The translations under genes and the position numbers were made by a program. A stretch of 64,000 nucleotides of DNA from an uncultured Clostridia bacterium. Its GTDB lineage: Bacteria > Bacillota > Clostridia > Christensenellales > Borkfalkiaceae. Position 1 is the first letter of the stretch. Every line of letters begins with the position of its first letter. Below, in pieces: positions 1 to 64,000 of this stretch. The notes under the pieces are model-generated. The model was given only the letters and a program-made list of their open reading frames with translations, was not told the DNA's origin and searched no databases. The stretch spans positions 55,781 to 119,780 of the forward strand of contig CALWCH010000003.1 of assembly GCA_944376335.1 (NCBI GenBank), in the 5' to 3' direction.

Positions 1-762
1 GGGTGCGGTCAGCCTATTTTCAATGCGGGAAATGCACGCCTCCCTCCCCGCAATGTAGCCGCCCGTGGGAGCCAGCCCGCCCCCGGGATTTTTAATGAGC
101 GAGCCTGCGATGACGTCCGCGCCAACCTCGCACGGCTCCTGCTTTTCGACAAATTCGCCGTAGCAGTTGTCAATGAAGATATCGCCCTCAAAGCCGCAAT
201 TTCGCACGAGCGCGCACATTCGCCCGATCTCTTCCACGGTAAACGCGTCGCGGAGCTCATACCCGCGCGAGCGCTGGATATACATCATATTGTAATGTTT
301 TTGAGAGAGTGAGGCAGCGATCGCCCCCTCATCGGGTTTGCCCGAGGCGGCAAGCTCCACCACGTCAAAGCCGATCTGATAGTCCTTGAGTGAACCGTTT
401 CCCTCCCCCCAGACGACGCCACGCAGCGTATCGTAGGGCTTGCCCGTAATGCAGAGGACGCTGTCGCCCGACTTTAAGAGCCCGAACAGCGCAACGGTGA
501 TGGCGTGCGTCCCCGACAAGAGCGCGGGCGAGACGATGGCGCGCTCGGTTTTAAAAGCGCGGGCATACACGCGGCCGAGGGCATCCCTCCCCTCGTCGCC
601 ATAGCCATAGCCCGTAGATGGGGCAAAGTGACGGAGCGCGATCATCTCCTCACGGAACGCGTCGAGCACCTTCCGCTGGTTAAAAAGCGCCGTCTCGTCA
701 ATCAAAGAAAAGCGGACGGAGAGCTTCCCCTCTTGCTCCGAAATGAGTTCAGTTGCCTTCAT
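1..762 (-). CDS. PLP-dependent methionine gamma-lyase-family protein (YnbB / aluminium-resistance-protein-like); C-terminus lies beyond window start
   Basis: Hand translation of minus strand from ATG at 760-762: MKATELISEQEGKLSVRFSLIDETALFNQRKVLDAFREEMIALRHF...SPALLSGTHAITVALFGLLKSGD...GSLIKNPGGGLAPTGGYIAGRE. The frame is open to position 1, so it is absent from the ORF track. Start overlaps the miaA stop by 14 nt. Confidence 0.7.
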   Translation of the reverse strand, partial: MKATELISEQEGKLSVRFSLIDETALFNQRKVLDAFREEMIALRHFAPSTGYGYGDEGRDALGRVYARAFKTERAIVSPALLSGTHAITVALFGLLKSGDSVLCITGKPYDTLRGVVWGEGNGSLKDYQIGFDVVELAASGKPDEGAIAASLSQKHYNMMYIQRSRGYELRDAFTVEEIGRMCALVRNCGFEGDIFIDNCYGEFVEKQEPCEVGADVIAGSLIKNPGGGLAPTGGYIAGREACISRIENRLTAP

Positions 763-1675
763 AAAGTTTACAGACCTCCTTGGCAAGCGCCGAAGGTTCC
801 CCCGGTGCCAGCCAAACGATATTGCGTTTTCTTAAATATGTTAGCTGCCTTTTGGCATAATTGCGTGTTTTTTGCTTTATTATGTCTGACATAGTACTTG
901 TTATGTCTGACATATTACTATGCAAATCGGCATTTTTCAAAAATTCGACCACTTCTTTGTAGCCGATGCCCTGCATGCACTGCGCCGTCTCGGGCACTCC
1001 CCTATTTAAGAGAGAGCGCACCTCGTCGACAAGCCCCGCCCTCAGCATCTCATCGACTCGGCGGTCGATGCGCGCATACAGCGCTTCGCGAGGGAAGTCC
1101 ACCCCCACCGCAAGAAAAGGGATGCGCGGGATGCGCTCGTCGTGCTGGTCAGACTTTCTCTTTCCCGTCAGCTCGTAGATTTCCAGCGCCCGCACGACGC
1201 GTTTTACATCATTGGGATGCAGCACCTCGGCCGAGGCGGGGTCGACCGCTTTCAGCCGCGCGAACAGGGCATCCTTCCCCTCTTCACGCGCGAGGGCCTC
1301 ATACCGTTCCCGAACAGCCGCATCTGCAGGCGCGCCGCCGAGCGTCCTCTCATACAAAAGCGCGTCTATATAGAACGCCGTGCCGCCGCAGAGGATGGGC
1401 ACCTTGCCGCGCGCACAGATATCCTGCATAATGGGAAGGGCGAGGCGCTCAAAGTCGCTCACGGAGAAGCTCTCGTTTGGCTCCACAACGTCGATCATGT
1501 GGTGCGGAATGTCCCCCATCTCCCCCTTCGTCGGCTTGGCCGTGCCGATCTCAAGGTCCTTATAGACAAGGAGCGCGTCCGCCGAGATGACCTCGCCTTG
1601 AAGCCGCTTTGCGCACTCCACGGCAAGCGCCGTCTTTCCGGACGCCGTGGGGCCGACAACGACGAGCGCCCTCAT
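749..1675 (-). CDS. miaA: tRNA dimethylallyltransferase
   Basis: 308 aa. P-loop N-terminus MRALVVVGPTASGKTALAVE and IPHHMIDV motif. ATGA overlap with mutL stop. Confidence 0.95.
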   Translation of the reverse strand: MRALVVVGPTASGKTALAVECAKRLQGEVISADALLVYKDLEIGTAKPTKGEMGDIPHHMIDVVEPNESFSVSDFERLALPIMQDICARGKVPILCGGTAFYIDALLYERTLGGAPADAAVRERYEALAREEGKDALFARLKAVDPASAEVLHPNDVKRVVRALEIYELTGKRKSDQHDERIPRIPFLAVGVDFPREALYARIDRRVDEMLRAGLVDEVRSLLNRGVPETAQCMQGIGYKEVVEFLKNADLHSNMSDITSTMSDIIKQKTRNYAKRQLTYLRKRNIVWLAPGEPSALAKEVCKLYEGN

Positions 1676-3711
1676 ACGATCCTCTTGAAGAGCTTTTCAA
1701 GCTCCTTCTTCTTCACGGAGACGACTGCGGGCCGCCCGTGCGGGCACTTGAGCCCCATGTCGCCGTCCATGTCCGAAAGCAGCCCCTTCGCCTCTTCGGG
1801 CGAAAGTTTCTCGCCGCCTTTGACTGCCGCCTTGCATGCCATTGTGGCGAGGCGGTCCCGCACGATATCCTTGAGCTTGACTGCCCGCAAGGTCTCCATC
1901 GAGGAGAGCACTTCGCGCAAAAACCCTTCCACATCCATGCCGAAGAGGTCCACGGGCACGGCGGAGACCTTCACGGACGTGCCGCCGAACTCGTCAATTT
2001 CAAATCCGAGGGCGCGCAGCGCCTCGAACTGTCCCGAGAGAAAGGCAAACTCCTGCGCGTTGACGTTCAAGATATACGGCATGAGGACGGGCTGGGAAAT
2101 GGCGCGCTTTTCCTCGCACTTCTTTACAAGGCGCTCATAGATGAGCCGCTCGTGCGCCGCGTGCTGGTCGATGATAAACACCTCATCGCCCCGCTCAAAG
2201 AGAAGATACGTCTGAAAGAGCACGCCCTGATAGGTGAGCGTCGCGGGGTCTATCTTCTGCTGCGCCGCTCCCTTTTCGCGCTCCAAAAGGTATTTTCTGT
2301 TCTCCTCAAAGGCGTCCGCAGCATTCTGCTCCGCAGGCGCGTGCTCCCGAGCGGGCAACACCTTCCCGATGGCATCTGCAGGCGGCGCAGGATAGCGGGA
2401 GGCGAGCGGCGAGCGCACCTCGAGCACATTCTGTTTGGGGCTTTCAAAGTAGTGCACAGGCTCCCTGCCCGCCATCGGCGGAATATCAAAGGCAAGCTCC
2501 CTCTTCGCCTCTTCAAGCGTCATAGTCTCCTTGGGTATAGGCGTCTCTTGGGGGGAGAAAGCGGGCTTTTCCGCCCTTTCCCCGCCAAAACAGCGCGCCG
2601 CCTCTTCGGGCGAGGCCGTCTCCTTCGGTTGAACAGAAGGAACTTTCTTGATTTCCTCGGCTTTTACAAGCCGCTCCCTGTTCTCCCCCGCCGTGGAAGC
2701 GATGTTCGGCACGATGTACTCGAGCGCCGAAGAGCTGCCGTCGAGGACCGCCGAGATGTTGGAATAGACGGTGCCGTAGACGACGCGGTTGTCCGCAAAG
2801 CGCACGTCCGCCTTGTTGGGGTGGACGTTGACGTCGACGACTTCGGGCGGCACTTCCAAAAAAAGCACATAAAACGGGTACTGCCGCTTCATGAGGTAGC
2901 TCCCGTAGGCGTTTGTGACCGCCGAGGCGATCGTCTGGTTGATGATGTATCTGCCGTTCAAAAAGAGGCTCTGATAGCTCCGATTTGGCTTATTGAAGCT
3001 GCGGTTTCCGATGTAGCCCCAAAGCTTCATGCCGTGCTTTTCGGCGCGGATGCAGATGGTGTTTTGAAGCGTTGTTGCCCCGTAGACGACGGCGAGCGCA
3101 CTCTCAAGCCCGTCTCCAAACGAGCGGAAACGCACCTTGCCGTTCACCGTATAGGTAAAGGAAATTTGCGGGCGGGAGAGAAGGAACCGCGCCATCATGC
3201 TCGTGATGTCGCCCTCCTCGCTCGCGTCGCTCTTTAAAAATTTGAGGCGGGCGGGCGTGTTGAAAAAGAGGTCACAGACGGTCACTACCGTGCCCTCCGC
3301 GCCCCCTGCGGGGGTAAGTTCCCCGAGGACGCCCCCGTTCGAGGTGAGCTCAAAGGCCTCTTTCCCCTTGACGCGGGAGAGGATGGTCATTTTGGAGACG
3401 GACGCGACCGACGCGACCGCCTCGCCGCGGAAACCCAGCGTAAAGATGCAGGAAAGGTCGTCCGCCGTCTTGAGTTTGCTCGTCGCGTGCGGCAAAAAGG
3501 CGGCTTTTAAATCCTCTCTTTCGATGCCGCTGCCGTTGTCTGTCACACGGATGAGCTTCTTGCCGCCGCCCTCCACCTCAACCGAAACTTGCGTTGCGCC
3601 CGCATCGATGGCGTTTTCGACGAGCTCCTTGACGACGGAATACGGCCTGTCGACGACTTCCCCCGCCGCGATCCGATTGTAGACCTCGGGGGGCAGAATG
3701 TTGATGTTCAT
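1672..3711 (-). CDS. mutL: DNA mismatch repair protein MutL
   Basis: 679 aa. GHKL ATPase N-terminus MNINILPPEVYNRIAAGEVVDRPYSVVKELVENAIDAGA. C-terminal IIDQHAAHERLIYE motif. ATGA overlap with mutS stop. Confidence 0.96.
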   Translation of the reverse strand: MNINILPPEVYNRIAAGEVVDRPYSVVKELVENAIDAGATQVSVEVEGGGKKLIRVTDNGSGIEREDLKAAFLPHATSKLKTADDLSCIFTLGFRGEAVASVASVSKMTILSRVKGKEAFELTSNGGVLGELTPAGGAEGTVVTVCDLFFNTPARLKFLKSDASEEGDITSMMARFLLSRPQISFTYTVNGKVRFRSFGDGLESALAVVYGATTLQNTICIRAEKHGMKLWGYIGNRSFNKPNRSYQSLFLNGRYIINQTIASAVTNAYGSYLMKRQYPFYVLFLEVPPEVVDVNVHPNKADVRFADNRVVYGTVYSNISAVLDGSSSALEYIVPNIASTAGENRERLVKAEEIKKVPSVQPKETASPEEAARCFGGERAEKPAFSPQETPIPKETMTLEEAKRELAFDIPPMAGREPVHYFESPKQNVLEVRSPLASRYPAPPADAIGKVLPAREHAPAEQNAADAFEENRKYLLEREKGAAQQKIDPATLTYQGVLFQTYLLFERGDEVFIIDQHAAHERLIYERLVKKCEEKRAISQPVLMPYILNVNAQEFAFLSGQFEALRALGFEIDEFGGTSVKVSAVPVDLFGMDVEGFLREVLSSMETLRAVKLKDIVRDRLATMACKAAVKGGEKLSPEEAKGLLSDMDGDMGLKCPHGRPAVVSVKKKELEKLFKRIV

Positions 3712-6269
3712 ACCTTCTCCTTCCAGCGCGCGATGAGCTGAAATGCCGCCATGGGCGAGAGTGAATTGATGTCGAGGGCGGCAAGCTCCTCGAGGACGGG
3801 GCTCTTCTCCTCTTCCTCTTCGGGCGCATCCGAAATGGCGGCGCCCTTCGCGGCGATGTCGTTCTTTTCAAGCTTCTTTAAGATGCGTTTGGCACGCGCG
3901 GTGACTTCCTGCGGCACGCCTGCAAGCGCGGCGACTTCCACGCCGAAGCTGCGCGACGCCCCGCCCCGCACAATTTTGCGCAAAAAGACGATGGAGCCGT
4001 TGACCTCGCGCGCGTTGATCTTATAGTTCTTCACGCCCTCCAAGCGCCCTTCGAGCTCGGTGAGCTCGTGATAGTGCGTTGCAAACAGCGTCTTGCCTCT
4101 TATCTTATCGTTGAGATACTCGATGACCGCCCACGCGATGGAGAGGCCGTCGTAAGTGCTCGTGCCCCGCCCCACTTCATCGAGAATGAGAAGGGAGCGA
4201 GACGTCGCATTGCGCAAGATGTTTGCAACTTCCGTCATCTCGACCATGAAGGTCGAGCGGTCCAAAATCAGGTTATCACTCGCGCCGATGCGGGTGAAGA
4301 TGCGGTCGATGAGGGGCACCCTCGCCCGTTTTGCGGGCACAAAGCAGCCGATGTGCGCCATGAGCGCAATGAGCGCCGTCTGCCGCAGATAGGTGCTCTT
4401 GCCCGCCATATTCGGCCCGGTGATGACCATCGTGCGGTTTTCGCCCCCGTCCAAAAGGCAGTCGTTAGGCACAAATCTGTCCTTCGAGAGCGCCTCGACG
4501 ACGGGATGACGGCCGTCCTCGATCTCGAGCGCCCCGTCCTCTGCAATTTCGGGGCGGCAGTACTTATTTTCTTTGGCAACGACGGCAAACGAGAGCAGAC
4601 AATCGAGCCGCGCAATGGCGCCCGAGAGCTGTTGGAGAACGGGAATGTTCTTTAAGAGCACTTCTAAAATTTCCTCAAAGAGCTGCTCCTCGAGCCTTCC
4701 CGCCCGCTCGTCGCTGCCGAGTATTTTGCTTTCCAGCTCCTTGAGCTCGTCCGTCGTGTATCTCTCCCCGCCCGCCAGCGTCTGGCGGCGCACATAGGAA
4801 TAGGGCACCTTCTCCTTGAAGGAGTTGCTCACCTCGATATAGTACCCGAACACGCGGTTGAAACCGACTTTCAGCGTGCGGATGCCCGTCCGTTCGCGCT
4901 CACGCGTTTCAAGCGCCGCGATCATCGTGCGGCTCTCCGTCTTGATGTCGCGAAGCTCGTCGAGCGTCGGGTTGTACCCCCTTCGGATATAGCCGCCGTC
5001 TTTTCTCGTCGTCGCGTTCTCCGCGATCGCATTATCCAAGAGGGCGCATATCTCGCGCGTATCGGCTAAATCTGCCGCAATGGCGCGCAGCACTTCGGAG
5101 GTAAAGCCCGTCAGCTGCAGTTTGAGCGAAGGGATGACGGCGAGCGAACGAGAGAGCGCAACGCAGTCCTGCGGCTGCAAATTGCCGTTGGAGATGCGCC
5201 CCGTGAGCCGTTCGATGTCGCGCATGCCGCCCAGCATATCGGAAATGCCCATTCTGACGACGGTGGCGTTTGCAAGCTCTTCCACAGCGTCGAGGCGGCG
5301 CTCGATCTTTTCTTTATCAAGTAGCGGCGTGATGAGCATGGATGCAAGCCTTCTCGCCCCCATGCCCGTGCGCGTCTTATCTAAAAGCCAAAGTAGGGAG
5401 CCGTACCGCTTGCCCTCGGCATTGTTCTTTAAAATTTCAAGATTTCTGACGGCGACGGGGTCGAGCGTCATATAGCCCGCGCTCTCGGAGAGGGTGAGGC
5501 GGTTGATGTTCTCGAGCGCGTGCTTCTGCGTCTCGCGGAGATATTCGATGAGCGCCCCCGCCGCAATGACGACGACGGGTTTTGCGTCCACGCCCAAGGC
5601 CTCCAAAGAGGCCGCCTTGAACTGCTCTTTGAGATTTTTCTCGCAGGAGGCATTCGCAAACGCCCACGGAAGATAGCACGAAAAAGCGGGAAGAAGGTGC
5701 CGCTCCACTTCGGGGCTCTCCTTCACGTCCATCAAGAGTTCATCGTTGCAGATAATTTCGGCAACGGAGAGATTGACGAGGTGAGATAAAAGCGCTTCCC
5801 TGTCCTCTTCGGCACAGGCGGAGCATTCGCCCGTCGTGATGTCCGCCCAGGCGATGGCATACGCGCCATCCCGCTTGACGGCGCAGGCGATGTAATTATT
5901 TTTGCGCTCGTCCAAGAGCCCGTCCTCGATGAGCGTGCCCGCCGAGACGACGCGGATGACATCCCTATCGACCATGCCGCGCCCGGCAGCTTTCGGGTCG
6001 GAGAGCTGCTCGCAGATGGCGACCTTCTCGCCCAAAGAGACGAGCTTGGAGATATACGCCTCCGCCGCGTGGTAGGGCACGCCGCACATGGGGGCGCGCT
6101 CTTCAAGCCCGCAGTCCCGCCCCGTGAGGGTGAGGTCGAGCAGTTTTGAAACGCGCACGGCGTCGTCGAAGAACATCTCGTAGAAATCGCCGAGACGGTA
6201 AAATATGACGCAGTCCTTGTACTGCTCCTTGATCTTGAGATAGTGCTCCATCATGGGCGAGAGCGCCAT
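3708..6269 (-). CDS. mutS: DNA mismatch repair protein MutS
   Basis: 853 aa. N-terminus MMEHYLKIKEQYKDCVIFYRLGDFYEMFFDDA. Walker A GPNMAGKSTYLRQ. AGGAGG RBS upstream of ATG 6267-6269. Confidence 0.97.
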   Translation of the reverse strand: MALSPMMEHYLKIKEQYKDCVIFYRLGDFYEMFFDDAVRVSKLLDLTLTGRDCGLEERAPMCGVPYHAAEAYISKLVSLGEKVAICEQLSDPKAAGRGMVDRDVIRVVSAGTLIEDGLLDERKNNYIACAVKRDGAYAIAWADITTGECSACAEEDREALLSHLVNLSVAEIICNDELLMDVKESPEVERHLLPAFSCYLPWAFANASCEKNLKEQFKAASLEALGVDAKPVVVIAAGALIEYLRETQKHALENINRLTLSESAGYMTLDPVAVRNLEILKNNAEGKRYGSLLWLLDKTRTGMGARRLASMLITPLLDKEKIERRLDAVEELANATVVRMGISDMLGGMRDIERLTGRISNGNLQPQDCVALSRSLAVIPSLKLQLTGFTSEVLRAIAADLADTREICALLDNAIAENATTRKDGGYIRRGYNPTLDELRDIKTESRTMIAALETRERERTGIRTLKVGFNRVFGYYIEVSNSFKEKVPYSYVRRQTLAGGERYTTDELKELESKILGSDERAGRLEEQLFEEILEVLLKNIPVLQQLSGAIARLDCLLSFAVVAKENKYCRPEIAEDGALEIEDGRHPVVEALSKDRFVPNDCLLDGGENRTMVITGPNMAGKSTYLRQTALIALMAHIGCFVPAKRARVPLIDRIFTRIGASDNLILDRSTFMVEMTEVANILRNATSRSLLILDEVGRGTSTYDGLSIAWAVIEYLNDKIRGKTLFATHYHELTELEGRLEGVKNYKINAREVNGSIVFLRKIVRGGASRSFGVEVAALAGVPQEVTARAKRILKKLEKNDIAAKGAAISDAPEEEEEKSPVLEELAALDINSLSPMAAFQLIARWKEKV

Positions 6270-6287
6270 AACATATCCTCCTATGCG

Positions 6288-7601
6288 TTAAACGATGGTG
6301 CCGTAGAGCGAAATGCCGTTTGCGCGGTCGATTTTAAGGTTTACAAATTCGCCGATGAGATTTTTCTCACTTGTAAAATACCCCATGCGGCCCTCTTCGC
6401 TGCGGCCAAGATAGAGGCCCTTCTTTTCGTCGTAGTCCTCGCAGAGAATTTCCGTCACCTTTCCGACGTACTCCTTCGACATCTCCCGCGTGTTCTCATT
6501 GACCGCCTCCACAAGACGCATAATGCGGTCTTTCGAGACATCCTCGGGGATGCGCCCCTCCATCTCGGCGGCCTTGGTGCCCGTGCGCGGTGAATAGACG
6601 AAGGTGAACGCCGAGGCAAAGTTCGCTTCTTTCACGAGCGACAAGGTCTCTTCAAACTCCTCCTCCGTCTCCGTGGGGAAGCCGACGATGAGGTCGGTCG
6701 TCACGGCGCAGCCGGGAATGAGTTCGCGCAGCATCTTGAGCTCCCCTAAATACTTCTCGCGCGTGTAGCGGCGGTTCATGAGGGAGAGAATGCGGTCACT
6801 CCCCGCCTGCACGGGAAGGTGCAGTAAATTGCAAATTTTCTCGTGTTTGCGCATGACGAGGGCGAGCTCCCTTGTAAAGTCCTTGGGGTGCGAAGTCATA
6901 AAGCGGAGGCGGAATTTGCCTTCAATTTGCGCACAGCGGTCCAAAAGTTCGGGGAAGGACATGCCGCCCTGCCCGTCGCTGTTATACGAATTGACGTTTT
7001 GGCCAAGTAAGGTAATTTCCTTATACCCTTCCTTTACAAGCCCTTCCACCTCTTTTAAGATGACTTCGGCGCTTCGCGAGCGCTCTCTCCCTCGCACATA
7101 GGGCACGATGCAATAGGTGCAGAAGTTGTTGCACCCATAGGTGATGTTCACCCAGGCGTTGGGATAGCTCGTCCTCACGGGCGTAATGCCGTCCTCCGTC
7201 TCCTTCCTTGCATCCAAAATGGAGACCTGTTTCTTTCTCCTTTCGCGGAGGGCGTCGATGAGCGAGGACAGCTCCCCTACATTGTGCGTGCCGAAGATGA
7301 TATCGATGAAGGGAAATTTCTCCCTTAAAAGCTGCGCCTTGCCCGCTTCCTGCGCCATACAGCCGCCCACGGCGACGATGAGCCCCTTCTTGCGCCGTTT
7401 CAATTTCTTCAAATTCCCGATGTTGCCGAAGGCGTGGTTTTCCGCATTCTCGCGAATGCAACAGGTGTTAAAGACGATGATGTCGGCGTCCTCGTCCGTG
7501 TCGACGGGAGTCGTATAGCCCTTTTCCTGTAAAATGGCTGCGATCTTCTCCGATTCGTGGACGTTCATCTGGCAGCCGTAGGTGACGATATGGTAGTTCA
7601 A
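6288..7601 (-). CDS. miaB: tRNA-i6A37 methylthiotransferase (radical SAM)
   Basis: 437 aa. N-terminal TYGCQMN and radical-SAM CNNFCTYCIVPYVRG. The only in-frame start upstream of the conserved N-terminus is TTG at 7599-7601, overlapping the cobB stop (TTGA). Confidence 0.92.
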   Translation of the reverse strand: MNYHIVTYGCQMNVHESEKIAAILQEKGYTTPVDTDEDADIIVFNTCCIRENAENHAFGNIGNLKKLKRRKKGLIVAVGGCMAQEAGKAQLLREKFPFIDIIFGTHNVGELSSLIDALRERRKKQVSILDARKETEDGITPVRTSYPNAWVNITYGCNNFCTYCIVPYVRGRERSRSAEVILKEVEGLVKEGYKEITLLGQNVNSYNSDGQGGMSFPELLDRCAQIEGKFRLRFMTSHPKDFTRELALVMRKHEKICNLLHLPVQAGSDRILSLMNRRYTREKYLGELKMLRELIPGCAVTTDLIVGFPTETEEEFEETLSLVKEANFASAFTFVYSPRTGTKAAEMEGRIPEDVSKDRIMRLVEAVNENTREMSKEYVGKVTEILCEDYDEKKGLYLGRSEEGRMGYFTSEKNLIGEFVNLKIDRANGISLYGTIV

Positions 7602-8302
7602 AGTTTGGAAAGTACCTCCCCCACTTTTTCATGAATACAAAGTTCCGCTTCGCCGTCGAGGGGCGTTGCGTCGCGGTTGATGAGGACGAGGTGTTCGCCC
7701 CTGAAATAGTCCAAAAAGCTCGCGGCTGGGTAGACGGAGAGCGATGTTCCCGCAACGATGAGAAGATCGGCATTCGAAATGGCGCGGATGGCGCCCATCA
7801 CGGTCGCGTCGTTGAGCTGTTCGCCGTACAAGACGACGTCGGGCTTGATGAGCCCCCCGCAGCTGCACCGCGGCACGCCCTTGCTCTCTTTGATGTACTC
7901 CGCCGTATAACTTTTGCCGCAGGAGAGGCAGTAATTGCGATAAATGCTCCCGTGCAGCTCAAAGACGCGTCTTGAGCCCGCCTTTTGGTGCAGCCCGTCG
8001 ATATTCTGCGTGACCACGGCAAGCAATTTCCCCGCCTGTTCCCACTCCACAAGTTTTCTGTGCGCCGCATTGGGCTGAGCGTCGAGCGGCAGCATCTTGT
8101 CGCGGTAAAACCTATAAAAGTCCTCGGTGTGCGAATAGAAGTAGGTATCCGAGAGCATCACCTCGGGCGGCACCGAATATTTCTGATTATAGAGCCCGTC
8201 TTTCGAGCGGAAGTCGGGAATGCCGCTCTCCGTCGAGACGCCCGCTCCGCCGAAAAAGACGATGCGTTCGGAGCGTTCCACAAGTTCTTTGAGTGTTGCC
8301 AT
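7598..8302 (-). CDS. cobB: NAD-dependent protein deacylase (sirtuin, Sir2 family)
   Basis: Trimmed to ATG 8300-8302 (AGGAGG 9 nt upstream), 234 aa. Motifs GAGVSTESGIPDFRS, QNIDGLH, Zn-ribbon CLSCG...CSCGG. Confidence 0.9.
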   Translation of the reverse strand: MATLKELVERSERIVFFGGAGVSTESGIPDFRSKDGLYNQKYSVPPEVMLSDTYFYSHTEDFYRFYRDKMLPLDAQPNAAHRKLVEWEQAGKLLAVVTQNIDGLHQKAGSRRVFELHGSIYRNYCLSCGKSYTAEYIKESKGVPRCSCGGLIKPDVVLYGEQLNDATVMGAIRAISNADLLIVAGTSLSVYPAASFLDYFRGEHLVLINRDATPLDGEAELCIHEKVGEVLSKL

Positions 8303-8408
8303 GGGCGCAGTCCTCCTGACTATCAATTATATCACAAATGGCGCAATTTTTCAACTTTTGCCGCTCTTTCCCTGCGATTTTTTTGCAAAAAAGCGCATAC
8401 TGCGGAAG

Positions 8409-10571
8409 ATGAAAGCCGCCGAAAAGATACTCTTACTATTGCTGTCCGTGCTCGCCGTCGCCTTTTTGGCGCTCGTGCTCTATGCCTTCCTCTCCACGGC
8501 GGGCGCAAAGCTCGACGAGAAAAAGCTCTCCCTCGAAAGGACGCAGGTGCAGCTTTTGGACTGCGCGGGAGAGGTCATCGAGACCCCGCAGGGAAAGGTC
8601 TGCTATGAGGACTTTCCTTCGCACCTTCCTGAGGCCTTTATCGCCGTCGAGGACAAGCGCTTCTATGAGCACCACGGCCTCGACATCCTCCGCATTGGAA
8701 AGGCCGCCCTCAAAAATCTTGCCTCGTTCTCCTTTCGCGAGGGCGCCTCGACCATTTCCCAGCAGCTCATCAAAAATACCCATTTGACGCACGAAAAGAA
8801 GCTCTCGCGCAAGTTCAAGGAGTGGAAACTCACCCTTGCGCTTGAAAAGAAGTATTCGAAGGAGCAAATTATGGAGCTTTATTTAAACTCCATCTACTTC
8901 GGGCACAGCGCATTCGGGGTGGAGCGCGCCGCAAGTTACTACTTCGCAAAGCATGTGAGCGAGCTTGAACCCGCCGAAAGCGCCCTTCTTGCAGCCCTCG
9001 TGCGCTCCCCCAACCGCTATTCTCCCTTCCGCGACAAAGAAGCGTGCAAGGCGCGGCGCGACTTTGTCCTCTCCCTCATGGAAGAGCAGGGCTTTCTTTC
9101 GGCGGAGGAAGCGGCATCGGCAAAGGAGACCCCCCTTCCCCTCTCCCCCCACGAGAATAAAACGGTGAGCTACGTCTCCCTCGTCTTTGAGGAGCTCTCT
9201 GCGCTCTTTCCCGAGCTCTCCACGGGGGAAACCCTCACGGTGGAGACGTACTTCTCGCCCGCGCTCCAAGCGGAAATGGAGGCGTTTGAAAGCGAAACGG
9301 ACTGCGTTCTCATGGCAGCCGACAACAAAACGCGCGGCCTTGTTGCCTACCGCTCGACCGTGGGCGAAATTCGCCGCACGCCCGCCTCGCTCATCAAGCC
9401 GCTCGCCGTCTATGCCCCCGCCCTCGAGGAAGGGCTTCTCTCCCCCGCCACACCCCTCTTGGACGAAAGGACCGACTTTGGCGGCTACTCCCCAAAAAAT
9501 TACGACGGCAAGTGCCTCGGCTATGTGAGCGCCCGCGACGCGCTTGCAAAGAGCCTGAATATCCCCGCCGTCAAGGTCTTAAACAGCCTCACGCCAAAAA
9601 GGAGCGCGGAATACCTGAAAAAGATGGGTCTCCCCGTTTTAAAAGAGGACGCGACGCTCGCCCTTGCCCTCGGCGGCATGAGAGAGGGCTTTACGATGCA
9701 GGAGCTTATCTCCGCCTATATGACGCTTATCAACGGCGAATTTGCGCCCGCCCGCACCATTCAACGCGTCCTCGATGCAAACGGAAAGCCGCTCTACGAG
9801 CGGCAAAAGGTGAGAGAGCGCGTCTTTTCGGAGGGCGCGGCGTATCTTATCACCGATATGCTCCACACCGCCGCAAAAGAGGGCACGGCGAAGAAACTCC
9901 GCTCCCTTTCCTTCTATGTGAGCGCCAAGACGGGCACGGGCGGCACGGAAAAGGGCAACACGGACGCCTACGCCCTCGGCTATACCACGGCGCACACCGT
10001 GGGCGTCTGGCTGGGCAACGGGGATAATTCCCCCATCATGGCGACAGGCGGCGGCGTGCCCGCAAACGAGCTCTATACCCTTCTGAAATCGCTCTATCAA
10101 GAGAACGCCCCCGCCGCCCCCGAAAAGCCCAAGAGCGTTATCGAGGCGGCGCTCGACAGCGAGGAATACAATACTGCCCACAAGATGGTGCTCTTCGACC
10201 CCGAAGGGCCCGCCTACCTTGCAAAGAGGGAGCTGTTCCTCGAACAGTTCGCCCCCAAGACGGTGAGCGAGAAGTTCTCCCGCCCCCAAATCGAGACGCC
10301 GCACATCGCGCTCAAAAACGGCACGGTGTGCATTCAGCTTCCCCCCTCCGAATACTACGAGTATGAGATCACGCGCACGGGCGGAGGAAAGACGGAGACC
10401 ATCTACCGCGGCAAGTGGCAGAGCATCATCTCGGACGGCGGCATTCAAGCGGGCATAGAGTATCTCTACACCGTCACCCCGTATTACGGGGAGAGAGCGG
10501 GCGAGCCCGTAACGCTTCCCGCCGTCATCTTGAAGGAGAGCGCCCTCCCCGACGATTGGTGGGAGGAATAG
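8409..10571 (+). CDS. Class A penicillin-binding protein (glycosyltransferase + transpeptidase)
   Basis: Trimmed to ATG 8409, 720 aa. Signal-anchor MKAAEKILLLLLSVLAVAFLALVLYAFL. GT51 motifs EDKRFYEHHGLD and RKFKEWKLTLALEKKYSKEQIMELYLN. Transpeptidase SLIK (SxxK) and KTGT. Confidence 0.9.
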   Translation: MKAAEKILLLLLSVLAVAFLALVLYAFLSTAGAKLDEKKLSLERTQVQLLDCAGEVIETPQGKVCYEDFPSHLPEAFIAVEDKRFYEHHGLDILRIGKAALKNLASFSFREGASTISQQLIKNTHLTHEKKLSRKFKEWKLTLALEKKYSKEQIMELYLNSIYFGHSAFGVERAASYYFAKHVSELEPAESALLAALVRSPNRYSPFRDKEACKARRDFVLSLMEEQGFLSAEEAASAKETPLPLSPHENKTVSYVSLVFEELSALFPELSTGETLTVETYFSPALQAEMEAFESETDCVLMAADNKTRGLVAYRSTVGEIRRTPASLIKPLAVYAPALEEGLLSPATPLLDERTDFGGYSPKNYDGKCLGYVSARDALAKSLNIPAVKVLNSLTPKRSAEYLKKMGLPVLKEDATLALALGGMREGFTMQELISAYMTLINGEFAPARTIQRVLDANGKPLYERQKVRERVFSEGAAYLITDMLHTAAKEGTAKKLRSLSFYVSAKTGTGGTEKGNTDAYALGYTTAHTVGVWLGNGDNSPIMATGGGVPANELYTLLKSLYQENAPAAPEKPKSVIEAALDSEEYNTAHKMVLFDPEGPAYLAKRELFLEQFAPKTVSEKFSRPQIETPHIALKNGTVCIQLPPSEYYEYEITRTGGGKTETIYRGKWQSIISDGGIQAGIEYLYTVTPYYGERAGEPVTLPAVILKESALPDDWWEE

Positions 10572-10615
10572 GCAAAATATCGCCGCCGCTTCACAAATTT
10601 TTTACCCGCACATGA

Positions 10616-10643
10616 AAAATCTCCCGCAGCAGCGGGAGATTTT
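10616..10643. terminator. Bidirectional rho-independent terminator between convergent PBP and ABC permease genes
   Basis: Perfect 12-bp stem aaaatctcccgc / gcgggagatttt with agca loop. T-runs follow the hairpin on both strands. Confidence 0.75.
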
Positions 10644-10644
10644 C

Positions 10645-11490
10645 TCAGCCTTTGACGCCGCCCACCGTGACGCCGTTGATGAGCACCTTCTGGAAGCAGA
10701 AGAAGAGCACGGCGCAGGGGATGAGCATGACGGTCGCCGCCGCCATCTGAACGTTGGCAGGGGGTATGGAACCGGCGTTGTTGACGTAGCGGTAGTAAAG
10801 GCCAAGCGAAAGGTTGTACATTGCCGGCTCATTGATGTAGAGCAGCGGCGTCATGAAGTCGTTCCAACAGCCGATGAAGGACGTCAGCATCACATAGCCC
10901 ACGATGGGCAGGCACATGGGCATGATGATGAGCGCATAGACGACGAACTTATTCGCCCCGTCCATCTTTGCCGCATCGCAGATGGAATCGGGAATGCCGC
11001 GCATGTACTGCCGCATGAGAAAGATGTTGAGCGCGCCTCCGCCGAAGAAGCCGGGAACGATGAGGGGCAGCCAGGAGTTGGTCCACCCCATCGCATAATA
11101 CATTTTATAGAGGGGGATCTGCATGCAGATGGAGGGCAGCATGAGCGTTGCAAGCACCAAAGAGAAGCACAGCTCCCTGCCCTTGAAGCGCAGTTTGGCA
11201 AAGCCGTATGCGCACAGACTGGAGGAGAGCGTGATCCCCAGCATGCTGACGACCCCGATGATGAGTGTGTTCTTCAGCCACCAGAAGTACTCGGCGTCGA
11301 GCGCATCGAGGAAAGGCTGAATGGTGAACTCACTCGGGAAGAGCAGGCCGAAGCGGATGTCCTGATCGGTCATGAAGGACTTGAAGATCATCTCCAGCAC
11401 GGGGAAGAGGAAGAGCACGGCGAGCACGACGAGGAAGAGATATTTGAGCGTCAAGCCGATCGCCCGTTTTGCCTTGATGGAACTTCTCAT
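10645..11490 (-). CDS. Carbohydrate ABC transporter permease
   Basis: Trimmed to ATG 11488-11490 (ATGA overlap with upstream permease stop), 281 aa. Multi-TM. EAA-type loop DAAKMDGANKFVVYALIIMP. Confidence 0.9.
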   Translation of the reverse strand: MRSSIKAKRAIGLTLKYLFLVVLAVLFLFPVLEMIFKSFMTDQDIRFGLLFPSEFTIQPFLDALDAEYFWWLKNTLIIGVVSMLGITLSSSLCAYGFAKLRFKGRELCFSLVLATLMLPSICMQIPLYKMYYAMGWTNSWLPLIVPGFFGGGALNIFLMRQYMRGIPDSICDAAKMDGANKFVVYALIIMPMCLPIVGYVMLTSFIGCWNDFMTPLLYINEPAMYNLSLGLYYRYVNNAGSIPPANVQMAAATVMLIPCAVLFFCFQKVLINGVTVGGVKG

Positions 11491-12401
11491 ACGTCCTCCC
11501 CGTAGTACACCCACTTGTTGAATTTGAACGTGACGGCGCTCAAAGCGGCGATGATGATGAACAGGATCCAGCTCAGCGCGCACGCCATGGACAGGTCGGT
11601 GCTGTTGTAGTAGTCGTAGATCTGCACGACGATGAAGTCGAGTGCCTCTTTGCCGCTCGGCTCGATGTTGAGCGTGATGACGTTGGAGAACACCTGCAGC
11701 GAATTGATGATGCCCGTGATGAGATTATAGAAGATGATGGGCGTGCACATGGGGATGGTGATGGAAACGAGCTTGACGAACGCATTCGCGCCCTCGAGAT
11801 CCGCGACTTCATACATCGTATCGGGAATGGATTTGATCTGCGCGATCCAAAGGATCATGCTGCTCCCGATCGTAAAGAACCCCATGACGATGAAGGTGAA
11901 CATTGCCGTGCTCTCCGAATCGTAGAAGGGAAAGGACGGGATGCCGCAGGCATTGAGGATCATGTTGAATGCGCTCATATCCGAGCCATTGGCAAGCATC
12001 GACCACAAAATGCCGCTGACCACCGTCGGGATCATGACGGGAAGATAGTAGATGACACGGAACACCTTGATACCCTTGATGTCCTTCGTGAGCAGGAATG
12101 CCAGCCCGAAGGAGAGGACGAGGGTGAGCGGCAGCGAGATGACCGTGAAGAGGAAGGTTATTCCGATCGACTTGCCGATCTCCGGCCAATAGACGCCGAA
12201 GAGATCGATATAGTTCTGCAGTCCGACCCACTCCCCCGTTCCCTTGACCGTCGTGTAGGTGCGCGTGAAGCTGAATATGAGCGACGACACCATCGGGAAG
12301 AGCGTAAAGATGAGGATCCCGAGGACGACGGGCAGAATGAACGCGAACGAGGTCAGCCAGTCGCAGATCTTCGCTTTTTTATTTTGTGTGAATGCTCTCA
12401 T
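11487..12401 (-). CDS. Carbohydrate ABC transporter permease
   Basis: Trimmed to ATG 12399-12401 (AGGAGG RBS), 304 aa. Multi-TM. EAA-type loop EVADLEGANAFVKLVSITIP. Confidence 0.9.
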   Translation of the reverse strand: MRAFTQNKKAKICDWLTSFAFILPVVLGILIFTLFPMVSSLIFSFTRTYTTVKGTGEWVGLQNYIDLFGVYWPEIGKSIGITFLFTVISLPLTLVLSFGLAFLLTKDIKGIKVFRVIYYLPVMIPTVVSGILWSMLANGSDMSAFNMILNACGIPSFPFYDSESTAMFTFIVMGFFTIGSSMILWIAQIKSIPDTMYEVADLEGANAFVKLVSITIPMCTPIIFYNLITGIINSLQVFSNVITLNIEPSGKEALDFIVVQIYDYYNSTDLSMACALSWILFIIIAALSAVTFKFNKWVYYGEDV

Positions 12402-12457
12402 GAAAACCTCCTGCGGCATGCCCCGAGCCTTCCCGGGGCGTACCGCACAGCGTACTC

Positions 12458-13972
12458 TCAGTTTGCCGCGTTGATGCGCACCATCATAACGTTCTTGTAC
12501 TCATCCACCTTGGCATAGATCTCTTTGTAGTTGTTCCTGTCGATGGGAAGCGTCAGATCGGCGGGCCAGAAGCTGTCCTTCACGACGTAGGTCATGATGG
12601 AGATGCAGTTGTCGCTCACCGTCTTCTGAGCGGTCGCGGGGAAGGAATAGATGTCGTTGACCGCCATCGTCTGCTGCCCCTCGACGTCGAGGACGAACGC
12701 CTCGTGGTTGATGTCGGCGCTGCCGTACTCCAGCCAGGTGCCCTTGTCCTTCATGGACATGAGGGAGGGAACGCCCATGCCCGTCTCACCGATGGCGTTC
12801 TGACCATCCTCGCTTGCGATGTACTTGAGGAAGAGCCAGCCGTAATCGGCGTTGGTCATCTTTTCATTCGTCCCCTCCTTGGTCTCGGCATATTCCGAAA
12901 CGCGCGTCTCCGCGAGCGTGGTGATCGCATACCCCGTGCAGCCGACGCCGACGTAATCGAACGGGAAGGGCAGAAAGTCCACTTCAAAGGTCGCATTGGC
13001 GGAGTTGACTTCCCCCCACGAGGGGCGGGTGGTGAACCACATCGCCGCCTGGCTGTTGGGGAATGCCGCCGCACCGCTCGATGCAAGCGTCTGCTTGACA
13101 TAGCCCGGCTTTGCAAGGTTTTCATAGAAGGAGCGGTATGCCTGCATGGTCTCGTCCGAGTCCACGCTGAGCATGGCGTTGTAGTCGGGCTCTTCGCCCT
13201 CCCCCGCCTTGTCGAGACTGATCATGCTCCCGCCGTAGTGGCGCAATATGGGCTCGTAGGCGGGATACCAGTTGTAGCGCGCATCCACCGCGACCGTGCC
13301 GCGGATGAGGCCGGCGACCTTTTCTTCCTGCGGAACGGAGGAAGGGTCTGCCGCGTTCTCGGCCACCTTTTTGGTGACTGCGGCGCAGACCTCATAGAAG
13401 GTCTCGAGATCCCACGCCTCCTTGAGCGCCTCGAAGGAGCCGTATCCCGCATACATCTGCCCGTTTTCCCCGGGCACAAGGGCGAGCATGGTCTTGTTGA
13501 CGAAGGTGACGACCTTGTTGTAGTCACGCGGCATGAACCAGATCCCCTCGTCCGTACTGTCGTAGTGCGTCGTCTCGATGAGTTCGGGATAGATATCGTC
13601 GAAGGAGAAGGTATCGTCTGCCTCGTCATAGGCGCGCAGGTCGACGAAGTGCCCGCGGGAGGAATAGGCCGCGTGCTGATCGCCGGGCGCAAAGACGACA
13701 TCGGGGAAGGTGGAGTTCTGAACGTAGTTGTTCATGCCCGTCGCATAGTCACCGGGGATGGCCTCAAGCTGTACGACGACATTGGGATACTTCTCCTGAA
13801 AGCCGTTCTTATACTTGCGGAAGATCTCCTGTTCCGTCGTGCTGCCCAGAACGCCCACTTCGATGACGACTTTGCCGTCCTGTTCCTCCGGTTCTTCCTC
13901 AAACGGGTTGGTGCAGGCGGTGAGTCCGAGACACATGACCGCCGCCAAAAGAATACCGAAAAACTTTTTCAT
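12458..13972 (-). CDS. ABC transporter extracellular solute-binding lipoprotein (sugar family)
   Basis: Trimmed to ATG 13970-13972, 504 aa. Lipobox MKKFFGILLAAVMCLGLTAC. Sits directly upstream of two sugar-type permeases. Confidence 0.85.
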   Translation of the reverse strand: MKKFFGILLAAVMCLGLTACTNPFEEEPEEQDGKVVIEVGVLGSTTEQEIFRKYKNGFQEKYPNVVVQLEAIPGDYATGMNNYVQNSTFPDVVFAPGDQHAAYSSRGHFVDLRAYDEADDTFSFDDIYPELIETTHYDSTDEGIWFMPRDYNKVVTFVNKTMLALVPGENGQMYAGYGSFEALKEAWDLETFYEVCAAVTKKVAENAADPSSVPQEEKVAGLIRGTVAVDARYNWYPAYEPILRHYGGSMISLDKAGEGEEPDYNAMLSVDSDETMQAYRSFYENLAKPGYVKQTLASSGAAAFPNSQAAMWFTTRPSWGEVNSANATFEVDFLPFPFDYVGVGCTGYAITTLAETRVSEYAETKEGTNEKMTNADYGWLFLKYIASEDGQNAIGETGMGVPSLMSMKDKGTWLEYGSADINHEAFVLDVEGQQTMAVNDIYSFPATAQKTVSDNCISIMTYVVKDSFWPADLTLPIDRNNYKEIYAKVDEYKNVMMVRINAAN

Positions 13973-13990
13973 AATACCACCCAATCTTGT

Positions 13991-16459
13991 TTATTTTACC
14001 TGGATCTTGCAGGCCTTGAAGGGAACGGTCACGGTGACCGTATTTCCCTCCGTCACATAGTCGGACGTGGGAACGCCGTCGACATACACCCGCTGCCCCT
14101 CCGAGAAGGGAAGGGTGACGGAGAGCGAAAGCCCCGTCGGGAATCCCTTGACGTAGGAGACCTGGACAAAGTCCTTCCCCACACTCAGATCGTAGTTGAC
14201 GCCGCGGTACTGCAGGTTTTCCATCTTCCACCAGTCGAGCGAATCGGGGATGGACGGTGCCACGGAGAGCACGTTGTATTCCTCGCTGCCGATGCCGAAG
14301 AAGCCGTAAGGGATGGCGGCAAGCAGGAGCGCCGACTCGAGGAATTCCTCATCCAGCCCGATGCCGCCCGCAGTCCCCGCACCCTGCATGATGATGCCGC
14401 GCTGCGAGTAATACTCACGGTAGAAATTCTTGGGGGCAGTCTCGTCGATATTTGCCTCATCCGCGACCGCCTTGACCTTCTCGTACCACGTCTGGATGCC
14501 CTTGAGCCGTTCGAATGCATCATCCGCACCGTAGGTCGAGATGCGGCTCATGAGATCGTAATAACTCAGATACATGATGGCGCCGCCGTCCTGCACCTGT
14601 CCGCCGAAGGCGTTGTTGCCCGCCCAGTTCCAGACGTACTGATTGATGTTCTTCACGGTCGTCGATCGGGGCGCGAACTCGAAATCGTAGATGCCGAGCG
14701 TTCCCGTATCCGCAAAGGAGCCGTCCTCGTTGAGGCGGGTGCCCTGATAGCCCGACGCATAGTTGCCCTGGCGCGCATCCTCGCTGTTGCCGGGGGCGTT
14801 CTGCGCGTCCTCTTCGACGATGCGCTTGCCGCTCACCCAGTCCATGATCGCCGTCGCCTGTTCGTCGGTGCAGATGCCGGCGGCAACTGCCTCGAGGTTG
14901 AACATGATGAACCCGTAGTCGATGACCTCGCCGTAGAGGTCGAAGCCCTCGATGAACCTGCCCTTCTCTTCATCCCAGAAGCCCGTCTTGGCATTTGTAT
15001 CCACGGGCGCCTGAAGGGCGGTGCGGATGGTGCCGAGCAGCTCTTCGAGGCTCTCTGCCGTCTCGTCGTAGGTGAAGCTCCCCTCCTGCCCCGACGAATA
15101 GTCGCCGTTTGCAACGGTGGGCATCTCCGCCTCGATGCCGGCGGCCTCCGCCATCCGCTCGAGATAGAGCATGGAATCGATCGCCTTATAGTAGTAGATG
15201 TTGGTATAAAAGCCGTCGGGCGCGCAGGAGATGATATCCCAATAGCCGTTGCCGATGCTGTTGGCATACTCCGATTCCTTGTTGGTGCCGCCCTCATGCC
15301 CGACGAAGAAGTCGCGCATGGAGATGAGCCCGTCCTCTCCGCCGCAGACGCCGATGAGGAATTCCGCCGCCTTACGGAAGCGCGCGAGGTTGTTCTGAAG
15401 ATACTCGTTGTCTCCCGTATATTCATAGTACATCCTGGCGGCGCGGAGCAGGAGCGCGTTGTTGTTGGTCTGGCGCGTATCGTACTGCCCGCGGACGTAG
15501 TTCAGGCTGATGCCGCCGTTGACCTTGACGCCGTCCTTCGCCTTGACCGTGATGCGCAGGCGGGTGATGGCGTCCGCAGGCTCGTTGGACCTGCCCCAAT
15601 CGGAGTTGAGATACATGGGAAGGTAGAACTTCTTGCTGAAGGTTGCGCCGATGTCGGTCACATAGGTCGCATAGTCCTTGTAGGAGACCTGATACCATGT
15701 ATCGCTCTTCGCGTTCTGCCACTCCACGATGATGTCGTCGAATCCGCTATTAGCGCCGATGCTGTCGTAGTCGTTGAGGCGGATATCGATCTCGAGGAAG
15801 GGCGCGTGCTTGGGGATGAGATAGGTGCCCGTTGCCGAGGAAGTGAACTCCACCGTCTCGATGCGGGAGCTCTCCACCGACATGAGGCCGGAGACGATGG
15901 TGGGCGTCGTCGTGCTGCCGTTGAGCCTGACCTCCCAGCCCTCGTCCATGCCGTTGTCGTCCCACTCCCAGCCCTGGCTGTTGCCGTAGCTCAAAGAGTA
16001 GTCGGGGAAGGGCCAGCCCTGCCCGAAATAGGTCGCCGCAGCAAAGTAGTTGGGCTGCAGTTCTTCTTTGTTCGACCATACATAGCCGTACTTGTCGACG
16101 GGAACATTGGTCGTCCAGTCCTCGATCATCGCATAGCGGTCATCGGGGACGGAGGAAGCGGAGTCGAAGTACATGAGGCTCATCGCCTCCCACTCCTTAT
16201 TGAACATGACGGACGAACCGAGCGAGAGGCTGCCGATCCTGAGGTCGTCATAGCGGAGATGGCGATGAAGGTAGTCGTTGAGGAAGTTGTCCAGCCCCTC
16301 GTCGGAAGAGGAGAATTTGAGCATCGTCGACGTCCCCTGCTCGCGCTCGTAGACATAGTCGTCGCCGCTGAAGGACGGCGTGCCCTGTTGGGTGCAGGCG
16401 GCCGCCGAAAAGAGCATAACCGCTGCGCACCCGAGCCCCAGTATTTTCACAAACTTCAT
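13991..16459 (-). CDS. Secreted lipoprotein, putative (alpha/alpha)6-type glycoside hydrolase; family undetermined
   Basis: 822 aa. Lipobox MKFVKILGLGCAAVMLFSAAAC. Central region (LLRAARMYYEYTGDNEYLQNNLARFRKAAEFL...GYWDIISC...YYYKAIDSMLYLERMAE) reads like a six-hairpin glycosidase. GGAAGGA RBS. Lies in a glycan-utilisation operon. Confidence 0.55.
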   Translation of the reverse strand: MKFVKILGLGCAAVMLFSAAACTQQGTPSFSGDDYVYEREQGTSTMLKFSSSDEGLDNFLNDYLHRHLRYDDLRIGSLSLGSSVMFNKEWEAMSLMYFDSASSVPDDRYAMIEDWTTNVPVDKYGYVWSNKEELQPNYFAAATYFGQGWPFPDYSLSYGNSQGWEWDDNGMDEGWEVRLNGSTTTPTIVSGLMSVESSRIETVEFTSSATGTYLIPKHAPFLEIDIRLNDYDSIGANSGFDDIIVEWQNAKSDTWYQVSYKDYATYVTDIGATFSKKFYLPMYLNSDWGRSNEPADAITRLRITVKAKDGVKVNGGISLNYVRGQYDTRQTNNNALLLRAARMYYEYTGDNEYLQNNLARFRKAAEFLIGVCGGEDGLISMRDFFVGHEGGTNKESEYANSIGNGYWDIISCAPDGFYTNIYYYKAIDSMLYLERMAEAAGIEAEMPTVANGDYSSGQEGSFTYDETAESLEELLGTIRTALQAPVDTNAKTGFWDEEKGRFIEGFDLYGEVIDYGFIMFNLEAVAAGICTDEQATAIMDWVSGKRIVEEDAQNAPGNSEDARQGNYASGYQGTRLNEDGSFADTGTLGIYDFEFAPRSTTVKNINQYVWNWAGNNAFGGQVQDGGAIMYLSYYDLMSRISTYGADDAFERLKGIQTWYEKVKAVADEANIDETAPKNFYREYYSQRGIIMQGAGTAGGIGLDEEFLESALLLAAIPYGFFGIGSEEYNVLSVAPSIPDSLDWWKMENLQYRGVNYDLSVGKDFVQVSYVKGFPTGLSLSVTLPFSEGQRVYVDGVPTSDYVTEGNTVTVTVPFKACKIQVK

Positions 16460-16460
16460 A

Positions 16461-19400
16461 TCATTTTCCTTCCTTCTTTTTCTTTACGACGAGAACGATG
16501 ATGACCGCAGCTGCCGCAACGATCACGACGCCGCCGACGCACAGCCCGACGATGAGCCCCGTGTTGACGGGTTCCTCGGCGGGTGCAGGCGTCTGTTCCG
16601 CCGTCACGTTGACCGTGAAGGTGAAGCTCACCGTCCTGCCGCTGCCGTCCGTCGTCTGCGCCACGAGGGAGACGGTGTTCTCGCCCTCCCGAAGGGTACC
16701 GCCCTCGAGCGTCCATTCGGGCTGAATGCCGTCCTTGAAGGCGACCGTGAAGAGGTCCTTGTCGAGCTCGGTGACGCCCGTGAGAAAGAGCGTGCCGCCC
16801 TCTTCGATGACGGTGCCGTTGTAGGCGACTGCCTCAAACTCGATGTCGGAGATGACTTCCTCCTCGATGACTTCCACGAACCTGCCCTCGTCCTTGCTGT
16901 AGGTGAAGGTGTAGTCACGGTCGAGCCTGCAGAGCGTGGGAACGGTGAAGCCCTCGCGGAAGGTGATCGTCCACTGAGGATCGGGATCGCCGATGTTGAT
17001 CGCATAGGGCGTGGGTTGGCCGAACGTGCCGTCATCCTGGTCGACAGACGTCGCACGGAAGACGATCTGGATCTCGTTCTGATTGTAGTGCACCATGACG
17101 ACGTTGACGGGGCGGTAGGCGGGGTTGTCCTCCGTTGCCATCAGCTCCTCGATGGTCATGCCGTTGAACTCGATCTTGGTCAGGCAGTCACGGATGAATC
17201 CATAGCTTGCAAGGCGGTTGATGGTCGCCGTCGTATAGCCGAGGTCGACGCCCGAGAGCCACTCCGCACCCGCATTGATGTGGTTGTATTGGGCATCCGT
17301 GATATTCTTGTCGAAGTACACCTTGAAGGCGATGTTGCCGTCCGTATCGACGGAGACGGGGTTGTCCACCCGCACGACGGCGAGGCTGTCGTATTCCACA
17401 GACGAGAGGTCGACGTCGTTGCACCAGAAGCCGTACTCATACTTATACTTGACGCCCTGCGCGATGACGCCGCTGTCGCGGGGAACGGTGAAGCCGTCCG
17501 CAACCGCCACGCGCACCGTCTCGATGATGCTGCCGTCCTCATTCACGATACCGCCCTGATCGACGGGGATCTTGGCGCTCACATAGATGGAGAGATACTT
17601 GTCGTCGCCGAAGAAGATCTGCACCGCATTCTCGATGGGCTCGCCGTCCGCATCCGTCGCCGCAAGCAGCTCCTCGATGGTCCTGCCGTTGATGGTGATG
17701 TAGTCGCGGATCCAGTCCTCGCCGGTGAGGTCCTCGAACAGCTCGTACCTATCCCCTCTCACGTTCTTGGTGAAGGTGAGGTTGAAACCGTATGCATCGC
17801 GGTTGGAATCATAGGTAAACTGCTGCATGCCCGCAAAGCCGAGGTCGATGTCCTCGTCCGCCTCGTAGCTGTCCGTCACCGTGACATTGATCGTCACCTT
17901 TCCGTCCGTCGAGACGCACTCGAAGATGTAGTAATGTGCAAGTTCCGCCACCTTGCTCGCATTGGGCGAAGAGGGAATATCGTTGTAGAGCGGCATCCCC
18001 TTGAGAAGGACGAAGCGGTCGCCCACATTCCACTGCCCCTGCGGCAGCTGCACCTGCAGCGTATCGGCGTTGTTCACCTGAATGATGGGCGCAGACGTTG
18101 CCATCTGAGAGAGCAGCTGGCCGTTGATCATGACGTACTCTTTGACGTCGGCAGAATCCTGGATGGGGAAACTGGGGATGTCGGTCAGCGAGGAAAGCGG
18201 CGCCGCGATGTTGACGAAGGCATTTTGGGTGCCGCTTTCGATGCCGCCCTCGAGTTCCTGCCCGTCCGTCAGGCCGAGCTCAAACTGCTGCAGCACGACG
18301 GTCGCGCTCCAAGATTCACCCGACCACTCGAAGGACTGCTCCTCCGTGGTGACAAAGCCCGAAGGGAACTCCAGCCCGGGAAGGATGGTGACGACGGTGC
18401 CCGCGCCCAGCTTGTTGTCGCCCGGCTGCACGACGCCCGCTCTGCCGTCGATCCAGAGGGTGATGAAATCTTCGCCCTCAAAGACGGCGCGCGCCGTTGC
18501 GTAGATGGGAGCATCCGCAGAGCCGACGTTGATCTGAGCGATCTCGGCGAGCGTCTTGCCGTTGACTTCGATGTAGTTGTTCAGCCATGCCTCGCCGCCC
18601 ACTTCGGCGTTGGCCTCATAGTCGCCGCGCACGCTCTCGCTGAAGCGGATCTGCATGCCGTAGAGATTGTTCGCCGCATCGTAGTGGCCGAGCGACATCC
18701 CGGCGACCGAGACGGGACGCGCCTCGCCCGCCTGCGTCTTGCTCATCGTAAACGCGCCTGCGCCGTAGGTGAGCGTGTAGTTGGCGTCCAGCGCATAGGT
18801 ATTACCCGCGCTGTCCTGGAACGTGAACCCGTAGGGAAGGAACACGACGTCCCCTTCCTGCCAGGTCCAGTTCCCCTCATTCTTGAGGATCTGAACGGTG
18901 TTGGAAAGTGCGACGTTGAAGTATCCGAGCTCCGTGAGCGGCGTGCCGTTGATCGTGATGGAGGCAACATTGCGCTCCTCGCAGCCGCCCTCGCTCACGT
19001 TGTACGTCGTATTCATATTGATGAAGTTACCGTCCGAACCGACATTGACAAGGCCGATCTGCGCCGCAAAGGTGCAGGCACCGCTCTCGTCCACCGCATT
19101 GACGTAGAAGCCGAAGTCACGGGTGAGCTTGAAGAGCGCCGTGCCCGACGCGTCGTAGACGGTGAACCCTTCGAGGAAAGTGACGGTATCGCCCACCTTC
19201 CACGAGAAGGAATTGCCCTCGGTGGGAAGAAGACCGATGCTCTGAATGACGCCGACACCCTCGACATTGCCCTCAAGGACATAGAGCATGGCGTTTGCCT
19301 CGGCGATGGACTTGCCGTTGACGAGCACGTTGTCGACAGCCGTGCTCTGCGTGATCTGATAGCCAGCCTCGGGAATGCCCTCGATGGTCTGGTTGAGCAT

Positions 19401-20123
19401 GAAGCCCGCGTTCGCCGCCGTGCCATTGCCGCGCGGGAGCAGTTCGGCAGTCTCAAGCGTGACGGGGTCCTCGTTGGGTGTCATCGCATAGATGGTCCTC
19501 GTTCCGAGCGTCTGGAACACGAGGTATGCCTTGCCGTCCGTAAAGTCGTCTCTCGTCACGGTGAGCGTTTGTCCCGCTTCGCCGACGACCAGCGTTCCGT
19601 TGACCTTCATGTAGGACGTATCGCCCTCGGCGCCCGTCCCGATGTAGTATTCGATGGTGGTGTACTGCGTAATATCGGCGGGCGTTCCCTGCGCGGTGCC
19701 GATCATGCCGCTTGCGGAATAGCCGCTGCCGAGCTGCATGGAGCCGCTCTGCATGATCGCCGAGACCTTGACTTGCGCAGGGCCGGGCGAATACAGATCC
19801 CCGCCCGCGAGGACGGCCGAACAGTCGTCGACCAGATAGACGCCGAGCCAGTTCTCCCCCGTGGAACGGAGCTTAAGGTAGTTCACTTTGGTGAGATCGA
19901 GCGCCGTCGTATTGTACGACGTAACGCCGCCCGCCGTCGTTGTGATCACCGAAGCGCCCTCATCGTTGACGGTAATGGGGTCCATGTTGGCATTCTGCAC
20001 CCAACCGTTCTCATCGGCGGAACCGTGATCGAGTGCATACACCGACGTCGCCGCAAGGCCGACCGAGACCGCGAGTGAAGCCGTCAGCAATCCTGTCAGC
20101 ACAAGCATAAGTGTCTTCTTCAT
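16461..20123 (-). CDS. Large repetitive cell-surface protein with signal peptide and C-terminal TM anchor; function unknown
   Basis: 1220 aa. N-terminal signal MKKTLMLVLTGLLTASLAVSVGLAATSVYA. C-terminal GLIVGLCVGGVVIVAAAAVIIVLVVKKKKEGK. At least six degenerate modules sharing xINGxxIxEL and GDxVxFxxGFT motifs. GGGAGG RBS. Confidence 0.85.
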   Translation of the reverse strand: MKKTLMLVLTGLLTASLAVSVGLAATSVYALDHGSADENGWVQNANMDPITVNDEGASVITTTAGGVTSYNTTALDLTKVNYLKLRSTGENWLGVYLVDDCSAVLAGGDLYSPGPAQVKVSAIMQSGSMQLGSGYSASGMIGTAQGTPADITQYTTIEYYIGTGAEGDTSYMKVNGTLVVGEAGQTLTVTRDDFTDGKAYLVFQTLGTRTIYAMTPNEDPVTLETAELLPRGNGTAANAGFMLNQTIEGIPEAGYQITQSTAVDNVLVNGKSIAEANAMLYVLEGNVEGVGVIQSIGLLPTEGNSFSWKVGDTVTFLEGFTVYDASGTALFKLTRDFGFYVNAVDESGACTFAAQIGLVNVGSDGNFINMNTTYNVSEGGCEERNVASITINGTPLTELGYFNVALSNTVQILKNEGNWTWQEGDVVFLPYGFTFQDSAGNTYALDANYTLTYGAGAFTMSKTQAGEARPVSVAGMSLGHYDAANNLYGMQIRFSESVRGDYEANAEVGGEAWLNNYIEVNGKTLAEIAQINVGSADAPIYATARAVFEGEDFITLWIDGRAGVVQPGDNKLGAGTVVTILPGLEFPSGFVTTEEQSFEWSGESWSATVVLQQFELGLTDGQELEGGIESGTQNAFVNIAAPLSSLTDIPSFPIQDSADVKEYVMINGQLLSQMATSAPIIQVNNADTLQVQLPQGQWNVGDRFVLLKGMPLYNDIPSSPNASKVAELAHYYIFECVSTDGKVTINVTVTDSYEADEDIDLGFAGMQQFTYDSNRDAYGFNLTFTKNVRGDRYELFEDLTGEDWIRDYITINGRTIEELLAATDADGEPIENAVQIFFGDDKYLSIYVSAKIPVDQGGIVNEDGSIIETVRVAVADGFTVPRDSGVIAQGVKYKYEYGFWCNDVDLSSVEYDSLAVVRVDNPVSVDTDGNIAFKVYFDKNITDAQYNHINAGAEWLSGVDLGYTTATINRLASYGFIRDCLTKIEFNGMTIEELMATEDNPAYRPVNVVMVHYNQNEIQIVFRATSVDQDDGTFGQPTPYAINIGDPDPQWTITFREGFTVPTLCRLDRDYTFTYSKDEGRFVEVIEEEVISDIEFEAVAYNGTVIEEGGTLFLTGVTELDKDLFTVAFKDGIQPEWTLEGGTLREGENTVSLVAQTTDGSGRTVSFTFTVNVTAEQTPAPAEEPVNTGLIVGLCVGGVVIVAAAAVIIVLVVKKKKEGK

Positions 20124-20234
20124 GTTTGCCTCCCTTTATCGTTCTTCGGTCTTCCCGAGAACGTATTCTTTCGTTGATTTTTTGGGGAGCGGGTACACTG
20201 CCCCGTCATCCCGCCTGATTTCAAGCATTTCCGC

Positions 20235-21212
20235 TCAGACGCTGCAGCGTTCGATGAGTTTGGTCCCCACCCGCCGCACATCATGCTCGCTCACGTCCTC
20301 GTCGAGAATGAGATCGACATAGGCATACGCCTCCGCCCGCTTGTCCACCGCGATGGTCGTGAGTGCGGGCTGGAAAAATCCCGTAAAGTCGAGGTCGTCG
20401 CAGCCGATAACGGATACGTCCTGCGGGACCTTGATGCCGTGGTCGAAGAGCGCCTTGAGCGCCCCCAGCGCCATCATATCCGTCATGCACAGGATGCAGT
20501 CGAAGGGCTTTTCGGAGCCGATGAGCGATTCGCACAGCTCATACCCGACGTGATGCGCCTTGACCATGGGATAGTTCCCGCAGAGCACGAGATCGGGGTC
20601 GTAGCTAAGGCCGTAGCGCTCCGCATTCTCGCGGAAACAGCTCACGCGCAGGTCTCCGGGTGCGAGCCACGACTCGATGCCCGCAATAAACGCGGGGCGC
20701 GTTCTGCCCGCCCGCTGCAGACACGCCATCGCCTCGTGCATCCCCTCTGCATAGTCGACAATGACCTTCGGGCCCGTCGCCGTGCAGTTGATGAGGCGGA
20801 TGCCCTCTTCGAGGAAGGTATCGTACCACGAGAAATCGCAGGTGAACATGGCGAGGTTGACGATGCCGCACACGCGGTTGGAGAGCAGGTCGTCCAGTAC
20901 CTGCCGAACGTCGCGGTCGTTGACGGCAAACAGCGAGACGATGCTGTTCTTCTCCTTGGCGCGGCACACCATCGCCTCGGCAAGGTGCATGTAGTACGGG
21001 TTGAGCAAGTCCTCCACGAGCACCGCGATGACGTTGCTCTTACGCTTGCGCAGGTTGGCGGCGAGGTTGTTGCGGCGGTAGTTGAGCGTCCTGATCGCCT
21101 CTTCCACCTTCGCGCGGGCCTCGGCGGAGACGTACCCCTTTCCGCTCAAGACTCTTCCCACCGTTGCCGTCGAAACTCCCGCCCGCTTTGCGACATCCTG
21201 TTTCGTGACCAT
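20235..21212 (-). CDS. LacI-family transcriptional regulator
   Basis: Trimmed to ATG 21210-21212 (AGGAGG RBS), 325 aa. HTH MVTKQDVAKRAGVSTATVGRVLSGKGYVS followed by a periplasmic-binding-protein-like sugar domain. Confidence 0.92.
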   Translation of the reverse strand: MVTKQDVAKRAGVSTATVGRVLSGKGYVSAEARAKVEEAIRTLNYRRNNLAANLRKRKSNVIAVLVEDLLNPYYMHLAEAMVCRAKEKNSIVSLFAVNDRDVRQVLDDLLSNRVCGIVNLAMFTCDFSWYDTFLEEGIRLINCTATGPKVIVDYAEGMHEAMACLQRAGRTRPAFIAGIESWLAPGDLRVSCFRENAERYGLSYDPDLVLCGNYPMVKAHHVGYELCESLIGSEKPFDCILCMTDMMALGALKALFDHGIKVPQDVSVIGCDDLDFTGFFQPALTTIAVDKRAEAYAYVDLILDEDVSEHDVRRVGTKLIERCSV

Positions 21213-21225
21213 ATTCCCTCCTGAA

Positions 21226-21241
21226 TATGTCCTCGTGGACA
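21226..21241 (-). promoter_or_regulatory. Operator-like palindrome (copy 1) overlapping the lacI-family gene RBS region
   Basis: TATGTCCTCGTGGACA is identical to 25925-25940. Core TGTCCtCGtGGACA is a 14-bp CG-centred imperfect palindrome of the kind bound by LacI-family repressors. Confidence 0.5.
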
Positions 21242-21322
21242 CATGCTTGAAAAATAAATGAGCACACAAAAGCTCAGTTAAATTTGTGATATATTCACAA
21301 AAAGTTACCCGTTTACACATTT

Positions 21323-21351
21323 ATAGTAGCACAATCTCTCATCGTTGTCAA
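21323..21351 (-). promoter_or_regulatory. Sigma-A-type promoter upstream of the LacI-family gene
   Basis: Minus strand reads TTGACA (21346-21351), 17-nt spacer, TACTAT (21323-21328). Confidence 0.5.
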
Positions 21352-21443
21352 TGGCTCCGCGTAAAATTTCATCTTCATTTTTTGGCGGCCGCCCCGGCGC
21401 CGCGCGGCTGAGACGCGGCGCACCCGAGCCGAGATCGTTCATT

Positions 21444-24215
21444 TCAGCGGAGATGCTCGATCAGCACCTCTTTGAGTCCGAATGAGACAAGGCGCGGTCT
21501 TGCGGTATAGTGCTCGTTTTCGCCCGCATCGCTCCAGCCGCCGCGCAGCGTAAAGTGGTCGGGCGAGACGCCGTTTTCCTCATCATAGTCCGCATGAAAG
21601 GGCCCGTAGCGGTTGCGCATGGTGGAGCTTATCTCAATTTTCAAGATATGTTCGCCCGCGGGCAGGTCGAACAGGGCGCCTTCCTCCAAAAGGACGGTCC
21701 TGCTCTGTCCGCAGACCGAAAGACGGCACATCGCAAAATCTCCCACGGGGCAGATCCGCACGCTGCCGCCGCCTCGCACGAGGGCGGTATAGCGCACCTT
21801 TCCGCAGAAATTTTCATAACCCATGCGGGTGAGGTCGCCCGCCTCCTTAATGCCGCACGCCGTCATCCGCCCCGCATGCGTATCGAATACGCCCTCCAGC
21901 CAAACGGGCTCGAGGCGGGTATGATAGCTGATGCAGTTGCGCAGGCTCTCGGGCGTATCTCCGAACAGCACTTCGCGAAGCTGCTCCGTATCGTCAAATC
22001 GGGCATCATAGACGAGCCGGTTGATGCCGCGGCGCACCCGGACGTGCGCGCGGAGGAAATTGCAGTCCTCCTGCGTCCCGGAGAACGCGCAGGGTTCGCC
22101 GTTGAAGCGCACATCCTGCACGGGTTGGCGCTCCATCACGAGGTCCGCCTCCACAGCCGTTTCACTCTCGAAGGAGAAGGTGACCTCCATCCTACCGCGT
22201 GTGCCGCGCTTTACGAGCCGTTCAAAGACGCCATAGCAGTACCCGCTCAGCTGCCCTTCTTCGGTTGCAGCGGACAAGTCGGTCAGCACGAGGCAGTTCG
22301 CATCGCTCCCCTCAAAGACGGGAATAACGCTTTCTGCGGCAGCCCTCTCGGGCATAGGCAGGGTGTATCCGCCCCCTTCTTCGAGAAGGATGCTCTCCCC
22401 CGCAGGAACGATATACTCTTCGGCGGGCGCATACCCCGTGCCGTTTACAAGGTCGACGCGGCAGAATGTACCGCGCACGGCGACCGGAACAGGCGCCTCC
22501 GTATCGTTGACGGCAAACACGAGCTTCCTGCCGTCCTCAAGGGTACGGACGGTATATGGCAGAGGCATCTCTCTTATGCACGCAGGCCGCGGGAGCGCGT
22601 CGCGGCGCACAAACGCGGTGAGATCGCGCGGGAAGCCCTCCACATAGCGGGGCAGAGCCCCCATCGTCTTGAGGGCGCCGCCCTCCGCAAGATAGCGCTC
22701 AAGCAGCGCGGCAGTGCTCTCCTTGAGCTCTCTGCAGTTGGCGAGGACAACGGCGTCATAGACGCGCTCCCCCACCCGAAGCCTGCCCTCTTCCACGCTG
22801 CCGAGGCGGGCAAGCACCTTCTCGTTGACGAGGTGATAGGCGATCCCCTCCCGCCTCAGGGCGAGAATGACCTCGGAATAGCCGCCGTCCACCTCGCGGA
22901 TGGTCTGCTCCTCGTCGAGGCGCACATAGTCGAGATAGACGCTCTCCATGGGGGTGATGACCGCCACTGGGGCATCCTCCCGCGCAGTTCCGAGGAGCGC
23001 GCCGAGTTTCGCAAAGTATTCATTGAAGTCGCGGTATCCCTCCGCCCACGGCAGCGCCCTGCCGAACGAGACGGGATGATCGATCTTGCCCTGCCCTGCC
23101 AGGGAATAATTGTAAAGATGCTGGCACATCGTGTTCACGCCGTAAACGTACTGCCGCTCTGCAATGCGCCGCAGCATACGGGGCGTGACCCCGTATCCCG
23201 TGCAGCCGAACGTCTCCGTCAGCACATGCTCCCTGCCCGTCTGCGCCGCCACGGAGGCGGCATTCTTCGCAGAAAGGAAGGGGTCGCTATGGCGGGCGAG
23301 ATTGTCGATGGCGGGAACGTGCTCAAAGAGATAGCTGGGCGCGCAGTCGGCGCCGCCCCACATCTGCGCAAAGAAGGCGTTCTCCTCGATGCTGTGCCCC
23401 GTGAGCATGCAGCCGTGTTCCCCGCACCATTCATAGACGATGCGATAGTAATTTTCACAGTACAGCCGGTTGAGCAGCGTATAGTAGCGCACGCGGAAGG
23501 GATAGCCGCGCTCGTCCTTGAGAAAGAGCCATAAAAACCCCTCTCTGACGTCCTCGCCGTATGCCCTTCGGTATTCCTCCTCCGCGGCGCGCGAGAAGGG
23601 CGTTTGATAGCGGTAGTACTGCGGTTCGTCGGTAAAGAAGCCGAGAAGCTCCCTGCCGAAACTCGGCGCAAACCGCGCATAGTACTCTTCATGTGTGAGG
23701 GCAACGAACTGCCGCGTGACGCGCGCATCGAGGATATCGACATACGCATCCGAGGTATGCAGGTACAGCGTGTGATATTGTGCGGCGCGCTCCCCCTCCC
23801 CGAGCAGGCGGGGAACGCCGTTCTCCATCGCGTAGACGGCATATGCCGCCCCGTCGAAGGTATCTTTGACTTCATAGGAGAGATACTGCGCCCGGTTTTT
23901 TTCATCGGCGAGCAATCTCCCGCCCGCAAACCCGCTCGGCCAGCCGTACTCGTCATAGAGCCAGACGCGCATCCCCTGCTTCTTCGCCTCGTCCAAGCAG
24001 ATGCCCACGCAGCGGAACCACGCTTCCGAGAGGTATGGCGTTTCAAGCCCCGCACGCGCATGAAAGACAAACCCGCCCAGGGAAAAGCGCTTCATCTCGC
24101 ATATCTGACGACGCAGCTCCCCCTCTTCAAGTGCGGAATTGATGCTCCAGAACACGACGGGCCGATAGGCGGCGAGCGCTTCGGGAGGGATGTTCAAACA
24201 GCTTTTCTGCGTCAT
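21444..24215 (-). CDS. Large putative glycoside hydrolase (TIM-barrel-like N-terminus plus beta-sandwich domains); family unresolved
   Basis: 923 aa. N-terminal FWSINSALEEGELRRQICEMKRFSLGGFVFHARAGLETPYLSEAWF...AKKQGMRVWLYDEYGWPSGFAGG pattern, as I recall it from uncharacterised GHs that co-occur with rhamnosidases. ATGA overlap with the upstream GH78-like gene. Confidence 0.5.
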   Translation of the reverse strand: MTQKSCLNIPPEALAAYRPVVFWSINSALEEGELRRQICEMKRFSLGGFVFHARAGLETPYLSEAWFRCVGICLDEAKKQGMRVWLYDEYGWPSGFAGGRLLADEKNRAQYLSYEVKDTFDGAAYAVYAMENGVPRLLGEGERAAQYHTLYLHTSDAYVDILDARVTRQFVALTHEEYYARFAPSFGRELLGFFTDEPQYYRYQTPFSRAAEEEYRRAYGEDVREGFLWLFLKDERGYPFRVRYYTLLNRLYCENYYRIVYEWCGEHGCMLTGHSIEENAFFAQMWGGADCAPSYLFEHVPAIDNLARHSDPFLSAKNAASVAAQTGREHVLTETFGCTGYGVTPRMLRRIAERQYVYGVNTMCQHLYNYSLAGQGKIDHPVSFGRALPWAEGYRDFNEYFAKLGALLGTAREDAPVAVITPMESVYLDYVRLDEEQTIREVDGGYSEVILALRREGIAYHLVNEKVLARLGSVEEGRLRVGERVYDAVVLANCRELKESTAALLERYLAEGGALKTMGALPRYVEGFPRDLTAFVRRDALPRPACIREMPLPYTVRTLEDGRKLVFAVNDTEAPVPVAVRGTFCRVDLVNGTGYAPAEEYIVPAGESILLEEGGGYTLPMPERAAAESVIPVFEGSDANCLVLTDLSAATEEGQLSGYCYGVFERLVKRGTRGRMEVTFSFESETAVEADLVMERQPVQDVRFNGEPCAFSGTQEDCNFLRAHVRVRRGINRLVYDARFDDTEQLREVLFGDTPESLRNCISYHTRLEPVWLEGVFDTHAGRMTACGIKEAGDLTRMGYENFCGKVRYTALVRGGGSVRICPVGDFAMCRLSVCGQSRTVLLEEGALFDLPAGEHILKIEISSTMRNRYGPFHADYDEENGVSPDHFTLRGGWSDAGENEHYTARPRLVSFGLKEVLIEHLR

Positions 24216-25849
24216 GTCTCCTCCTCGACGATGAGCCTGATGCCGTCCGGCACACGCGCATCGGTGTGCACCCGCCCTTCTCTGACGCGGCAGTCGAGGG
24301 TGAGTTCGCCAAGCGGCGTCGGGAGCGTCGCCTTGACATAGTCAAGCCCGCCGAGACGGGGACGAATATGCACTTCACGGTATCCCGGCTGCGTGATGCT
24401 CACGCCGAGGATATACCGAAAGAGGAAGGGAATGACCCCCGCCGACCAGCCGTGGCACAGGCTGTGGCGATACCCGCTGTAGCAGAACTTGCCGTAGTCG
24501 CCGTGCACGTCCGTCTCTCCCGGCTGCGGGATGCGGTCGATGGGACAGACCTTTCCCTTCAGCCAGTCTATATCGAAGTCCTCCCAAAAGGTCGTCGCGC
24601 CGAGGCGGAGCATCCCGCCGTAATACTCGCGCAGGGATGCAAGCGCCGCTGCCTCCCCCGCCAGTTCGCTCTGTGCGCTCAGCAGAAAATAGCTCATAAA
24701 CGTGGAAAACCCGCGCGCACCGCCTTGGGTGAGAAGCGCCCGCTCCTTCTCCGAAAGCGCCGTCCCGGAGAGGTATTTGAGCGCCGCGATCTGCCTTTTT
24801 TCGCTCACGACGGCGCCCTTTTCAGACAGTTTTCGCAAGATATTCCGAGAGAGCCGCCCGTCCGTTCCATAGAGGCGCTCGAGGAGACATGCACTCTTTG
24901 CGCAGAGCTTGCCGAGGCTGCGCACCCCTTCCCGTTCGTCGGGATGCCCGTGGGTGGGCCAATCGATAAAGCAGCCGCCGAAGTCAAAGCCGCCGTCCTC
25001 CGCGATACAGCCGTCGATCTGGGCAAGCAGCGGATAAAAATAGTCCTTTTGTGCCAGCGTATAGGCAAGATCGCCCGTCATGCGATAGTACTCGTCCACC
25101 AGAATGATCCACCACATGCTGTACATGGGATAGTTGTTCATCCAGCCGGGGAGGGGCGTCTCCGCCTTGACAAATTCCAGACTGCGGGCGACGCAGCCAT
25201 CGTTGTTGCAGACGGACAGCAACGCGCACACTTCGGGATAGAGATCGCCCATCCAGACGAGGCGGTCGCGCTTGATGCCGTCCCAGATGTACTGCTGCGC
25301 GCACAGCTGCACCGTGTATGCGGCCGTGCGGAAGATCTCGTTGATGCAGGCATCCGAACACTCGAACGAGCCGATCTCAGGACGGCTGCTGTGCACATAG
25401 ACGGCGTTGACTGCCTTCAGCCGAAGCTCCGCCCCCTCATCGAGCAGTTCGAGATTGACAAAACGGAAGCCGCTCAAAAAGAATTCACTGTCAGACAGCA
25501 TGGGAAGCGGAAGCGTGATATCCCTCAGGGCATGATCGTTGCAGCTGCCCTTTGAGCCGGGTTCGGAGAGGCTCTCCCCCACCGACTCCCCGAGGCGGAT
25601 GCGGACGCGCGCGCCGTTCGTGCCGAAGCCCGTCACGATGCGCACCTTTCCGTTGAGTTCCCTGCCGAAATCGAGCAGGATGGAACTCCGCCCGCGCACG
25701 AGCACGAAGTCTCTTTCGTTCAGCCCGATCTGCTCCGCGCGCCGCTGCGTGAGAAGGTCGGCCCGTTCCACCATCCCCTGCACGCGCAGGATGGCTTTCG
25801 GCAGGATAAGCTCCTGCACCATAGCAGCGGTTTCTGCGACAGCTCCCAT
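24212..25849 (-). CDS. Alpha-L-rhamnosidase-like six-hairpin glycosidase (GH78-like catalytic domain only)
   Basis: Trimmed from GTG 25876 to ATG 25847-25849 (GGGAGGG RBS), 545 aa. Motifs WDGIKRDRLVWMGDLY and YRHSLCHGWSAGVIPF resemble GH78 catalytic-domain signatures. Confidence 0.65.
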   Translation of the reverse strand: MGAVAETAAMVQELILPKAILRVQGMVERADLLTQRRAEQIGLNERDFVLVRGRSSILLDFGRELNGKVRIVTGFGTNGARVRIRLGESVGESLSEPGSKGSCNDHALRDITLPLPMLSDSEFFLSGFRFVNLELLDEGAELRLKAVNAVYVHSSRPEIGSFECSDACINEIFRTAAYTVQLCAQQYIWDGIKRDRLVWMGDLYPEVCALLSVCNNDGCVARSLEFVKAETPLPGWMNNYPMYSMWWIILVDEYYRMTGDLAYTLAQKDYFYPLLAQIDGCIAEDGGFDFGGCFIDWPTHGHPDEREGVRSLGKLCAKSACLLERLYGTDGRLSRNILRKLSEKGAVVSEKRQIAALKYLSGTALSEKERALLTQGGARGFSTFMSYFLLSAQSELAGEAAALASLREYYGGMLRLGATTFWEDFDIDWLKGKVCPIDRIPQPGETDVHGDYGKFCYSGYRHSLCHGWSAGVIPFLFRYILGVSITQPGYREVHIRPRLGGLDYVKATLPTPLGELTLDCRVREGRVHTDARVPDGIRLIVEEET

Positions 25850-25924
25850 GTTCCCTCCCGACCTTACGGCGAACACTGCCGCCGATTTTGATAGTATTTC
25901 ACAAAGTAATGATTATGTCCTCGT

Positions 25925-25940
25925 GGACATGTTTATATTA
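25925..25940 (-). promoter_or_regulatory. Operator-like palindrome (copy 2) just downstream of the -10 of the GH operon promoter
   Basis: TATGTCCTCGTGGACA is identical to 21226-21241. Extended arms ATGTCC/GGACAT (25926-25941). Lies 5 nt downstream of the -10 hexamer. Confidence 0.5.
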
Positions 25941-25945
25941 TCACA

Positions 25946-25974
25946 AGTTTTTCCGCTTGTCAATGGGTATTCAG
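25946..25974 (-). promoter_or_regulatory. Sigma-A-type promoter of the GH78-like/GH operon
   Basis: Minus strand reads TTGACA (25969-25974), 17-nt spacer, TAATAT (25946-25951). Confidence 0.55.
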
Positions 25975-26057
25975 AAAGTTTTTTCGGAGATTTTCCGCTA
26001 TATGTCCTTCCGGAATATGGCTCCTTCGAATTACTTGAAGAAATGATTCGGTTTTTG

Positions 26058-26104
26058 CCCAAAAAAGAGGCGCGCCGCCCGCAAGAACTTGCGGGCGGCG
26101 CGCC
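26058..26104 (-). terminator. Rho-independent terminator after thiI
   Basis: Perfect 16-bp GC-rich stem ggcgcgccgcccgcaa / ttgcgggcggcgcgcc (26069-26084 / 26089-26104) with a 4-nt loop. Followed on the minus strand by TCTTTTTTGGG. Confidence 0.85.
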
Positions 26105-26115
26105 GTACCAAAAAA

Positions 26116-27276
26116 TCAAATTTCGTTCAAATCGTATACTTCCTTGCTCGCAAACGCCTCTTCCATGAGCCGCTCCACATCGAGCCTCCCCTCTTCCTCT
26201 TCGACGAAGGAGAGCTTTGGTTTGATGGCGGGGAACTCGGGCAAAAAGACGGTGCAGCAGTCCTCGTAAGGAAGGACGCTCGTCTCATAGGTGCCGATCC
26301 TGCGGGAAATCGCAATAATTTCGTCCTTATCAAACCCGATGAGAGGCCTTAAGACGGGCAGCGTGACGACGGCGTTGGAGGACGTGATGCCCTCGATGGT
26401 CTGGCTCGCGACTTGCCCCAGACTCTCGCCCGTGATGAGGCACTGCCCGCCGATGCTTCGCGCAAACTTCTCGGCAAGGCGGTACATAAAGCGGCGAAGA
26501 AGCGTCACATTGAGTTCCGGGGCGCACTTTGCGTGAATTTCTTCCTGAATGTGCGCGACGTTGAGGGTCGTCAGCCGCGCGGAATGCGAGAAGCGGGCAA
26601 GCTCCTTTGCGAGCTCCTTCACCTTCTCCTTCGCGCCGTCGTTGGTATAGGGATAACTGTGGAAGTGCAGAAGCTCCACGCTCATGCCGCGCTTTGCCAT
26701 CATGTAGCCCGCGACGGGCGAATCGATGCCGCCCGAGATGAGCAGCACCCCCTTCCCCGAGGTTCCCACGGGCATGCCGCCCACGCCCGCCTCAAATTTG
26801 GAAAAGACGAGCGCCGTCGCATTCTCACGGATATCGAGATACACGGTATGCGCAGGCATATGCACATCGACTTTGAGGGCGGGGAATTGGCTCAAGAGAT
26901 ACCCCCCGACCTCGGCGTTGAGCTGCATAGAAGTTTTGGGGTACTTCTTGTCGGCGCGGTGGGTATCCACCTTGAAGGTGCCCTCTTGGGGGCAGACAAC
27001 TTTTGCCGCCTCGAAGAGCTCCCCCATCGACGTGCCCGTCTCCAGCCCCACCGAATAGGAATGGACGCCGAACACGCGGGAGATGCGCTCGCAAATTTCC
27101 TCCGTCCTGTTCTCGTCGAAACAGGCGACAAGGTACCGCCCGCTCAGGCGATGCAGTTCGTGTTTAAGACCTTTGAGTGCCCGCTCCAAATTGACGGAAA
27201 ACACGCGCTCGAAATAGCCCCTGTTCTTGCCCTTTAAGTGGATCTCCGCATAGCGGATGATGATGACTTTCTGCAT
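26116..27276 (-). CDS. thiI: tRNA 4-thiouridine synthase / sulfurtransferase ThiI
   Basis: Trimmed to ATG 27274-27276 (AAGGAG RBS), 386 aa. N-terminus MQKVIIIRYAEIHLKGKNRGYFE. PP-loop LISGGIDSPVA. Confidence 0.92.
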   Translation of the reverse strand: MQKVIIIRYAEIHLKGKNRGYFERVFSVNLERALKGLKHELHRLSGRYLVACFDENRTEEICERISRVFGVHSYSVGLETGTSMGELFEAAKVVCPQEGTFKVDTHRADKKYPKTSMQLNAEVGGYLLSQFPALKVDVHMPAHTVYLDIRENATALVFSKFEAGVGGMPVGTSGKGVLLISGGIDSPVAGYMMAKRGMSVELLHFHSYPYTNDGAKEKVKELAKELARFSHSARLTTLNVAHIQEEIHAKCAPELNVTLLRRFMYRLAEKFARSIGGQCLITGESLGQVASQTIEGITSSNAVVTLPVLRPLIGFDKDEIIAISRRIGTYETSVLPYEDCCTVFLPEFPAIKPKLSFVEEEEGRLDVERLMEEAFASKEVYDLNEI

Positions 27277-27277
27277 A

Positions 27278-28405
27278 TTAACTCCTTGCGGTGCGGGCAT
27301 AAAGCTCCCTCGCCGCCCCGTTTGCGGCGTCTGCCGCCGCCAAGATGTCGCCTTCCGTCGTTTGGGGAGAAAAGCTGAACCGGAGCACGCCGTTTATATA
27401 CTCCTTCCCCACCCCGCACGCGGTGATGACGCGGCTTGTAGGGTGCTTGCTCGAACACGCACTGCCCGTTCCCACGAGCACGCCTCTCTCCGACAAGAGC
27501 CGCTGCAAAATTTCGCCGCGCAAATTCTTTGCCGCCACGGTGAGGATATACGGCGTACCGTCCTCGGGGGAAATGCGGGCGAAAATGTCCTTTTCGAGCA
27601 GCGAAAACAGCTTCTCGCGGTACCCCTTCAGGCGGGTGAAGTCGGCGTCTATTGAAGCAAACTTTTTCTTAGCCGCCGCCGCGAACAGCATGATGCCGAA
27701 CACGTTCTCGGTGCCGCTTCTCAGTCCCCCCTCCTGCCCGCCGCCGAAGATGTAGGGCGCAAGAGCGAGCGTTTTGCGCTTAATAAGCGCCCCCGTACCC
27801 TTTGCGCCGCCTATTTTATGAGCGCTGACCGAATAGAGGTCAATGTCGTTCGTCAAGCGAAACGGGAGCTTTCCGAACGCCTGTACGCCGTCGCTGTGAA
27901 AGATACAGCGCGGGTTTTTCGCCTTCACCGCCCTTGCGATTGAGGCAATGTCATTCACGGCGCCCGTCTCGTTGTTGACGTGCACGACGGAGACGAGCGT
28001 CGTCTTCTCATCGACAAGCGTGAGGAGCGCATCGATATCCACGCTGCCGTCCTTATGAAGGGGCGCAAAGCGGGGCTCGACATTTCTGTTCTTGAGCTCG
28101 GTAAAGCTCTGAAAGACCGCCGCATGCTCCCCCGCCGTCGTCACGGCATTGCCGCGGCGGGCAGAGGCAAAGATGGCGTGGTCGTCCGCCTCCGAGCCAC
28201 AGGACGTGAACACAAGCTCAAGTTTCGCACCGTCTCCCAAATACGACAGGAGCGAGGCGCGCGCACGGCGAAGTTCCCCCTGCACGGCAACCCCTCCGCT
28301 GTAGAGGGCAGAGGGGTTGAAAAACTGTTCATGGAGATAAGGCAGAGCCGCCTCTACCGCCTCCGCGTCGGGGCGGGTGGTGGCTGCATTGTCAAGATAG
28401 ATCAT
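27278..28405 (-). CDS. Cysteine desulfurase (NifS/IscS family, PLP-dependent)
   Basis: 375 aa. MIYLDNAATTRPD N-terminus and SAHKIGGAKGTGAL PLP-lysine motif. Immediately upstream of thiI. Confidence 0.9.
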   Translation of the reverse strand: MIYLDNAATTRPDAEAVEAALPYLHEQFFNPSALYSGGVAVQGELRRARASLLSYLGDGAKLELVFTSCGSEADDHAIFASARRGNAVTTAGEHAAVFQSFTELKNRNVEPRFAPLHKDGSVDIDALLTLVDEKTTLVSVVHVNNETGAVNDIASIARAVKAKNPRCIFHSDGVQAFGKLPFRLTNDIDLYSVSAHKIGGAKGTGALIKRKTLALAPYIFGGGQEGGLRSGTENVFGIMLFAAAAKKKFASIDADFTRLKGYREKLFSLLEKDIFARISPEDGTPYILTVAAKNLRGEILQRLLSERGVLVGTGSACSSKHPTSRVITACGVGKEYINGVLRFSFSPQTTEGDILAAADAANGAARELYARTARS

Positions 28406-28406
28406 C

Positions 28407-29012
28407 TCAGTTGGGTTCGTACTTGCTTCTCCCCGCGGCGCGCACGAGGTATTCCAAAATTTCCCTTCTTGCCTCGATGATGACGAGCACCTTCTCCGTC
28501 GTCGAGGAATACAGGATATAGAAGAACTCCTTCCCCTTTGCGGGCTCGTCGTTGGGGGTCATCACCAGGATGTGCTTTTTGTCGATGCCCGCCTCGGTGC
28601 GCTTGTAGGAATCTTTAGCAACGCTCCCGATCTTGAGCATCTGGTCGCACTTGAGCGTTTTAAGGTGCTTGCGCTTCCTGCCGTTAAAGACCTTGGAGAT
28701 GCGCAGCTCGTCCTCGACGAAGTGATAGTCATAGCTCACGTTATACCGCTTCTTGAAGATGAGCAGGAACACGCCGAGGAGGATGAAGAGCATGGGAAAG
28801 CTCGCCCAGAAGAGCACGTTGAAGATCTTGCCGATCGTGTCGAGCTCGTCATCTCCGAGGATATTGAACGCAACGGGAGAGAGAATGAAGATATAGAGAA
28901 GGGAGAGTGCGATACAAATAATCCCTGCGATGGTGAAGCCCTTGTTGAACCTCTCCTCCTTCATCGCATTCTGCGGGACCGCGCTCTCCTCATAGAGCAT
29001 ATCGCGGATCAT
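28407..29012 (-). CDS. Small membrane protein (two TM helices plus soluble beta-rich C-domain), unknown function
   Basis: Trimmed to ATG 29010-29012 (ATGA overlap with carB-dapF stop), 201 aa. TM segments FTIAGIICIALSLLYIFILSPVAF and FWASFPMLFILLGVFLLIF. Lys-rich and visibly less GC-rich than neighbours. Confidence 0.6.
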   Translation of the reverse strand: MIRDMLYEESAVPQNAMKEERFNKGFTIAGIICIALSLLYIFILSPVAFNILGDDELDTIGKIFNVLFWASFPMLFILLGVFLLIFKKRYNVSYDYHFVEDELRISKVFNGRKRKHLKTLKCDQMLKIGSVAKDSYKRTEAGIDKKHILVMTPNDEPAKGKEFFYILYSSTTEKVLVIIEARREILEYLVRAAGRSKYEPN

Positions 29013-32000
29013 CAGAACGCCACCGTCCCTTCGTAGATTTTCTGCACGCCGCCCGTTAAGATGACGTGCCCGTTGGAGCAATACCTTGCGATGAGGTCGC
29101 CGCCGCGGAGCTTCACCGTGATGTCGGTATCCTTTTTGCAGTATCCCTTGAGCACGCACGCGACTGCCGCCGCCGCTGCGCCCGTGCCGCACGCCCACGT
29201 CTCACCGTTGCCGCGCTCCCACACGCGCATCTTGATGGTGTACTCATTGACGACGCGGATAAACTCCACATTCGTCTTGTTGGGGAAGTACTTGCTGTTC
29301 TCGATCTTGGGGCCGATGACGGAGACGGGCACGTCGTCCACCTTCTTGGAGAAGATGACGCAGTGCGGGTTGCCCATGCTCACCAGCGTGACGGGGTAAA
29401 CTTCGCCGTCGATCTCCATGGGCTGGTCGATGACCGTCTCCCCTTCCCACACGGAGGGGATCTTCTTGCCCGAAAGCTCTGCGACGCCCAGATCGACGCT
29501 CGCCGAAGTGACCACGCCGCCGAAGGAGAACACCGTAACGTCCTTGACGCCGCTGTTCGTCTCGATCTTCATATTGTCGCCCTTGACCATGCCCTTCTCG
29601 TGCAGGTACTTGGCAACGCAGCGGATCGCATTGCCCGCGATCATGCCCTCCGAGCCGTCCTGGTTGAAGATGCGCATCTTGGCGTCCGCGACGTCCGACT
29701 TCTCGATGAGCACGATGCCGTCGCCGCCAATGCCGTAGTGACGGCTGACAAAGTTGATGGCGAGCGATTCGGGGCAGGTGATCTGCCCGTCCATGTTCTC
29801 GAAGTAGATATAGTCGTTGCCGCACGACTGCATCTTCACAAAGTGCAGGTGCATCTTCTCGGTGCGCAGGCGGTTGATGTCGACAAGCTCGGTATTGTAC
29901 TCCGTGAACTTGCTCGCGATGATGTCACAGAGCGCGTTGGCGGTGTCGAGCGAGGTGAGCACCGTAATGCCCAAGAGAATGGCATGGTGGTGCAGCTCGA
30001 TGTAGTCTGCAATGGAATCGACGTCCGTCTTGCCCGTGTAGATCACATAGTCGATCTTGCCCTCGTCCATGAGCTTCGAGACCTGCTTGGTCGCCTTCAG
30101 GCGGTCGACGACGGTGACGTCGATGCCCAAATCGGAGATGACCTTCGCCGTGCCCGCCGTTGCATACAGCGTGCAGCCGAGATCTGCAAACTTCTTGGCG
30201 ATGGAGACGATCTCAAACTTGTCCTGATCATTGACGGTAAAGTACACACCCACCGGCCTGTCGTGCGTGGGGTGGCACATCTTGAAGCCCGCCGAAACGA
30301 GCCCCTTGAAGAGCGCCTCGTCGATGGTCTTGCCGATGCCGAGGACTTCGCCCGTCGACTTCATTTCGGGGCCGAGCTGCGAGTTGACGTCGTTGAGCTT
30401 CTCAAAGCTGAAGACAGGCACCTTGACGGCGACGTAGGGCGACGCGGGATAGAGCCCCGTGCCGTAGCCCAGATCTTTGAGCTTGGAGCCCACCATGATC
30501 TTGGTGGCGAGCTCCACCATGGGCACGCCCGTCACCTTGGAGATATAGGGAATGGTACGCGACGCGCGGGGGTTGACCTCGATGACATACAATTTATTAT
30601 TGTAGATGAGGTACTGGATGTTGATGAGACCCTTGGTCTTGAGGGAGATGGCAAGCTCCGTCGAGATATCGACGACCGTCTTTAACATCGCATCGCTTAA
30701 GTGATACGGGGGATAGACGGCAATGGAGTCGCCCGAGTGCACGCCCGCGCGCTCGATGTGCTGCATGATGCCGGGGATGAGCACGTCCACGCCGTCGGAG
30801 ATGGCGTCCACTTCGAGCTCGGTGCCCATGAGGTACTTATCGCAGAGCACGGGGTTTTCGATGTGCTGGGCGAGGATGACGTCCATATAGCGGGAGATGT
30901 CGTTCTCCGTAAAGGCAATGGTCATGTTCTGCCCGCCGATGACGTACGAAGGGCGCAGCAGCACAGGGTAGCCGAGCGTCTCCGCGGCTTTTATCGCCTC
31001 CTCTTTCGTCATGACGGTGAGCCCCTTGGGGCGTGCGATGTCGAACTGTTCGAGAAGCTCATCGAAGCGCTCCCTGTCCTCCGCCCTGTCGACGCTGTCC
31101 GCGCTCGTGCCGAGGATGGGCACGCCCGTCTTGTCGAGATAGGAGCAGAGTTTGATGGCGGTCTGCCCGCCGAAGGTGATGACGACGCCGTACGGCTTTT
31201 CCACGTCGATGACGTTCTGCACGTCCTCGGGCGTGAGGGGTTCGAAGTACAATCTATCTGCCGTGTCGAAGTCAGTGGAGACCGTCTCGGGGTTGTTGTT
31301 GACGATGACGACCTCGTAGCCGAGCTCCTTCAGTGTCCACACGCAGTGGACGGAGGAATAGTCAAACTCGATGCCCTGCCCGATGCGGATGGGGCCCGAA
31401 CCGATGACGATGATGCGCTTTTTCTCGCTCTTGTCGACAAAGGGCTGCGCCTCGTCGTGGGAGAGGTCGTCGTACGTCGAATAGAAGTAGGGCGTCTCTG
31501 CGGCGAACTCGGCGGCGCAGGTATCGACCATCTTGAAGCAGGCGCGACGGTGCATGGGAAGCTTTTGCCCGCTGTACTTTTCGAGCACCTTATCAGGGTA
31601 CCCGAGGCGCTTTCCTTCCAAATATTCCCCTTCCGTGAGAGCTTTGCCCGTCACGCTGCGCTCAAAGTCGACCAAATTCAAGAGCTTAAAGAGGAACCAG
31701 CGGTCGATCTTGGTGATATCGAAAATTTCATCGGGGGTGATGCCGCACTTCAATGCCGCGAACACCGCAAAGAGGCGCTCGTCCGTCGTCTTATGCAGCT
31801 CGTTTAAAAGCTCGTCGCTGCTCATTGCCATGAACTTGGGGTGGTTTAGATCGGAGAGCGAAATTTCCGCGCCGCGCACCGCCTTCATGATGGCCTGCTC
31901 GAAGGAGGTGCCGATGGCCATGACTTCGCCCGTCGCCTTCATGCGGGAGCCCAGCTCGCGCTTGGCATAGAGGAACTTATCGAAGGGCCACTTGGGAAGC

Positions 32001-33067
32001 TTGACGACGACATAGTCGATGGTCGGCTCGAAGCAGGCATACGTCTTGCCCGTGACGTCGTTTCTGATCTCGTCGAGGGTATAGCCGAGGGCAATTTTCG
32101 TCGTCACTTTCGCAATGGGATAGCCCGTCGCCTTGGAGGCGAGCGCCGAGGAACGCGACACACGCGGGTTGACCTCGATGACGGCATATTCAAAGCTGTC
32201 GGGGTGCAGCGCAAACTGGCAGTTGCAGCCGCCCTCGATGCCGAGCTCGGTGATAATTTCCAGCGCCGCGGTGCGGAGCATCTGATAGTCCTTGTCGGAG
32301 AGCGTCAAAGCGGGCGCGACGACGATGGAGTCGCCCGTGTGCACGCCGACGGGGTCGAAGTTCTCCATCGAGCAGACGGTGAGCACATTGCCCGCGCTGT
32401 CGCGTAAGACTTCGAACTCGATCTCCTTCCAGCCGCCGATGTACTTTTCAATGAGCACCTGCGTGATGGGCGAGAGCATGAGCCCGTTGTGGGAGATGAG
32501 GCGCAGCTCGTCCTCGTCATGCGCGACGCCGCCGCCCGCGCCGCCCAGCGTGAAGGCAGGGCGCACGATGACGGGATAGCCGAGTTTCTCTGCAATCTTT
32601 ACGCACTCGTCCACCGTATAGGCGATGTCGGAAGGAACGACGGGCTGATGGATCTTCTCCATCGTCTCCTTGAAGAGCTCCCGATCCTCCGCCCTGTCGA
32701 TGGCGTCCAATTTGGTGCCGATGAGCTTGACGCCCCACTCGTCCAAAAAGCCCGACTTCGCGAGCTTGCAGCCCATCGTAAGGCCGGTCTGCCCGCCGAG
32801 CGAGGCAAGCAGGGAGTCGGGACGCTCTTTGATGATGATGCGCTTTAAGCTGTCCTCGGTGAGGGGCTCGAGGTAGATCTCATCCGCGAGCATCTTGTCC
32901 GTCATGATGGTCGCGGGGTTGGAATTGCAGAGGACGACGTTGACGCCCGCATCCTTCAGAACGCGGCACGCCTGCGCGCCCGCATAGTCGAACTCCGCCG
33001 CCTGACCGATGACGATGGGGCCGGAGCCGATGACAAGTACCTTTTTGATGTCGCTTCTCTTAGGCAT
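29012..33067 (-). CDS. carB: Carbamoyl-phosphate synthase large subunit fused in frame to diaminopimelate epimerase
   Basis: 1351 aa. The first ~1070 aa are CarB: MPKRSDIKKVLVIGSGPIVIGQAAEFDYAG, a second ATP-grasp (KRIIVIGSGPIRIGQGIEFDY) and an MGS-like end. Residues from MHLHFVKMQSCGNDYIYFEN (ATG 29852-29854) to the stop form a full DapF with both Cys contexts (GNAIRCVAKY, ETWACGTGAAAAAV). Confidence 0.9.
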   Translation of the reverse strand: MPKRSDIKKVLVIGSGPIVIGQAAEFDYAGAQACRVLKDAGVNVVLCNSNPATIMTDKMLADEIYLEPLTEDSLKRIIIKERPDSLLASLGGQTGLTMGCKLAKSGFLDEWGVKLIGTKLDAIDRAEDRELFKETMEKIHQPVVPSDIAYTVDECVKIAEKLGYPVIVRPAFTLGGAGGGVAHDEDELRLISHNGLMLSPITQVLIEKYIGGWKEIEFEVLRDSAGNVLTVCSMENFDPVGVHTGDSIVVAPALTLSDKDYQMLRTAALEIITELGIEGGCNCQFALHPDSFEYAVIEVNPRVSRSSALASKATGYPIAKVTTKIALGYTLDEIRNDVTGKTYACFEPTIDYVVVKLPKWPFDKFLYAKRELGSRMKATGEVMAIGTSFEQAIMKAVRGAEISLSDLNHPKFMAMSSDELLNELHKTTDERLFAVFAALKCGITPDEIFDITKIDRWFLFKLLNLVDFERSVTGKALTEGEYLEGKRLGYPDKVLEKYSGQKLPMHRRACFKMVDTCAAEFAAETPYFYSTYDDLSHDEAQPFVDKSEKKRIIVIGSGPIRIGQGIEFDYSSVHCVWTLKELGYEVVIVNNNPETVSTDFDTADRLYFEPLTPEDVQNVIDVEKPYGVVITFGGQTAIKLCSYLDKTGVPILGTSADSVDRAEDRERFDELLEQFDIARPKGLTVMTKEEAIKAAETLGYPVLLRPSYVIGGQNMTIAFTENDISRYMDVILAQHIENPVLCDKYLMGTELEVDAISDGVDVLIPGIMQHIERAGVHSGDSIAVYPPYHLSDAMLKTVVDISTELAISLKTKGLINIQYLIYNNKLYVIEVNPRASRTIPYISKVTGVPMVELATKIMVGSKLKDLGYGTGLYPASPYVAVKVPVFSFEKLNDVNSQLGPEMKSTGEVLGIGKTIDEALFKGLVSAGFKMCHPTHDRPVGVYFTVNDQDKFEIVSIAKKFADLGCTLYATAGTAKVISDLGIDVTVVDRLKATKQVSKLMDEGKIDYVIYTGKTDVDSIADYIELHHHAILLGITVLTSLDTANALCDIIASKFTEYNTELVDINRLRTEKMHLHFVKMQSCGNDYIYFENMDGQITCPESLAINFVSRHYGIGGDGIVLIEKSDVADAKMRIFNQDGSEGMIAGNAIRCVAKYLHEKGMVKGDNMKIETNSGVKDVTVFSFGGVVTSASVDLGVAELSGKKIPSVWEGETVIDQPMEIDGEVYPVTLVSMGNPHCVIFSKKVDDVPVSVIGPKIENSKYFPNKTNVEFIRVVNEYTIKMRVWERGNGETWACGTGAAAAAVACVLKGYCKKDTDITVKLRGGDLIARYCSNGHVILTGGVQKIYEGTVAF

Positions 33068-34133
33068 TTTTCGCCTCCTTGTTCATTTCGGCGAGGAACT
33101 CGTCGAAGAGGTAATTGGCGTCGTGCGGGCCGCCGCACGCTTCGGGGTGGAACTGCACGGTGAACGCGCGCATCTTGGGATAGTTGACGCCCTCGCAGGT
33201 ATTGTCGTTGGCGTTGACGAAGGTCACCTCCCCCACGCCCTTCAAAGATTCGGAGACGACTTCATACCCGTGATTCTGCGAGGAGATGAACACCTTGCCC
33301 GTCGCGACCTGCTTAACAGGCTGATTTGCCCCGCGGTGGCCGTACTTCATCTTGCGGGTCTCGCCGCCCATCGCAAGGGCGAAGAGCTGATGCCCGAGGC
33401 AGATGCCGAACACGGGGAGTTTGCCCGCGAACTTTTTGATCTCTTCAATGATCCCCGTATTCTCGGCGGGGTCGCCGGGGCCGTTGGCAAGCATGATGCC
33501 GTCGGGGTTCAGGCTGAGCGCCTCTTCGGCCGTCGTGTAGGCGGGCACCTCGATGACGTGGCAGCCGCGCTTTATAAGCTCCTTGACGATGTTGCCCTTG
33601 GCGCCGAAGTCGTATAAGACGACGCGCTTGCCGTCCTCGGGCCCGCTCTCGCGCCGCTCGCCGCCCGTCACAGCCTTCACCGCATTTTGCACGCGGTAGC
33701 CCTTCAGAACGGAAATATCCTTTAAGGGTTCAAAGGTGATGGCAGCCGGCATGACGCCCGCCTCTCTCACGATTTTCGTGAGCTCACGCGTATCCACGCC
33801 GTAGACGGCGGGAATGTTCTGCACCTTCAAAAAGTCCTCGAGCGTGCCCTTGCAGCGGAAGTTGGAGGGATGGTCGCACTTCTCGCGCACGATGTACCCC
33901 GTGAGCCAGCACCTGCCGCTCTCAGTATCCTCGGGGATCATGCCGTAGTTTCCGATGAGGGGGAAGGTCTGTGTGACGATCTGGCCGTAGTAGCTCGGGT
34001 CGGTGAGCGTCTCGATGTAGCCCGTCATGCCCGTCGTAAAGACGAGCTCGCCCACGACTTCTTTTTCCGCGCCGAAGGAGTATCCTTCGAACACCTTGCC
34101 GTTTTCCAGCGTGACATAAACTTTCTTATCCAT
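33060..34133 (-). CDS. carA: Carbamoyl-phosphate synthase small (glutaminase) subunit
   Basis: Trimmed to ATG 34131-34133 (GAGGGAGGAA RBS), 357 aa. N-terminus MDKKVYVTLENGKVFEGYSFG...TGMTGYIETLTDPSY. Catalytic GICLGHQ. 8-nt overlap with carB start. Confidence 0.93.
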   Translation of the reverse strand: MDKKVYVTLENGKVFEGYSFGAEKEVVGELVFTTGMTGYIETLTDPSYYGQIVTQTFPLIGNYGMIPEDTESGRCWLTGYIVREKCDHPSNFRCKGTLEDFLKVQNIPAVYGVDTRELTKIVREAGVMPAAITFEPLKDISVLKGYRVQNAVKAVTGGERRESGPEDGKRVVLYDFGAKGNIVKELIKRGCHVIEVPAYTTAEEALSLNPDGIMLANGPGDPAENTGIIEEIKKFAGKLPVFGICLGHQLFALAMGGETRKMKYGHRGANQPVKQVATGKVFISSQNHGYEVVSESLKGVGEVTFVNANDNTCEGVNYPKMRAFTVQFHPEACGGPHDANYLFDEFLAEMNKEAKNA

Positions 34134-34144
34134 GCGTTCCTCCC

Positions 34145-35047
34145 TCATTTCATGAGTTTGCACATGACTGCCTTCTGTGCGTGCAGGCGGTTTTCTGCCT
34201 CGTCGAAGATCTCGTCCGCATGCGCCTCGAAGACGTCCGCCGTGATCTCTTCGCCCCTGTGCGCGGGCAGGCAGTGGAGCACCATCGCCCCGTCGTTTGC
34301 CGCCTTCATCACCTCGGCGTTCACCTGATAGCCCTTGAACGCCCTCTCGCGCTCGAGCTTCTCCCCTTCCTGGCCCATCGACGCCCACACGTCGGTGTAG
34401 ATGACGTCCGCACCCATCGCGGCGTCCGCAACGCTCTCCGTCATCATGAACTCGCCGTTCTCGCGCGCCCATTTCACAAGCTCTGCGTCGGGCTCATACC
34501 CCTTGGGGCAGGCGATGGAGAACGCCATGCCCGTCTTGACGGCGCCCACCATCAAAGAGTTTGCCATGTTGTTTCCGTCGCCCACAAAGCACATCTTGAG
34601 GCCCTTGAAGGAGCCCTTGCGCTCGCGGATGGTCATAAGGTCGGCCAAAACCTGGCAGGGGTGGCAGTAGTCGGTGAGGCCGTTGATGACGGGAATCGTG
34701 CCGTACTTTGCAAAGTCCTCCACCTCTTTCTGCTCGAAGGTCCTGATCATCACGCCGTCGAGATAGCGAGAAAGCACACGCGCAGTATCTTCGACGGGCT
34801 CACCGCGGCCGATCTGCAGATCGTGGTTGGAGAGGAACAGCCCGTAGCCGCCCAGCTCGTAGATGCCCGTCTCGAACGAAACGCGGGTGCGCGTCGAGGA
34901 CTTCTGGAAGATCATGCCGAGCTTCTTGCCCTTTAGGTAGGGGCGGAAGATGCCGTTCTGGCGCTCATACTTGAGCTGGTCGGCAAGATTGAGGATGGAA
35001 AGGATCTCCTCGCGGGAAAGATCGCCGAGCTTTAGAAGATGTTTCAT
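34145..35047 (-). CDS. argF: Ornithine carbamoyltransferase
   Basis: Trimmed to ATG 35045-35047 (ATGA overlap with argD stop), 300 aa. Motifs SSTRTR, HPCQ, HCLPAHRGEE. Confidence 0.93.
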   Translation of the reverse strand: MKHLLKLGDLSREEILSILNLADQLKYERQNGIFRPYLKGKKLGMIFQKSSTRTRVSFETGIYELGGYGLFLSNHDLQIGRGEPVEDTARVLSRYLDGVMIRTFEQKEVEDFAKYGTIPVINGLTDYCHPCQVLADLMTIRERKGSFKGLKMCFVGDGNNMANSLMVGAVKTGMAFSIACPKGYEPDAELVKWARENGEFMMTESVADAAMGADVIYTDVWASMGQEGEKLERERAFKGYQVNAEVMKAANDGAMVLHCLPAHRGEEITADVFEAHADEIFDEAENRLHAQKAVMCKLMK

Positions 35048-36207
35048 TTGCGTAATACCTCTCGTAATATAGTCAGACCTTCGTCCATTTCCGTCTTGGT
35101 GATGTTGAGGGGGGGCACGATGCGCACCTTTTCGTGCGCCGTCAAAACCAAAAGCCCCTTCTCCAAACATTTCTTGGCAATTTCCTTACTTGAGCCGTCC
35201 ACTTCGAGCCCGATCATGAGCCCCAGCCCCGAGACGCGCTTGACGCCGTCAAACCCCTTGAGCTTTGCGCGCATATATTCGCTCTTGCCCTGCACCTCGA
35301 GTAGGAAGTCCTCGGTGAGGCGGGAGAGGATGCTCACCGCGCCCGCACAGCAGACGGGGTTGCCCCCGAACGTCGAGCCGTGGTCGCCGGGCTGCAGGGT
35401 GTGCTCGCACTTCTCAAAGAAGAGGCACGCGCCGATGGGAAGCCCGCCGCCGAGGCCCTTCGCGGTCGTCATGATGTCGGGCAAAATGCCGTAGTGCTCA
35501 TAGCCGTAAAGTTTCCCCGTGCGCCCGTTGCCGCACTGCACTTCGTCGCAGATGAGAAGGATATCCCTCTCCGTGCAGAACGCGCGAAGCGCCTGCACGA
35601 AGCCCGCATCCAGCGCCTCGACGCCGCTCTCGCCCTGCACGCACTCGATGAGCACCGCGCAGGCGTTCTCGGAAGCCGCCTTCACGGCACCGATGTTGGC
35701 GTCCACCGAGACGACCTCGGGCACGAACGGGCCGAAGTAGCGGTGCATGGCTTCCTGCCCCGTCGCGGTGAGCGTAAACAGCGTCCTGCCGTGAAAGCTC
35801 CCGTTTAAGGAGATAATTTTCTTTCTCCCCTCGCCGTATTTATCGAAGGAATATTTCCTTGCCGCCTTCATGGCGCATTCGTTTGCCTCCGCGCCCGAAT
35901 TGCCGAAAAAGACGCGCTTTGCCCCCGTGCGGAAGCAGAGAAGCTCTGCAAGTTCGAGCTGCGGCTCGGAATAGTAATAATTGCTCACATGCTGGATGCG
36001 GGAGAGCTGGTCACAAACGGCCGCCTTCCACTTCTCGTCGTTCGCGCCGAAGATGTTGACGGCGATGCCCGACCCGAAGTCGATATACGCCTTCCCCTCG
36101 CTGTCGCAGAGCGTCGCGCCCTCCCCCCGTTCGATGGCGACGGGGAAACGGGAGAACGTCTCCGCCATATACATCCTTTCCAAAGTATCGATGGTATGAA
36201 AATCCAT
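35044..36207 (-). CDS. argD: Acetylornithine aminotransferase
   Basis: 387 aa. Class III aminotransferase with LICDEVQCGNGRTGK and TTAKGLGGGLPIGA (PLP Lys). Arginine-cluster context. Confidence 0.9.
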   Translation of the reverse strand: MDFHTIDTLERMYMAETFSRFPVAIERGEGATLCDSEGKAYIDFGSGIAVNIFGANDEKWKAAVCDQLSRIQHVSNYYYSEPQLELAELLCFRTGAKRVFFGNSGAEANECAMKAARKYSFDKYGEGRKKIISLNGSFHGRTLFTLTATGQEAMHRYFGPFVPEVVSVDANIGAVKAASENACAVLIECVQGESGVEALDAGFVQALRAFCTERDILLICDEVQCGNGRTGKLYGYEHYGILPDIMTTAKGLGGGLPIGACLFFEKCEHTLQPGDHGSTFGGNPVCCAGAVSILSRLTEDFLLEVQGKSEYMRAKLKGFDGVKRVSGLGLMIGLEVDGSSKEIAKKCLEKGLLVLTAHEKVRIVPPLNITKTEMDEGLTILREVLRK

Positions 36208-36273
36208 AAGTTTCCGCCCGTTCGGGCGCGTTCCTCCCCTCAGTATTTTAGAAAAAGGCGATCGAACCCTTGT

Positions 36274-37131
36274 TCAGTCGCCCTTTACAAACATGGTGCC
36301 CATGCCCTCGTCCGAGAGCAATTCGAGCAAAATGGAATGTTTGACCCGTCCGTCTGTGATGAACACACGGTTGACGCCGCGGCGGATGGCCTCTTTGCAG
36401 CAGTTGATCTTGGGGATCATGCCCCCCGAGATGACCCCCTCGTTGATGAGGGAGGGAATGTCGGAGACGTACACTTTCTTGATGAGGGTATTGTCGTCCG
36501 CCTTGTCGCGAAGGAGCCCGCGAATGTCCGTCATGAGAATGAGGCTCTCCGCCCCCAAAGCCCCCGCAATGGCGGAAGCGGCGGTATCGGCATTGATGTT
36601 GTAGATATGCCCCTCTCTGTCGTAGCCAACCGTCGAGATGACGGGGAGATACCCGTTCTCCAGCGAATGGGTGATGACGCCCGTGTCCACGGAGACAATT
36701 TTGCCCACATAGCCGAGCGCTTCGCTCTCCTTTTCGCAAAGGAGCATGCCGCCGTCGATGCCGCACATCCCGACGGACTTGGCGCCCTGCATCTGCAGCC
36801 TGTGCACGAGGTCCTTATTCACCTTGCCTGCAAGCACCATGCGGACGACTTCCGCCGTCTCCTCATCGGTGTAGCGCAGCCCGCCCACGAAGCGGGACTC
36901 GACGCCCATTCTTTTGAGCGTCTCGGAAATTTCGGGGCCGCCGCCGTGCACGAGCACGACGTTGATGCCGACAAAGCGCAAGAGCGTCAAGTCCCGCATG
37001 ACCGACTTCTTGAGCTCCTCGCTGATCATTGCATTGCCGCCGTACTTGATGACGAGCACCTTATTCTGATATTTTTCGATGTAGGGCATCGCCTCCAAGA
37101 GGAACTCTGCCTGCTCTTCCTTTCCGATCAC
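36274..37131 (-). CDS. argB: Acetylglutamate kinase
   Basis: 285 aa. AEFLLEAMPYIEKYQNKVLVIKYGGNAM N-terminus and VLVHGGGPEI. GTG start at 37129-37131 overlapping argJ stop (GTGA). Confidence 0.93.
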   Translation of the reverse strand: MIGKEEQAEFLLEAMPYIEKYQNKVLVIKYGGNAMISEELKKSVMRDLTLLRFVGINVVLVHGGGPEISETLKRMGVESRFVGGLRYTDEETAEVVRMVLAGKVNKDLVHRLQMQGAKSVGMCGIDGGMLLCEKESEALGYVGKIVSVDTGVITHSLENGYLPVISTVGYDREGHIYNINADTAASAIAGALGAESLILMTDIRGLLRDKADDNTLIKKVYVSDIPSLINEGVISGGMIPKINCCKEAIRRGVNRVFITDGRVKHSILLELLSDEGMGTMFVKGD

Positions 37132-38351
37132 GTTCTGTAGTCTCCGTTGATCTTTACATAGTCATAGGTGAGGTCGCACCCCCACGCCGTTGCCGAAAAT
37201 TCCCCTCCGTTGAGGTCGACTTCGATGCCGATCTCCTTCTCGGAGAGCACGCGCTTTGCAAAGTCCTCCGAGAAGGGAAGCGCGCTGCCCTCCCGGTAAG
37301 CGGGAAGATAGCCCGCCTCCGAGCGGAATGCAACGTCTATTTTCATGGGGTCGAGGTCTGCGCCCGCATAGCCGAGCGCGCACATCACGCGCCCGCCGTT
37401 GGCGTCCGCGCCGAAGATCATCGCCTTCACAAGGTTGGAGTTGACAACCGCCTTCGCCGCCAGCCTTGCATCCTCTTTCGTCTTTGCGCCCTTCACGCGG
37501 CACTCGATGAGGCGGGTCGCCCCCTCGCCGTCCGCGGCGAGCTTTCGGCACATCTCCGTCGTGAGAGCATGCAGCGCCTCACAAAACGTCCTGTAGTCCT
37601 CATTTTCCGCGTCGATGAGCGCGTTTCCCGCAAGCCCCGAGGCGAGGATGCTCAAGGTATCGTTGGTGGAGGTATCCCTGTCGACGGAGAGCATGTTCAA
37701 AGAATCTTTCACGTCATCCGAGATCGCCTTCTGCAGCATTTGGGGGGTGATCGCGGCGTCCGTTGTAATAAACATCAGCATGGTCGCCATATTGGGGCAG
37801 ATCATGCCCACGCCCTTGCAGATGACGCCCATCCTGACCTCTTTCCCGCCGAGCGTGAAGGAGACCGCCGCCTCCTTCTTCACGGTGTCCGTCGTCATGA
37901 TGGCCTCTGCCGCAGACGAGCTGTGCTTTTCGTCCGACGCAAGCCCCTTTGCAAGCTCTTCCATGCCGCCCGCGATGGGGTCTATTTTCAGCTCCATACC
38001 GATGACGCCCGTGGACGCGACGATAACGTCCTCCTGTTTAATGCCCGTGTACTTTTCGACGAGCGCGCACATCTCCTCTGCGATCTGAACGCCGTTTGCA
38101 TTGCAGGTGTTGGCGTTGCCGCTGTTGACGACAACCGCCTGCGCATAGCCGTCCTTCACATGCTCCTTGGTGACGAGGATGGGCGCACCCTTTACAAGAT
38201 TTTGCGTATAGACGCACGCCGCCGCACAGCGCACGTCGCTTGTGATGAGGGCGAGGTCCTTTTTGACTTTATTTTTGCGGATGCCGCAGTGAACGCCGTT
38301 CGCCGCGAATCCCTTGGGCGCACATACGCCGCCCGCAACAAATTCCAACAT
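37128..38351 (-). CDS. argJ: Bifunctional ornithine acetyltransferase / N-acetylglutamate synthase
   Basis: 407 aa. GFAANGVHCGIRK and the autoprocessing-site region MATMLMFITTDA (ATML motif). Confidence 0.93.
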   Translation of the reverse strand: MLEFVAGGVCAPKGFAANGVHCGIRKNKVKKDLALITSDVRCAAACVYTQNLVKGAPILVTKEHVKDGYAQAVVVNSGNANTCNANGVQIAEEMCALVEKYTGIKQEDVIVASTGVIGMELKIDPIAGGMEELAKGLASDEKHSSSAAEAIMTTDTVKKEAAVSFTLGGKEVRMGVICKGVGMICPNMATMLMFITTDAAITPQMLQKAISDDVKDSLNMLSVDRDTSTNDTLSILASGLAGNALIDAENEDYRTFCEALHALTTEMCRKLAADGEGATRLIECRVKGAKTKEDARLAAKAVVNSNLVKAMIFGADANGGRVMCALGYAGADLDPMKIDVAFRSEAGYLPAYREGSALPFSEDFAKRVLSEKEIGIEVDLNGGEFSATAWGCDLTYDYVKINGDYRT

Positions 38352-38411
38352 GTTATTCTCCGAGGACAGCCGAACAGGGCCATAACGACCCTGAACCTGC
38401 TTATCTTATCT

Positions 38412-38440
38412 ATTTTATCATAAATGCGCTTCCACGTCAA
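38412..38440 (-). promoter_or_regulatory. Possible internal promoter upstream of argJ
   Basis: Minus strand reads TTGACG (38435-38440), 17-nt spacer, TAAAAT (38412-38417), within the 128-nt argC-argJ gap. Confidence 0.4.
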
Positions 38441-38479
38441 GCAGGAACGCGGCTTACTTTCTTGAATGGGGGCGCTTTC

Positions 38480-39399
38480 TCAGAGGGAAAGTCCTTCGTC
38501 AAGCCCCAGCGCAATGTTCATATTCTGCACCGCCGCGCCCGAAGCGCCCTTGCCGAGGTTATCGAGCCGCGCGGAGAGCAGGATCTGCTCGTCGTTGCCG
38601 CTCACGAACACCTGCAAAAGGTTGGTGCCCTCCAGCGTGTTGGCGGCGAGATACCCGCTCTCTTCCCTTTCAACCTTCACGAACTTTGCGCCCGCGTAGT
38701 GCTCCTTGAAAACTTCCTCCAGCTCCCCCACCGAAAGCCGCCTTTTGAGCAGCGAGCGATACAGGGGAACGTGCACGGTCATGCCGCAGGGGAAATCGCA
38801 GATGTACGGGTTGAAGATGGGCGGGTGAGAGAGCGAGCACACCTTCTGCATTTCGGGCAGGTGCTTGTGCTTGAGAGTGAGCGCGTACAAACGGGGCGAA
38901 TCGAGAGAACGGTCTCTGTCAGCCGCTTCGTACTGCGCGATGCCCTTCTTCCCCGCGCCCGTATAGCCGCTGACGGCGTGACAGGTGAAGGGATAGTCCT
39001 TCCCCGCGATTTGGTGCGCGATGAGGGGATAGACGAGGGAGATAAACCCGCTCGCATAGCACCCCGGATTGGCGATGCGCTTGGAAGAGGCAACGGCGGC
39101 CCTATGAGAAGCCGAGAGTTCGGGGAAGCCGTACGCCCAGCCCTCGGCAGTCCGGTGGGCGGTGGAAGCGTCGATGACGACCGCCTTCGCCCCCTCCGCA
39201 AGTTTCACGGCCTCGCGCGCCGCGTCGTCGGGCAGGCACAGAAAGACGGCGTCCGCCGCATGAATGGCTTCTTTACGGGCAGAGGCGTCCTTCCGATGCG
39301 CCTCGTCGAGGGTAATGAGCTCCACGTCGCTGCGCTTTTTCATGCGTTCGACGATCTGCAGCCCCGTCGTGCCCGCGCCGCCGTCGATGAAAACCTTGA

Positions 39400-39403
<4 letters not shown>
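38480..39403 (-). CDS. argC: N-acetyl-gamma-glutamyl-phosphate reductase (short, type 2)
   Basis: 307 aa. [18 protein letters not shown]-terminus and catalytic-Cys motif [13 protein letters not shown] overlap with argG stop. Confidence 0.9.
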
Positions 39404-40629
<1,226 letters not shown>

Positions 40630-40674
40630 GGTATTTACCTCTCTTTTTGTCTTTGCATTTTGATTTTCGTGCAT

Positions 40675-40703
40675 ATTATAAATGCAAAGGGAGCGCAAGT
40701 CAA
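40675..40703 (-). promoter_or_regulatory. Sigma-A-type promoter of the arg super-cluster
   Basis: Minus strand reads TTGACT (40698-40703), exact 17-nt spacer, TATAAT (40675-40680), about 45 nt upstream of the argG ATG. Confidence 0.6.
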
Positions 40704-40770
40704 GCATTTTGCGTCCCCTATCTGCATATTTTTTGTTTATTTTTGATTATTCCTGCATACTTTCTCTTAA

Positions 40771-40798
40771 TATTCGTATATTCATGAATAAATGTATA
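40771..40798 (-). promoter_or_regulatory. ARG-box-like AT-rich element (possible ArgR/AhrC operator)
   Basis: Perfect 12-bp palindrome TATTCATGAATA (40779-40790) flanked by further TATTC/ATTCA/TGAAT half-site-like words. Match to the TNTGAATWWWWATTCANW consensus is only partial. Confidence 0.25.
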
Positions 40799-41290
40799 TT
40801 ATTCGGCCTGTTCGGGGCGATGGGCGCAGAAGCGGGAGATGTCCTCCGCCGTAAACTGCGCATCCGAGAACGCGGAGAAGGGCGCATGCTTAAAGAAGAC
40901 AAAGCTGTCGCGGGAGTCCTGCGTCTCGAACACGGCGACAAAGCGGTTCTTATGCTCCTTGAGCTGTACGCAGCCCATGTGCACGTCGTAGGTGTATGTT
41001 TTGCGCGCGGTATGCAGGTGCACGACCTCGTTCGTCGTCTCCACCCCTAAAACGGTGCCGAGCGTCACGCGCATCGTATAGTACCCATAGACGATAAAGT
41101 AGAGCACGAGCGCGACGGCAGCCGCCGAAAAGAGGATGGGCTTGCCGATGTCGGTGCCGTTGAAGGCAAATACGAGCAGCGTCATAAAGACGGGCAGCAT
41201 GACGACGCTGAATACGACAAAGAGCTTCTTCATGAGGCGGACGTACTTCACCGAGCCGTCCTTGTAGTAGTAAGGCACTTGTTTTTTCAT
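40799..41290 (-). CDS. Small membrane protein (two TM helices plus soluble beta-rich C-domain), unknown function
   Basis: 163 aa. TM segments LFVVFSVVMLPVFMTLLVFAF and ILFSAAAVALVLYFIVYGYY. Same architecture as the 28407-29012 product. Confidence 0.6.
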   Translation of the reverse strand: MKKQVPYYYKDGSVKYVRLMKKLFVVFSVVMLPVFMTLLVFAFNGTDIGKPILFSAAAVALVLYFIVYGYYTMRVTLGTVLGVETTNEVVHLHTARKTYTYDVHMGCVQLKEHKNRFVAVFETQDSRDSFVFFKHAPFSAFSDAQFTAEDISRFCAHRPEQAE

Positions 41291-41311
41291 GATTCCCCCC
41301 TTTCACGCCCC

Positions 41312-42058
41312 TCAATTGCGCTTTTCCGCGAAGGTAAAGCACGCCTCGGTGAGCGTCTCTTCGCCCATCTTCACGGCGGCAAGCAGCCCCTTTTCGCTCT
41401 CTTCCGCAAGGAGCGTAAGCTCGCTCCCCTCCTTCGCCTGTTTGGAATAGGAGATGTGGAAGCTCTTCAACGTTCTGCCTTTGAGCGCGTCCATCGAGAG
41501 GCAGTCCATAAAGAGGTCGGAATAGCGCGTGTTGTTGAGGTGCAGGTAGTGATCGCACAAGCTCTGCCGCACCGTCGTGCGGTAGACTTCCTTCCCCTCC
41601 CCCATGCGCTTTACCTTCCAGTTTGGAACGGTGATGCTCTTCTCGGGGTTATAGGGGCACTTTGCGTTGGCTTCGCCCAAAGCGTCCGCCGAAAGAAGGG
41701 AAAAACTCGCAAGGTCGACGAGGCACCAGCGGGACGCCGCCGCCGCAACGGGCTGCTCGTCCTCCCCCAAAACGCGGTAGTCTCTTTCAAAAAAGACATG
41801 GCGGGGCGGCAAGGGCCAGGTCTCTACGCAAAGCGTCTCCCCAAACATCGGCTGCCTGTAAATTTCGCCGTAGGTATTCACGACGAGAAACCCGAAGTTC
41901 TTGGGTTTTAAGTCATAATAGCCGAAGCCGAGCTCGTCCGCACTCCCCGTAGCGGCCTCCTGGATGATGCCTAAAAGGGAAGTGAGCGAGAGCTCGTCCT
42001 TAAAATCAAAGTCGGTATAGCGCAGCGGGAAGCGCTTTGTAAAGCAATAGCCCCTCAT
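41312..42058 (-). CDS. Acyl-ACP thioesterase
   Basis: 248 aa. Double hotdog pattern: RYTDFDFKDELSLTSLLGIIQEAA...GFLVVNTYGEIYR and CDHYLHLNNTRYSDLFMDC. Confidence 0.85.
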   Translation of the reverse strand: MRGYCFTKRFPLRYTDFDFKDELSLTSLLGIIQEAATGSADELGFGYYDLKPKNFGFLVVNTYGEIYRQPMFGETLCVETWPLPPRHVFFERDYRVLGEDEQPVAAAASRWCLVDLASFSLLSADALGEANAKCPYNPEKSITVPNWKVKRMGEGKEVYRTTVRQSLCDHYLHLNNTRYSDLFMDCLSMDALKGRTLKSFHISYSKQAKEGSELTLLAEESEKGLLAAVKMGEETLTEACFTFAEKRN

Positions 42059-42148
42059 GCTTTCATTATATCATGCAGAGCGGGAGAAGTCAAAGATTTA
42101 CACCGCCCGCGAGCACATTTCACCCATATTTCCGACGAACATTGCCCC

Positions 42149-42838
42149 TTAAGCCGCCGCCGAGAGATAGGTGAGCGCGCCCTCCAATATAGCCGAGGCG
42201 AGCTTTTCGCGGTAGCTCTCCGAAAGGAGCAGCTTCTCGTCCTCCGCATTGGACAAAAACCCGCACTCCACGATGGCGGAGGGCGCGTCGCAGCACTTTA
42301 AGATGAAGTAATCGCCCGCGACGGGGCTCGTCTTCTTGACGCACTCCTCCATGCCGTTGAGCGCCGACTGCAGGGCGAGCGCGAGCGCCTTGGACGAGGG
42401 AAGATCGAGCCTGTAGAACGCCTGCGCCCCGCGCCTTACAGGGTCGGAAAAGCTGTTCTGATGAATGGAGAGCACGAGCGCGGGCGAAGCCTCTTGGATG
42501 ATCTGCGCGCGCGCAGCCATATCCCGCCGCTTGTGCCCCGGAGCCGTGGTGCCATATAGGCCCGCCTCGCTCCTTCTTGTTAAGACGGCCTCATACCCCG
42601 CCGCCTCGAACTTCTCCTGCAAGATGCGCACGATGGCAAGGTTGAGATCGCTCTCCTTGACGCCCGTCGCGCCCGAGACGCCGCCGTCGATGCCCCCGTG
42701 CCCCGCGTCCAGCACGACGACGGGCATGCTCGCCCCCGATGCCGTGCGGCTGAGCGCAAAGAAGCAGGTGCCGAAGGCGAACAGCACCAAAAGGAGCACG
42801 GCGGCGACCGATACAATTCTTTTGCGGGAAACGTTCAT
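42149..42838 (-). CDS. cwlD: N-acetylmuramoyl-L-alanine amidase, CwlD-like (spore cortex)
   Basis: Trimmed to ATG at 42836-42838, 229 aa. Signal-anchor MNVSRKRIVSVAAVLLLVLFAF. VVVLDAGHGGIDGGVSG, KESDLNLAI and LVLSIHQNSF motifs of Amidase_3/CwlD. Confidence 0.8.
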   Translation of the reverse strand: MNVSRKRIVSVAAVLLLVLFAFGTCFFALSRTASGASMPVVVLDAGHGGIDGGVSGATGVKESDLNLAIVRILQEKFEAAGYEAVLTRRSEAGLYGTTAPGHKRRDMAARAQIIQEASPALVLSIHQNSFSDPVRRGAQAFYRLDLPSSKALALALQSALNGMEECVKKTSPVAGDYFILKCCDAPSAIVECGFLSNAEDEKLLLSESYREKLASAILEGALTYLSAAA

Positions 42839-42921
42839 ACCGCTATTGTATGGAGGGGCGGGCAAAGATATGCACTCTAAAAGACGGGCGCGCCCCGCCG
42901 CGAACAGTCCGAAAGACGGGC

Positions 42922-42988
42922 GCGCCCCGCCGCGGCAAGAGCCGCGGCGGGGCGCCAAAATATCGCCCGCGGCGACAAGCCGCGGGCG
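42922..42988 (-). terminator. Tandem GC-rich hairpins downstream of the ABC exporter operon
   Basis: 10-bp stem cgcccgcggc/gccgcgggcg (42964-42988) is followed on the minus strand by ATATTTTGG. A second perfect 15-bp stem gcgccccgccgcggc/gccgcggcggggcgc lies at 42922-42955. Confidence 0.6.
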
Positions 42989-43001
42989 CTCCAAAAAAAG
43001 T

Positions 43002-45014
43002 TTATTCGTTTGCCTTCAAGCTCTCGTTCATGTCGATGCCGACGATCTTGCGCCGCAGGATGAGCGTGACGAGCGCGGTAAACAGCAGCACGACGACGGC
43101 GGCGATCGGCCAGACGAACCACGACACGCCCGAAAGCGAGCCGATGTTGATGACCTTAAACAAAAGCCAGATGAGGAACACCCCCACGGGGAAGCCGAAG
43201 ATGATGCCGACGATGGTATTGATATACACCTCGCGGTAGATGTACCCCGCGACTTCGCCGTCGTAATACCCCAAAACCATCAGCGTTGCGATCTCGCGGT
43301 TTCGCTCACTGATGTTGATGTTGGTGAGCGTGTAGATGACGACCATCGTCAAAAGCCCTGCAAAGATGACGATGACCGTCGCAAGGCCGATGAGCGCCGC
43401 CGAGCCGAAGTCATGAAAGAGGCACATATCGAGTAGCGCCAGCCCCGCGAGCGCAATGCCCATCGAGCACGCCACCGAGATGACCGTCATCGAGAAGCGG
43501 TAGTGATAGCGCAGCACATTGCGCATCGTCGACTTATACTTGAAGGAGAGGCGGTTCCAGATGAGGGGAATACGCTCCAAAAATACCTTCCTGCCCGCCT
43601 TGGGCGGCTTGGAACGAAGAAGATCGGCAGGCTTCTCGTGCACCATCTTGCCCCCCGCGATGAGCGTTGCCGCGAACGTCGCTATGACGATGCAGCAGAA
43701 AGTAATGAGGAAGTAGAGCGACGTCGCCACATCCGTCATGGGCATCATCACAAAATTATAATTAAAGACATAGTAGATGAAGCTCGTCAGCCCCAGCCCC
43801 ACGAAGTACGCGCCCACGCCGCCGATGCCCGTGCCGATGGCGGCAAAGAGCAGGTATTTGAACACGATGCGGAAGCCCGAATAGCCGAGCGTTCTGAGGC
43901 ACGCGATCTGCGGGCGTTCCTCTTCCATGAGGCGGGTCATGTTGGAGAGCACGACGAGCGCCGTCACGAAGATGAACGCGACCATCAAAATGACGCCGAT
44001 GGCAATGACCTTCCCCGCATAGGAATTTAAGGAATTTAAGGAGAAATTATCGTTTAAGGTGATAAATTCGATGTCCTCGCCGAGAAGCGCTTTGAGCGCC
44101 GCCTCTTCCTCGAGGACGTACTCGTCATATTCCTCCGAATAGGGCACGCGCGCGTCCTTCTCCGCAAAGGAGACATAGAGATCCCCTCTCGGCAGGATGG
44201 TCTCGTCGGCTTCCAGCCCGCCCATCGAGAGCATCATATCGATGACGTAGTCTTCAAGCCCCGCCCCCTCCAGCATGCCGCCGTAGGTGGGCACGAGCTC
44301 CCACGAAAAGTAATAGATGCCGCTCACGGTGTTGAGCTCGGCAAGCGCGTTGGCAACGTCGGGGATGACGGTGCCCTCCTCCTGAATGTAGCTCGGCTCG
44401 CCCTCCACGGTAAACGCGATGGGGCTTCTCACCGTTCCCGCCGCCGTCACGGTGACGGGCTCGGCGTAGGAAAGGAAGGTCTCCGCCGTCTCGGGCAGTT
44501 CCTCGCCCCCCTGCTCGGCAAGCTGGCGCAGAATGTCCGCAAAGTCGACGGTCACTTCCCCGCCCAAGGGCACGGACAAAACTTCCTTGCTCGACTTGAT
44601 GTGCGCCGAAATAAACTCACTCTCTGGGTCAACTTCTAAAAAGCTCTCCCCTTCCAAAGTGTCGGGCACGTTGACCGTCCAATGGTCAAAGTCCAGAAAA
44701 TAGAGGCGCACCGCCTCTCCGCCCTCTTCGAGGGTGACGTCCACGGACATCCCCGCATTCACGTTTTCCTCCCCGTAGCGCTCCCGAACGAGGGCAAGCT
44801 GTTCATCGGTAAATCCGTCGCCCGTGCTCTTTACGATGAGATCTGCAATGTTGTTGTCGCGGTAGCTCTCCACGATGGAGCGCTCGATGACCTCGCCCGA
44901 AGAGCCGACGCCCGAGATGAGCCCCACGCTCACCACCACGATGAAGATGATGGAGAGAAAGCGCATGATGTGCTTTTGGAACATCCGCGCCAATGTTTTG
45001 AGATAGGTCTTCAT
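43002..45014 (-). CDS. ABC transporter permease, FtsX/MacB family (duplicated FtsX domains)
   Basis: Trimmed to ATG at 45012-45014, 670 aa. N-terminal TM, large extracytoplasmic domain, then two blocks of FtsX-like TM helices. Directly downstream of the cognate ATPase. Confidence 0.85.
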   Translation of the reverse strand: MKTYLKTLARMFQKHIMRFLSIIFIVVVSVGLISGVGSSGEVIERSIVESYRDNNIADLIVKSTGDGFTDEQLALVRERYGEENVNAGMSVDVTLEEGGEAVRLYFLDFDHWTVNVPDTLEGESFLEVDPESEFISAHIKSSKEVLSVPLGGEVTVDFADILRQLAEQGGEELPETAETFLSYAEPVTVTAAGTVRSPIAFTVEGEPSYIQEEGTVIPDVANALAELNTVSGIYYFSWELVPTYGGMLEGAGLEDYVIDMMLSMGGLEADETILPRGDLYVSFAEKDARVPYSEEYDEYVLEEEAALKALLGEDIEFITLNDNFSLNSLNSYAGKVIAIGVILMVAFIFVTALVVLSNMTRLMEEERPQIACLRTLGYSGFRIVFKYLLFAAIGTGIGGVGAYFVGLGLTSFIYYVFNYNFVMMPMTDVATSLYFLITFCCIVIATFAATLIAGGKMVHEKPADLLRSKPPKAGRKVFLERIPLIWNRLSFKYKSTMRNVLRYHYRFSMTVISVACSMGIALAGLALLDMCLFHDFGSAALIGLATVIVIFAGLLTMVVIYTLTNINISERNREIATLMVLGYYDGEVAGYIYREVYINTIVGIIFGFPVGVFLIWLLFKVINIGSLSGVSWFVWPIAAVVVLLFTALVTLILRRKIVGIDMNESLKANE

Positions 45015-45015
45015 A

Positions 45016-45717
45016 TTACCACTCGATCTCCTCGATGGGCATGGGATGTTCGTTCTTGACGATATTCTCGATGTGTCCGCTCTTGATATAGATGACGCGG
45101 TCTGCCATATCCTTGAGCGCCGCATTGTGCGTGACGGCGACGACGAGCTTATTGCGCTCGCGTGCAACGTCGTATAAGACCTTCAAAATGCGCTTGCCCG
45201 TCACATAGTCGAGCGCACCCGTCGGCTCGTCGCAAAGCAAAAGCCTCGGGTTCTTTGCAATGGCGCGGGCGATGGAGACGCGCTGCTGCTCGCCGCCCGA
45301 AAGCTGCGCGGGGAAGTTGTTCATGCGCTCCTCGAGCCCCACTTCCTTGAGCATCTCGGCGGGGTCCAGATGGTCCTTGCAGATCTCCACGGCGATCTCC
45401 ACGTTCTCGAGCGCCGTCAAATTGGGCATCAGGTTATAGAACTGAAAGACGAACCCCACGTCCTCGCGGCGGTAGCGGCAGAGCCCCTTTTTGTCGAGCC
45501 CCGTCACTTCCCTGTCTCCCAACACGATCTTGCCCTCCGTGGCGCTGTCCATGCCGCCGAGAAGGTTCAAAAGCGTCGTCTTGCCTGCGCCCGAGCTCCC
45601 TAAGACGACGACAAACTCGCCGTCCTCCAAAGAAAAAGAGACGTCCTTGAGTGCCTGGACGTCTACCGAACCCGAGTGATAGGTCTTTCCGACGCCCTCC
45701 AGCGTAAGAAAACTCAT
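45016..45717 (-). CDS. ABC transporter ATP-binding protein (MacB/LolD-like)
   Basis: Trimmed to ATG at 45715-45717 (GGAGGT RBS), 233 aa. Walker [10 protein letters not shown], signature LSGGEQQR, Walker [13 protein letters not shown]. Confidence 0.93.
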
Positions 45718-45864
45718 CGATGTTACCTCCTGCGGTCTCCCGCTTGTGTCTGCGGCCGCATGCCGCATCGGGCAGCCCCGCCGCCCGCTCACACTTATCT
45801 TTACAGTCTCTATCTATAATTTAGCAAGAACAGTTAAACACTTTATTATATGTAAGTGAAAATA

Positions 45865-45899
45865 TTGTGAAAATCCCCGCGGAACGTATCCGCGGGGAT
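45865..45899 (-). terminator. Probable rho-independent terminator after the DUF1858-like gene
   Basis: 11-bp stem atccccgcgga/tccgcggggat (45873-45899), followed on the minus strand by TTTCACAATATT. Confidence 0.55.
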
Positions 45900-45920
45900 C
45901 CCCACTTCCAAAAGGAAGAT

Positions 45921-46118
45921 TCAGTTGATGCCTTCGTTGAGCTTTTGAAGAAGGGCGTCGAGGTCCTCGCCGTGAACGGCGACCGCCTGAGCGACGGTCT
46001 CCCCATGCGCGAGCGCACAGCCGAAGCAGTGCATGCCCGCCGAGAGAAGGATCTCGGGCGCGTCGGGGTTGAGTTCCAGCACTTCGGAAATAAGCGTATC
46101 CGCCGTGATCTTTGCCAT
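45921..46118 (-). CDS. DUF1858-like small protein (hybrid-cluster-protein-associated redox disulfide domain)
   Basis: Trimmed to ATG at 46116-46118, 65 aa. MAKITADTLISEVLELNPDAPEILLSAGMHCFGCALAHGETV matches my recollection of the DUF1858 CxxC domain. Confidence 0.65.
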   Translation of the reverse strand: MAKITADTLISEVLELNPDAPEILLSAGMHCFGCALAHGETVAQAVAVHGEDLDALLQKLNEGIN

Positions 46119-46193
46119 GACAATACTCCTTTTGTTCTCTATATGCGTATTATACCACAAATCGGGCAAAGTTACAACTCATTTTGCATATTT

Positions 46194-46652
46194 TTATCCG
46201 AGCCCCAAAAGCCAATAGACGAGCCCGACCGCCGCCCCCGCCGTCACGCCGAATACGAGGATGGGCCCCGCGACCAAAAACATCTTCGCCGCCATGCCGT
46301 AGACATAGCCCTCCGTCTTAAATTCGATGGCGGGCGAGGCAACCGAATTTGCAAACCCCGTGATGGGCACGATGCTCCCCGCACCCGCCTGCTTGCCGAT
46401 GCGGTCATACACCCCGAGGCCCGTTAAAAGCGTTCCCAAAAAGATGAGAATGACGGAGACCGTGCCCGCAAGTTCCTCCCCCGAAAGCCCTGCGAACTCC
46501 AACAAAAAGCGGAAGAACTGCCCGATGCAGCAGATGAGCCCGCCGACGAGAAAGGCCCTCCCGCACGTTGCAAAGTGCTTGGTGGGCGGCGAGAGCGAAC
46601 GGACGTACTTCAAATAATTTTGATTACGCCTTGCAAGCTCGCCCTTTGTCAT
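46194..46652 (-). CDS. spoVAC: Stage V sporulation protein AC
   Basis: 152 aa, four TM segments. GRAFLVGGLICCIGQ, GAGSIVPITGFANS and VFGVTAGAAVG are typical SpoVAC strings. GGGGGAGAG RBS. Confidence 0.88.
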   Translation of the reverse strand: MTKGELARRNQNYLKYVRSLSPPTKHFATCGRAFLVGGLICCIGQFFRFLLEFAGLSGEELAGTVSVILIFLGTLLTGLGVYDRIGKQAGAGSIVPITGFANSVASPAIEFKTEGYVYGMAAKMFLVAGPILVFGVTAGAAVGLVYWLLGLG

Positions 46653-46804
46653 CTCTCCCCCTTCGCGGGAACGTTCCCTCGCACGTCCTCCCGCCCGAAC
46701 GCGGGAATACAGCTCTCCCGCTCCTCCTTCGTCTTGCCGGGAAATTGCTCTCTTCTTCTCATGCCCCTAATTTGGGGCATTTTCCGCCCGTTTATACCAC
46801 CCCA

Positions 46805-47293
46805 TCACACGTACGAGGCTAAAAGGTCGTAGAGCGTTGCATAGTACTCGCCGAGATAGGTGCGCGCGAGGGAGTCCATTGCATACGCCTGAAGCCGCTC
46901 GCCAGCCGACGGCATCTTCATGTAGTAGGCGCGCACGACGATAAAGCGCTGCGAATAGGATAGGTCGTAATTGGGGTTCGCGGGGTAGCTGTAGGGCCCC
47001 TGCTCGTTGCCCTCGCCCGCATCCAAGTCGTAGGCGATCTGATAGAGCAAATCTTCCTTGACGACGGCGATCTTTCCCTCCGCCTCGTCGTCGATGGCGT
47101 CCGAACGCTCCTCAAAGTACGTCGAGCGCACCGTGCCGTTTGTCAGAAGCTCCTTGAAGATCTCCCCCTTCTCCCGCTCCGCTTCGGCAAGAATTTCGTT
47201 CTTCTCCGCCTGCGCCGCGCGCACCATCGCCATCTGCGCGGCGTTGAGATCGGAAAACTCCTCGTCCGAAAGGTCGATGATATCGATGATCAT
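46805..47293 (-). CDS. Phage-cluster protein, acidic with N-terminal helical/coiled-coil region; unknown
   Basis: 162 aa. MIIDIIDLSDEEFSDLNAAQMAMVRAAQAEKNEILAEAEREKGEIFKELL. ATGA overlap with the upstream gene. Last gene of the cluster. Confidence 0.6.
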   Translation of the reverse strand: MIIDIIDLSDEEFSDLNAAQMAMVRAAQAEKNEILAEAEREKGEIFKELLTNGTVRSTYFEERSDAIDDEAEGKIAVVKEDLLYQIAYDLDAGEGNEQGPYSYPANPNYDLSYSQRFIVVRAYYMKMPSAGERLQAYAMDSLARTYLGEYYATLYDLLASYV

Positions 47294-48546
47294 GCTCTCC
47301 CCTCCCGCACTTCAAGCACGACGGAGCAAAGCCGCGCTCCCGCCGACCCCTTCACGCTCAGCGCAAAGCTGCTCCCCTTCAAGGGCGGGGAAAAGCGCAG
47401 TTCCTCGCCCGCATTGCCCCGCACATGGCGGCACATCCCCCTTTCCGTGCTCGCCGCAATGCGGAAACAGCCCTTTCCTTCCACCTTCACGCCGTCTAAA
47501 CAGCGCGCCTCGGAGAGGCCGTACTCTGAAAGCGGAAATTCAACTCTCATCTCCTTCTCCGCCGCCGCGCCCTCGTCGAGGGCATACAGCTTCCCGCCGC
47601 GCAGAAAGTGAAACGCTCCCCCGCCGACGACGCTCTCCGCGCTCAGCCTTAAAAAGCTCGCCTTCTCTCCCGCAAGCGAGAAGATGCACCGCTCCCCTTC
47701 CTTCAGGGTGATGGCGGCAAAATAGGCCTCCCCCGCCGCCGCGCCCAAGACGGGCTTTTCAAAGTCGATGTGCTCCGCGCCGCATTCTTCGAGAGGGAAG
47801 AGCGTATTCCCCTTGATGGCAAACAGCCCGTCCTTCGCCGCAAACACGACGCGGATGCCGCAGCTCACCGCCGAGGCGGGCACCAGCCCCGTAAAGGCGC
47901 AGTTGAGCTCCTCCGCCTCGAAGTCCATAAAGTCCCCGGGCGCATAGAGCGCCGTCACGCCCCGCTCCCGCAGGAGCAGCAGCCGCCCCTTGTAGGGAAT
48001 GAGCCGCAATATTTCGCCGCCCCTCGAAGGCAGGTCGATGCTCCCCGCACCGTCCGCGGATACCGTCCAATCTGCAGCATCCAGCGGTACAGAATAGGAG
48101 ATCGTCTCCCCCGAGGCGATAAAGAGCCGCTCCTTGAACACCGCCATGCAGCTGCCCGCGGGCGCGCCCGTCACCTTTGAGGCGCCCGTCTCCCCGAGCG
48201 CATACAGTCCCGATGCGGTCAGCGCGTAGTACTCCGTGCCCGTCTCGCCCAAATAGGAGAGGACTTCCACGGGTTTTTCCGCAAGCGTAAAGCTACTTTC
48301 GCCCTTTGTAAGCACGGTCCCTGCGAGCGTAAAGAGCGCGCCGTCCTCCGTCCGAAAGACCGCCTCCGTGCCCGAAGGGAGCGTTTCAACGAGCTTTTTC
48401 CCGCCCGTCTCACAGAGCGCACCCCCGCGCTCTGCAGCATTGAGGGCAAACACCGCCGTCCTTCCGCTCCGTTCCGCAAAGAGGGCGGGCTTTATTCGCA
48501 CCCGCTTTCTTTTGCGTTCGGGGAATACGAGCCGCTTTGCGATCAT
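47290..48546 (-). CDS. Phage-cluster protein, beta-rich with repeated G-x-L-[FY]-A motifs; unknown (tail-hub position)
   Basis: Trimmed to ATG 48544-48546 (ATGA overlap with upstream stop), 418 aa. Recurrent strings DGALFTLAG, SGLYALGETG, ERLFIASGE, KDGLFAIKG, GEAYFAAI, GGKLYALDEG. Confidence 0.6.
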   Translation of the reverse strand: MIAKRLVFPERKRKRVRIKPALFAERSGRTAVFALNAAERGGALCETGGKKLVETLPSGTEAVFRTEDGALFTLAGTVLTKGESSFTLAEKPVEVLSYLGETGTEYYALTASGLYALGETGASKVTGAPAGSCMAVFKERLFIASGETISYSVPLDAADWTVSADGAGSIDLPSRGGEILRLIPYKGRLLLLRERGVTALYAPGDFMDFEAEELNCAFTGLVPASAVSCGIRVVFAAKDGLFAIKGNTLFPLEECGAEHIDFEKPVLGAAAGEAYFAAITLKEGERCIFSLAGEKASFLRLSAESVVGGGAFHFLRGGKLYALDEGAAAEKEMRVEFPLSEYGLSEARCLDGVKVEGKGCFRIAASTERGMCRHVRGNAGEELRFSPPLKGSSFALSVKGSAGARLCSVVLEVREGRA

Positions 48547-49103
48547 ACCCACCTCCTCGGGCGGACGGAGAGCGCCCTTCTCGGCACGCCCACCGCCCGC
48601 ACGGCGTCTAAAAAGCGGCTGTCCCACAGCTTCGCCTCTTCAAACATCCCGCGGGAGAGGCAGAACTCCCTCGCAACGCCGAAGGAGACGAGCCGCGCCG
48701 TCACCCTGCCGCCCAATTCCCCCTCTCCGTCGATGCCCTTGGGTTCAGGCGAATAGCAATAGCGGACGCGCACCCTCCCGCTTGCAACGGCGGGAAGATA
48801 CAGCCCCTCCTTCCTCGGCTCAAAGGCGGTCTCCCCGCCCATCCGCTTCACCGAGCGCACCCCCGCGGGCGCATAGGAAAAGCTGCTCCACGCCACCATA
48901 TGCCCCTCCGCCTCGAGCACTTCCTCCGCCTTCAGGGGAAGATAGTCGATGGCGAGCTCATTCTCGACGAGGTTATAGCACCTTACAAGGGAGGCAAGCT
49001 CCCCCTTGGGCGCCGTATTTTCGGGGAGCGCCTCCAATTCCTTCAACAGGTCTGCGCGGCCGAGATGCTCTGCGGCAAGCGCCAAAACTTCCTTGACCGT
49101 CAT
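48543..49103 (-). CDS. Phage-cluster protein in head-tail adaptor position; unknown
   Basis: Trimmed to ATG 49101-49103 (AAGGGGGTGG RBS), 186 aa. Starts MTVKEVLALAAEHLGRADLLKELE. Immediately follows the capsid gene. Confidence 0.55.
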   Translation of the reverse strand: MTVKEVLALAAEHLGRADLLKELEALPENTAPKGELASLVRCYNLVENELAIDYLPLKAEEVLEAEGHMVAWSSFSYAPAGVRSVKRMGGETAFEPRKEGLYLPAVASGRVRVRYCYSPEPKGIDGEGELGGRVTARLVSFGVAREFCLSRGMFEEAKLWDSRFLDAVRAVGVPRRALSVRPRRWV

Positions 49104-49120
49104 TCTCGGCCACCCCCTTG

Positions 49121-50275
49121 TTACTCGGTGATGCCCGTGAGCATGCCCTGCCCGACGGGGCGATAGCACATGAGCTCGGCGTACTTGACGAGCGTCGCCG
49201 TGTAGACGGGCTTCCCGGGGATCTGCTTTAAGACCTTGCCGTCCTCGCCCTCCAGCCACTGCCAGTCGCAGAGCTGATGCAGCCCGAAGTCGCCCGTATT
49301 CAAAAGGTACATCGTACCCTTGGGGCAGAACCTGTCCGCGACGACGGGAATGCCGTTGAAGCTCAGCGCCCTATAACCGCCCTGCAAGTCGACGGAGTCC
49401 GTCTTCTTATACGCCGCGAGCGCCGAGATGAGCTTGCGGCGCACCCCGCGCGAGCAGACGATGAAGTTGACCTTGCCGCCGCCGTATTCCTCCACGCCGT
49501 CGATGGCCTCCTGCAGCGCATCCTCGCTCATCGCCCCGAAGGACGTATCGGTATAAGGGGTGAGCCAGCTCTTGCCCTCCCTGTCGATGCCGTAGAGCTC
49601 GTCCGCCTCAAAGATGGCCTTAAGGCCTGTAATTTCGAGGTCCTTGGAATTCTGCAGGTAGATGACGTCGTTCTGTGCAGCGCCCGAGAGCGTGCCCTCA
49701 AAGGTGATTTGATTGTTCGCGCGGTCGACGGAGGCAATGACGGCGCCCGCCGTGTCGCGCGTGTTCGCGGTGTACACGTCCACCACCATGCCCTCTGCAA
49801 GGTTGATGGTGCTGTCCACGGTGTATTCGGTATTACCCGAAGAGGGAATGCCGGTGATCGTCGCGAGCTTGCCCGTGCCGTCGCCGAAGAGCATGCGCGA
49901 GAAGTTGAACGCGCTCGTCCTCACGAGGCTGTCCATCTCATCGTTCAAAAGGTTGACGAACGCGCCCTCGTTGCTCTCCGCAGCGCGGATGGCCTTGTCG
50001 CTCACCTCGATGGTGCCGTAGAGGTTTTTAAGGGGCGCAACGAACTGCGCATAGCCCGAAGAGAGGGCTTTCGGAAGTTCCCCGTCCTCCGTGCCCGCGC
50101 CCACGCCGCCGTTGACGCCGAAGCGCACCGCCTTTCTCACATCCCTCCCCCACACGTCGGAAGTGGTCTTCCTGATCTCGGCAAGCAGCGGATTCACCGT
50201 CTTGTCGAGCTGTTCGCTCACCACGCCGAGGTAGTAGGACTTCAATACGCTGTCTGCAGTCTGAGTCGTGATCAT
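49121..50275 (-). CDS. Phage major capsid protein (subfamily undetermined)
   Basis: 384 aa. Sits after the scaffold-like gene. Sequence (LKNLYGTIEVSDKAIRAAESNEGAFVNLLNDEMDSLVRT...) reads like capsid proteins I recall. Call rests on size and synteny. Confidence 0.75.
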   Translation of the reverse strand: MITTQTADSVLKSYYLGVVSEQLDKTVNPLLAEIRKTTSDVWGRDVRKAVRFGVNGGVGAGTEDGELPKALSSGYAQFVAPLKNLYGTIEVSDKAIRAAESNEGAFVNLLNDEMDSLVRTSAFNFSRMLFGDGTGKLATITGIPSSGNTEYTVDSTINLAEGMVVDVYTANTRDTAGAVIASVDRANNQITFEGTLSGAAQNDVIYLQNSKDLEITGLKAIFEADELYGIDREGKSWLTPYTDTSFGAMSEDALQEAIDGVEEYGGGKVNFIVCSRGVRRKLISALAAYKKTDSVDLQGGYRALSFNGIPVVADRFCPKGTMYLLNTGDFGLHQLCDWQWLEGEDGKVLKQIPGKPVYTATLVKYAELMCYRPVGQGMLTGITE

Positions 50276-50278
50276 ACA

Positions 50279-50722
50279 TTATTCTCCTTTCTTTGCTTGT
50301 CTGAGGTAGCCGAGCGCCAGCCTGCCCGCCTCCTCGATGGTCTTTGGCCGCAGTTGGGGCGCGGAGATGCCCGCACCCGAGCGCGTCATGAGCGGTACGC
50401 GGGGAAGTGCAATGCCTTCGGACGGCGCAGGCTTTTCCGCCCCCGCCCCTTCCTCGGGCGCAGTCCGGACTGCGCGCTCCCCCTCTTCGCTCACTTCGCA
50501 TGGAAGTGTTTCGCGCGCCGAGGGCTGCTCCTGTTTCACGGGAGCCGCCTTGTTCGCCTCTTCGAGTGCCCGAAGCCGCTGGCTGCGGCGGGTAAATTCC
50601 GCTTCGAGCGCCTCATACGCGCGCAAGAGGGCATCGACCGACTTAAACTTGGAAGGAAGCTCCCCAAGAGCGCCAAGTTCCCCCTCGGGAACTTCCCTTT
50701 CTGCCGTGTTCTCCTCTTTCAT
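50279..50722 (-). CDS. Putative scaffolding protein
   Basis: 147 aa. Acidic/helical (FKSVDALLRAYEALEAEFTRRSQRLRALEEANK). Located between portal and capsid. AGGAGG RBS. Confidence 0.55.
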   Translation of the reverse strand: MKEENTAEREVPEGELGALGELPSKFKSVDALLRAYEALEAEFTRRSQRLRALEEANKAAPVKQEQPSARETLPCEVSEEGERAVRTAPEEGAGAEKPAPSEGIALPRVPLMTRSGAGISAPQLRPKTIEEAGRLALGYLRQAKKGE

Positions 50723-50734
50723 ACCATTCCTCCT

Positions 50735-52522
50735 TTATTTTTCAAGCGCCCTGTGTGCACGGATGTGCGCCGCAAGCCGCGCTTTGACCGTCTCATCCTG
50801 CTCGCCGCCCGAAAGCAGCGCGCGCGTGTGCTCGGTGATGTGCAGTGCGTGGTCGTCATACTCGTCGGGCTCCACATCCCTCTCCCGAAGGTCGATGTTC
50901 TCCCGCTCCGCCTTTTTGAGGTGCAGGTGCGAGATATCCCTTGCACTCTCGAAGGAGCCGTACCCGAACGCATCCAAAATTTTGTTGCGCGTGTCGTCCG
51001 AGAGCTTCCCCTCGCCGTCCGTCAGAAGTCCCGCCTGGAAGAGCGACAAGATCTCTTCCTTGACCTCGGCGGGCGTCCGCTCGTACTCCGTCAAGAACTC
51101 CACGTCGTCTGCCGAGATGTCGCTTCTGTCGAAGTAATAAAGCTCCGTCTCGCCCCCTTCGCCCGTCATGCTGAGAAGCCGCTTGTTTGCCGCAAACTGC
51201 TTGTAAAGGTGCAGGATCTGCTTCCCGACCGCACGCAGCGCACGCTCCACGCTCTCCACGCTCGCCTGCATGCGGTTGGTGTCCTGTTCTAACAGGAGCT
51301 GCAGCCCCGTCGCCGACGTCACGCGGTAGACGGCGGAAGAGGTGCGCCCCAGCTCGCTCATGCCCGAGACGAGGATGAATTCGTTGGCGATGCGTTCCTC
51401 TTCCTCGGAAAAGTCGGAGGGAAGCGACCCGAAGTCGAGGAAGTGCGGCTCGTTCGCCCCCTGCCGGTACACGATCACCCGCCCGGGCGCAAGCCCCTCC
51501 TCGGCAAGTTCCTCTGCATCGAGGGAGCCGTCCTCGACCGCGAGAACGCCCGTCGAGAGGCGGTTCAAAAACTCCTGCTTTCTGTTTCTCACGGCGTTGT
51601 AGGCGCGCTGCAGGGGGATCATCCTGTCGATGATGCTCGCCCCGTAAAAGCTCCCCGGCACTTCCGTGCACGTCTGCCGCACGAAGGGGAAGATGCGCTC
51701 CCCCCTGTCCCCGTTCTCATAAGGGAGCGGCCCCTCATAGAGCAGCACGCCGCCCGCCGCAATTTCCAGTCTCCCCTCGGGGTGCGCCGTATCTGGGCGG
51801 GTATAGCGCTCGATGAGGATCTCCGCATCCTCCAGCATCCCTTCCGCAACTTCCACCTTGCGCCCCGCAAGCTCCGCGCCGAACCGCTCATAGATCTCCT
51901 TCACGGGCACCGCCTTGGCGTGGATGAGGCTTCTCACATCGTCGAGGCTCTCCGCCGAGAGCGAGTCGGGGTACACCTCGAAGGGCGAGAGCGCCGCAAC
52001 GTTCACATCCCCCTCTCTTCTCGGCTGTTCGCCGTCCGCGCCGATGAGCTTTCCCTCGTCGAAGTTCCACACCACCTTATAAAAGGACGTGCCGCACGCC
52101 TCCGACCAGAGCGTCGCCCGCGCGATGACGCCGTCCAGATCTAGCTTCCCCCGCGCCGCCTTCAAAATGTTCGAAGAGAGCCGCGCCGTCTTCATGTCCT
52201 CGGGGCTATTTGAAAACGCCCTCACATTCAGCGTCGGCCGCACCTTGGCGAGGCGGGCAAGGCGCGCGTCTACGGTGGGCGCGATGTGGTTGTAGCACCC
52301 CCGCGCCTGCCAGAAGTACGCCGCTTCCTCCTCTTCCACCTCGCCCACGGGCGAGATGCCGCAGTACTGGTTTCCCTTCAAAAAATTCATGTTGAGCTGC
52401 CAGCCGCGCTCCAAACTCTTCCGCGCCTGCTGCCGCTCCAGAAAGTCGCGCAGGATGCCCTCGGCAAGCGCCTTCTTCCGCGCCTCTTCCATGCGCTCCG
52501 CCGTCCTTTCACTCTCCATCAT
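50735..52522 (-). CDS. Phage portal protein
   Basis: 595 aa. Portal-typical size and position after TerL. AGGAGG RBS before tandem ATG ATG. Exact start uncertain (52522/52519). Confidence 0.75.
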   Translation of the reverse strand: MMESERTAERMEEARKKALAEGILRDFLERQQARKSLERGWQLNMNFLKGNQYCGISPVGEVEEEEAAYFWQARGCYNHIAPTVDARLARLAKVRPTLNVRAFSNSPEDMKTARLSSNILKAARGKLDLDGVIARATLWSEACGTSFYKVVWNFDEGKLIGADGEQPRREGDVNVAALSPFEVYPDSLSAESLDDVRSLIHAKAVPVKEIYERFGAELAGRKVEVAEGMLEDAEILIERYTRPDTAHPEGRLEIAAGGVLLYEGPLPYENGDRGERIFPFVRQTCTEVPGSFYGASIIDRMIPLQRAYNAVRNRKQEFLNRLSTGVLAVEDGSLDAEELAEEGLAPGRVIVYRQGANEPHFLDFGSLPSDFSEEEERIANEFILVSGMSELGRTSSAVYRVTSATGLQLLLEQDTNRMQASVESVERALRAVGKQILHLYKQFAANKRLLSMTGEGGETELYYFDRSDISADDVEFLTEYERTPAEVKEEILSLFQAGLLTDGEGKLSDDTRNKILDAFGYGSFESARDISHLHLKKAERENIDLRERDVEPDEYDDHALHITEHTRALLSGGEQDETVKARLAAHIRAHRALEK

Positions 52523-52769
52523 CTTCCTCCTTCAAGCGGGCAAGAAGCCGCTGTTTTTCCTTCTCCAACGCCTCGTCGCTCAAGCCGCTATAGTCCTGCC
52601 CTTCCATCAGGAGCCGCACCGCCTTCAAATCGGGCGGGATGTCCTTCCGCGTCTCCCGCCGCTTGACGAGCGTCAATTCGCCGTCCTGCACGCCGTATTC
52701 CTCGGTCACTTCCTCCACGGAACACCCGAGCGCGACCTTCAGAATGGCGTCTCTCACCTTTTCTTCCAC
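52509..52769 (-). CDS. Small phage-cluster protein between TerL and portal; unknown
   Basis: 86 aa. GTG start with GGGGGAGAG RBS. Contains IPPDLKAVRLLMEG, reminiscent of small-terminase strings, but it lies downstream of TerL. 14-nt overlap with portal start. Confidence 0.45.
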   Translation of the reverse strand: MEEKVRDAILKVALGCSVEEVTEEYGVQDGELTLVKRRETRKDIPPDLKAVRLLMEGQDYSGLSDEALEKEKQRLLARLKEEDDGE

Positions 52770-52784
52770 ACTCTCCCCCTTGTC

Positions 52785-54224
52785 TTAATGCGGCCGCCTG
52801 CCCCGCTTCAGGGCACGCATGAGCCGCTCCTTCTCCCGCCCCACGTCCGTGAGCACCTTCGTCTCCTGATGGGCGGGCCTCGTCATCAGATAGTACCTCA
52901 GTTCATCGAGCGCATGGTCCTCCTTCTTCTCGGGCCGATCCCCCTTCCCCCAAAAGTACCCCTTCATCTCGCGGATGAGATTGGTACAGCTTCGGAAGAT
53001 ATAGAGATCGGGCCACCCGTTCCCCCGTTTTAAATAGCTCTTCACCCGCGCGATGCCCGCGAACATCTCCTTGTCGACGCGCGCATCAACTAAAATTCCC
53101 CGCTCATAGAAGAGCTCCGAAACGCTCTTTGCCGAAGAGAGCGTCCGCTGCCCCGCCGCCGGATCGATGAGCGCCCGCACTCTCCCCGCCCCGTCCTTCT
53201 TCCAGCCCAAGGCGTCGCAAATTTCGTGGATGCGCCCTGCATGATAGTCGATGTCCTCGCCCGCCTTGTAGTGCTCCGCAACGACGTAGACGTTCCCGTC
53301 GTAATCGACACAATACCAGTGCGCGGAGAGCGGGTTCCTCAGCCCCGGGTCGATGGAGATGTTGTCCTGCCAGCTCTCGGGCACCTCGAAGGGGTCGATG
53401 ACGTGCACGCTCTCCTCAAATTCGGGGTAGACGAGCCCCTCGCGCCTCGCAAACCGCCCGTACCGCCGCGACTGCAGCGCCGTCTCGTCCATCGTCTGCT
53501 CTAAAAGAGCGATCTCCCTCTTGGAGAGATAGGGGTTATCCGACCACTCCATGAACTCATACCAAACCTCGGGGTCGTTCTTCTTGTTGAGGTAGATGTC
53601 GTCATAGAGAAAGGTCAGCCCCTTCAAGGGGGTCATCGTGCCGAAGATATCCCCGCACTTATCCAAAACGCGCATGCGGCACTCTTCATAGATATCCTTG
53701 GGCGGCTCCTCGTCGAACCACACAAAGTCCAAGGAGCTCCCCTGAAACTTCTCCCGCCCCTGGTCGCAGCTCTTAAAGCCGATCGTGCCCGTGCCGCCCG
53801 TCTCGTTCCTCAACACGATCTGGTCGATGACGCCCGATTCGGGGCTGTCCTTCCTCCCGCTCAGCATGACGATATCGAGGATCTGATCGCGCCTCAGATA
53901 GGAGAGCACCTTCTTCTGCGCCACATCCCGCTGCACCTGCTGCGAGAGAGAGACCACCCACCCGAACACATTCGCCCGGTTCTTGCGGTAGGGATGCACG
54001 CCGCGCGCCATCCACACCGCCTCCACGGCGCCGCACTCCGTCTTGCCCGAGCGGTTGCCCCCAAACACCCAGCGGTTGCGCTTCTTGCAGCGGTGAAAGG
54101 CCATCTGCTTCTTATGCACCCTTCTCCCCTTGTTGTACTGCGCAAGCCTGTCTCCCGCCGCCCGCCTCTTCTGCTCCGCCTCGATGGCGGCGATCATGTT
54201 GATGATTTCGTTCATATTCGCCAA
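52785..54224 (-). CDS. Phage terminase large subunit
   Basis: 479 aa. Walker A WVFGGNRSGKTECGA, Walker B SLDFVWFDEEP, C-terminal nuclease-like half. Confidence 0.88.
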   Translation of the reverse strand: MANMNEIINMIAAIEAEQKRRAAGDRLAQYNKGRRVHKKQMAFHRCKKRNRWVFGGNRSGKTECGAVEAVWMARGVHPYRKNRANVFGWVVSLSQQVQRDVAQKKVLSYLRRDQILDIVMLSGRKDSPESGVIDQIVLRNETGGTGTIGFKSCDQGREKFQGSSLDFVWFDEEPPKDIYEECRMRVLDKCGDIFGTMTPLKGLTFLYDDIYLNKKNDPEVWYEFMEWSDNPYLSKREIALLEQTMDETALQSRRYGRFARREGLVYPEFEESVHVIDPFEVPESWQDNISIDPGLRNPLSAHWYCVDYDGNVYVVAEHYKAGEDIDYHAGRIHEICDALGWKKDGAGRVRALIDPAAGQRTLSSAKSVSELFYERGILVDARVDKEMFAGIARVKSYLKRGNGWPDLYIFRSCTNLIREMKGYFWGKGDRPEKKEDHALDELRYYLMTRPAHQETKVLTDVGREKERLMRALKRGRRPH

Positions 54225-54268
54225 AACCTCTTATCCCCCGCTCCCCCTTTTGGCTTAAGATAGCGCCT

Positions 54269-54961
54269 ATGAAAGCACTCCTTCTTCTCATGGCGTCTCT
54301 CCTTCTGCCCCCGCTTCCCCTCTCCGTCTCCGCCGAAGAACTCCCCGCCCCCGCGTCCGAAGTGTACGCCGTCGCCGCCCGCTCCGACGTGTGGCTGTAC
54401 GCCGAGGAAAGCGAAGAGAGCGGCCTCTTCCTGCTCCCGTACACCTACTATGTGCGCGTTTTAGAGCGCGGCGAGGAATACTCTTCCGTCGTCTACGGCG
54501 AGGATATTGCCCCCTACCGCACCGTCGAGGGGTACTGCAAGACGGACATGCTCACCTTCGTCGGCTTTATCCCCGAGCGCCCCTTCTTAAAGCTGGAAGT
54601 CACCGTCACCTATACCGTCGAGGGCGCCGCCTCCGAGATGGGCAACGGCACCTTCGACGAGATCGAGCGCTCCTTCCACTACTACGGCACGAGCTACCTC
54701 GGCACCCGCCGCTACTACTACGTCCTCTCCGACGGCGTGTTCGACTACATCCCCGCAGAGCGCGACGTTACGTTCGAGCTCAACACCGACTACCTTGCAG
54801 AGACCGTCGCCCCCGTGCCCGAAGAGCCCGCACCCGAGCCCTCCGCAGCGCTCTCCCCCGTCGGCATCGCCGCGCTCATCGTCGGCATCGCCGCGCTCTC
54901 GGCGATCGTCTTTTTCGTGCTGCGCGGAAGAAAGCCCGCCCCCTCCGACGAGGAACTCTGA
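54269..54961 (+). CDS. Secreted, C-terminally membrane-anchored protein with SH3b-like N-domain; unknown
   Basis: 230 aa. Signal peptide MKALLLLMASLLLPPLPLSVSA. C-terminal TM VGIAALIVGIAALSAIVFFVL plus RGRK. Strong protein-like, C-ending codon usage. No obvious SD. Confidence 0.65.
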   Translation: MKALLLLMASLLLPPLPLSVSAEELPAPASEVYAVAARSDVWLYAEESEESGLFLLPYTYYVRVLERGEEYSSVVYGEDIAPYRTVEGYCKTDMLTFVGFIPERPFLKLEVTVTYTVEGAASEMGNGTFDEIERSFHYYGTSYLGTRRYYYVLSDGVFDYIPAERDVTFELNTDYLAETVAPVPEEPAPEPSAALSPVGIAALIVGIAALSAIVFFVLRGRKPAPSDEEL

Positions 54962-55461
54962 CCGCCGAACAGCGGCCTTCCGCTGCGCCGCTGCACGAGC
55001 TTTCTCTCCCACCCGTTCATGAGCGCCTTTAAGATGGTCATGTAGGGGGAAAACCCCTCAAAGTCACGCAAAAACGCCTCTTCGGTACAGCCCCGCCGCT
55101 GCATACGGCAGCAGAGCCGCGACAAAAGCTGCTTCTGCTTGCGGAAGTAGCTCCGCTCCGAGCAGGTGATCGTCCTGCCCGAAAGCCGGCTCTTCCTGCG
55201 GAAGTACTTGTACTCCAATAGGAAGAGCTCCTCCTCGCTGCAATAGGAGATCGCCCGCTCGAGCTGCTCCTTCCAGCGGAGCAGGCACTCCGCATGCGCC
55301 ATGTCCGCCGCAATGCTCTCCATGATGGCAAGGGTGTCCATCGGATGCTTGAAGGAGAGGCTCGCCCGCACCTTCGCACCGACGCGCACCGCCTCCGAAA
55401 GTTTCTCCGCATGCGGGTACGCATACAGCAGCACCCGCATATAATCATACTTGTCTCTCAT
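54790..55461 (-). CDS. Phage-associated HTH-like protein (late regulator- or small-terminase-like); C-terminal ~60 aa antisense to 54269-54961
   Basis: 223 aa. EELFLLEYKYFRRKSRLSGRTITCSERSYFRKQKQLLSRL looks like a sigma-r4/ArpU-RinA-type HTH. GAGAGGA RBS. The tail is low-complexity (SSSSEGAG...GSGAGSSGTGA). Confidence 0.45.
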   Translation of the reverse strand: MRDKYDYMRVLLYAYPHAEKLSEAVRVGAKVRASLSFKHPMDTLAIMESIAADMAHAECLLRWKEQLERAISYCSEEELFLLEYKYFRRKSRLSGRTITCSERSYFRKQKQLLSRLCCRMQRRGCTEEAFLRDFEGFSPYMTILKALMNGWERKLVQRRSGRPLFGGQSSSSEGAGFLPRSTKKTIAESAAMPTMSAAMPTGESAAEGSGAGSSGTGATVSAR

Positions 55462-55673
55462 TGCTATTCCGTCCTCTCATGCCGAAACACGAACGTTTGT
55501 TTACGCTATTATGATAGCACGAAAAACAGGCACCCGTGCGCCGATATGCCAAAATTCTCTGATTTTCCCCGAATTTTTTTCCGCGCCCGCAGCGTCTTTC
55601 CGCCTTTTTTACGCCCGTCCATCAAAAGCCCCGCTCTCAAAGGGAAAATGGAGAGGTTTTCCCCTGCAATCTC

Positions 55674-55702
55674 TTGTCTTTTGCGCGCGCGCGTGTTATA
55701 AT
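55674..55702 (+). promoter_or_regulatory. Extended -10 promoter placed for a leaderless transcript of the 834-aa gene
   Basis: TTGTCT (55674-55679), 17-nt spacer ending in TGT, TATAAT (55697-55702). The ATG at 55709 lies 6 nt after the -10. No SD between them. Confidence 0.5.
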
Positions 55703-55708
55703 TGTCAT

Positions 55709-58213
55709 ATGAAAACGCGCACGAAACCCATCATCGCCCTCATAGCGGCGCTCCTTTTATCGCTCCTTGCGGGGTGCTTCCTCTCCCTTCCCGGGGCACT
55801 CACGGCATCCGCCGTTGCGGCGCCCTCCCTCTTCCTTCCCGGCTCGTACGAGGAATACCTTCCCCTCTCCTTCCCCACGGACGCCGCAATGACGGAGGAC
55901 TACATCGCCGTTGCCGACGGCAGCACCCTCTATCTCTACGACCGCAGCGAGGGCAGCTACACCGCCTACACCCACCGCGGCAGCCTCTCCAAGCTTGCGT
56001 TCACCTCGGACGGCAGGCTGTTCTTCTCCGACCAGAACGCCCAGCTGTACCGCTACGACTTTTCGCGCGGCGAGGCGATCCTGCAGGAGAACGTTCCCTG
56101 CGCCACCTTCCTCATCGCGGAGAACACCCTCTACACGGCGGCGATCGCGAGCAATTCAACGACGCTGTATGCCATCCCGTGCGACAGCACCCAAATCTCC
56201 TTCGACCGTGCCGTACTCATCGACAACGTTCCCTCCCCCGCGGGCGCCTCTCCCCGCCTCGCCTACGAGAGCGGCATCCTCTACTGCGCGTTCAACCATC
56301 AGGTGTACGGCTATGCCCATTCTGAGACGGGCTACAGCCGTGAACCCCACTACCTTGCAGGCTCCTCCACGGACGTCACCGGCCTTTCGGCCTTTATCTC
56401 GCACGAGGGCGATTTCTACTACACCGTCAACGGCACGCTCGAGCGCGACGGGCTGTACCGCACCGTGCTCGACGGCAGCAGCGTCCGCCTCTTTGCGGGC
56501 AGCGGCTTTGTCGCCCTTCTCTCCTATAACGGCACCCTCTATGCCGTGCAGAACGGCTCTGTGCGCGCCTTTTCCCTCTCGGAGGACGCGGCATCCCTCA
56601 CGGGCTATGAAATAGGCGCGGGCTCTGACGCCCTCAACCGCATCTCGGATGCGGGCGAAACGGTGCGCGCGGGCGATCTCCTCGTCATTGCAGACGAGGG
56701 AAACCGCCGCGTGCTCGTCTACGACAGCTCGTCGGAGAGCTACACCGCCTACCCCACCGACGGCATTCCCGCCTGCGTCGCAACGGACGGCGACAGCTTC
56801 GCCGTCAGCGTCGGCAACGTCATCTATGTCTACGACCGCGGCGAGAGCAAGCCCCGCTATACCCACACGGCGGAGAGCACCGTCTCGGGCATCACCTCGG
56901 TGTACGGCACCTACTACTATGTGACCGAACACAGCTACTACGGCATCGCCGAGGAAGGCGTGCGCGAATTCCCCCGCTCGGGCACCTCCGTTCCCGTCGG
57001 CATCACGAGCGACCTTCTCGGCAACATCTATGTCGCGACCGCCGTCTCCCCGGGTCAGACCGCTCTCGTCTACCGCTATACCGAGAGTGAATTTATGGAC
57101 TACGCCGCCACGGGCACGCAGGTCGAGGGCTTCACGCTCCCCGGCAATTTCTGCTCCCTCCGCGCCGACTACGAGGGCAACCTCTACTACCTTTCGGGCA
57201 GCGCGCTCTATCAGAACGGCGCGCGGCTGGAGTCCTTCGACGTCTCCGCCGTCCTCTACCACGGCGGCGCAGCGGCGCCCTCGCCCGTCTCCTTCGCCCT
57301 CTCCTTCGAGGACGGCACCGTCTATCTCAACTACGGCGACTTCCTGCTCTCCGTCCCCCTCTCCTTCCCCAACCTCGGGGCAGTGCCCGCGGGCGGGCTC
57401 TACGAGCAGCTCCGCACCCCGGCGAGCGCAGACGCGCTCTCCTATGTCTCCGTCGCGGAGGGGGCTGTAGGCGTCGCCATCGACCTCACCGCGCTGAACA
57501 GCGAGAGCACCGCCTTCTCCTACGCCTCCCACAGCCGCATCAAGGGCGGCAGCGCGCTCGTCCTGGGCGAAACGGAGGAATTCCTGCTCATCGCCGTCTA
57601 CGAGGATCACGCCTACACGGTGATGCTCGTTCCCGAAGCAAACTGCACGCCCGTCCTCGCCTCCGCCGAGGAGGGAAGCGGCACCTACTTCATCTCGAGC
57701 GACGTCTCCCTCACGAGCAATCCTCTCGTCTTAGGCGCCCTCACCCTCACCTCGCTCCCGCGCGGCACCGCCGTCACCCTCCTTCACGAGGTCACGCCCC
57801 CTTCGGGCCCCGCCTATGCGGAGGTCTCCTACGGCGAAGGCGGCCGCGGCTACATTCCCCTTTCCTACCTCAGTACCGCCTCGCCCGATCTTCCCGAGAA
57901 CGACAGCTACAGCCTCGCCTATCTCAAGGCGGATGCAGACGGCGTCACCTTCTACGCCGCAGACAACAGAAACAACACCGTGCGCGTCACCGATCGCATC
58001 CAAGTCAAGGTCTACGAAGCGGAAAACGGCGCCCTCAACGTATGCTTCACCGACGAGGCGGGCACGCTATATACAGCACAGGTGACGGAGGATATGCTCG
58101 AGGCGGGCGGGGAAGACGCCCTCCGCATCAGCATCATCATCATTCTCTGCGTCATCGCCGTGGGCATCGGCGCGGCATATGTGCTTCTCGTGCCAAAGAA
58201 GAATAAAAAATGA
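55709..58213 (+). CDS. Envelope protein: lipobox signal, beta-propeller-like repeats, SH3b-like domain, C-terminal TM anchor; unknown
   Basis: Trimmed to ATG 55709, 834 aa. MKTRTKPIIALIAALLLSLLAGC. Many LY/YxYD beta-strand repeats (STLYLYD, AQLYRYD, GTLYAVQNG, VIYVYD, NLYYLSG). C-terminal IIIILCVIAVGIGAAYVLLVPKKNKK. Confidence 0.75.
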   Translation: MKTRTKPIIALIAALLLSLLAGCFLSLPGALTASAVAAPSLFLPGSYEEYLPLSFPTDAAMTEDYIAVADGSTLYLYDRSEGSYTAYTHRGSLSKLAFTSDGRLFFSDQNAQLYRYDFSRGEAILQENVPCATFLIAENTLYTAAIASNSTTLYAIPCDSTQISFDRAVLIDNVPSPAGASPRLAYESGILYCAFNHQVYGYAHSETGYSREPHYLAGSSTDVTGLSAFISHEGDFYYTVNGTLERDGLYRTVLDGSSVRLFAGSGFVALLSYNGTLYAVQNGSVRAFSLSEDAASLTGYEIGAGSDALNRISDAGETVRAGDLLVIADEGNRRVLVYDSSSESYTAYPTDGIPACVATDGDSFAVSVGNVIYVYDRGESKPRYTHTAESTVSGITSVYGTYYYVTEHSYYGIAEEGVREFPRSGTSVPVGITSDLLGNIYVATAVSPGQTALVYRYTESEFMDYAATGTQVEGFTLPGNFCSLRADYEGNLYYLSGSALYQNGARLESFDVSAVLYHGGAAAPSPVSFALSFEDGTVYLNYGDFLLSVPLSFPNLGAVPAGGLYEQLRTPASADALSYVSVAEGAVGVAIDLTALNSESTAFSYASHSRIKGGSALVLGETEEFLLIAVYEDHAYTVMLVPEANCTPVLASAEEGSGTYFISSDVSLTSNPLVLGALTLTSLPRGTAVTLLHEVTPPSGPAYAEVSYGEGGRGYIPLSYLSTASPDLPENDSYSLAYLKADADGVTFYAADNRNNTVRVTDRIQVKVYEAENGALNVCFTDEAGTLYTAQVTEDMLEAGGEDALRISIIIILCVIAVGIGAAYVLLVPKKNKK

Positions 58214-58283
58214 CGCACCCCTATTGACTTTGTCGAAAAAAGGTGCTAATATAGGTACGATCAAAATAGGATGGTGGAATAAA

Positions 58284-59279
58284 ATGCAATATCTCTCCCC
58301 TTTGGTGCCTCAGCGCGCCGACCCCTACCTGTACAAATTTAACAAGAAGTACTACTTCACCGGCACCTGCCCCGATTATGACCGCATCGAACTGCGCTGT
58401 GCAGACACGATCAACGGCATCGCGACGGCAACCCCGCGCACCATCTGGATGCGCCACAACACCGGCAAGATGGCCTCCCACATCTGGGCGCCCGAGATCC
58501 ACTACATCATGGGCAAATGGGTCATCTACTTCGCGGCGGGCGAGCTCCCGGGCATTTGGGACATCCGCCCCTATGCCCTCATCTGCGAGGGCGACGACCC
58601 GATGGAGGACAGCTGGGTGGAAGCGGGCATGATGCAGGCAGCCGAGGGCGACCCCTATTCCTTCACCGACTTCTCCCTCGACATGACGGTCTTTGAGCAC
58701 CGCGGCAAGTGGTACACCATCTGGGCACAGAAGGTGGGCACGGTCAACGGCATTTCCAATCTCTACATTGCCGAGCTCGAGACGCCCGTCAAGCTCCGCA
58801 CCGTGCAGGTGCTCTTGACGACGCCCGACTACGACTGGGAGCGCGACGGCGGCTTCTGGGTCAACGAGGGCCCCGCCGTCTTAAAGCATCACGGCAAAAT
58901 TTTCGTCACCTTCTCGGCATCCGCCACGGGCGCTTGCTACTGCATGGGCATGATGACGGCAGACCTCAACTCCGACCTTCTCGATCCCCTCTCCTGGAGA
59001 AAGAGCCGCTATCCCGTCCTGCAGACGGATGAGACGCTCAAAGTGTACGGCCCCGGCCACAACTGCTTTGTGCGCGGCGACGAGAACGAGCACTTAACGC
59101 TTCTCCACTTCCGCTCCTACGAGAAGATCACGGGCGACCCGCTCAACGACCACAACCGCCACGCGCACGTCATGAAGCTCAGCTTCGACGAGAACGACGC
59201 ACCCGTCTTCAAGCTCGACCCCAAGGCCATCTACAACACGCCCTTCATCAACGAGATCCAAAAGAACATCAACGATTAA
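58284..59279 (+). CDS. Glycoside hydrolase family 43-like (five-bladed propeller)
   Basis: Trimmed to ATG 58284, 331 aa. RADPYLYKFNKKYYFTG, HIWAPEIHYIMGKWVIYFAAG and GFWVNEGPAVLKHHGKIFVTFSAS are GH43-type strings. Confidence 0.82.
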   Translation: MQYLSPLVPQRADPYLYKFNKKYYFTGTCPDYDRIELRCADTINGIATATPRTIWMRHNTGKMASHIWAPEIHYIMGKWVIYFAAGELPGIWDIRPYALICEGDDPMEDSWVEAGMMQAAEGDPYSFTDFSLDMTVFEHRGKWYTIWAQKVGTVNGISNLYIAELETPVKLRTVQVLLTTPDYDWERDGGFWVNEGPAVLKHHGKIFVTFSASATGACYCMGMMTADLNSDLLDPLSWRKSRYPVLQTDETLKVYGPGHNCFVRGDENEHLTLLHFRSYEKITGDPLNDHNRHAHVMKLSFDENDAPVFKLDPKAIYNTPFINEIQKNIND

Positions 59280-59287
59280 ATTTTCAT

Positions 59288-59361
59288 GCGAAAAGCCCGC
59301 CTGTCGGCGGGCTTTTCGCATGAAAGAAGGCGCGGGCGCTTTTTGCAAGCGCCCGCGCCTT
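59288..59361. terminator. Two tandem hairpins forming a bidirectional terminator between convergent GH43 and asparaginase genes
   Basis: 14-bp stem gcgaaaagcccgcc/ggcgggcttttcgc (59288-59319). 13-bp stem aaggcgcgggcgc/gcgcccgcgcctt (59327-59361). Confidence 0.75.
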
Positions 59362-59419
59362 CGGGTACAACACATATCATTTCCGACCATGCGATACGAA
59401 ATGCTGCTATGAAGTTTTC

Positions 59420-60430
59420 TCAAAAGATATCGTACTCGACGGGCGTTCTGAAATACTTCTCCGCCGCCTTCCCCCTTCTGCCGTCCGCGAGCGCGGCCAT
59501 CAGCTTGACATACGCCGCCTCTAAGGTCATGCAGCGCGCCTCGATGACATTCTCGCAGGAAAGCAGCCTTCTCCCCACCGCATAGGCGCCGAGGGCGCTC
59601 CCCTCGCGCTCCACCTGCGTCGTGATGACGACGAGCTTTCCCGCCTCGGCAAGCCGCCTGACGGCCAAAAAGCAGGCGTCCTCGCGATAGGCAGGTAGCC
59701 CGCCCGAGCCGAACGTCTCCAAAATCAGCCCGTCGACCTTATCTTCGAGGTAATCGAAGATGCCCGCATCCAGCCCGGGTGTCAGTTTCAGAACGAACAC
59801 CCGCTCGTTGAGCACATGCAAGAAAGCGGGGCTGCCGTGCGGCTTGTCGCCGCGGAGATAATAGAAGGGCGCGCCGTCCCGCATGACGGCAACTTCGGGG
59901 AAATCGACGCTCGAAAAGGCATTGTAGCTCCTCGTCCGCGTCTTTCTCGCGCGCGTGCCCAAAATGACGTTCCCGTCAAACACGATGCGCACGCCGTATG
60001 CCCCGTCGTCCGCGCAGAACCGGAACGCATCATATAAGTTCCGCCGCGCGTCGGTATCGCGCAAATACGCAGACTTCTGCGAACCCGTCAGAACGACGGG
60101 CTTCCTGCTCCTTTCCACCAAATATGAGAGCGCCGCCGCGGTGTACGCCATCGTGTCCGTGCCGTGGGTGACGACGAACCCGTCGTAACTTCTATAGTTT
60201 TCCTCGATGAGCGCGGCAATTTTCAGCCAGTGCGGGCAGTAGACGTCCGTACTGTCCAAATTGAAGGGCTGCACCGTCTCCACCGAGCAGAACTCGGCGA
60301 TCTCGGGCACACATTCGAGGAGCTCTTCAGAGGTCATCGCGGGCGCGAGCCCACTCTCCGTCTGCTTGGAGGCGATCGTGCCGCCCGTGGCGATCATGAG
60401 CAATTTTTTCTTGGTCTTTTGAAACAGCAT
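59420..60430 (-). CDS. L-asparaginase (type I family)
   Basis: Trimmed to ATG 60428-60430, 336 aa. LLMIATGGTIAS and VVTHGTDTMAYTAAALS catalytic-Thr motifs. Confidence 0.88.
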   Translation of the reverse strand: MLFQKTKKKLLMIATGGTIASKQTESGLAPAMTSEELLECVPEIAEFCSVETVQPFNLDSTDVYCPHWLKIAALIEENYRSYDGFVVTHGTDTMAYTAAALSYLVERSRKPVVLTGSQKSAYLRDTDARRNLYDAFRFCADDGAYGVRIVFDGNVILGTRARKTRTRSYNAFSSVDFPEVAVMRDGAPFYYLRGDKPHGSPAFLHVLNERVFVLKLTPGLDAGIFDYLEDKVDGLILETFGSGGLPAYREDACFLAVRRLAEAGKLVVITTQVEREGSALGAYAVGRRLLSCENVIEARCMTLEAAYVKLMAALADGRRGKAAEKYFRTPVEYDIF

Positions 60431-60431
60431 A

Positions 60432-61052
60432 TTACCTGAGTTTCCTCTTGAGCGCCTCCAAAACGCCCCTTTCATACCCCAAATCTAAGAGATACCACTC
60501 CGCACCGCGGGGCGATACCGGCCTCTTCACCTTCGCCCCCGCAAGCTCCAAAAGGCAGTTTGCAAGCGGGATAAGGGCTTGCTCTTCCCCCGCCAAAAGC
60601 GCCCCTTCGGGCATCTTCGCGAGCCGCGCAAACAGCGCAAACGTCTCTTCCCGCGCAAAGAAGTCCTCCCTCGTCGGCACGCAGACGGTCTCAAAGCCGT
60701 ACGGCGCACCCTCAGGCGGCTCCCCGAAGAGGCAGGCAAACGCCCCGAAGCGCGTGAACCGCTTCCCGTCATACCGCACTCCGCCCAGCTCCAAACACGT
60801 CCGCCCCTCCCAAACAAAGGAGCGTGCCCCGAGGGGCGCCCGAACGTACTTGATGAGCCGCACATCGTAGGGTGCATCTTCCTCTTTCGCCTCGAGGACG
60901 CGCTCCACGCGGGCACACTGCAATCTATCGTGCGAGCCCACGGGCGCCAGCACCCGCTCCCCCGCCTTCACGGCAAAGTCCGCGCGGTACCAATACACGC
61001 GGTCCGCAATATTTTCGTCCTCCGTAAAGCGGAGGGCGGCAAACGTCACCAT
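60432..61052 (-). CDS. Hypothetical protein
   Basis: Trimmed to ATG 61050-61052 (7-nt overlap ATGGTGA with upstream stop), 206 aa. N-terminal RVYWYRADFAVKAGERVLAPVG beta-barrel-like string. No recognisable catalytic motif. Confidence 0.55.
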   Translation of the reverse strand: MVTFAALRFTEDENIADRVYWYRADFAVKAGERVLAPVGSHDRLQCARVERVLEAKEEDAPYDVRLIKYVRAPLGARSFVWEGRTCLELGGVRYDGKRFTRFGAFACLFGEPPEGAPYGFETVCVPTREDFFAREETFALFARLAKMPEGALLAGEEQALIPLANCLLELAGAKVKRPVSPRGAEWYLLDLGYERGVLEALKRKLR

Positions 61053-61840
61053 TCGTTGGGGAAGGGCGGATGTTTCTCCATCCACCAGTCCTCATAGTAG
61101 TGCACATACGCCGAGCAATTCGCACTCACGTCCTCGGTAAGCGGCAATTTGCTCTCCTTCCAAAACGCCGTCACGAACGCCTCGCACCTCTCCGCGGAGA
61201 TGTCCTTCAAAAACGCCCCGCCCAGCTCCAAAATGTTCTCGGGGCGATGCGAACACGTCCGCACGGCATCTTCCAAGCGGCGGTTGCAGGGGAAGAGCAT
61301 GCGGTTTTCAAGCAAGATGAGCCTGTACACCGAATAGACGATCTCCTGCGCCAGGTGCGCCCGCATATAGGCGTTGTCCTCCTTCACGCAGTGCAAAAAA
61401 TACCCGCGGTTCAATTGCAAATTGCTGTTGAAACAGCGAAGCTTCCCCTCAACCTCGTGTTCGGGATAGGCGGCAATCTTGTCGACAAGCCCCTGGATAT
61501 CCTTATCCGTCGAATAGAGCGCCACGGCGTCGCGGTAGGCGTTGCGCGTGGGCTCGGAGGCAAACTCCGCGGCAAGCAGCAGTACTTCCTTGCTCTTGAA
61601 TTTGACGTCGAAATACCCGCCTTCATAGGTGCAGTGCCCCGTGACGACTTCCGCAAGCCTGTTCTCCCGCTTGCGCTTTTCGTACTCCGCCTGCGTCACG
61701 ACGATGATGGCGTCGAGATCGGAATCGGGCCGCGCGTTGCCGTGCATCACCGACCCGCCCACGACGACGGCGATAACGCCCTCCATCGCGGAATAGTAGT
61801 CTATGAGCCTCTTCATGCTCTCTTCATGGTGTTTGAGCAT
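61046..61840 (-). CDS. Nucleotidyltransferase-fold protein (KNTase/ANT(4')-like architecture)
   Basis: 264 aa. Pol-beta-type NTase motif GGSVMHGNARPDSDLDAIIVV followed by a helical C-domain. Start lies 17 nt inside the GIY-YIG gene. Confidence 0.7.
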   Translation of the reverse strand: MLKHHEESMKRLIDYYSAMEGVIAVVVGGSVMHGNARPDSDLDAIIVVTQAEYEKRKRENRLAEVVTGHCTYEGGYFDVKFKSKEVLLLAAEFASEPTRNAYRDAVALYSTDKDIQGLVDKIAAYPEHEVEGKLRCFNSNLQLNRGYFLHCVKEDNAYMRAHLAQEIVYSVYRLILLENRMLFPCNRRLEDAVRTCSHRPENILELGGAFLKDISAERCEAFVTAFWKESKLPLTEDVSANCSAYVHYYEDWWMEKHPPFPNEW

Positions 61841-62099
61841 CGCTCCCCCCTTCGATGAGCGCCCGCTTCTCGGCGTGCGTCAGCTGTTTTAAGTGCCACT
61901 CCCTGCTTCTCGCCTCGTGCTCCGAGGCGAACGTTTCATAGTAGACAAGGCAAACGGGCAGGCGGCTTCTCGTGTACTTCGCCCCCTTGCCCGCGTTATG
62001 GCGCTTCACGCGCTCCTCTAAATGCGTTGTAAAGCCCGCGTAATAGCTCCCGTCAGCACAGGAAAGCAGATACGCGTAATAAATCTCACTCGTCCTCAT
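61824..62099 (-). CDS. GIY-YIG domain protein (UPF0213/YhbQ-like small nuclease family)
   Basis: Trimmed to ATG 62097-62099, 91 aa. YYAYLLSCADGSYYAGFTTHLEERVKRHN...YYETFASEHEARSREWHLKQ. Confidence 0.8.
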   Translation of the reverse strand: MRTSEIYYAYLLSCADGSYYAGFTTHLEERVKRHNAGKGAKYTRSRLPVCLVYYETFASEHEARSREWHLKQLTHAEKRALIEGGSDAQTP

Positions 62100-63426
62100 G
62101 CTCCTCGGGCACGTCCTCTTCCTCGGGCTGTCCTTCGTCAGAGGCTTGCACTTCGGGCGTCTCCACAGGTGCGGGACTCCCATCCCCCTGCCACGAGCGC
62201 ACGATGCTCTCGATCTGCCCCGAGGGAGCTGCATTCTCCTCTGCCTGCCTGCGCGAACGCTTCATCTCCGCGGAGCAGGCGACGATAACGGCGATCAGGA
62301 AGGCGACGATAAATCCGCCGACCGCAACGATGACGGGGCTCACACCGCCCGAGACGACGGCGCGGTTGGTGGAGAAATGCACGGCGGACTCCTGCTCATA
62401 GAGGGCGACGGAGACGGCCTTCACCGTTTCCGCAGCCGACTGCACGCGCTCGTAGAGCGTGTCGATGCGCGCCTCAAATGCCGTGATATTCTCCTCGGTG
62501 AGGGAATCCATCTCGTTTTCGATCTCCACGTTCCTCACCATGAGCTCGGCGATCATCTCCTGCACGGCATTGTCGGGAATGGAGGAAGAGGCGAGCATCT
62601 CGCGGAGCGTTTGGATCTTCTCCTCGTTGAGCCTCTGCTCGCGCTGGAGATCGGAAATGCGGGCGTCCAGCTCGTCGAGGGGAACATACCCGCGCGTCTC
62701 AAGCTCTTCGTCGAGAGCGTCGAGGGTGCTCGAACTGCAGGCAACGGCAGCCTCCGCGCGGTAGGTCGAGAGCGCCTTGCCCCCCACCGAATACCCTGCG
62801 CGGTAGTCGTCGATCCACTCGTCATAGACGGAGAGAATGTTCTCGCCCGCCTCCCTCAGAAGGGCAAGCTTGTCCTCGAAGGATGCCACCGAAAAGACGT
62901 CCTCGTCAATGGTATAGCTGATGCTCTCCGCCTTCTGCTTCACGCTATCGACGGCTGTCTGCGCCACGGCGCGGATGAACGCCTGCGCCGTCTCGCGCGA
63001 GGAAAAGTACTTCCCCTCGACGACGATGGTGTAGTTGCCCGTCTGCAGATAGACGCCGTCGGGCGCGGTAAATTCCGCCGTCACCGAGATGTCATCCTCG
63101 CGGATCATCCCATCCACGTCGACAGAGCCAAACCGCTCATCCGAGGCCTTGGCGCGAGCGAGCGCGTCGTAAGAGACGAACTCGCGGTAGGAAAACGCCG
63201 AGCCGTCGGGGTATTTGTGCGTCTCGCTCCCCGGGAAGGTGAGGTAAAAGCTCATCGAATACTGTGTGTCAAGCGGATTGACGACAAAGACAAAGAGAAG
63301 CGTCAGCGCCGCGGCAAAGAGAACGGAAGAAATGAGCACCGCCCAGATGTGCTTGAATGTCATGCGGCACACCTCACCGATGGTCACGCCTTCCTCGTGC
63401 ATAGGTCGTATCGTTTGTTCTTGCAT
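62086..63426 (-). CDS. Bitopic/two-TM envelope protein with coiled-coil ectodomain, Wzz (chain-length-determinant)-like; acidic C-tail
   Basis: 446 aa from ATG 63424-63426. The ORF track uses GTG 63495, so the start is uncertain. TM1 IWAVLISSVLFAAALTLLFVFVV, TM2 VIVAVGGFIVAFLIAVIVA. Long helical region. C-terminal EVQASDEGQPEEEDVPEEHEDE. Confidence 0.5.
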   Translation of the reverse strand: MQEQTIRPMHEEGVTIGEVCRMTFKHIWAVLISSVLFAAALTLLFVFVVNPLDTQYSMSFYLTFPGSETHKYPDGSAFSYREFVSYDALARAKASDERFGSVDVDGMIREDDISVTAEFTAPDGVYLQTGNYTIVVEGKYFSSRETAQAFIRAVAQTAVDSVKQKAESISYTIDEDVFSVASFEDKLALLREAGENILSVYDEWIDDYRAGYSVGGKALSTYRAEAAVACSSSTLDALDEELETRGYVPLDELDARISDLQREQRLNEEKIQTLREMLASSSIPDNAVQEMIAELMVRNVEIENEMDSLTEENITAFEARIDTLYERVQSAAETVKAVSVALYEQESAVHFSTNRAVVSGGVSPVIVAVGGFIVAFLIAVIVACSAEMKRSRRQAEENAAPSGQIESIVRSWQGDGSPAPVETPEVQASDEGQPEEEDVPEEHEDE

Positions 63427-63505
63427 GGTATCGTATTTACTCCGGTCTGTTTTTATGATTTTGCGCCTGTCTGCGCGTTTCTTTGATGCAGGCACTTTCG
63501 CCCGC

Positions 63506-64000
63506 TCACTTTCCCCTTACCGCCTCGCGGAGGGCGGCAATGGCGCTCGCCCTGCCGTCCGCGCCCGTCTTTTCGTAGATGGACGAGATATAGTTGCGCG
63601 CCGTGCCGTCGGAAAGCTTTAATGCCGCCGCGATCTGCTTGTTGGTAAACCCGTCGCACAGCATGAGCGCGATCTCCGTCTCTCTGTCCGAGAGCGAAAA
63701 GGCGCGCTTTAATTTGAGCTCCCTGTCCCCCGCCACCATGCGGGCGGCATCGGCGATGTGCCGTGCGATCTTGGCGGGGAGGATGATATCCCCATTATAG
63801 GCATTCTTGATGGAATCGATGAGCACGGAGGCGGAGGTATCCTTCAGGAGATATCCGCTCGCCCCGTTGTTGATGGCGCCCAAAATATAGTCGCTGTCAT
63901 CGAATGTCGTCAGAACGAGCACCTTTACGTCGGGCTGCTGCCGCTTTATCTGCTGCGTGGAGATGACCCCGTTCATCACGGGCATGCGGATGTCCATGAG
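63506..64000 (-). CDS. LuxR/NarL-family response regulator (N-terminus beyond window end)
   Basis: Receiver-domain fragment ...MDIRMPVMNGV...VLVLTTFDD...GASGYLLKD, then a LuxR HTH LSDRETEIALMLCDGFTNKQIAAALKLSDGTARNYISSIYEK. The frame stays open to the window edge. Confidence 0.85.
   Translation of the reverse strand, partial: LMDIRMPVMNGVISTQQIKRQQPDVKVLVLTTFDDSDYILGAINNGASGYLLKDTSASVLIDSIKNAYNGDIILPAKIARHIADAARMVAGDRELKLKRAFSLSDRETEIALMLCDGFTNKQIAAALKLSDGTARNYISSIYEKTGADGRASAIAALREAVRGK

Follow-up and report, generated by a model that had tools for sequence, protein, structure and literature searches.

A podovirus-like GTA-like locus, FpGTA I, is known from Faecalibacterium prausnitzii, whose particles are roughly 40 nm in size and contain ~8.5-9 kb of host DNA, and GTA-like packaging of 4-7 kb has been reported for Christensenellaceae with no locus assigned (PMC12946183, Nat Commun 2026). 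RcGTA, CcGTA and BaGTA of Alphaproteobacteria are siphovirus-like: their heads are of the HK97 type, and they possess a protease as well as a tail tube and tape measure. PBSX of Bacillus subtilis occupies roughly 28 kb and is myovirus-like; its tail is contractile, and it has a repressor of its own (Xre) as well as genes for lysis. The cf-PICIs are mobile and carry an integrase with att sites, modules for regulation and replication, and connectors for the tail of a helper siphovirus.

The locus described here is located in a window of 64,000 nt (contig CALWCH010000003.1 of assembly GCA_944376335.1, positions 55,781-119,780) from an uncultured Clostridia bacterium. A preliminary description regarded a GTA-like or satellite-like capsid-making unit in a spore-forming Firmicute as not described before, a view that is outdated in the light of FpGTA I and the packaging reported for Christensenellaceae.

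Gene content of the cluster

The cluster comprises ten genes: g1, plus230, TerL, g3, portal, scaffold-like, capsid, g7, g8 and g9. The earlier coordinates of the minus-strand ORFs were right when checked against ORF positions, they account for the two ATGA overlaps (47290-47293 and 48543-48546) as well as for the one of 14 nt (52509-52522), and an independent gene caller returned the same cluster products (594, 147, 384, 186, 418 and 162 aa). The nine genes had been seen as an uninterrupted co-directional series, in which the plus-strand gene plus230 (54269-54961), lying between g1 and TerL, was overlooked.

Elsewhere in the window the genes are common host genes (miaA, mutL, mutS, carB, arg genes and others). 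Inspection of the 64 kb by eye revealed no integrase, tape measure or sheath and no ORF of the lysin type, in agreement with the preliminary description, and neither the cluster nor the 64 kb contained a receptor-binding protein, fibre, holin or endolysin. No excisionase, replication or primase gene, tRNA or Rfam match was found in the window, and the proposed check for att-like direct repeats around the cluster revealed none. The codon usage of the cluster is largely host-like, as had been judged by eye: RSCU values of cluster and host genes correlate with r = 0.90 (0.99 for two halves of the host set against each other), while the GC content is 62.1% vs 59.3%. This GC excess of ~3 points and the RSCU fit under the host-host value were counted against the GTA-like reading. 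A neighbour of the cluster is one SpoVAC/SpoVAEB-family gene, with no spoVAD or spoVAE seen adjoining it; just this gene stands behind the earlier designation of the host as spore-forming.

For comparison, the 80 best loci from Gallimonas, Christensenellaceae and other Clostridia MAGs were used, among them 55 contigs that span the whole cluster.

Packaging and head proteins

Profile searches confirmed the proposed identities of TerL, portal and capsid. The large terminase TerL (52785-54215, minus strand), a packaging ATPase and nuclease, matched PF03237 (6.7e-13) and phrog_2 (2e-29), and its start is most likely the ATG at 54215, giving a product of 476 aa. In 80/80 TerLs there is no variation at the catalytic residues of Walker A (G, G, N, R, G, K, T), in the acidic core DEE of Walker B, in the TMTP motif or at the aspartates of the nuclease, and dN/dS is 0.10-0.15; the PBSX-type TIGR01547 model gave 0.062 with the TerL of the window. 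The portal (50735-52522, minus strand, about 595 aa) is of the P22/SU10 type, with matches to PF16510 (P22_portal; 3.3e-19), PF23899 (3.4e-8) and phrog_156 (5.9e-38) and dN/dS of 0.12-0.16. The major capsid protein (49121-50275, minus strand, 384 aa) is of the podovirus type (HK97 fold family), matching NCBIfam NF033394 'capsid_maj_Podo' at 5.5e-75 (252 bits vs a cut-off of 80) and phrog_14242 at 6.8e-56. Its relatives occur in 447 GTDB species and form 331 representative clusters at E <= 1e-30; all relatives with identities as low as 30% belong to NF033394, and the nearest capsid of an isolated phage shares 31% identity.

The 86-aa product of g3 (52509-52769, minus strand), whose existence had been noted with no role named, is a short TerS-like protein according to PHROG matches of its family: phrog_309 'terminase small subunit' was matched by 21 of 31 members (best 1.2e-6) and phrog_23444 by 6. 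The match of the window's own copy was weak (0.015), and a full DNA-binding domain was not recognisable in it. An acidic, helical protein of 147 aa (50279-50722, minus strand) is scaffold-like by position and composition only, with zero family matches in profile searches; its motif GKFKSVDALLxAYxxLEAEFTRRSQ is also kept in low-GC relatives, and dN/dS is 0.33-0.54.

Portal vertex and tail hub

The three ORFs downstream of the capsid gene had been listed as unknowns. The first, g7 (48543-49100, minus strand, 186 aa), occupies the position of the adaptor (P22 gp4) and is a putative adaptor by this position only; its start at 49100 is backed by homologue coverage and gene calls, and zero PHROG, PDB-sequence or gp4 matches were obtained. 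The AlphaFold2 model of g8 (47290-48546, minus strand, 418 aa; pLDDT 77.9) consists of a beta-propeller and a C-terminal beta domain, and is that of a podovirus tail nozzle or hub with a predicted gp10-like fold. Foldseek matched it to the Pa223 tail (5.4e-15) and P22 gp10 (8eap_D, 6.1e-14, TM 0.62), followed by Pan3, GP4, Pam1, Sf6, SU10 and T7 gp12, and phrog_3287 was matched by 22 of 35 family members. This is the fastest-evolving gene of the cluster (dN/dS 0.26-0.49). Since the 418-aa protein folds as a nozzle, the unit is not 'tail-less', as it had been called, and represents a head, a neck and a tail hub; the earlier argument from the P22 gene order is strengthened by the same fold.

The last gene, g9 (46805-47293, minus strand, 162 aa), lies in the position of P22 gp26 and encodes a long helical hairpin with a small aromatic-rich helical domain (pLDDT 82.6), for which no structural match was found in PDB or BFVD. 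Its family includes 605 clusters at 90% identity, the 120 matches listed span 162-172 aa, mean column identity is 68% and dN/dS is 0.12-0.21. Homologues of known function were not detectable in the searches for g7 and g9.

Regulatory region and membrane proteins

The g1 ORF (54790-55461, minus strand, 223 aa) encodes a protein whose HTH resembles region 4 of sigma-70 and which is a putative transcription activator. Conservation covers about 160 residues, with the family motif LSEEExFLLEYKYFRR..SERSYFRRQ; the C-terminal ~60 codons, which overlap an opposite-strand gene, are not conserved as protein. The product matched phrog_248 'transcriptional activator' at 0.0017, and Sigma70_r4_2 had two matches in the family scan (best 1.5e-6), which most likely belong to low-GC positional homologues, although the scan leaves members unnamed; dN/dS is 0.26-0.46.

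A candidate operator, a LexA-type (Cheo/SOS) box, is located at 55490-55503 (plus strand CGAAC-GTTT-GTTT, i.e. GAAC-N4-GTTT), 8 nt 3' of the g1 -10 element and 41 nt 5' of the g1 ATG. The clostridial LexA consensus is GAAC-N4-GTTY (PMC4234289). Of 64 loci, 61 have a (G/A)AAC-N4-GTT(C/T) box in the 200 nt that precede g1, at a background of 0.012 per 200 nt, and a box is also found in low-GC relatives; in one locus (L099) the lexA promoter carries the same box type. The motif suggests LexA control of g1. Exact GAAC-N4-GTTY was present in 47/63 boxes; AAAC in both half-sites (16/63) was counted against such control. The predicted extended -10 of g1, TGcTATCAT (55511-55519, minus strand), was read from the sequence; its consensus among relatives is TGnTATGAT, and its position is kept, by eye, in the upstream alignment. 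Nearly all 64 upstream regions contain a further element, TGGCATA ... GGCA-N-CCGT-N-TGTCA (55529-55551, minus strand), which in the window forms an imperfect palindrome or hairpin, the latter found in the terminator scan.

The plus-strand gene plus230 (54269-54961), divergent from TerL and convergent with g1, overlaps the final 172 nt of the 223-aa g1 ORF. It encodes a conserved single-pass membrane protein of 230 aa with a signal peptide, a beta-rich ectodomain and a C-terminal TM, for which no Pfam family was found. It is present in 63 related loci (dN/dS ~0.2), and low-GC relatives have a positional homologue. A -10-like TAAGAT (54256-54261) lies 7 nt ahead of its ATG, suggesting a leaderless mRNA. 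The other membrane protein gene, env920 (55709-58213, plus strand), is divergent from g1, with a TATAAT from the promoter scan (55697-55702) 6 nt ahead of its ATG, and encodes a membrane-anchored repeat protein of 834 aa, whose family search returned just a weak DUF5050 match. It is a co-conserved neighbour, adjoining the cluster in 61/80 loci, and its membership in the unit is uncertain: no homologue was detected in low-GC loci, L088 has a lipoprotein at the equivalent place and L095 has other genes upstream of its g1-like gene.

Conservation and selection

All ten genes are present in 54 of the 55 spanning loci, which belong to different species, and 52 passed a strict check of order and strand. 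Wherever the gene is not cut by the end of a contig, every copy of TerL (65), portal (73) and capsid (77) is a single ORF that covers at least 93% of the query. The recurring host flanks in the 80-locus set are env920 (61), spoVAC (46) and GH43 (36), and flanks are kept on both sides down to ~61% capsid identity. For TerL, portal and capsid dN/dS is 0.10-0.16, and it is well below 1 for every cluster gene. The related loci show same-locus conservation with purifying selection, which the preliminary description had named as support for domestication. The dS of the cluster is in the range of flanking host genes (0.4-1.0), a match that disfavours recent horizontal copying of one element. Pairwise distances of cluster genes and small flanking host genes correlate modestly (0.12-0.58), which was counted against the GTA-like reading, and co-phylogeny of the cluster with the host is not proven by these values. 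The low-GC relatives, which have additional genes for tail and holin, may themselves be true prophages, and this was likewise counted against the GTA-like reading.

Origin and possible function

The locus is probably a vertically inherited, domesticated remnant of a P22/SU10-like short-tailed phage, kept by the host as a working factory of GTA-like particles. Many species of gut Clostridia keep the gene set whole and in one chromosomal place, which argues for a host-kept device and against a dead prophage; as far as sequence can go, the retained GTA-like unit, one of the options considered earlier, is supported. LexA control, the action of g1 as an activator, the kind of DNA that is packaged, and the release of particles and delivery of their DNA we infer as follows. 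DNA damage would inactivate LexA, which may sit on the GAAC-N4-GTTT box overlapping the g1 promoter, and its loss would allow the sigma-region-4-like activator to be made. This activator might switch on the operon from TerL to g9, the weak promoter of which would have its -10 region in common with the divergent plus230. Procapsids would be assembled from the portal, scaffold and capsid proteins and filled with DNA by TerL and the truncated TerS-like protein, possibly in a headful-type manner of low sequence specificity, and the portal vertex would be closed by g7 (adaptor), g8 (nozzle) and g9. Any genes for receptor binding and lysis might lie elsewhere in the genome, like those of Faecalibacterium FpGTA. 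If this is true, a podovirus-derived, apparently SOS-controlled GTA-like locus is common to many gut Clostridia species.

A less probable but possible explanation is that the locus is domesticated and functional while its DNA-filled particles serve another host purpose with no productive DNA delivery, for example altruistic lysis or DNA release linked to SOS, action as killer or decoy particles like PBSX, or the export of damaged DNA. The authors of FpGTA voice the same caveat (PMC12946183), and PBSX provides a precedent of a conserved, SOS-inducible, DNA-packaging particle without DNA transfer. The cluster has no receptor-binding or fibre gene, and a simple GTA model leaves plus230 and env920, the conserved membrane proteins beside the cluster, without a role. 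However, a DNA-ejecting podovirus-type nozzle has been kept under selection, the nuclease and ATPase motifs of TerL are invariant, and the contractile tail that PBSX-type killing needs is absent here.

An improbable reading is that of a site-specific island or a mobile satellite (PICI or capsid-forming PICI-like) that makes its own heads, is re-inserted at the same site in each species and relies on a helper phage for tail fibres, lysis and induction. Head and packaging genes without fibres or lysis genes are found in some satellites, and IMG/VR classed 20 related contigs as viral; but the MCPs of these are on contigs up to 226 kb and are therefore chromosomal. The satellite option of the preliminary description fails because integrase, att repeats and replication genes are lacking, and it is further opposed by the absence of an excisionase, a primase and a tRNA target, by the shared flanks, by dS values like those of host genes and by the locus having its own podovirus tail hub in place of connectors for the tail of a helper. 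A functionless, decaying prophage, intact by chance or recently inserted, appears very unlikely: most phage modules are missing, and in one distant lineage (L091/L099) the copy ends after the capsid gene, but the intactness in 54/55 loci, the purifying selection on every gene, the invariant catalytic residues, the conserved regulatory box and dS like that of neighbouring host genes contradict this reading and, with it, the earlier suggestion of a surviving prophage core.

Comparison with known systems

The locus resembles FpGTA I in architecture, the two being compared by description. Both are chromosomal loci of ~9-10 kb with ~ten ORFs in gut Clostridia lineages, integrase-free and near-ubiquitous in the host group, and encode a TerS-like protein that lacks a DNA-binding domain, TerL, portal, a scaffold-position gene, capsid and podovirus-type tail proteins, including nozzles both matched to PDB 8eap (P22 gp10). 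The host orders differ, and FpGTA I is known from particles, proteome and DNA, the present locus from its genes. The FpGTA I capsid is annotated 'N4-gp56 family' and not NF033394 'capsid_maj_Podo'; in FpGTA I a gene annotated as Prp separates portal from capsid, and a protein annotated 'TolA' is abundant in the particles, against which g9, the antisense membrane gene plus230 and the LexA-type box are set here.

P22 (3-2-1-8-5-4-10-26) has TerL, portal, scaffold, coat, adaptor-position, nozzle and needle-position genes in the same order; the portal falls into the Pfam family named after P22 and the nozzle folds like gp10, although no sequence similarity of g7, g8 and g9 to P22 gp4, gp10 and gp26 was found. 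Unlike in P22, TerS follows TerL and is truncated, the ejection proteins (gp7, gp20, gp16), tailspike and gp14 are absent, the portal is shorter (595 vs ~725 aa) and the capsid families differ. The cf-PICIs are likewise small chromosomal units with their own capsid, portal and terminase and an incomplete tail, but their integrase, att sites, regulatory and replication modules, connectors and mobility have no counterpart in the present locus. PBSX, also of a Firmicute, is an SOS-inducible, defective phage-like, chromosomally conserved element that packages host DNA, properties suggested for the present locus by its genes, but it kills without transfer and its TerL is of another family.

RcGTA-type agents, like the present locus in the reading preferred here, are vertically inherited phage structural clusters under purifying selection in many species, without integration or replication genes and with a TerS without normal DNA recognition. 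They are tied to the response to DNA damage, have accessory genes at other places in the genome and possess GafA, a dedicated activator with sigma-like features, all of which may have its counterpart here, with g1 as the activator. In contrast to these agents, the locus belongs to another host phylum, is podovirus-like, with a putative scaffold but neither protease nor tube nor tape measure, and LexA apparently acts directly at the promoter of the activator.

Gene content of the cluster and its surroundings

The minus-strand ORFs reported for positions 46805-55461 in the preliminary description are present, and the same products (594, 147, 384, 186, 418 and 162 aa) were called independently in a public assembly that encodes an identical capsid protein. 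Their supposed arrangement as nine contiguous co-directional genes holds for the ORFs but not for the junction of g1, which encodes a 223-aa putative activator, with the TerL gene, where a plus-strand gene, plus230 (54269-54961), intervenes. The 230-aa product of plus230 has a signal peptide, a beta-rich ectodomain and a C-terminal transmembrane helix. The TerL gene most plausibly starts at ATG 54215, and the ten genes follow one another in the order g1, plus230, TerL, g3 (86 aa), portal, scaffold, capsid, g7 (186 aa), g8 (418 aa) and g9 (162 aa). Profile searches bore out the assignments of TerL (PF03237, 6.7e-13; phrog_2, 2e-29), of the portal, which is of P22/SU10 type (PF16510, 3.3e-19), and of the capsid (phrog_14242, 6.8e-56; NCBIfam NF033394 'capsid_maj_Podo', 252 bits against a cut-off of 80).

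Phage-derived content is confined to head, neck and nozzle genes and a regulator, and the rest of the 64 kb consists of host genes, including miaA, mutL, mutS, miaB, carB, genes of sugar transport and arginine biosynthesis, ABC transporters, an Amidase_3 gene, GH43 and asparaginase. No integrase, replication or primase module was found within the 64-kb window, no tailspike, fibre or ejection protein in the cluster or the window, and no receptor-binding protein in the window, which also contains no tRNA gene and no Rfam match. Att-like repeats, whose possible presence had been raised in the preliminary description, do not flank the cluster. A structural and packaging cluster without integration, replication or lysogeny modules, one hallmark by which a gene transfer agent (GTA) is recognised, is what the window holds.

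The SpoVAC/SpoVAEB-family gene (46194-46652) next to the cluster is accompanied only by a DUF1858 gene (45921-46169), with no adjoining spoVAD or spoVAE, and such a lone gene does not by itself establish the host as a spore former, as had been assumed. Relative to the cluster, this pair is inverted in some related loci (L008, L009, L011 and L012), and the spoVAC gene is absent from others; the adjacency is regarded as plain synteny. The Amidase_3 gene (N-acetylmuramoyl-L-alanine amidase, 42149-42994), about 4 kb from the cluster with ABC-transporter genes between, is syntenic in L001, L003, L007, L037 and L063 and could encode an ordinary autolysin. Directly after the GH43 gene, two perfectly matching 20-nt arms around a 4-nt loop form an inverted repeat (59282-59325), which probably terminates transcription from both sides, of GH43 and of the convergent asparaginase gene.

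Identity of the individual proteins

Of the 31 family members of g3, the short protein encoded between TerL and the portal, 21 match PHROG 309 'terminase small subunit' (best 1.2e-6); the matches cover only an internal part of the profile, and g3 is therefore regarded as a short TerS-like protein. The label 'tail-less', applied to the cluster in the preliminary description, has to be abandoned, since the AlphaFold2 model of g8 (pLDDT 77.9) has the fold of a podovirus nozzle or hub. The top Foldseek matches of this model were podovirus tail nozzle/hub proteins, with the Pa223 tail at 5.4e-15 and P22 gp10 (8eap_D) at 6.1e-14 and a TM score of 0.62, followed by Pan3, GP4, Pam1, Sf6, SU10, T7 gp12 and the crAss001 muzzle; in addition, 22 of 35 members of the g8 family match phrog_3287. 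A P22-type portal and a gp10-fold nozzle, two of the parts of a P22-like tail machine, are both encoded.

In a P22-like gene order, g7 would stand in the adaptor (gp4) position and g9 in the needle (gp26) position. No match for g7 was obtained in a profile search against PDB sequences, a PHROG scan of all family members or the comparison with P22 gp4, and the PDB-sequence profile searches with g8, g9 and g1 likewise gave nothing significant. Alignment of g7, g8 and g9 with P22 gp4, gp10 and gp26 by hhalign gave no match, which is uninformative for g7 and g9 because g8, which resembles gp10 by structure only, fails in the same comparison. Against gp32, gp33 and gp35 of Microbacterium phage Shocker, hhalign returned one marginal match, between g8 and gp33 (E = 1.5e-4, probability 52%). 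The 147-aa protein appears scaffold-like by its position and composition; a PHROG scan of all members of its family gave no usable match.

The g9 protein is among the best conserved of the cluster (mean column identity 68%) and forms 605 clusters at 90% identity, with lengths of 162-172 aa among the 120 matches listed. Its model is confident (pLDDT 82.6), comprising a long helical hairpin and a small helical domain, and had no structural neighbour in PDB or BFVD by Foldseek. The g1 protein aligns with its positional homologues in low-GC relatives; two members of its family, most likely the low-GC sequences, match Sigma70_r4_2 (1.5e-6), and the window copy has a weak match to a phage 'transcriptional activator' PHROG. 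A Pfam scan of the plus230 family members was empty.

Conservation and selection

A capsid scan with one genome per GTDB species found relatives in at least 447 species. The best 80 of these 447, from 93% down to 59% identity, all belong to uncultured Clostridia (Candidatus Gallimonas spp., MAGs named 'Christensenellaceae' and 'Christensenella sp.', and Ca. Scatosoma) from chicken, rabbit, ruminant, mouse and human gut. All ten genes lie on the same strands in 54 of the 55 loci of this set whose contig spans the cluster; an automated check of start order was passed by 52 of the 55, two others being flagged on ORF start order only. Leaving out copies cut by a contig end, all genes for TerL (65/65), portal (73/73) and capsid (77/77) in the 80 loci are single ORFs with at least 93% query coverage. 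The same host neighbours recur, namely env920, an 834-aa membrane protein gene divergent from g1 (61 loci), spoVAC (46), DUF1858 (41) and GH43 (36). All 80 TerL sequences keep the catalytic residues of Walker A, of the Walker B DEE and of the TMTP motif unchanged, and likewise the nuclease aspartates.

In comparison with the five closest species, dN/dS was 0.10-0.16 for TerL, portal and capsid, 0.12-0.21 for g9, 0.2-0.33 for g7, 0.26-0.49 for g8 and 0.33-0.54 for the scaffold, and dS of the cluster genes (0.4-1.0) equalled that of the flanking host genes. Codon usage is near that of the host without being identical to it (RSCU r = 0.90 versus 0.99 host-host), and the GC content is 62.1% versus 59.3% for the host. 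Pairwise distances of cluster genes and shared host genes were positively but modestly correlated (0.12-0.58); the test is weak, since no host genes other than very short ones are shared. These observations fit the long-term vertical inheritance of a functional unit, and inheritance of this kind under purifying selection across many host species is a further feature by which GTAs are recognised.

Predicted promoters and regulatory signals

Conservation upstream of g1 is striking, and the alignment of this region revealed three elements. The first, at 55529-55551 upstream of the promoter, reads TGGCATA ... GGCA-N-CCGT-N-TGTCA and is present in about 60 related loci; it is an imperfect ACAG-N8-CTGT-like palindrome, which in the window forms a hairpin followed by a T-run. 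The second is an extended -10 of the form TGnTATGAT (TGcTATCAT in the window, 55519-55511, minus strand), and the third, immediately after it, is a palindrome (G/A)AAC-N4-GTT(C/T). The window copy of this box (55491-55502, plus strand CGAAC GTTT GTTT) lies 41 nt before the g1 ATG. Of 64 loci, 61 have such a box no more than 200 nt from the start of g1, where the frequency in the remainder of these loci would predict 0.012 per 200 nt; 47 of the 63 boxes have the exact form GAAC-N4-GTT(C/T). LexA operators in Bacillus and Clostridium take this form (GAACnnnnGTTC and GAACnnnnGTTT; PMC4234289). A palindrome of this kind overlapping the promoter, as in genes of Firmicute LexA regulons, is what is found at g1. 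Boxes are also located upstream of g1-like genes in low-GC relatives, and the lexA promoter of L099, an IMG/VR contig, carries one of the same type (AAAC-ATAT-GTTC). From the conserved box and these two parallels we infer that g1 belongs to the SOS genes. Elsewhere in the 64 kb a GAAC-N4-GTTC box occurs just once, at 36264-36275 (GAACCCTTGTTC), in the short gap between the arginine-biosynthesis genes 35044-36207 and 36274-37131.

A by-eye reading of the promoters as recognised by a sporulation sigma factor was dropped, since the extended -10 and the LexA box fit better, and a sigma-54 reading of the TGGCATA element was rejected, as the window does not keep the GG-N10-GC spacing.

The TerL and plus230 starts lie back to back, 53 nt apart, and the gap contains a conserved heptamer TATCATA/TATGATA that is usable as a -10 in both directions. 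A -10-like TAAGAT stands 7 nt before the plus230 ATG (54256-54271), and a TATAAT 6 nt before ATG 55709 of env920 (55697-55711), in both cases with no Shine-Dalgarno sequence. Such spacing suggests, speculatively, that both mRNAs are leaderless, and ATG 55709 (834 aa) rather than TTG 55451 would therefore be the true start of env920. The arrangement also suggests, no less speculatively, that the plus230 promoter competes with that of the late operon. At their 3' ends plus230 and g1 overlap by 172 nt (54790-54961), as they do in L106 and L107, and the conserved-looking tail of g1 (..LPRRTKxAIAxTA..) is probably imposed by the transmembrane helix of plus230 encoded on the opposite strand.

Relatives in phages and viral collections

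Among 50,697 genomes of isolated phages, the closest capsids, at 31% identity, are those of Microbacterium phage Shocker and several Arthrobacter phages. The capsid family is large, with 331 representative clusters at E <= 1e-30. IMG/VR contains 20 related contigs (capsid identity 45-59%, GC 28-52%) with the same order of TerL, g3, portal, scaffold, capsid, g7 and g8; all 20 'viral' contigs are fragments of this type of cluster. Capsids of the contigs that were checked recur on contigs of up to 226 kb and are therefore chromosomal, so virome pipelines can misfile such loci.

The low-GC versions have a g1-like gene and a divergent plus230-like gene ahead of TerL. After the nozzle gene they encode large tail proteins (phrog_5302, 1.7e-32) or a holin (phrog_297, about 1e-15) in place of g9. 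Six of them (L087, L088, L090, L092, L095 and L096) have a further gene, of about 130 aa, located between the capsid gene and g7, and in these the nozzle gene is followed by two large ORFs (about 800 and 680 aa) or a phi-LC3-type holin, the first large ORF being the phrog_5302 tail protein. No g9 was detected in these six loci, and no relation was found between g9 and the large post-nozzle proteins of the low-GC relatives. The latter may be true prophages, or domesticated units that are more complete. In the L091/L099 lineage (IMG/VR contigs of 27 and 55 kb) the copy ends after the capsid gene. This is a decayed relative with an altered capsid C-terminus, followed by genes for a lipoprotein, a DprA/SLOG-like protein, a type I restriction-modification system and lexA.

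Origin and probable function

The preliminary description had offered two readings, the surviving core of a prophage or a retained GTA-like or satellite-like capsid-making unit. A remnant in decay is at odds with the 54 complete loci among 55 that span the cluster, the low dN/dS, the dS equal to that of the flanks and the invariant TerL residues; intactness, selection, dS and shared flanks together exclude it and make repeated independent insertion very unlikely. PICI-type satellites, including capsid-forming PICIs, and prophages are ruled out because integrase, att sites and replication or primase functions are missing from the 64-kb window.

The GTA-like reading is supported, as far as sequence analysis reaches. 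That the cluster is a domesticated, functional particle locus we regard as very probable, and the full GTA reading receives slightly more credence than doubt. As the most likely mechanism, an SOS signal would lead, with g1 as activator, to small podovirus-like particles in which cellular DNA is packaged, with receptor-binding and lysis functions probably encoded outside the window. For the packaging of essentially random host DNA, rather than of mainly the locus itself, an indirect hint comes from the truncated TerS-like protein and from the GTA-like packaging reported in Christensenellaceae.

Comparison with known gene transfer agents

To our knowledge, GTAs have been well characterised almost only in Alphaproteobacteria, and for gut Firmicutes we know of one recent case, FpGTA, besides unexplained GTA-like packaging in several families. 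FpGTA I of Faecalibacterium, described in a 2026 paper (preprint 2024), is a cluster of about 10 kb and ten ORFs encoding a TerS-like protein without a DNA-binding domain, TerL, portal, scaffold, capsid and short-tail proteins, and its particles of about 40 nm carry host DNA of about 8.5-9 kb (PMC12946183). Its fibres, receptor-binding protein and lysis genes (holin and endolysin) form a second operon about 125 kb away, and its nozzle was assigned through PDB entry 8eap in the proteome table (PMC12946183). The FpGTA TerL, portal and nozzle are RCH50852, RCH50851 and RCH50846.

Compared with the description and proteome table of that paper, the window cluster matches FpGTA I in gene content and order, including the gp10-like nozzle. 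Both nozzles were matched to 8eap. The capsid of FpGTA is annotated as 'N4-gp56 family' (2018 annotation), whereas NF033394 was the only match of the window capsid and of ten relatives down to 30% identity, and the window cluster lacks the Prp- and TolA-annotated genes of FpGTA. The window locus is not demonstrably an orthologue of FpGTA. The same paper reported GTA-like packaging in Christensenellaceae (HGM11616, 4.1 and 7.1 kb; QANA01, 6.3 kb), for which the responsible genes were not found (PMC12946183), and the window locus would be an obvious candidate.

All this might be combined into an ancient podovirus-derived GTA that is separate from FpGTA, vertically inherited in Christensenellales-like gut Clostridia, wired to the SOS response, endowed with two novel components and responsible for the packaging in Christensenellaceae; taken whole, this reading is tentative, and we think it more probable that it fails in some part. 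It would be spread over hundreds of species with relatives in low-GC Firmicutes, and the LexA box on the sigma-like activator g1 would wire it directly to SOS. The products of plus230 and g9 would be lineage-specific, without counterpart in known GTAs or phages: plus230, which has a -10 overlapping the one of the late operon, could possibly act as a transcriptional-interference switch, as a receptor or as an immunity factor, and g9, with its high conservation, would be at the tail tip. The cluster would then be the missing locus for the Christensenellaceae packaging.

The locus would be a second, apparently unrelated podovirus-derived one, found in at least 447 species and provided with a clear, testable regulatory signal, the SOS box on the activator. 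In that case short-tailed phages would have been domesticated repeatedly in gut Clostridia, and concrete candidate genes would be at hand for gene flow by capsids in Christensenellales and in the taxa around Gallimonas from the gut of chicken, rabbit and ruminants, with g1, LexA, g8, g9 and plus230 as experimental handles; this bears on GTAs, gene flow in the gut microbiome and phage domestication. Like the alphaproteobacterial GTAs, the cluster combines structural genes that are passed on vertically with a truncated TerS, a sigma-like activator and, putatively, a connection with DNA damage, but their ancestry lies in siphoviruses, whereas that of the window cluster lies in podoviruses.
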